20,000 nucleotides of DNA from an uncultured virus (IMG/VR IMGVR_UViG_3300024251_000006) (taxonomy: Duplodnaviria > Heunggongvirae > Uroviricota > Caudoviricetes). The stretch lies in the IMG/VR virus record IMGVR_UViG_3300024251_000006. One strand, given 5' to 3'. The notes under the pieces were generated by a model. The model was not told the origin of the DNA. It was given only the letters and a program-made list of their open reading frames with translations, and did no database searches. Shown here piece by piece: positions 1 through 20,000 of this stretch. Within the stretch, counting starts at the first letter, position 1. Every line of letters starts with the position of its first letter. The position numbers and the translations under genes were made by a program.

Positions 1-67
1 TGCCTCCGTGTTTATCGTCGTGTCCCGACGTAGCCCCTTCCCGGCGAGCTTGCCGTATTACCAACTA

Positions 68-349
68 CTACGCTGCTACTGCCAATTCCCGTGTCGCTAC
101 CATGCCATAATTCGTTGGCGTCCTCTTATCATTCCTCCGGTATATCGCATACAGTTTCGCCGGATCGTCAATCGCCATAAGCAGGCGAAACGCTTCCATC
201 TCGCATGCCTCTTTTAGCTCTGCGTACGGTTGGCGACCTAGCACTTCAATCGCCGCTTCCGCCTTGCGTACATCCTCTTGATACTTGGCACTCCCATTCG
301 ACTTGCTAGTGCGAACTGGAATTGCCATACCGCAGTGTGGACAGTTCAT
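68..349 (-). CDS. hypothetical phage protein with N-terminal CxxC (CPHC) motif
   Basis: 93-aa ORF with SD GGAGG (aggaggcaaactaATG); co-oriented with the neighbouring leftward genes. Confidence 0.7.
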   Translation of the reverse strand: MNCPHCGMAIPVRTSKSNGSAKYQEDVRKAEAAIEVLGRQPYAELKEACEMEAFRLLMAIDDPAKLYAIYRRNDKRTPTNYGMVATRELAVAA

Positions 350-409
350 TAGTTTGCCTCCTAGTGAAAGTGTGTCCCATCCCAGCCATTCCCCGCCGCT
401 GGTGCGGTA

Positions 410-607
410 CTACTTGGATAAAACCTTAAGAATCTCTCGAAAATATGCCGCATCCTCTAGCCACATTTCACGTTGTTGTCCACTCTTTTCTTTAGCTAAT
501 CGAATGCAATTCTCGTAACGTTCCAACACCCATTCATCTAGCGGCAAGAGTCTGTTCCGTGTAGCCCAATATAGTTCTGCTAATTCCTCGGGACTCTCAC
601 CGCTCAT
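410..607 (-). CDS. hypothetical phage protein (65 aa)
   Basis: Start overlaps the end of the upstream 597-827 gene; charged, helical-looking composition. Confidence 0.6.
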   Translation of the reverse strand: MSGESPEELAELYWATRNRLLPLDEWVLERYENCIRLAKEKSGQQREMWLEDAAYFREILKVLSK

Positions 608-827
608 TGCGCTTTACCTGCCATTCCCATGCGTCCCTATATCCTTCCATGTATGAATCCGCACAATCGGTTTCGCATGTATTAGGACAAGTTTCTTGTT
701 TCGCGTTACCATCTAGCGCGTCCAATCTACCGGCCTCGCGTCCCATACGGCGGTAAGAATCTAGGCGAATGGAGCGCAATTCTGCTTTAGTGAACTGTTT
801 TCCTTGTGTTCCTACGATTCTTGCCAT
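597..827 (-). CDS. hypothetical phage protein (76 aa, MARIVGTQGK...)
   Basis: Start reassigned to ATG at 827, which overlaps the upstream TAA (TAATG coupling); ends ...SYMEGYRDAWEW... Confidence 0.65.
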   Translation of the reverse strand: MARIVGTQGKQFTKAELRSIRLDSYRRMGREAGRLDALDGNAKQETCPNTCETDCADSYMEGYRDAWEWQVKRNER

Positions 828-922
828 TACAACCTCGCCAATGAGAGAATGTACGTCAACGCCACACCTATCGCCACAAATCCCACCACCGTACATACCA
901 GCCTACTAAGTAGAGTTAACAT
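827..922 (-). CDS. small single-TM membrane peptide, 31 aa (MLTLLSRLVCTVVGFVAIGVALTYILSLARL), absent from the ORF track
   Basis: Strong SD (cggaggcaaccATG), directly behind the promoter at 942-970, TAATG coupling to the next gene, hydrophobic core. Confidence 0.65.
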   Translation of the reverse strand: MLTLLSRLVCTVVGFVAIGVALTYILSLARL

Positions 923-941
923 GGTTGCCTCCGTTGTATTC

Positions 942-970
942 AGTGTGCACTACAGTGCATACCGTGTCAA
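942..970 (-). promoter_or_regulatory. sigma70-like promoter TTGACA-N17-CACACT with palindrome TGCACT-AC-AGTGCA (946-959) across the spacer
   Basis: Perfect -35 hexamer and 17-nt spacer; T-rich upstream; followed by SD and ATG at 922. Confidence 0.6.
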
Positions 971-978
971 GAGAAAAG

Positions 979-1476
979 TTAAACTCTCACCCACAAAAGA
1001 TAAGGCCACTTATACTCAATCGGCGCATGCCGTCCTTCGGCATTCAATCTAGCGTGTTCTTCGCGCCACTGTGCCAATTCAGGCCATGCTGCCATCTGTG
1101 CTTTGGTAGCAGGACGTACACGCGCAGGGGCACCGTGGTCAGTAGCATCCCACCAATATGTATAGGTCAACTCTTCGGTGATCTTGTGCGTACTCTTCGG
1201 ACCACCAGCGCGGTTAATGGCCTGTGCTTCAGCGTAGACGTTCTCACCTACAGCTTTCAGTTCATAGCGCACACCGTCGATCTTGGCGTTGCGCGTGGGC
1301 CTCACACCGTCCGCCGTCCGCATGCAACCGTGATTCTTTCCGCCACAAGAGCAGCGGCAAACATCTTCCCGCGCTTCCCAACATGCCTCACCGCAAGTGG
1401 CCTCAGACAAGAATGCGATAATCGGCGATATGCCGGCCGCTATCTTGCGCTGGATAGGATTCATAGGCGTGTCCAT
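979..1476 (-). CDS. Cys-rich putative Zn-binding phage protein (CGEACWEAREDVCRCSCGGKNHG)
   Basis: Start reassigned to ATG 1476 (SD GAGGGT, downstream of promoter 1496-1525); C-x3-C-x7-C-x-C-x-C-x4-H cluster. Confidence 0.7.
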   Translation of the reverse strand: MDTPMNPIQRKIAAGISPIIAFLSEATCGEACWEAREDVCRCSCGGKNHGCMRTADGVRPTRNAKIDGVRYELKAVGENVYAEAQAINRAGGPKSTHKITEELTYTYWWDATDHGAPARVRPATKAQMAAWPELAQWREEHARLNAEGRHAPIEYKWPYLLWVRV

Positions 1477-1495
1477 ATTACCCTCACTAGTGTCC

Positions 1496-1525
1496 ACTAT
1501 ACGGGCACACAAGAATACTTGTCAA
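1496..1525 (-). promoter_or_regulatory. sigma70-like promoter TTGACA-N18-TATAGT for the leftward genes
   Basis: Near-consensus -35 and -10 hexamers on the minus strand, upstream of SD and ATG 1476. Confidence 0.7.
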
Positions 1526-1561
1526 CTGTCAATATCCTGTAGCCGTAAACGGTCATATACC

Positions 1562-1570
1562 TGTGAATAA
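1562..1570 (-). promoter_or_regulatory. DnaA-box-like 9-mer (TTATTCACA)
   Basis: tgtgaataa on + matches consensus TTWTNCACA on -; single copy, could be chance. Confidence 0.3.
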
Positions 1571-1590
1571 CTCAGGACAATATCAGAGTG

Positions 1591-1712
1591 TGTCAACCTT
1601 GACATATGTGTAATATTTGACACACAATGGAGGGAAAAGATGACAGTACACGGCGGCGTTTCACCGCCCGAGCCCTATCGTGTCAGCCTTGACACATATG
1701 TCAGAACTGACA
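1591..1712. repeat. four TGTCA-N4-TGACA palindromes at 1591, 1609 (degenerate TGTAA), 1681 and 1699; two pairs with 18-bp internal spacing, 90 bp apart
   Basis: tgtca-acct-tgaca, tgtaa-tatt-tgaca, tgtca-gcct-tgaca and tgtca-gaac-tgaca read directly. Confidence 0.8.
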
Positions 1713-1938
1713 CACACCTATTGTCAGTCACAGTCTGGTTAGTTTGACAGTCCAGTCCCATAGTCCGCACACCACTCACAGCTGCCATACTGGTTAGCTC
1801 GCTCGCCGCGCGATGCCGTAACCCCGCCCGCCTGGCGCCGGCAGCCGGCCGCAATCGTGCACAATAGGTAGGCATAGGTCGTCAGTTGTCCGGCATATAG
1901 AAGAGGGACGGCGGGGACGCGTCTGCTCCTGTGCTGGC

Positions 1939-1974
1939 CTTTTTTTATTTTTTATTTTCAATTCATGGTATAAG
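1939..1974 (+). promoter_or_regulatory. extended -10 promoter (TG-G-TATAAG) with upstream T-tract, driving the RNA genes
   Basis: TGnTATAAG at 1966-1974, T-rich 1939-1958; predicted +1 near 1980 matches the start of the structured RNA. Confidence 0.55.
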
Positions 1975-1977
1975 GGT

Positions 1978-2052
1978 GAGCCGGGCCAAGCCTGAGTCAG
2001 CCTTGTATGAGGCAGGTGAAGCGGCGGAGCGGTAACCTCCGCACCGGCTCCA
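1978..2052 (+). ncRNA. tRNA-like structured RNA (degenerate tRNA or tRNA mimic)
   Basis: GAGCCGG/CCGGCTC closing stem, GCGGAG-(7 nt)-CTCCGC T-arm-like hairpin, GCCT/AGGC hairpin, ends ...CTCCA, 3 nt before tRNA-Asp. Confidence 0.45.
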
Positions 2053-2055
2053 GAC

Positions 2056-2129
2056 GGGGTCGTCGTCTAGTGACAAGACGCTCGACTGTCGCTCGAAGAA
2101 CGGCGGTTTGATTCCGCTCGACCCCGCCA
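2056..2129 (+). tRNA. tRNA-Asp (anticodon GTC at 2088-2090) with encoded CCA
   Basis: Acceptor GGGGTCG/CGACCCC-G-CCA, D stem GTCT/AGAC, anticodon arm (C)TCGA-CTGTCGC-TCGA(A), T arm GGCGG-TTTGATT-CCGCT; G73 discriminator typical of Asp. Confidence 0.9.
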
Positions 2130-2134
2130 ACTAT

Positions 2135-2566
2135 ATGCGCACCAGTATTCTAACGCTACTTATGCTGATGGTAGTTAATTCGGCGGAGGCACGGCCGAAG
2201 CATTGGTATACGGATCCGAAGTGGTGGGTAGGGGAATTCTTTATAGCGGCGGCGATCGGGGCGGATGCGCAATCTACGGTGTTGCGGACGAACCGCCAGG
2301 TAGAGGGGAATCACCTCCTGGGCAAGAATCCGTCGCGGCAATCGGTGATTGGCGTCGCGGTATTGAGCATGGGCTTGCAGACGACGTATCACGCATTCTG
2401 CTGGAAGCTGACGGTCGGCGAGGACGATCTGAAAGGCTGGCGCATCGTCGGCTATACGGCGATACCGACTGAAGTGGTGGCCATTTACGGCCTGAAGGGT
2501 GCCGTTCACAACTACCATCTGGAGTTCCCTAAAGCCAAGTTCTCGCCGCACATGGAACAACATTAA
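2135..2566 (+). CDS. exported or membrane-associated hypothetical protein
   Basis: Start moved to ATG 2135 because the longer ORF overlaps the tRNA; signal-peptide-like N-terminus (MRTSILTLLMLMVVNSAEA) and further hydrophobic segments. Confidence 0.65.
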   Translation: MRTSILTLLMLMVVNSAEARPKHWYTDPKWWVGEFFIAAAIGADAQSTVLRTNRQVEGNHLLGKNPSRQSVIGVAVLSMGLQTTYHAFCWKLTVGEDDLKGWRIVGYTAIPTEVVAIYGLKGAVHNYHLEFPKAKFSPHMEQH

Positions 2567-2572
2567 ATCCGA

Positions 2573-2602
2573 TTGACATACTGAGGCCGTTCGCGCTACC
2601 GT
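2573..2602 (+). promoter_or_regulatory. sigma70-like promoter TTGACA-N18-TACCGT
   Basis: Intergenic, upstream of GGAGG and ATG 2624. Confidence 0.45.
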
Positions 2603-2623
2603 CCTCGTCCAAATGGAGGAACC

Positions 2624-2866
2624 ATGCTCACCTCACTAGCACTACTGATCGATCACCGTGTAGGGTTCTTCGGCCACGAAGGGGTGGTATGGGCGTTCAT
2701 CGGCCTGATCGCCACCGTCGTCATCATCGCCATATTGTTCAAGATTATGAAGCTGGTATTGCCGGCGCTGGGAGTAGGGGAGCCGTGGGTCTCGGTGATC
2801 TACTGGTTTGCCGTGCTGCTGTGCGTGCTGATCTTCCTGAACTACTCGTTCGGAGGGTGGTTCTAA
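2624..2866 (+). CDS. small integral membrane protein (2 clear TM helices; possibly holin-like)
   Basis: SD GGAGG; 80 aa, highly hydrophobic; no endolysin seen in the window. Confidence 0.75.
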   Translation: MLTSLALLIDHRVGFFGHEGVVWAFIGLIATVVIIAILFKIMKLVLPALGVGEPWVSVIYWFAVLLCVLIFLNYSFGGWF

Positions 2867-2890
2867 CAGCTACCATAGTCCACTTATCCC

Positions 2891-2930
2891 TTGACCAATA
2901 GATAGGTTAGTGCTATATAGGCTACCTATC
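2891..2930 (+). promoter_or_regulatory. promoter TTGACC-N17-(TG-C)TATATA overlapped by inverted repeat GATAGGT...ACCTATC (2901-2930)
   Basis: AT-rich intergenic region; the inverted repeat flanks the -10 and ends 1 nt before ATG 2932. Confidence 0.55.
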
Positions 2931-2931
2931 A

Positions 2932-3492
2932 ATGTCCGTATCGTTCTCATTCAAGACTCACTTACCTCTTCCGGCCACCGGTCAGGAGCTGCAGGACCGT
3001 ATCAAGCATCTCTTCGCCATCCGTGAGGCTCTGGATCAGGAGATAGAGACGCTGATGGGCGTCAAGGCTGAGACGGCCAAGCTCTATCACTGCGTACGTT
3101 GCGACTACAAGTGGAAGTCCCGTCTCGCTCATCGGCCGAAGATGTGCCCAAGCTGCCGCGTCAAGCGCTTCGATCGGCCGCCGCTCTATACCTATGAGGA
3201 GAAGATTGCACGGAAGAAGGAGCTCGCAGCCAAGCGCGTTGAAGTGACCTCGTCGACGCCGGTAGAAGCTCCCATGCCGCATTCCGTGCTGACCCGTCAA
3301 GTCTCTCTCGAGTCCGACAGCATCCAGAACGTGACACTCACCCCGCCGCCAATGCCGATGTCGTTGCGAGAACGCCTGGAATGGATGAAGACGCAGCCGC
3401 CGCCAGTTGTGGTAGTAGAGTCTGAGCCAATCATTGAACATACTGAGGAAGAGTTGATGGAGGCTATCAACGGTGAATCCGATGCTACTTAA
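2932..3492 (+). CDS. zinc-ribbon protein (CVRC-x3-W...PKMCPSC) with low-complexity C-terminus; possible DNA-binding regulator
   Basis: Two CxxC knuckles separated by 14 residues, preceded by a coiled-coil-like helix. Confidence 0.75.
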   Translation: MSVSFSFKTHLPLPATGQELQDRIKHLFAIREALDQEIETLMGVKAETAKLYHCVRCDYKWKSRLAHRPKMCPSCRVKRFDRPPLYTYEEKIARKKELAAKRVEVTSSTPVEAPMPHSVLTRQVSLESDSIQNVTLTPPPMPMSLRERLEWMKTQPPPVVVVESEPIIEHTEEELMEAINGESDAT

Positions 3493-3841
3493 GGTAACTC
3501 CCCGCCTAGAAGAGAGAATCAACGCCCGCTGGCTCTACTGGTCCCCATGGATGCTCATCCTGGCCCGCAAGAAGCTGCCGTTCATCTCTATCGACGTCTC
3601 GCTCGGCAGCGCCAGAATGCTCCATCGCGTTCGTTATCTCGACGCCATGAACCAACGCTTACCGGAACATATCATCAAGAAGCGTTCCCTCGACGATCCG
3701 CGGCTGCATCAGGATGAATACCGTATCAAGATGGAAGAAGCGCTACGCAGGAGCACGCTCCATCGTGGTAAACGTAAGGGTATCCGCCGCACACATAAGG
3801 AGATTCTGAAAGGACTGAACAATGTCGCCAGTACAGAATGA
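3473..3841 (+). CDS. basic hypothetical protein
   Basis: SD GGAGG upstream; overlaps both neighbours in operon fashion. Confidence 0.6.
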   Translation: MNPMLLKVTPRLEERINARWLYWSPWMLILARKKLPFISIDVSLGSARMLHRVRYLDAMNQRLPEHIIKKRSLDDPRLHQDEYRIKMEEALRRSTLHRGKRKGIRRTHKEILKGLNNVASTE

Positions 3842-4283
3842 GAAGGTCGTCAATCGTCCTCTTACCGGAAGCGAACTGAAAGCGTATTTGATGAGCATCT
3901 GTGAGAAATTACTTAGCGCTGAAGGGCTTTTATCCGAGCATATCGCCTTCGGCAAAGTCTCCGGCAACATCAAGCTCACTCTCAAGCTGGATAATGCCTA
4001 CTTTCCCGAGTCGGTCACCTCTATCGACTTCCAGAAGGAAGATCCATCAGCTCCACCCTCCAACGACAACGAATTCGCCCAACAAACCGCTACTTGGACC
4101 ATGGATAATCCTAACGCTGAGCGCGTCCGTCTCGGCCTGAAAGTCCCCGTAGAGACCAAGCAACTCGACGGCACGCGGCAGATTGAGCACATCTTGTATC
4201 CATCCGATATGGAAGAGTTGCCGCCTCAACAGGTAGAGATCCGGGACACTACGGTAGAAGGTAAGAAGGAGTGGAAACGATGA
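3822..4283 (+). CDS. hypothetical protein (153 aa)
   Basis: SD AAGGA; coupled to neighbours. Confidence 0.7.
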   Translation: MSPVQNEKVVNRPLTGSELKAYLMSICEKLLSAEGLLSEHIAFGKVSGNIKLTLKLDNAYFPESVTSIDFQKEDPSAPPSNDNEFAQQTATWTMDNPNAERVRLGLKVPVETKQLDGTRQIEHILYPSDMEELPPQQVEIRDTTVEGKKEWKR

Positions 4284-4489
4284 GCGTACATCCTATTCTC
4301 TGGCCCGATATCATCCTAGGCGTCCTCATTGCCGAAGCTATCCTGCACACTACCCGCACCGTGCTGCATCACTTCTCGAGCAAGAGCCGTAACAACATGA
4401 TTGCTCAACGGGTGAACGACATGCGGCCAGCGGCGCTGGATACCTACAGAGCGCGACAGGAACGAGACTTACATGCGCCTCTTGGATGA
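4280..4489 (+). CDS. small protein with N-terminal TM segment
   Basis: ATGA overlap with the upstream stop, SD AAGGAG, hydrophobic ILWPDIILGVLIAEAIL. Confidence 0.6.
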   Translation: MSVHPILWPDIILGVLIAEAILHTTRTVLHHFSSKSRNNMIAQRVNDMRPAALDTYRARQERDLHAPLG

Positions 4490-4712
4490 AGCCAAACAAT
4501 TCTTCTGGCTCCGCCGTATCGCTCTGGCCCTCGAGCGCCAAGCCACCATCGCCGAGAAACAGTTCGAGTTCGCTCAGCAGGAATGGCTGGCTAAGAATGC
4601 TCCCATCCCGCGCAAGAAGACCGAATTCGCCATCATGGACCAGGATGAGATCAATAAGGACTACCTCCGCAGGCTTGAAGCTCAGCGCGACGGTATAGAG
4701 CTGGACGAGTAA
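4473..4712 (+). CDS. hypothetical coiled-coil protein (79 aa)
   Basis: Operon-like overlap; C-ending codon bias like the core genes. Confidence 0.65.
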   Translation: MRLLDEAKQFFWLRRIALALERQATIAEKQFEFAQQEWLAKNAPIPRKKTEFAIMDQDEINKDYLRRLEAQRDGIELDE

Positions 4713-4754
4713 CCTTGTGGCGCAAAGTTCTTTACGCAACAGAAAGATTGAGAG

Positions 4755-5390
4755 ATGATCAGCAAATCCCTCGCCCTCCGCAAGCTCGGCCTGCAGCCCA
4801 AATCCCTGCTCAACGTCCCGCAAATCACTCCTCTGCTCACCGAGATCATGTCCGGCTTGAAGAAGCGCGGCCTGCCTACCGATCCGTATCACTACCTCGA
4901 CGCATCCTCGGACCTAGAAGCCCGCGGCCTCATGTCCGTCTATAAACACTCCTGGAAACAGGTCAGAGATGTGCTCCCACTCGAAGCCTTCTGTGTAGCC
5001 GCCGGCGTCGATCCCAACCGCATCCTGGACTCTCTGGTCCGCGTCATCGAGCGGGTGAAATCCCTAAAATCAGCAGTGAATCTCTCCGTCTCCCAGCCCG
5101 AGATTGTCGAGACCAACATAGAAGCCGCCATGGATGTTGACAACGGCTACAAGGACCGCCGCCTGCACATGCAAGTCTCAGGGTTGATGCCTATGCCCAA
5201 GGGTGCCCGCACCGTCGTCAACGTACAAACCTCAGCCACATCATCATCATCTCCGGTGCAACAGACGGTAGTGGCCGCTCCGGCGCCAGAACAAACAGTG
5301 AGACGCCTCAGCGAGCGCTTACATGCCATCAAGGGCACGCTACCCGAGATTCAGAAGGTTGAAGACGCCATACTGGTTGACGAAGAATGA
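4755..5390 (+). CDS. probable terminase small subunit (positional inference)
   Basis: 211 aa, helical, last core-composition gene before TerL, separated from it only by the MTase; no diagnostic motif recognised. Confidence 0.45.
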   Translation: MISKSLALRKLGLQPKSLLNVPQITPLLTEIMSGLKKRGLPTDPYHYLDASSDLEARGLMSVYKHSWKQVRDVLPLEAFCVAAGVDPNRILDSLVRVIERVKSLKSAVNLSVSQPEIVETNIEAAMDVDNGYKDRRLHMQVSGLMPMPKGARTVVNVQTSATSSSSPVQQTVVAAPAPEQTVRRLSERLHAIKGTLPEIQKVEDAILVDEE

Positions 5391-6037
5391 TTCAGCCTAA
5401 GCGAGTGCTAGACCTATTCTGCGGAGCCGGTGGTGCTGCAATGGGACTACACCGCGCATGGCCAGATGCTGAGATTGTTGGTGTAGATATTAAGCCGCAG
5501 CTAAATTACCCGTTTACGTTTGTGCAGGCTGATGCAATGACATTTGATGTGATAGGTTTTGATTTCATTTGGGCCAGTCCACCGTGCCAGAGATATTCCT
5601 GCGTGACACCAAAAACTCATAGGAATGGCCATCCAGATTTGCTAGTCGGTGTGCGAGATAGATTGTTAGGTCTTAGGGCGGTGGATAAGATTCCTTACGT
5701 GCTTGAAAATGTAGTTGGTGCCCGTAAACACCTCTTAGTTCCAATGATGCTCTGCGGATCAATGTTCAACTTGCGTTGTAGAAGGCATCGCCTTTTTCAA
5801 TTAGGTTTTCCTTGTGCGTCGCCACCCAAAAAATGTGATCATGCTAAGCCTATTCTTCTTGTGACTACCGCAGGAGCTAATAGCCGTAGGATAGGAAATT
5901 TTAAGTCAGTAAAGAATGCGCCGTTGGCCTACGGAATTGATTGGATGAGTGGAGATGAGCTTAAAGAGGCCATTCCTCCCGCTTACTCTGAATATATTGC
6001 CCGTCAGTGGTCTCTGGCACAGAAAGTAGCCGCCTGA
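5387..6037 (+). CDS. DNA (cytosine-5) methyltransferase, compact phage type
   Basis: Motif I LDLFCGAGG, motif IV ASPPCQ, motif VI LENV, motif VIII RRHRLF, motif X-like EAIPP. Confidence 0.9.
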   Translation: MIQPKRVLDLFCGAGGAAMGLHRAWPDAEIVGVDIKPQLNYPFTFVQADAMTFDVIGFDFIWASPPCQRYSCVTPKTHRNGHPDLLVGVRDRLLGLRAVDKIPYVLENVVGARKHLLVPMMLCGSMFNLRCRRHRLFQLGFPCASPPKKCDHAKPILLVTTAGANSRRIGNFKSVKNAPLAYGIDWMSGDELKEAIPPAYSEYIARQWSLAQKVAA

Positions 6038-8250
6038 TGTATCACCCCTCCCGCGTCGCTCAACGTATCGAACTCGCCCAGCGCGAATTCAGCGTCACTC
6101 TAGAACCACATTCCATCGCCGACGTCGACTCCTTCGAGGACCATCTCAAGCGCTACAACAAGTACGAACTGGACCAGAACGGCGCTCCCAAAGGTATGCA
6201 GCACCTTACCCAATTCGAGCACGACTGGATCCTCAACGAACAACTCCTCGTCTCTTGCGACGCCATGTACGCCCTCACCCGCTACGCCATCATCAAGGAT
6301 GAACAGAACAACATCCGCCGCTTCGAGCCGCGCGTCCCACAACGCCTGATCTTCGACGTCATCTCCGACCTCGAGCAACGCGACGCCGCCATCGAACTCA
6401 TGCTCCTGAAGGCCCGCCAGCTCGGCGTCTCTACTCTCATCGAACTCCTTATCGGCCTCCGCATCATCTTCGGCTACGGCGTCAACGCAGTCATCGGCTC
6501 CGCCGACCAGACTAAGACCGCTCTCATGGCCGGCATGATGTTCATGCTCTACGACCGCCTGCCCGTCTGGCTGCGCCCGCAGTGGACTAGGCGCGTCGAA
6601 TCCGACCGCGGCATGCTCATCTTCGGCCACAGCTTCTCCGGCGTATCCTTCCAGCACGGCGCCCAGATGTCCGGCATCGCCCGCGGTACCACGCCAACCG
6701 TCTACCATCTCTCCGAATGTGCCAGCTTCACCGATCCTATCAACCAGATTGAAGCCGCACTCTTCAAAGCCGTTCATGCCTCTCCCAACGTCTTCGGCGC
6801 ACTTGAAGGTACCGGCGAAGGCGACAAAGGCTGGTGGCCGGATACTTGGCGCCACGCCAAGGAGAACTGGCAGCATAACCGGGCTCGCCTCTGCCCTCTC
6901 TTCCTGCCATGGCTATGCGGAACGGATATCTATCCCACGCCCACCTGGCTCAGAATGCGTCCCATCCCCGACAACTGGTATCCCAATCCCGATACGCGAG
7001 AGCACGTTGCCAAGTCCGAACTCTACGTCCGGTCTCACCCGCTCCTAGCCAAGCATCTCGGCTCAACCTACCACATGCCCAAAGCCCAACAATGGTTCTG
7101 GGAAGTGGAGCACGAGCAGGCTAAGGCTAAGAACATGGAGGAGATCTTCCTGCAAGAGATGGCTGGCGACGACGAAGAAGCCTTGCAGAAGTCCATCACC
7201 TCCGCCTTCAGCCACCAGACACTCGCCGAGATAGAATCCCGCCGAGAAAAGACCATGGACATGTTCTGCCTCGTCGGCCAGTCCATCGAAGCCGACCACG
7301 AACCTCCCACCGAGTATATCGACTACGATAAGCCGCGCATTCCCATTAAATACACCAACATCCAAGAGAAGACGTACCGCTGGGAACTGATCCCTCTCCT
7401 TGAGCAGCAAATCCAGCCTAATCCCAAGGATCCCGCCACCGCCACCGGAATACTATTCATCTGGTCTCATCCTAAGCCCGGCGTGCGCTACTCGATCGGG
7501 GTAGATACAGCCGCCGGCAGAGGCGAAGACGCCACCGCCATCTCTGTCTGGGCTCTAGGTAAGAACAGCGACGATCCCGACACCCAAGTCGCCGAACTGG
7601 CCAGCTCCTACATCAACCACGCCGAAGCCTACGCATTCGTTATCGGTATTGCCGGATACTACGGCACCTACATGAAGCAAGAATACTCAAACAAGTGGCG
7701 TGAACCCTACGTCACCGTGGAAGTATTGGCCTCGGTTGGCGACATGTGCCTGAAAGATATGGCCAACATGGGCTACTCGCATTTCCACATGATGAGCCGC
7801 TACGACGGCAAGAACCCTCGCCGGGACAAAGCCATGGCTCGCAAGCGCGGATTCTTCACTGGAGCATGGGCTCGCGTGACGCTTACCACCTCTTTCGCCA
7901 CCTGGGCCAAGAACCTGTGGCTGCATATTAACTCTCCTTGGCTACTCGAAGAGATGCGCACCTTTGAGGCCAAAGTCACCGCCACGGGCAGGGAGAAGCT
8001 CGAGCACGAAGACGGCAAGCACGACGACCGTATCTTCGCCGCCGCCATGGCCTGCTTCGCTCCGCACGACCTCGAGCCCAACGCCGAACGGAGCAAGAAG
8101 CGCTCTTTCAACCCGTCTACACTCCCTCCGCTCAACTTGCAGCCCTCTAGGCCCTCAAATGTGTTCAATCCTAGGGATATGCAACAATCAGACATTGCAA
8201 CTGTGGACGATTTAGCATTTACTATGGACCAGATGGAAAGGTACCGATGA
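6037..8250 (+). CDS. terL: terminase large subunit
   Basis: Walker A LKARQLGVST, Walker B VYHLSE, coupling motif LEGTGEG, RNase H-like nuclease IGVDTAAGRGED and HDDRIFA; ATG 6037 coupled to the MTase stop (TGATG). Confidence 0.93.
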   Translation: MYHPSRVAQRIELAQREFSVTLEPHSIADVDSFEDHLKRYNKYELDQNGAPKGMQHLTQFEHDWILNEQLLVSCDAMYALTRYAIIKDEQNNIRRFEPRVPQRLIFDVISDLEQRDAAIELMLLKARQLGVSTLIELLIGLRIIFGYGVNAVIGSADQTKTALMAGMMFMLYDRLPVWLRPQWTRRVESDRGMLIFGHSFSGVSFQHGAQMSGIARGTTPTVYHLSECASFTDPINQIEAALFKAVHASPNVFGALEGTGEGDKGWWPDTWRHAKENWQHNRARLCPLFLPWLCGTDIYPTPTWLRMRPIPDNWYPNPDTREHVAKSELYVRSHPLLAKHLGSTYHMPKAQQWFWEVEHEQAKAKNMEEIFLQEMAGDDEEALQKSITSAFSHQTLAEIESRREKTMDMFCLVGQSIEADHEPPTEYIDYDKPRIPIKYTNIQEKTYRWELIPLLEQQIQPNPKDPATATGILFIWSHPKPGVRYSIGVDTAAGRGEDATAISVWALGKNSDDPDTQVAELASSYINHAEAYAFVIGIAGYYGTYMKQEYSNKWREPYVTVEVLASVGDMCLKDMANMGYSHFHMMSRYDGKNPRRDKAMARKRGFFTGAWARVTLTTSFATWAKNLWLHINSPWLLEEMRTFEAKVTATGREKLEHEDGKHDDRIFAAAMACFAPHDLEPNAERSKKRSFNPSTLPPLNLQPSRPSNVFNPRDMQQSDIATVDDLAFTMDQMERYR

Positions 8251-8696
8251 GAAAGCCTGGCTGCGTCGCCCCCGTAATCTACTTCCGCTACCCTTCCGGC
8301 CACCTCGTGCTCGCACCGTTCTCCGACTGTCCCACTCCCGACGGTGCCATCAAGGAAGAAGCCGACACACTGCCAGCTATCGACCGCCTCGTCGACCAGT
8401 TACGCAAGCAGGAATATGAGAATAGCCAGCGCGAGATGCGCTACGACATGAATCTGATGGCCGCCCGGGACAAGGAGATCAAGGATCGCATCTACGCCCG
8501 TATCTCATCCAACGTAACCACCGAATACGAGAAGGAATTCCTGCGCTTCTATCTACAACTACGCGATGACCGCAAGCGCGAGAATTACCGTCAGAGATTC
8601 CTTGAAGCGCAATGGTATCTGCACGCGAGAGAGAATGAACTTGGCAATCGTGACGCAGCAGCTGAGACTGTGAACTTGGACAAGGTACACTTCTAA
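8247..8696 (+). CDS. hypothetical protein (149 aa) between terminase and portal
   Basis: ATGA overlap with terL; charged helical protein. Confidence 0.75.
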   Translation: MRKPGCVAPVIYFRYPSGHLVLAPFSDCPTPDGAIKEEADTLPAIDRLVDQLRKQEYENSQREMRYDMNLMAARDKEIKDRIYARISSNVTTEYEKEFLRFYLQLRDDRKRENYRQRFLEAQWYLHARENELGNRDAAAETVNLDKVHF

Positions 8697-8908
8697 TGAA
8701 ACTAGCCTACAAGGACCTGCTTGAAGGTATCTTCTCTAAATCGACTCCAACTTTCATCTTTATGAATGCCAACACCAAGGCCGAAGCCGTGAAGTTGGGC
8801 GGAGAGAACTGGGCGAAACAGCTTCCTCCTAACGTAACCTTGGGACTCGACAATCTTCCAGACGGTGAAGTTAAGGTAGAATTCTCTTTCAAGTGGGATA
8901 AATCCTAG
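8696..8908 (+). CDS. small hypothetical protein (70 aa), AT-richer than flanks
   Basis: TAATG and TAGTG coupling on both sides. Confidence 0.65.
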   Translation: MKLAYKDLLEGIFSKSTPTFIFMNANTKAEAVKLGGENWAKQLPPNVTLGLDNLPDGEVKVEFSFKWDKS

Positions 8909-10980
8909 TGGCTGAGAAACTCTCATTCAAGAGTTGGCAGTGCCCTCCCGGCGCAACCGACGAAGCTAGTCGCCTAGGCTGGCTCGACGATGCCACCGGC
9001 GACGGCCTCGCCTGGCTAAAAAGCCAGCGCGGCTTCCGCGACTTCCGTAAAGCTCTCGACACCATCTCCGGCATGGATACTCAGCCAACCTATAACGCCT
9101 CCTACCGCAGCCGGATTAACACCAACCGTCTCAAGCGCAACATCCGAGAAGTCGTCTCGGTCATGTCCAAGCTGCGTCCCTTCTGGGGCTATCACAGCGA
9201 CAACAAAGCCTACGCCGACCAAGCGCTGATGATGAACAAAGTCACCCGCGCATGGTATCTCGAGAGTTTCGCCGACCGTGCGGTAAAGGAGGCACTCCAA
9301 TATGCGGCAGCGACTGGACGCGGCTGGATTCATCCCGTATACCGCAGAGATATGCATGGCACCGGAAGGGGTGACATTAAGTTACTCACATACGGCGCTC
9401 CCTCTGTCCTACCCACCCAACTCCCTAGCTCAGGCAACTGGCAAGAAGCCTACGCGGTTACCATTCTGGATGAAATGCCTGTTGCTATGGCGCACGGCAT
9501 GTTTCCTTCTTTTCAGGATAGATTAGTCCCTTCCAGCTCAAAGTATTGGTACCAGAACGACTCCGTCCACAAAGCCGCCCTCGGCAACGTCCTGCAACGT
9601 ATCTTCGGCAAGACACCTCGCGCCGAGACTGCCGGCCTGCCCGACCTTCTCGTGCCAGTGAGAAAAACGTGGGTGCTCGACCTCAGTATCAACACCACCG
9701 ACCGTCCCATCCCCATGGGCGAACCGGGCTCCACATGGTCTTACACCGTGCCGCACATCGGCCAGGAAATCCCCGTAGGCACCGACACCAACGGCCGTGC
9801 CCTAACCCGCAAGGCCGACGAGAACGATGCCCGGCTCTATCCCTACCGCCGCCTGCTCATCAGCTCCGACCGCTGCATCATGTATGACGGCCCCGGCTTT
9901 GACTGGCACGGCATGTTCCCGGGCATCAGCTTCAGCCCCGACAGTTGGCCATGGGAACCTCTCGGCTTCAGTCTCGTCCACGACGGCTACGATCTCAACG
10001 AATCCATGAAAGAGATCATGCGCGGCAACATGGACAAGATCAGGAGTCAACTCGATCCTCCATTGAAGTTTGATACCAACGCCACCTCCATGAAGGAGAT
10101 GCGCCGCTTCGATCCCATGCAGCCCCGCGCCCGCATCGGCCTCGACGGCAACGCGGTAGACGGCATCGGCGTAGACCTCGCCGTGCCCATGGACGTCCTC
10201 AAGGTCTATCCTGAATCCATGCAGATGTACGAGACTCTCGGCGCCGCCATGGACGCTCAGATGGCTATCAACGACGTGCAAGCCCTAGCCAAAGCCCGTA
10301 CCGTCGGCTCCATGGATGAGCTAGAAAAGATCATGGAGACGCAAGGCCCGATCGTCGAGGACATGTCCCGCTCCATGGAACCACCCATGCGCGACTTGGG
10401 CGTCATGGTCAAGTATCTCGTCCTGCAGTACTACACCACTCCTAGAGTGATGCAGATCGTTGGCATGGATGGCGTACATCCCGAGGTATTCGACTTCGAC
10501 CCTGCCAGCCTCGTGCCTTCTCACCTGCCCGGCGAGGATCCCAAGTTTGGCTCAGCGTCAGACAAGATCACCAGAGCTCGCGTCTTCGCCGACAACCTGC
10601 GCTTCTTCATCCTGCCTAACTCTCTGCACGAGATGACGCAGATGGCCATGAAGCTCGGGCTCGTGCAACTGAGAAAAGCCGGTGTGAAGATTGACTCCCA
10701 GACCATCGCAGAATCTTGGGAATTGCCAAACTACGGCAACCTACAGGGCAATACCATCATCGAGCGTTACCAGTCCGAGCAGGAACTAGACCTAGAATTC
10801 GCCGCCAGGATGCAACAAATAGCCGGCGCCGAAGGACTTATACCACCAGGTACGCCCCCGGGAGCCGCCGCACCTCCGGCTAAGCCTAATCCCGAAGGCC
10901 GACCACCTTCCGGCAACGCTCCACCTCGTCTAGTTTCCAAGGATAACGGTGCCAGAAGCACGATTACAGAGAGTCGGTGA
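8908..10980 (+). CDS. portal protein
   Basis: 690 aa, between TerL and scaffold/capsid; portal-like segments such as FDWHGMFP and WPWEPLGFSLV; Pro-rich disordered C-terminus. Confidence 0.8.
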   Translation: MAEKLSFKSWQCPPGATDEASRLGWLDDATGDGLAWLKSQRGFRDFRKALDTISGMDTQPTYNASYRSRINTNRLKRNIREVVSVMSKLRPFWGYHSDNKAYADQALMMNKVTRAWYLESFADRAVKEALQYAAATGRGWIHPVYRRDMHGTGRGDIKLLTYGAPSVLPTQLPSSGNWQEAYAVTILDEMPVAMAHGMFPSFQDRLVPSSSKYWYQNDSVHKAALGNVLQRIFGKTPRAETAGLPDLLVPVRKTWVLDLSINTTDRPIPMGEPGSTWSYTVPHIGQEIPVGTDTNGRALTRKADENDARLYPYRRLLISSDRCIMYDGPGFDWHGMFPGISFSPDSWPWEPLGFSLVHDGYDLNESMKEIMRGNMDKIRSQLDPPLKFDTNATSMKEMRRFDPMQPRARIGLDGNAVDGIGVDLAVPMDVLKVYPESMQMYETLGAAMDAQMAINDVQALAKARTVGSMDELEKIMETQGPIVEDMSRSMEPPMRDLGVMVKYLVLQYYTTPRVMQIVGMDGVHPEVFDFDPASLVPSHLPGEDPKFGSASDKITRARVFADNLRFFILPNSLHEMTQMAMKLGLVQLRKAGVKIDSQTIAESWELPNYGNLQGNTIIERYQSEQELDLEFAARMQQIAGAEGLIPPGTPPGAAAPPAKPNPEGRPPSGNAPPRLVSKDNGARSTITESR

Positions 10981-11222
10981 TGACGCCAGCTGAAGCACTC
11001 GAACACCAGCGCAAGGGCGGCAAGCTCTACGAATACATCTCTCCACGTGTCACCTGGACCTTCGATGCCGATGCCTACTACCAAGCCCGTGGAACCAAGG
11101 TAGTCTGCTTCACCATCCCGGCCACCAATCCAGCCCACGAGCACGGCGGCTACTCCAAGGAGTACCATGAAGAAGCTCTAGCCGCCTCGCGTGATGGCCG
11201 CATCAGATGGCAAATACTATGA
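10977..11222 (+). CDS. hypothetical protein (81 aa)
   Basis: GTGA overlap with the portal stop. Confidence 0.6.
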   Translation: MMTPAEALEHQRKGGKLYEYISPRVTWTFDADAYYQARGTKVVCFTIPATNPAHEHGGYSKEYHEEALAASRDGRIRWQIL

Positions 11223-11455
11223 GCGTAACCAGTATCCGCACCACCACCACGGAGACAATGACTCCGCTTCGCGATACTTACCACCTCGTGCGCGAACGTG
11301 TCTACCAGGGCTCCCTCGACTTCGTACAAATCCTCATCGGCCTGCGCACCGAAAAGGCCACCGGTACCCTCGAAGTAGCACTCTCCCAAGGCGGTATCTG
11401 CCGTGTCCGGTTCCGTGAAGAGCAGGATATCCGCTACTCTTCCATCCATCCCTAA
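11219..11455 (+). CDS. small protein with C-terminal TGTLEVALSQGGICRVRFREE motif (reminiscent of DUF2292/YezD-like beta proteins); possible regulator
   Basis: ATGA coupling at 11219 (alternative start 11207); immediately precedes the promoter and structured RNA. Confidence 0.6.
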   Translation: MSVTSIRTTTTETMTPLRDTYHLVRERVYQGSLDFVQILIGLRTEKATGTLEVALSQGGICRVRFREEQDIRYSSIHP

Positions 11456-11464
11456 CGATTTCTC

Positions 11465-11495
11465 TTGACAACACCTAGTCCTGTTACTGTAGAGT
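11465..11495 (+). promoter_or_regulatory. probable promoter for head genes (TTGACA at 11465; -10 candidate TAGAGT at 19-nt spacing)
   Basis: ttttctcttgaca context identical to the leftward promoter at 965-977; -10 spacing is non-ideal. Confidence 0.5.
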
Positions 11496-11625
11496 CCCCA
11501 CAGTGGGATTCGTTATCCCCTGACACCACAGTCAGGTTAGATACGGCCGACTGCTATTAACGCACCTCTTGCTTGGTTGCCTCCGAGCCCGACACATGCG
11601 TTAGTGGTAGTCGGCCTTTTTGTTT
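11495..11625 (+). ncRNA. structured leader or small RNA ending in a 20-bp stem plus U-tract
   Basis: Hairpins GGGAT/ATCCC and CCTGAC/GTCAGG; 11545-11564 pairs fully with 11597-11616 (3 G-U pairs); nested GCTTGG/CCGAGC hairpin; TTTTTGTTT follows. Confidence 0.7.
11545..11625 (+). terminator. intrinsic terminator or attenuator-like element
   Basis: GC-rich stem base GGCCGAC/GTCGGCC directly followed by TTTTTGTTT. Confidence 0.6.
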
Positions 11626-11638
11626 CCAGAGGAGCCCT

Positions 11639-11725
11639 ATGAAGCATCACGGTAAGGATGGCAAAAAGGAAAAGGACGGTAAGAAGGACGGTAAGGGCGC
11701 GAAGCTATTCGGCAAGAAGAAGTAA
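11639..11725 (+). CDS. 28-aa Lys/Gly-rich peptide MKHHGKDGKKEKDGKKDGKGAKLFGKKK, absent from the ORF track
   Basis: SD GAGGAG 4 nt upstream; KDGK repeats; first ORF after the RNA element. Confidence 0.6.
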   Translation: MKHHGKDGKKEKDGKKDGKGAKLFGKKK

Positions 11726-11738
11726 CGGGAGACATTCG

Positions 11739-11894
11739 ATGCGCGGACACAGTAAATCAGGCGGTTTCGCCGGTAATCTCACCAAGATCGGCGGCGCCGG
11801 CTCCAAGCTCAAGATGAAGTCCGATATGAAGGCCGACACTATGGTTGGCCCCAGTCTCAAGAAGGGTAAGAAGCAGGCGCACAAGAAAGCATAA
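11739..11894 (+). CDS. 51-aa Lys-rich basic peptide (MRGHSKSGG...KKGKKQAHKKA)
   Basis: SD GGGAG upstream of ATG 11739; stop abuts the next ATG. Confidence 0.6.
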   Translation: MRGHSKSGGFAGNLTKIGGAGSKLKMKSDMKADTMVGPSLKKGKKQAHKKA

Positions 11895-12203
11895 ATGGCT
11901 GCCGCTCCAGTTGCGATGACTCCGCCCCCAAGTGCAGGGGGAAATGCCCCGCCATCGCCGGCGCAGGTCAATCCAACCTCGCCGCCGCAAGTATCACCGG
12001 CTCCGGCCACTCCTTCTCCACAAATGAATGAGGGAACGCAACTGGGTATCAGGATAGCTCACGACCTTACAGCCCTGGCCAAGATGTTTCCGGTGGTTAC
12101 GCCAAAGATTGCGCAGATTAACAATATCTTGCGGGAAGTGGTAGCTGGAATCATGGAAAGTTCTCAGACGGGCGAACCCGCCGCGCCGCCGAGTAACGGG
12201 TAA
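11895..12203 (+). CDS. Pro-rich hypothetical head-module protein (102 aa)
   Basis: Adjacent start; Pro-rich N-terminus plus a helical hairpin. Confidence 0.7.
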   Translation: MAAAPVAMTPPPSAGGNAPPSPAQVNPTSPPQVSPAPATPSPQMNEGTQLGIRIAHDLTALAKMFPVVTPKIAQINNILREVVAGIMESSQTGEPAAPPSNG

Positions 12204-12212
12204 GGAGGCAAA

Positions 12213-13049
12213 ATGACATACGCAGAGTATTTGAAAGCCAATGGGGCCACAGAGGAAGAGATCAAGGTTTTGGATTCAGCGGTAGCCCGCCGCGCATTCG
12301 ATAAGTCGCAGGCTGAAGCCGAGGAAGCCCGTCAGACTGCCGCTAAGCTCGAAGAGACCATGAAGAATTACGAAGCTCGCGTGCAGTCCTGGTACACCGA
12401 GAACGACAGCAAGCTCAAGCAGGTCCAGAATCAAGCCGTAGCCGCTGCTGCCGAAGCTGCTCGCGCCAAGGCTGCTCTCTTGGAAGCCCAAAAGCAGGGC
12501 ATGGTGGACATTGCCAAGGATTTAGGCTACGAAACGGAACCTCCTAAGCAACAGCCCGCCGCTCCTGACGATCGCTATCTCACCATGGAGAAGTTCCAGC
12601 AGGCCGGTGACACCTTCGCCGCCAATCTTACCGCCATGCTCGACGCGGCCAGCGAACACGCACGCCTCTTCCCCAACGTCCCTTTCAACGCCGAACAGCT
12701 CCGCCGTGAAGCTCAATCCCAGGGCAAAACTCTGCTCCCTTATTGGGAAGAGAAGTTCAAGGTACGCGATGCTCGCGAAGCCGCCGCCCAAAAGCAGCGT
12801 GACGCCGAAATCGCCAAGTGGAAAGCCGAAGGCGCCAAGGAGAAGGAAACCGAACTGGTCTCCCGCTTCGGCAATCCCGAGACACGTCCCATGGTTCCTT
12901 CCAAGTCACCTTTCGCTGTGCGCCCCGACGATAAGCTGCGCGCTGACAACCAGCCGTGGAATAAGAGCGAAACGCAGCTTGCGAATGACCGTGTCGTACG
13001 CGGGGTTCAGAAATTAGCAGAGCGTCAGTCCGAGGGATTCAAGAATTAG
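12213..13049 (+). CDS. capsid scaffolding protein (probable)
   Basis: SD AAGGAGG; Ala/Glu/Lys-rich coiled coil, immediately upstream of the major capsid gene. Confidence 0.7.
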   Translation: MTYAEYLKANGATEEEIKVLDSAVARRAFDKSQAEAEEARQTAAKLEETMKNYEARVQSWYTENDSKLKQVQNQAVAAAAEAARAKAALLEAQKQGMVDIAKDLGYETEPPKQQPAAPDDRYLTMEKFQQAGDTFAANLTAMLDAASEHARLFPNVPFNAEQLRREAQSQGKTLLPYWEEKFKVRDAREAAAQKQRDAEIAKWKAEGAKEKETELVSRFGNPETRPMVPSKSPFAVRPDDKLRADNQPWNKSETQLANDRVVRGVQKLAERQSEGFKN

Positions 13050-13077
13050 CTGTCAGTGAGTACACAGGAGAGTAAAG

Positions 13078-14220
13078 ATGGCCGACCCAACATTTGATCA
13101 AATCTCAGCCACAACACTGGCAGATCTCAAAGACGATGTACTCGTTGATAATTTTTTCGTCGAAACTCCATGGATGCGCAAGATGCGCGCCATGGGCGCT
13201 CTCGAAGACTTTGCCAGCGGTACCTTCATGCAGGATCCGTTTATGTACGACCGTGTGAACGGTGGCGCTATTGCTCCAGGCTCCGATGTGACCGTCGTGC
13301 AGAAGCAGATCATCGCGGCCACCGCCTTCGTGCCCAAGGAATACGTGGAGCAGGTGCCATTGAACCTCTGGCAGACCAACGTAATCCAGGGTTCCGGCCC
13401 GGCGGTCAAGGTCAAGTTGATCGACGCTTACATGCAGAACGCGGTGCAGGCACTCAACACCGACGTAGCCATTGACTTCTACCGTCACGGGCAGAACATT
13501 ACCGGCTCCAACCGGCAGATCTTCATTAACGGTCTCTCCGAAGCGCTCAACGACGGTGTCAACCCCTCCTGGGACGGTAACGTGTTCACCACTTACGGCG
13601 GCCAGACTCGTAACGGCGCTATCGGCAACGTACTCAACTCAGTTCCGACATGGGTTGGCGACACCGCCGGCAACACCGGCCAGATCAGCTACAAGACAGT
13701 CTTCGAGGCGTATCAAAACTGCGTGCAGCCTCCCGACATCGGCCTGTGCAACAAGGCTCTCTTCAGCTACTTGGCCGAGCGTCAGGAACCGAAGCAGCGC
13801 TTTGAGATGGTCTCAGACCTCAGCATTGGCGTCAGCGGCCTGAAAGTCCTCGATGGCACCATCTTCGTGGACAAACTGGCTCCGTCGACCAAGTACGGCA
13901 CCATCCTGCCGTCCAACCTGAGCCAGACCACAAGCATCAAGCCGACAGCCTTCACCACTCCGACGCTCAGCACGACGCAGAACGCCATCTCTAACTACCC
14001 GAGCGCCACTTCCTGCACTCCCGGCGAGCCATTCTTCTGGCTGCGCGTCAAGGGATGGAAGCTCCGTCCGTCATCCGACCCGGAGTATAACTTCAACTTC
14101 ACGCCGCCTATCCGCAGCCAGAACAACGCGGACTTGGTGGTCATGTTCCTCAAAGCGGGCTTGAACCTCTACACCGTGCAGCCTCGCGATAACTGGCAGC
14201 TGGTTGGCGCAGGATTCTAA
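13078..14220 (+). CDS. major capsid protein
   Basis: 380 aa, SD AGGAG, strong codon bias, N-terminus DQISATTL...VDNFF of phage major-capsid type, synteny portal-scaffold-capsid. Confidence 0.85.
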   Translation: MADPTFDQISATTLADLKDDVLVDNFFVETPWMRKMRAMGALEDFASGTFMQDPFMYDRVNGGAIAPGSDVTVVQKQIIAATAFVPKEYVEQVPLNLWQTNVIQGSGPAVKVKLIDAYMQNAVQALNTDVAIDFYRHGQNITGSNRQIFINGLSEALNDGVNPSWDGNVFTTYGGQTRNGAIGNVLNSVPTWVGDTAGNTGQISYKTVFEAYQNCVQPPDIGLCNKALFSYLAERQEPKQRFEMVSDLSIGVSGLKVLDGTIFVDKLAPSTKYGTILPSNLSQTTSIKPTAFTTPTLSTTQNAISNYPSATSCTPGEPFFWLRVKGWKLRPSSDPEYNFNFTPPIRSQNNADLVVMFLKAGLNLYTVQPRDNWQLVGAGF

Positions 14221-14271
14221 ATGAGAATACTAAGTGGGTTCTCAGTGAGATTGGGATAAAGGAGATACACC

Positions 14272-14949
14272 ATGGCAGGCGGAATGCTCACGAAACAAGC
14301 TGACCAACTCACAGCCAAGTGGCTCAACGACGTCAACGACTCGACTTCCGGTGGCGCATTAGTCAGCGTCCCTACCGGTGTCCAGTCGGTGCAGTCGAGC
14401 GCAACGCAGCCCGGCGACCGTATCGTGCTGGACGACGCTTCGGCTCTGGCTAACAGTGATACCACTGTCGGCACGCTCTACGGCGGCGTCTACATGTACG
14501 TCGGCACGCTAGCCACCTCGACAGCCTCACCAGTCCGCGGTGCCATTGCCTTCTGGCGCTCCAACGAACTGCCGGGTGGCGCAACACAGTCTTACGTGGT
14601 CACCGCTGACGCTCAGCCCACCACTGCCGTCCCGGGCTACATTGCCGGCGTATTCATCAACCCGACGACCTCCAGCGGCACCGGCGTAGCACTCACCAAG
14701 GGCAACTTCGGCTGGATTCAAGTGGCAGGCACGGCCTCAGTGTTCTTCGACTCTACTCTGACGGCTTCAGCTACTGCTACCACGGTCTCCGCCAAGGTCA
14801 GCGCAACCATCGCATCCACCGCCGACGCAGGCGTGGCTCTAACTACCACCACCCTGTCCTTCGTTCTCGGCGTAGCTATCGGCAGCCCGATCAGCTCTAC
14901 GATCTCTAGCGTAATCATCACCCGCGGTAACTTCTGCGGCCGCATCTAA
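14272..14949 (+). CDS. Ser/Thr-rich virion structural protein (capsid decoration/cement-like)
   Basis: SD AAGGAG; follows capsid; GNFGWIQVAG motif typical of post-capsid decoration proteins. Confidence 0.65.
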   Translation: MAGGMLTKQADQLTAKWLNDVNDSTSGGALVSVPTGVQSVQSSATQPGDRIVLDDASALANSDTTVGTLYGGVYMYVGTLATSTASPVRGAIAFWRSNELPGGATQSYVVTADAQPTTAVPGYIAGVFINPTTSSGTGVALTKGNFGWIQVAGTASVFFDSTLTASATATTVSAKVSATIASTADAGVALTTTTLSFVLGVAIGSPISSTISSVIITRGNFCGRI

Positions 14950-14962
14950 GGGAGGGACTTGA

Positions 14963-15355
14963 ATGGCATTCCCGCTTGGAAACAAAGTTCTCCCCGGCTA
15001 TCCGCAACAGGTCGGCGCGAAGAATCAAATCATCTTTGACCATACCGGCCCGACGTCCTATACCCGGTACGTCACTGGAGCCGTGCCAACCGGCGGCGAC
15101 GGCATTACAGCTATCAGCTTGGGCTTCGGCGGCTTCGACAACATGGACGATACCGCCGACGTTACCGGCCAGTTCAACGCCATCGTGGTCATGGACTTGG
15201 CTGGAACCGCCAACGCCGTACCTCGGGTCACCATCAAGTACTACTCACTGGTTACTGCCACGGTAGGCGGCCAATCCCAGACGGTGGGCGCAGAGGCTGC
15301 AACCGGAACCAACCTATCCACTTTCAGCTTCCGCTTTGAAGCGTACATGGTCTAA
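14963..15355 (+). CDS. small beta-rich virion structural protein
   Basis: SD GGAGG; Gly/Thr-rich; GPTSY...GG motif; position in the head module. Confidence 0.65.
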   Translation: MAFPLGNKVLPGYPQQVGAKNQIIFDHTGPTSYTRYVTGAVPTGGDGITAISLGFGGFDNMDDTADVTGQFNAIVVMDLAGTANAVPRVTIKYYSLVTATVGGQSQTVGAEAATGTNLSTFSFRFEAYMV

Positions 15356-15376
15356 TCTGGACGCCGGAGGGCTACC

Positions 15377-16393
15377 TTGGCGTTCCAGAACATGCAAGCG
15401 GAGTTGAGAGGCGCGGTACCTAAGTTGCCTTTCAGCTACACCGGCACCCTCATCAATCGCGCTTGGGGCGTCATCCGCGACTCGGATATCTGGTCGTTCC
15501 AGCTCTATGAATCCTCATGGCGCAGCCCGGCGGTAGTCACCACTGGTACCGTTACGGTGGTACTAGGCTCTGATACCGTCCAGTTCGATGCCGCCGCCGT
15601 CGCCGCTATCAACCAGTCGCAGCTCGATTGCCCTACCAGTCTTATCACCCAGCGCCAACTCCGGCCAGGCTCATCCTCCGGCGTATCGCAAATCTACAAC
15701 CTCATCCAGTACGATCAGATCACCGGCGCCGCCACGCTCGACCGAACGTACTACGACAACTCTGGCACCAACATCTCCTATCAGCTCTACCAGCTCTATT
15801 ATCCTGCCCAGTATCAGGACCACAAGACGTGGATTAGTGTGCGCAACATGTCGATGTATATGTGGCTAGGCACCACCATGGAGCGGGCAGAACTCGACAT
15901 GATCGACCCGCAACGGTCCATCTATCAGTTCCCGTCTCAAGTCGTGCCGTACATGACCGACGCCAGAGGACAAGGTACCGACAATGCCAGTGCCACTCTG
16001 GGCTTCCCGCTCTACGAACTCTGGGGTCAGCCGGTCAATCCCTTCGTCTACGCCACCTACGGTCGGCGTCTCGGCAACGACCTAGTCAACCCGACCGACA
16101 CCCTGCCAGTCCAAGTCGGCGAGGATTGCGTCATCGCTAGAGCCAGAATGTACGCTTACGAATGGGCCGAAGCCAATAAGGACTTGGCACCTAGAAACAA
16201 TGGCCCTGACTTCCGGTTCCTCTACGGTGTCGCTGCCGCCGAGTACAAAGACCGCATGACCAAGTATCGCCAGCAGGATAAGGACTTCGTCGACGCATGG
16301 TTCAGCATCCGCGGCATCAACTGGATGGGCCAGAATTACGGGGCATATAACACCCAGTTAGGTGTATCAACAGTATATGGTGGGCAGTATTAA
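15377..16393 (+). CDS. head-tail adaptor / connector-like protein
   Basis: TTG start with SD GGAGG; N-terminal LINRAW...W.F helix pattern of adaptor proteins; position after head genes. Confidence 0.55.
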   Translation: MAFQNMQAELRGAVPKLPFSYTGTLINRAWGVIRDSDIWSFQLYESSWRSPAVVTTGTVTVVLGSDTVQFDAAAVAAINQSQLDCPTSLITQRQLRPGSSSGVSQIYNLIQYDQITGAATLDRTYYDNSGTNISYQLYQLYYPAQYQDHKTWISVRNMSMYMWLGTTMERAELDMIDPQRSIYQFPSQVVPYMTDARGQGTDNASATLGFPLYELWGQPVNPFVYATYGRRLGNDLVNPTDTLPVQVGEDCVIARARMYAYEWAEANKDLAPRNNGPDFRFLYGVAAAEYKDRMTKYRQQDKDFVDAWFSIRGINWMGQNYGAYNTQLGVSTVYGGQY

Positions 16394-16399
16394 AAGTAC

Positions 16400-16428
16400 T
16401 TGACAATTTACCTATAGGGTGCCACTAT
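16400..16428 (+). promoter_or_regulatory. sigma70-like promoter TTGACA-N17-CACTAT for the glycosyltransferase cassette
   Basis: Perfect -35 in an AT-rich gap; CCTATAGG palindrome in the spacer. Confidence 0.6.
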
Positions 16429-16454
16429 CCGAATCTCGGAGGCACCGTAGTTGC

Positions 16455-17669
16455 ATGATCCCTACCCTCAATCCTTTCGCTCCCAAATCCACCAAGACCA
16501 AGTGGGGCGAAGAATCCGAGATGCGCGTAGTCGACGCCGCCGACATCATCTCGGCTCCTATCACCGACAACTGGCAAGACTTAGCCAACCGGGCCTCGGC
16601 GCTCTATCTCACCGGCCTCACTGATAAAGCCCTCGAAGTGGCTACCAAGGCTGTAGGAATCCAGCGCACCATCGGCACCCTCGTCAACATGTCAGTTATC
16701 CTCGAGACTCTCGGCCGGTTTGAGGAAGCGCTCGAATACGCTCACGACGCTGCCACCCTCGACCCTGACGACGGTCGGGCCCGCGCTCTCTACGGTGAAG
16801 CGCTCCTCCGCATGGGTAAGCTGGCCGAGGGCTGGCCGCTGTATTGCGAGCAACGGGCGGCCTTCGACTGGCTCAAAGATTTCGGCATGACCGAGTGGGA
16901 CGGCACACAGGAACTAAAGAACAAGCGTCTGCTGGTTATCGAAGGAGGCGGCTATGGTGACAATCTATACTTTCTCCGATGGCTGGACACTCTTCGGCAA
17001 CGCGGAGCGGCGATCGACTACGTCTGTCAGCCCACATTTGCTCCGCTGGTACGCCACCTGGACTACCGAGCCCTTGAGAACTGGTCTGGAAACGTGGACA
17101 TTCGCTTCCACGAATATGACTACTACACCGGACTTCTCGCTCTCCCCGCCAAGCTCGGAGTGACGTTTGAGAACTACGAATATCAGCCGTACATCAAGTC
17201 TGAGGAACTGGTGCGCCAGCATATCAACTACGCCGGGACTAGTACCAAGCGTGTCGGCATCTGCTCTCTCGCCGGCGAAGGTACCTCTCCCCGTAAGCAA
17301 CGTTCCATGCACGACTCCCAGCTCCAGCCCATGCTCAACGCACTCTCCCGCAAGCATCAGTGGGTCAATCTCATTCATGGCCACAAGCTGCCCAAGGAAG
17401 TTGACAATCCCATCCTCGACGACTGGCTCGATACGGCCAAGGCGGCGGCTACTTGCGACCTCATCGTAAGCGTCGATACAGGCGTCGCTCACCTAGCTGG
17501 AGCCATGGGCATACCTGTCTGGGTCATCCTTCCCGGTGCCGCCGCATGGCAGTACCCGGTCTATCGTGAGAATCATCCCTTCTACCCTTCCATGCGCATG
17601 TTCTGGAACCGCAAGGAAGGCTTAGACGACGCAGTGGAGGCGGTCATTGACCATCTATCGAGGCTGTAA
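16455..17669 (+). CDS. TPR-containing glycosyltransferase, family 9-like
   Basis: TPR-like helices (LGRFEEALEYAHDAATLDPDD), EGGGYGDNLYFLRW and GT9 signature DLIVSVDTGVAHLAGAMGIPVW; start moved to ATG 16455 because GTG 16419 lies inside the promoter. Confidence 0.85.
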   Translation: MIPTLNPFAPKSTKTKWGEESEMRVVDAADIISAPITDNWQDLANRASALYLTGLTDKALEVATKAVGIQRTIGTLVNMSVILETLGRFEEALEYAHDAATLDPDDGRARALYGEALLRMGKLAEGWPLYCEQRAAFDWLKDFGMTEWDGTQELKNKRLLVIEGGGYGDNLYFLRWLDTLRQRGAAIDYVCQPTFAPLVRHLDYRALENWSGNVDIRFHEYDYYTGLLALPAKLGVTFENYEYQPYIKSEELVRQHINYAGTSTKRVGICSLAGEGTSPRKQRSMHDSQLQPMLNALSRKHQWVNLIHGHKLPKEVDNPILDDWLDTAKAAATCDLIVSVDTGVAHLAGAMGIPVWVILPGAAAWQYPVYRENHPFYPSMRMFWNRKEGLDDAVEAVIDHLSRL

Positions 17670-18180
17670 TCAAAGGATCCCTGAATACCACTCCTGGGTA
17701 GCTCTCAACCGTGGCATGGACATCCAATCCTACGTGGAACTCGGCTGCGGCAGCGCATCATTCCTGCAGGATGCCGGCGTACCCAAGATCATCACCGTAG
17801 ACCTCCTACCCAACGGTCATCCCACCATTGAGCATATCGTCGGCGATACGCACTCACTAGAAATCCTGCATGACGTGCTCAACCGTCTCGGCGACAGGCC
17901 GGAGTGCGTATTCATCGACGCTGACCATTCCTACGAAGGTGTCAAGGCCGACTTCGATATGTGGTATCCAGCCACCTCACGGCTCATTGGCTTTCACGAC
18001 ATTCTTATGCCCGGCGTCAAGGAATACTGGAACGAGATATCCCTGCAATACCCTTCCATCGAAATCATCGCCCGGGATTGCGACTCCGCTCAGCGCTGGC
18101 AGCACGGCGGCGGTCCGTATCCTGACGGCAAGGTAAACTGCGGTGGTATCGGAGTAATCTTCAAAGAGGATATGACATGA
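17647..18180 (+). CDS. class I SAM-dependent methyltransferase (Methyltransf_24-like)
   Basis: YVELGCGS, VFIDADHSYEGVKAD and IGFHD motifs; TTG start with SD GGAGG. Confidence 0.8.
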   Translation: MTIYRGCNQRIPEYHSWVALNRGMDIQSYVELGCGSASFLQDAGVPKIITVDLLPNGHPTIEHIVGDTHSLEILHDVLNRLGDRPECVFIDADHSYEGVKADFDMWYPATSRLIGFHDILMPGVKEYWNEISLQYPSIEIIARDCDSAQRWQHGGGPYPDGKVNCGGIGVIFKEDMT

Positions 18181-19073
18181 GTATTGGCACCGTATTCGCC
18201 ACCACTGGCGGTTCCAAACTAGCCCGCTGTTTGCGTTCCTTCGCCCGCATGGAACCCGACGTCCAGCCTCACGTCGTTCTCGACACTTCCTCTAACACTT
18301 GGAAGCGCAATCAGCGGCTTGACGTCCCGCCCAACACTCCCGTACGTCACATTGTCAACTCCGCTCACATCAACGGCGTACTCAACGCCGCACTCGAATG
18401 GATGAAAGAATTGGGCCACACGCATGCCGCACTATTCCACGACGATCTAATCTTCTCGCCGCTGCCAGAGCACAGATATTCTCTCTCAGAATGGTTCACT
18501 CATCCTCTAGTGCAAACTTCCTCCGGCCTGCGCTACTCGCACTTCGAGACTTTCGTGCCAGAAGTCGACTCCCGCCGCGCGTCCGAAGTCTGGGAATACG
18601 AAGACTTGGAATCACCAGAGCTGTGGACCTTCCTCAAGACCTTCACCATGTGCGATGGAGTGGATTGCCGTCCTCCCGGTCGTAGTTTCTGGTTCAAATA
18701 CGAAGGTCCCGACAAGGTACGCAAGTGGAATCGTCTTGGACCCACGGGACAAATAGTTCCTCTCGCCACTTGGGAACAGGTTGGCAAATTTGACGAAGTG
18801 GAAGGTATATTCTACGACGGCGAGTATCCTTCAGAATGCTTCAAGCGCAAGCTGCCTCCGGTCTACGCCGTGACCAACTTCCCTTACATCCATCTGCACA
18901 ACCAGTCCATGAATCCTTGGGGCGATCCCGCTCCCAACGGTTTCGGCAACACTGGCGCGGCTTACGAGCGGCGTTATCACGCGGACTGGCCGGGCTTCTG
19001 GGGCGGAGATTGGGAAGAAAAGTGGAAGGATGAGCATGAAGATCTTGTATCTGTCCAGTGCAAGCGGAGCTGA
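18177..19073 (+). CDS. GT-A fold glycosyltransferase (family 2-like)
   Basis: LFHDD (DxD-like) after NAALE; WEQVGKFDE...YDGEY and IHLH C-terminal motifs. Confidence 0.65.
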   Translation: MSIGTVFATTGGSKLARCLRSFARMEPDVQPHVVLDTSSNTWKRNQRLDVPPNTPVRHIVNSAHINGVLNAALEWMKELGHTHAALFHDDLIFSPLPEHRYSLSEWFTHPLVQTSSGLRYSHFETFVPEVDSRRASEVWEYEDLESPELWTFLKTFTMCDGVDCRPPGRSFWFKYEGPDKVRKWNRLGPTGQIVPLATWEQVGKFDEVEGIFYDGEYPSECFKRKLPPVYAVTNFPYIHLHNQSMNPWGDPAPNGFGNTGAAYERRYHADWPGFWGGDWEEKWKDEHEDLVSVQCKRS

Positions 19074-19899
19074 CTATCAGTGCGACATGATCTTCCACGG
19101 CCTGCGCTCGCTATTGGGACCTGACTGTGTCGACGTCAACAAGCTAGACTTCATGTACCAAGGCTGGCCGCATCCTCCGTTCTATTCCATCTACGCACTC
19201 TTGCCCAACATTGAGGTGGACCGTGAGGATATTCAGTCCAAGATTTCTCGCCACTACTTCGACCTCATCATCTACGGCTCCGTACAGCGCCACCGCCAGC
19301 ACTTTGAACTGGTCCGCACGCTCTATCCTACCGACCGTATCGTATTCATCGACGGGGAGGATGATCATTCTGTTGTGGACTTCGTCGGTGCCGGAATCTA
19401 CTTCAAGCGTGAGCTGACCGACCAACATCATCCTGATATCAAGCCTATCCAGTTTTGTATTCCCAAGGAGAAGATCTGCTCAGGCCCGTTCAATAAGACT
19501 CGCTTGATGTCTCCGCTCATCCCCGGCGACTATTCCGCCTACGTCTACTACGGCGACGAGTCCAAGTATTACGACCAGTACAGCGAGAGCTACTTTGCTA
19601 AGACACGCAAAAAGGGTGGCTGGGACTGCTGTCGGCACTACGAGATCATGGCGGCGGGAGCGATTCCTTACTTTGAGGACCTTGAGAATTGTCCATCCAA
19701 GACCCTCTTTAGGATGCCCAAGGAAGAACTACTGATGGCGCGGAACATTCACGACGGCTGGGGCAAGGACATGGACGAGCAGGATACGGTGAGCGACCTC
19801 TACGATCCTCTCTACGCTGATATCTGGCACACTCTGACTACGCAACTTACCACCGAAGCCATGGCCAAATACATCCTCGACACTGTCGGTATATCATGA
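19036..19899 (+). CDS. putative glycosyltransferase (GT-B-like)
   Basis: DLIIYGS, FIDGED, YFKRE and GGWDCCRHYEIMAAGAIPYF motifs seen in viral GT-like proteins; alternative start 19030. Confidence 0.6.
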   Translation: MKILYLSSASGADYQCDMIFHGLRSLLGPDCVDVNKLDFMYQGWPHPPFYSIYALLPNIEVDREDIQSKISRHYFDLIIYGSVQRHRQHFELVRTLYPTDRIVFIDGEDDHSVVDFVGAGIYFKRELTDQHHPDIKPIQFCIPKEKICSGPFNKTRLMSPLIPGDYSAYVYYGDESKYYDQYSESYFAKTRKKGGWDCCRHYEIMAAGAIPYFEDLENCPSKTLFRMPKEELLMARNIHDGWGKDMDEQDTVSDLYDPLYADIWHTLTTQLTTEAMAKYILDTVGIS

Positions 19900-20000
19900 A
19901 CATCGAACGTGCTCTACAAATAGAGGGGTGGATGGGTGAGAAAGAATTATGCTGGCTCGCCGAACAAGCCGCTCTCCATACTGACATTGTCGAGATCGGT
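19896..20000 (+). CDS. N-terminus of a second SAM-dependent methyltransferase (Methyltransf_24-like), truncated by the window end
   Basis: ATGA overlap; MNIERALQIEGWMGEKELCWLAEQAALHTDIVEIG has the GW...E...L...IVEIG opening pattern. Confidence 0.7.
   Translation, partial: MNIERALQIEGWMGEKELCWLAEQAALHTDIVEIG

Follow-up and report, generated by a model that had tools for sequence, protein, structure and literature searches.

Early-to-late switching in phages is usually explained by proteins such as repressors, RNA polymerase modifiers, RegA and RegB. In phage T4, RegA is a translational repressor protein and RegB an endoribonuclease that cuts at GGAG. On the RNA side, CCUCC is the core of the universal anti-Shine-Dalgarno (anti-SD) motif, and C-rich loops mask SD sequences in RNAIII and RsaE of staphylococci, in 6C of actinobacteria and in the CcsR or cuckoo RNAs, the latter with CCUCCUCCC loops. 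In phages P1 and P7, the c4 RNA precedes its targets within one operon and arises by processing of the operon transcript, and its loops a' and b' pair with complementary target sites. The 6S RNA of phage lambda is the terminated leader RNA of the late promoter.

A review, available in part (PMC12197685), describes c4 as a phage antisense RNA whose pairing at the ribosome-binding region blocks initiation, and StxS as a terminated late-promoter leader that acts in trans by base-pairing. Neither that part of the review nor searches of full-text literature yielded a description of a regulon-wide phage anti-SD RNA, which is no proof of absence. Here, we followed up a sequence-only reading of a 20,000-nt stretch of DNA from an uncultured phage (in the following termed the window), which had proposed that a structured RNA displays an anti-SD loop complementary to a subset of the phage's own ribosome-binding sites.

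Among the described systems, c4 is similar in being a structured phage non-coding RNA with loops that pair around the ribosome-binding site of its own mRNA, and in that specificity is set by loop and target bases that change in step between related phages (both according to the available part of PMC12197685). The two RNAs nevertheless share no similarity in sequence or structure, and the c4 model of Rfam gave no match in the whole window at gathering score or in 11440-11660 at E-values of up to 10. Moreover, c4 addresses sites of its own operon in one antirepressor module of a temperate phage, whereas the main predicted targets described here lie about 10.5 kb away on the opposite strand and carry a tag common to many genes. 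Lambdoid late leaders resemble the unit as short RNAs that start from a promoter just in front of late or structural genes and end at a strong terminator. However, they show no sequence relation to it, no Q-like antiterminator was recognized nearby (a novel one being possible), and the pairing is predicted to address early ribosome sites of the phage itself and not host mRNAs.

The C-rich-loop small RNAs likewise use anti-SD-like hairpin loops to pair with the SD of several mRNAs. They differ in that the motif here is UGCCUCCGAG and not CCUCCUCCC, UCCC or a C-run, in that specificity would come from a flank complementary to the spacer, and in that RNA and regulon are both encoded by the phage. 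When searched for directly, CCUCCUCCC was absent from the RNA sequence, and the Rfam models of this group, including cuckoo and CcsR, remained unmatched. The likeness to T4 RegA and RegB is functional only, namely post-transcriptional shut-off of many early genes at their ribosome-binding regions (PMC3014915); the effectors there are proteins, while an RNA acting by Watson-Crick pairing with a phage-specific tag is proposed here.

A conserved structured RNA unit upstream of the head genes

The RNA unit is flanked by the portal module on one side and the head genes on the other (Table 1). The two ORFs upstream of it (10977-11222 and 11207-11455) matched no Pfam or PHROG family. Downstream, lysine-rich ORFs, scaffold and capsid genes follow directly with no intervening promoter, and an SD alone separates the terminator from the next ORF. 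A blastn search of a phage GenBank collection with 11300-11900 gave no match. A sequencing-run search for the phage returned 24 DNA runs from soil metagenomes and 0 RNA runs.

Table 1 Features of the RNA unit and matching sites within the window.
Feature	Position	Strand	Description
Promoter-like block	11465..11495	+	TTGACA 11465-11470, 14-nt variable spacer, conserved TACTGTA, TAnnnT hexamer TAGAGT 11490-11495
Structured RNA unit, ~125-130 nt	11497..11626	+	5' conserved stretch, hairpin 2 and long terminator hairpin
Hairpin 2	11514..11543	+	CCUGAC/GUCAGG core
Long hairpin	11545..11616	+	20-bp basal stem
Apical hairpin GCUUGG-UUGCCU-CCGAGC	11571..11588	+	putative pairing face 11574-11585 (UGGUUGCCUCCG); putative seed is loop 11577-11582
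U-run TTTTTGTTT	11617..11625	+	closes intrinsic-terminator-like end; conserved in all members
Leftward promoter-like site (TTCTCTTGACA ... ACTGTAG)	942..970	-	drives tagged arm
Best predicted target (CGGAGGCAACCA-UG)	922..933	-	SD, spacer and A of start codon; 12-nt match
GGAGGCAA, ribosome site of 93-aa gene 68-349	354..361	-	8 nt, duplex -18.1
CGGAGGCA, ribosome site (GGAGGCAAT ATG)	1..8	-	130-aa gene left of window, seen in G001
GGAGGCAA, ribosome site of scaffold-position gene 12213-13049	12204..12211	+	marginal target, net ~-3.2 kcal/mol
CUCGGAGGCA before TPR/glycosyltransferase-like gene	16435..16444	+	ATG at 16455, 12 nt past SD; doubtful target

The RNA of the window folds with a minimum free energy of -60.3 kcal/mol (z = -8.05; 0 of 200 shuffles), and z-scores in four relatives ranged from -5.4 to -8.0. 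An alignment of ten distinct members comprises 38 base pairs, with 96.5% of 374 cells paired and 16 of the 38 pairs changed on both sides, a number reached by 0 of 500 shuffles, while slid controls gave 1-3. In helix 4, the long hairpin, nine of 18 pairs show a compensatory change, and UG/GU pairs are found in ten of ten and eight of ten members. Since G-U pairs are conserved in the long hairpin, the plus strand is the transcribed one. A covariance model scored the window at 120.5 bits and detected a single copy per genome. At gathering score, Rfam reported only a tRNA-Asp in the whole window and no family for the RNA unit; with E-values of up to 10, the region 11440-11660 gave hairpin matches at chance level only, the best being mir-5881 with 20 bits, where the gathering score is 87.

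Regarding the borders of a trans-encoded small RNA, the terminator hairpin and U-run are conserved, and so is the promoter-like block. The spacing from TTGACA to TACTGTA is constant in relatives with variable spacer letters; it is unusual, and a consensus promoter scan using 16-18-nt spacers did not call the block at 11465..11495. From these borders we infer a discrete small RNA that would be transcribed from the promoter-like block to the intrinsic terminator, covering 11497-11626 on the plus strand. The 11-mer TTCTCTTGACA is common to the promoter-like block and the leftward promoter at 970. As the RNA and the main target arm have this -35 block in common, they may therefore be co-expressed.

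The apical tip mirrors an extended ribosome-binding tag

The UUGG-N-UGCCUCCGA block at the tip of the long hairpin is invariant in all ten family members, with N being U in seven, A in two and C in one. Two complete relatives outside the sequence underlying the first reading represent the U type (G002) and the A type (G003). In the apical helix (helix 5), the outer three pairs covary, and the inner four pairs and the loop are invariant in ten of ten members except for one loop position. Judged from this alignment, the tip is under sequence constraint beyond structure. The anti-SD had been placed in the loop, which was borne out for the 6-nt loop UUGCCU (11577-11582), fully exposed with an unpaired probability of 1.00. 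From CCUCC, however, the loop holds only CCU, and the last CC belongs to the apical stem; opening of the hairpin costs 8.6 kcal/mol. As a whole, the tip UGG(U)UGCCUCC is exactly complementary to GGAGG-CAACC-AUG, an extended form of the ribosome-binding site referred to as the tag.

Given its universal CCUCC core, the RNA could also be a general mimic of the 16S tail, soaking up SDs or acting as a decoy for a factor that recognizes the 16S 3' end, with no specific phage regulon. Such a mimic would be in line with close relatives, in which two to three CCUCC motifs occur per RNA and the loop of hairpin 2 presents a second (U)CCUCCGAG. In the RNA of the window, however, that loop is shortened and has lost (U)CCUCCGAG. 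Specificity, moreover, resides in the non-SD flank UGGUUG/UGGAUG, which matches only the phage tag, and a 5-bp SD pairing alone would yield less than the opening cost of 7-8.6 kcal/mol. We thus regard a general mimic as most unlikely. The second CCUCC loop was also considered as a second seed and dropped, as inspection of the relatives' ribosome-site lists by eye revealed no matching tag.

Matching ribosome-binding sites cluster in the leftward arm

The literal matches of the sequence-only reading were all recovered at their positions. The stretch 11574-11587 reads TGGTTGCCTCCGAG, and its 12-nt part TGGTTGCCTCCG is found at 922-933 (+), where the minus-strand mRNA reads CGGAGGCAACCA followed by TG, including the A of the start codon. 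The 10-nt CTCGGAGGCA lies at 16435-16444 (+), GGAGGCAA at 12204-12211 (+) and 354-361 (-), and CGGAGGCA at 1-8 (-). The ribosome sites of the capsid (13078) and decoration (14272) genes lack GGAGGCA, in agreement with that reading.

The gene behind the leftward promoter, a 31-aa hydrophobic ORF at 830-922, is the first gene of the leftward arm. For its site at 922-933, a hybrid energy of -22.9 and opening costs of +8.6 and +6.0 result in a predicted net energy of about -8 kcal/mol. Sites of 8-10 nt reach a predicted net energy of only about -3 kcal/mol. The 8-nt matches put forward as targets are accordingly marginal in thermodynamic terms, and the scaffold site among them is uncompensated in the C-loop relative (see below). 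The first gene of the glycosyltransferase cassette, also proposed as a target, did not stand up: the match gives a net predicted energy of only about -3.5 kcal/mol and is absent at the syntenic gene of both G002 and G003, which points to a lineage-specific match and a doubtful target.

A near-identical record (G001; 1 mismatch in 16,219 overlapping bases) extends the window leftwards. Along its leftward arm, the first six GGAGG sites all read GGAGGCA, five of them as GGAGGCAA and two as GGAGGCAACC-ATG; of the next seven GGAGG sites, one reads GGAGGCA. At least six genes are tagged in the phage of the window, eight in G002 and six in G003, and family searches with the tagged genes mostly found no family. 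Silencing had been suggested for selected operons; the predicted targets are instead mainly the genes nearest to the promoter in the leftward arm, which is divergent and of early type.

Several further candidates were rejected. The 8-mer matches at 2184-2191 (+) and 18853-18860 (-) are both inside coding sequence and do not represent ribosome sites. A CUC preceding GGAGG as a 5' extension of the pairing was limited to the glycosyltransferase gene of the window and one G002 gene (46484), and formed no pattern. In relatives, a 12-13-nt complement of the RNA stretch 11537-11549 occurs where the decoration gene ends. This complement is coding sequence, the copy in the window has a mismatch and 11537-11549 itself is hidden within the basal stem; the match was regarded as coincidence.

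Complementarity exceeds chance and is specific to the genome's own tip

Part of each match is the SD core, and the sequence-only reading had rightly cautioned that chance must be excluded. We therefore kept CCTCC fixed, shuffled the flanks of the 19-nt tip and scored the longest complementary run at start regions. Runs of at least 10 nt were observed at 2 of 44 start regions of the window, which was reached by 1 of 1000 flank shuffles. For shorter runs, 26 of 1000 shuffles reached the observed number at 9 nt or more, and 28 of 1000 at 8 nt or more. When each relative's own tip was compared with the start regions of the same genome, complementary runs of 10 nt or more occurred at five sites in G002 (reached by 8 of 1000 flank shuffles) and at three sites in G003 (4 of 1000). 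Swapping the tips reduced the number of runs of at least 9 nt: in G002 start regions, the G003 tip matched one site versus eight for the G002 tip, and in G003 start regions, the G002 tip matched one site versus three for the G003 tip. The RNA hence displays an accessible, conserved seed complementary to several mRNAs above chance, as would be expected of a trans-encoded small RNA.

The 16S tail of the host as the cause of the tag was rejected. A TGCCTCC 3' end was found in 1 of 185,579 species genomes, in a differing context. This exclusion is strong and not absolute, as many MAGs lack 16S genes.

Tip and tag differ together between related phages

G002, with loop U, carries GGAGGCAACC sites, and G003, with loop A, carries GGAGGCAUCC sites. 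In G002, CAACC follows 5 of 34 GGAGG sites (binomial 2.7e-10; 2.7e-7 after x1024), and in G003, CATCC follows 4 of 48 (2.5e-7; 2.6e-4 after x1024). The ratio of CAA to CAT after GGAGG is 14:4 in the U-loop genomes versus 1:7 in the A-loop genome (Fisher p=0.0033), and the difference yields p=0.02 for G002 against G003 alone, with three CAT-type sites in G002 and one CAA-type site in G003 as exceptions. Contigs behaved similarly, as the A-loop contig L173 carries GGAGGCATCCT and GGAGGCATAA, and the U-loop contigs L175 and L177 carry GGAGGCAAC. An in-gene GGAGGCATTG within the portal gene is independent of the loop type. GGAGG is followed by CA at 30 of 108 sites in loop-bearing genomes versus 12 of 189 in three relatives without the tip hairpin (p=1e-6). 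Together with the invariant tip, the tag enrichment in G002 and G003 substantiates the claim of a structured RNA with a tip complementary to a subset of the phage's own ribosome sites.

At the scaffold site, the variable base is A in five of five U-loop contigs, T in two of two A-loop contigs and A in the C-loop contig, i.e., the C-loop relative L181 retains GGAGGCAAAC without compensation. In the portal tree, the U types form one clade (96/98) with the A types outside, which places the loop change on a single branch; the co-variation therefore rests on two lineages. Covariation of loop and targets, as envisaged in the sequence-only reading, is thus seen for U with CAA and A with CAT, but reflects one evolutionary event, and the C-loop scaffold site is an exception to this compensatory seed and target change. 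Between G002 and G003, 43 reciprocal-best pairs were obtained, of which only a few belong to the early arm, and most early genes are not orthologous. Judging by these gene contents, exchange of whole modules could yield the loop and tag pattern without compensation site by site.

The early arms are mosaic, and the G002 sites at 39383 and 39761 precede paralogous genes with similar upstream DNA. Both observations would fit a motif acting at the DNA level, in which GGAGGCAACC either marks gene boundaries and was spread by recombination or is bound by a protein, and the hairpin copy is an inverted relic. Against this stand the fixed register of the motif to start codons and its fixed orientation to genes, the location of the inverted copy on a covarying RNA helix, at whose exposed end it is invariant in ten of ten members, and the fact that the hairpin copy tracks the tag variant of its own genome. 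A DNA-level origin of the pattern appears extremely improbable to us.

In the search for further family members, stricter gapped patterns led to 9 IMG/VR and 12 metagenome contigs. A loose pattern, CTTGGNTGCCTCCGA, occurred in at least 118 stretches of viral contigs; a model search found the RNA in 0 of 79 new loci, and these hits were discarded as chance matches.

Distant relatives keep the unit without tip and tag

In distant relatives (portal 60-68% identical), promoter, hairpin and terminator are kept. These relatives have hairpin 2, a 5' motif resembling CAGGGTTCC and a terminator with a GGCCCG stem, and neither the UGCCUCC tip nor the tag is present. In L016 and L015, the covariance model recognized truncated forms, which scored 34.5 and 26.7 bits, respectively. 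The leader RNAs of the distant relatives G004-G006 contain no loop complementary to the enriched start-region k-mers of their own genomes. Since distant relatives keep the unit without tip and tag, the unit has a function independent of the anti-SD face. Comparison of these sequences indicates that the scaffold, consisting of promoter, 5' motif, hairpin and GGCCC-stem terminator, is older than the anti-SD tip. The scaffold probably has an additional role as leader and terminator for the head-gene operon.

Taken further, these relatives, the truncated matches and the location directly upstream of lysine-rich ORFs, scaffold and capsid genes with no promoter in between would also suit a scenario in which the unit is only such a leader and terminator. 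As in lambdoid phages, an antiterminator would then allow read-through, the tip would be a recognition element for a protein or RNA polymerase, and its complementarity would be incidental. This scenario, however, leaves unexplained why the tag is enriched among each genome's start regions, why it is absent where the tip is absent and why loop base and tag base differ jointly. In addition, neither of the two upstream ORFs belongs to an antiterminator family in Pfam or PHROG. We consider it unlikely that the unit is a leader and terminator only.

Proposed mode of action

We find it fairly likely that the unit encodes a trans-acting antisense RNA which masks promoter-proximal early genes from the SD through the spacer to the start codon, and hence represents a regulon-wide analogue of c4 of P1/P7. 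The RNA probably switches the tagged early genes off by base-pairing, because the tip mirrors the tag and both differ together between related phages. In the infected cell, the exposed 6-nt loop UUGCCU would first nucleate on AGGCAA of the mRNA. The weak apical stem of 5-6 bp would then open and the duplex could grow to 10-12 bp, spanning SD, spacer and the initial base of the start codon. This would exclude the 30S subunit and lower translation of the tagged genes, resulting in an RNA-based shut-off or dosing of early genes.

The same pairing might have another outcome that leaves ribosomes unblocked, in that tagged leaders are protected from nucleases, their decay is timed, or tagged mRNAs sponge the RNA. 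Complementarity and co-variation fit such outcomes equally, and the -35 block common to the RNA and its target arm suggests co-expression. The predicted duplex, however, covers the SD and the complete spacer and includes the first start-codon base, and duplexes of this kind block initiation in known antisense systems such as c4 (available part of PMC12197685). Pairing with such an alternative outcome is therefore very unlikely in our view.

If the masking of early ribosome sites is true, a single 12-nt face would address a whole regulon through a private SD extension common to early genes, and close relatives could come to differ in regulatory specificity through single paired changes. The versions with U and A in the loop would then represent a naturally orthogonal pair of RNA and ribosome site. 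Tentatively, tip and tag may even constitute a lineage-specific address code for immediate-early genes of these soil phages, with the variable loop base (U, A or C) setting the specificity, so that the RNA of a resident phage silences a superinfecting sibling of the same type and not one of the other type. An address code of this kind would amount to RNA-based exclusion or heteroimmunity in a seemingly virulent phage; a PHROGs scan covering 98 of the 116 predicted proteins of G002 revealed neither an integrase nor a repressor. For uncultured phages, a search rule follows, namely an over-represented SD-plus-spacer tag whose complement is displayed at the tip of a terminator hairpin. For the C-loop lineage (L181, a 1.7-kb contig), the model predicts GGAGGCAGCC, a CAGCC-type tag, on the genes of the leftward arm.

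A structured RNA unit between the portal and scaffold genes

The 20 kb phage segment (G+C 56%) belongs to a phage whose DNA sources are soil metagenomes. An IMG/VR fragment of 25.7 kb, G001, overlaps it at 1-16219 with 1 mismatch and reaches 9,497 bases further left. Every string quoted in the sequence-only reading was found in place, and the folding it had claimed for the RNA region was reproduced as the MFE fold. The RNA unit has an MFE of -60.3 kcal/mol, compared to -33.2 +/- 3.4 in 200 shuffles (z -8.05). Within the CCUCC of its apical tip, only CCU is unpaired in the loop, the next two C's being paired with GG of the 5' stem strand. Three features identify the + strand as that of the RNA: conserved G-U pairs, the U-run, and the side on which the promoter lies. 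The promoter-like block upstream was not picked up by a simple scan for sigma-70 promoters with spacers of 16-18 nt, and no Rfam family matches the RNA unit.

Features of the window, of its G001 extension (negative positions) and of the relatives G002 and G003, with predicted pairing energies (kcal/mol) for three sites
Feature	Position	Strand or arm	Remarks
Ribosome site	932	leftward arm	GGAGGCAACC-ATG
Ribosome site	361	leftward arm	GGAGGCAAACTA-ATG
Ribosome site	7	leftward arm	GGAGGCAAT-ATG
Ribosome site	-395	leftward arm	GGAGGCAGGATC-ATG
Ribosome site	-1173	leftward arm	GGAGGCAAGGTC-ATG
Ribosome site	-1582	leftward arm	GGAGGCAACC-ATG
Leftward arm	begins at promoter-like site 970	divergent	
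tRNA-Asp	2056-2129		
DNA methyltransferase	5387-6037	rightward arm	
Large terminase	6007-8250	rightward arm	
P22-like portal	8908-10980	rightward arm	two small ORFs next, then RNA region
Promoter-like block	TTGACA 11465-11470	+	14 nt on, TACTGTA and TAnnnT hexamer
Small 5' hairpin	from 11497	+	fold
Hairpin 2	11514-11543	+	fold
Long hairpin	11545-11616	+	fold; basal stem 20 bp, internal loop region, apical hairpin GCUUGG-UUGCCU-CCGAGC
U-run	11617-11625	+	3' of long hairpin
Scaffold-position gene	12213-13049	rightward arm	after two tiny lysine-rich ORFs
Major head protein	13078-14220	rightward arm	
TPR/glycosyltransferase-like and methyltransferase-like genes	3' of major head protein	rightward arm	
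Predicted pairing site, 12 bp	922-933		hybrid -22.9; opening RNA face +8.6, mRNA site +6.0; net about -8
Predicted pairing site, glycosyltransferase gene	16435-16444		hybrid -18.9; RNA +8.4, mRNA +6.9; net about -3.5
Predicted pairing site, scaffold gene	12204-12211		hybrid -13.0; RNA +7.0, mRNA +2.8; net about -3.2
G002 sites	37036, 39373, 39751, 40059, 49028	divergent arm	GGAGGCAACC
G002 sites	36463, 46906	divergent arm	GGAGGCAAC
G002 site	scaffold gene		GGAGGCAAAC
G003 sites	56933, 56149, 52403, 48509	divergent arm	GGAGGCATCC
G003 site	56615	divergent arm	GGAGGCATC
G003 site	scaffold gene		GGAGGCATG

The 11-mer TTCTCTTGACA is common to the leftward promoter (959-970, -) and the RNA promoter (11460-11470, +). 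Both also contain ACTGTAG, with unequal spacing to the -35 block (8 and 15 nt, respectively); in L019, a locus of a distant relative, the distance is 10 nt. The shared motif may serve as the operator of a phage regulator.

Both sequence and shape of the tip are constrained

Via the portal, 24 related loci were retrieved. In the close group (portals 92-100% identical) the intergenic unit is about 70-77% identical, with the -35 block, TACTGTA and the U-run at fixed positions. A covariance model built from five members identified a single full-length copy in each genome (window 120.5 bits, G002 132.9, G003 135.9) and truncated, weaker matches in two less closely related phages (L016, 34.5 bits; L015, 26.7 bits). 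By pattern scans, members of the RNA family were confined to 9 contigs of IMG/VR and 12 of metagenomes.

For the 38 predicted pairs in 10 distinct members, pairing holds in 96.5% of 374 cells; 16 of the 38 show changes on both sides, a level reached by 0 of 500 shuffles. Sliding the partner by 1-3 columns as a control left just 1-3 double-changed pairs. The three outer pairs of the apical helix covary freely (AU/UA/CG, GC/UA/CG and CG/AU). By contrast, the four inner pairs and the loop, UUGG-N-UGCCUCCGA, show no differences among the 10 members except at N, which is U in 7, A in 2 and C in 1. The tip is thus constrained in sequence as well as shape. Close relatives (L005/L027, L008/L030, L171, L173) have a second (U)CCUCCGAG in the hairpin 2 loop, and G003 has a third CCUCCGA within the long hairpin; in the window the hairpin 2 copy of CCUCC is lost and the loop is 12 nt shorter. 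CCUCCGAGG is almost self-complementary, so that loop-loop contacts are conceivable.

Phages with portals 60-68% identical keep the promoter, the 5' motif, hairpin 2 and the GGCCCG-stem terminator in the same place, while both tip and tag, the extension of GGAGG described below, are absent. The scaffold is therefore older than the tip and serves a purpose independent of it, the simplest being to act as leader and terminator of the head operon. The whole RNA unit could be such a leader only, a reading that fits the ancestry of the scaffold but leaves the statistics of the tag unexplained.

Early genes carry a ribosome site complementary to the tip

On the leftward arm (window with G001 extension), GGAGG ribosome sites 1 to 6 all read GGAGGCA, as compared to only 1 of the following 7. 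The complementary tag genuinely belongs to this early-type arm, whose tagged genes encode small proteins, mostly of unknown family. The sequence-only reading had asked that chance be excluded for these matches. Runs of at least 10 nt occur at 2 of 44 window start regions, which was reached by 1 of 1000 shuffles in which CCTCC was held fixed and the tip flanks were shuffled. By the energy model, the convincing sites are limited to those of 10-12 nt. G002 and G003 lack the match to the glycosyltransferase gene, a proposed target, at their syntenic genes.

The first leftward gene, 830-922 (-), encodes a 31-aa hydrophobic single-helix peptide, MLTLLSRLVCTVVGFVAIGVALTYILSLARL, and the 12-nt match spans its SD, spacer and start-codon A. 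By analogy, gene and RNA are laid out like a type I toxin and an antitoxin RNA acting in trans. An overlapping TAATG, at about 827, begins the next gene.

We also considered the tag as a complement of the host 16S tail. One genome per species (185,579 species) was scanned for a universal 16S motif with TGCCTCC following within 18-34 nt. This returned one record, the Syntrophomonas MAG L182, with a 16S 3' end of ...GGATCCTGCCTCCTTTCT and an unusual anti-SD context. We rejected this explanation, since the lone match differs in context and the near-absence of TGCCTCC tails means that no known rRNA tail explains the extension after GGAGG; the exclusion is limited in that it covers the scanned species in general rather than the phage's own host, and rRNA genes are missing from many MAGs.

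Tip and tag vary together among relatives

The genomes of G002 (63.7 kb) and G003 (63.8 kb) are complete, with direct terminal repeats, and their tips read UUGGUUGCCUCC and UUGGAUGCCUCC, respectively. CAACC follows GGAGG at 5 of 34 G002 sites (binomial p 2.7e-10; 2.7e-7 after multiplication by 1024 5-mers), and CATCC at 4 of 48 G003 sites (2.5e-7; 2.6e-4). Runs of at least 10 nt matching the own tip occur at 5/137 start regions in G002 (reached by 8/1000 shuffles) and 3/105 in G003 (4/1000). When each of the two genomes was searched with the other's tip, runs of at least 9 nt dropped to 1 in both, compared to 8 (G002) and 3 (G003) with the own tip.

Covariation of loop and targets, proposed as a check in the sequence-only reading, gave matched differences: the ratio of CAA to CAT after GGAGG is 14:4 in U-loop genomes versus 1:7 in G003 (p=0.0033; G002 versus G003 alone, p=0.02). 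Exceptions are three CAT sites in G002 and one CAA site in G003. Shorter contigs are in line with this: the A-loop contig L173 carries GGAGGCATCCT and GGAGGCATAA, and the U-loop contigs L175 and L177 carry GGAGGCAAC. As a non-site control, GGAGGCATTG within the portal gene has T in U-loop and A-loop contigs alike and C in the window, and thus does not track loop type. GGAGG is followed by CA at 30/108 candidate sites in loop-bearing genomes versus 12/189 in three complete genomes without the tip hairpin, G004-G006 (p=1e-6).

Two orthologous sites switch from A to T, at the scaffold gene and at the MKLTGK gene (G002 46915 / G003 48497). In L181 (1.7 kb), the sole C-loop member, the scaffold site is still GGAGGCAAAC. 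In the portal tree U-loop phages form one clade (96/98) with two A-loop lineages outside; therefore the loop change counts as one event. The early arms of G002 and G003 have few orthologues in common, and the matched sets of tip and tag may stem from module exchange rather than site-wise compensation.

A proposed model of repression by base pairing

With moderate confidence, we favor a base-pairing repressor. Transcription of the RNA would start at the conserved promoter-like block and stop at the intrinsic terminator, and transcripts running in from the portal module would likewise carry it at their 3' ends. The exposed loop UUGCCU of the RNA would seed on AGGCAA, the apical stem would open, and 10-12 bp would form over the SD, spacer and first start-codon base of tagged early genes, so that the duplex blocks initiation. 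The analysis demonstrates the fold, its conservation, the complementarity, the enrichment of the tag and the matched variants; we infer the transcript, its pairing in vivo, the repression and its timing. The proposal of a trans-acting RNA silencing selected operons is partly supported, and sharpened by tip conservation and the matched tags in relatives, with its glycosyltransferase target now doubtful.

Relation to known systems

On this model, the RNA unit would be one of the trans-acting phage antisense RNAs, an already known kind. It resembles C-rich-loop sRNAs of bacteria, and T4 RegA and RegB are functional analogues only. Among known systems, the c4 RNA of P1/P7 comes closest by analogy: its loops pair at a ribosome site, and differences in loop and target confer heteroimmunity (PMC12197685). 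The RNA unit is no member of this family, as it has no model match, another genomic arrangement and a target set of many genes. It is also like terminated late leaders acting in trans, e.g., StxS (PMC12197685). Candidate 5'-UTR-derived ncRNAs of virulent phages are catalogued without function in PMC10914365. A full-text literature search returned no description of a phage RNA addressing a shared SD extension of an early regulon. Of the 116 predicted G002 proteins, 98 were compared with PHROGs, and none was recognised as an integrase or repressor.

Further observations

The end of the decoration-position gene (14937-14949, +; CGGCCGCATCTAA), adjoining the SD of gene 14963, complements RNA 11537-11549 (+), the junction of hairpin 2 and basal stem, with one mismatch. 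In several relatives, distant ones included, the matching 12-13-mer perfectly complements the window's RNA. With coding sequence on one side and a buried stem on the other, the match is probably a coincidence.

An ORF of 143 aa (2135-2566, +) begins 6 nt past tRNA-Asp, with a signal-peptide-like N-terminus and no visible SD; within it, CGGAGGCA (2184-2191) lies in a small hairpin loop and is coding sequence, no ribosome site. A tagged early-arm protein of G003 (L032:15169-15750, -) has a weak PEP-CTERM-like C-terminus (E 0.0026, below cut-off), which faintly suggests that the host is Gram-negative and has an exosortase system. Directly 3' of the terminator lie two tiny, very basic, lysine/glycine-rich ORFs, for which no family was matched: 11639-11725 (+; 28 aa, MKHHGKDGKK..., with the MKHHGK start kept in relatives) and 11739-11894 (+; 51 aa, MRGHSKSGGF...). 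They may be internal head or DNA-binding peptides.
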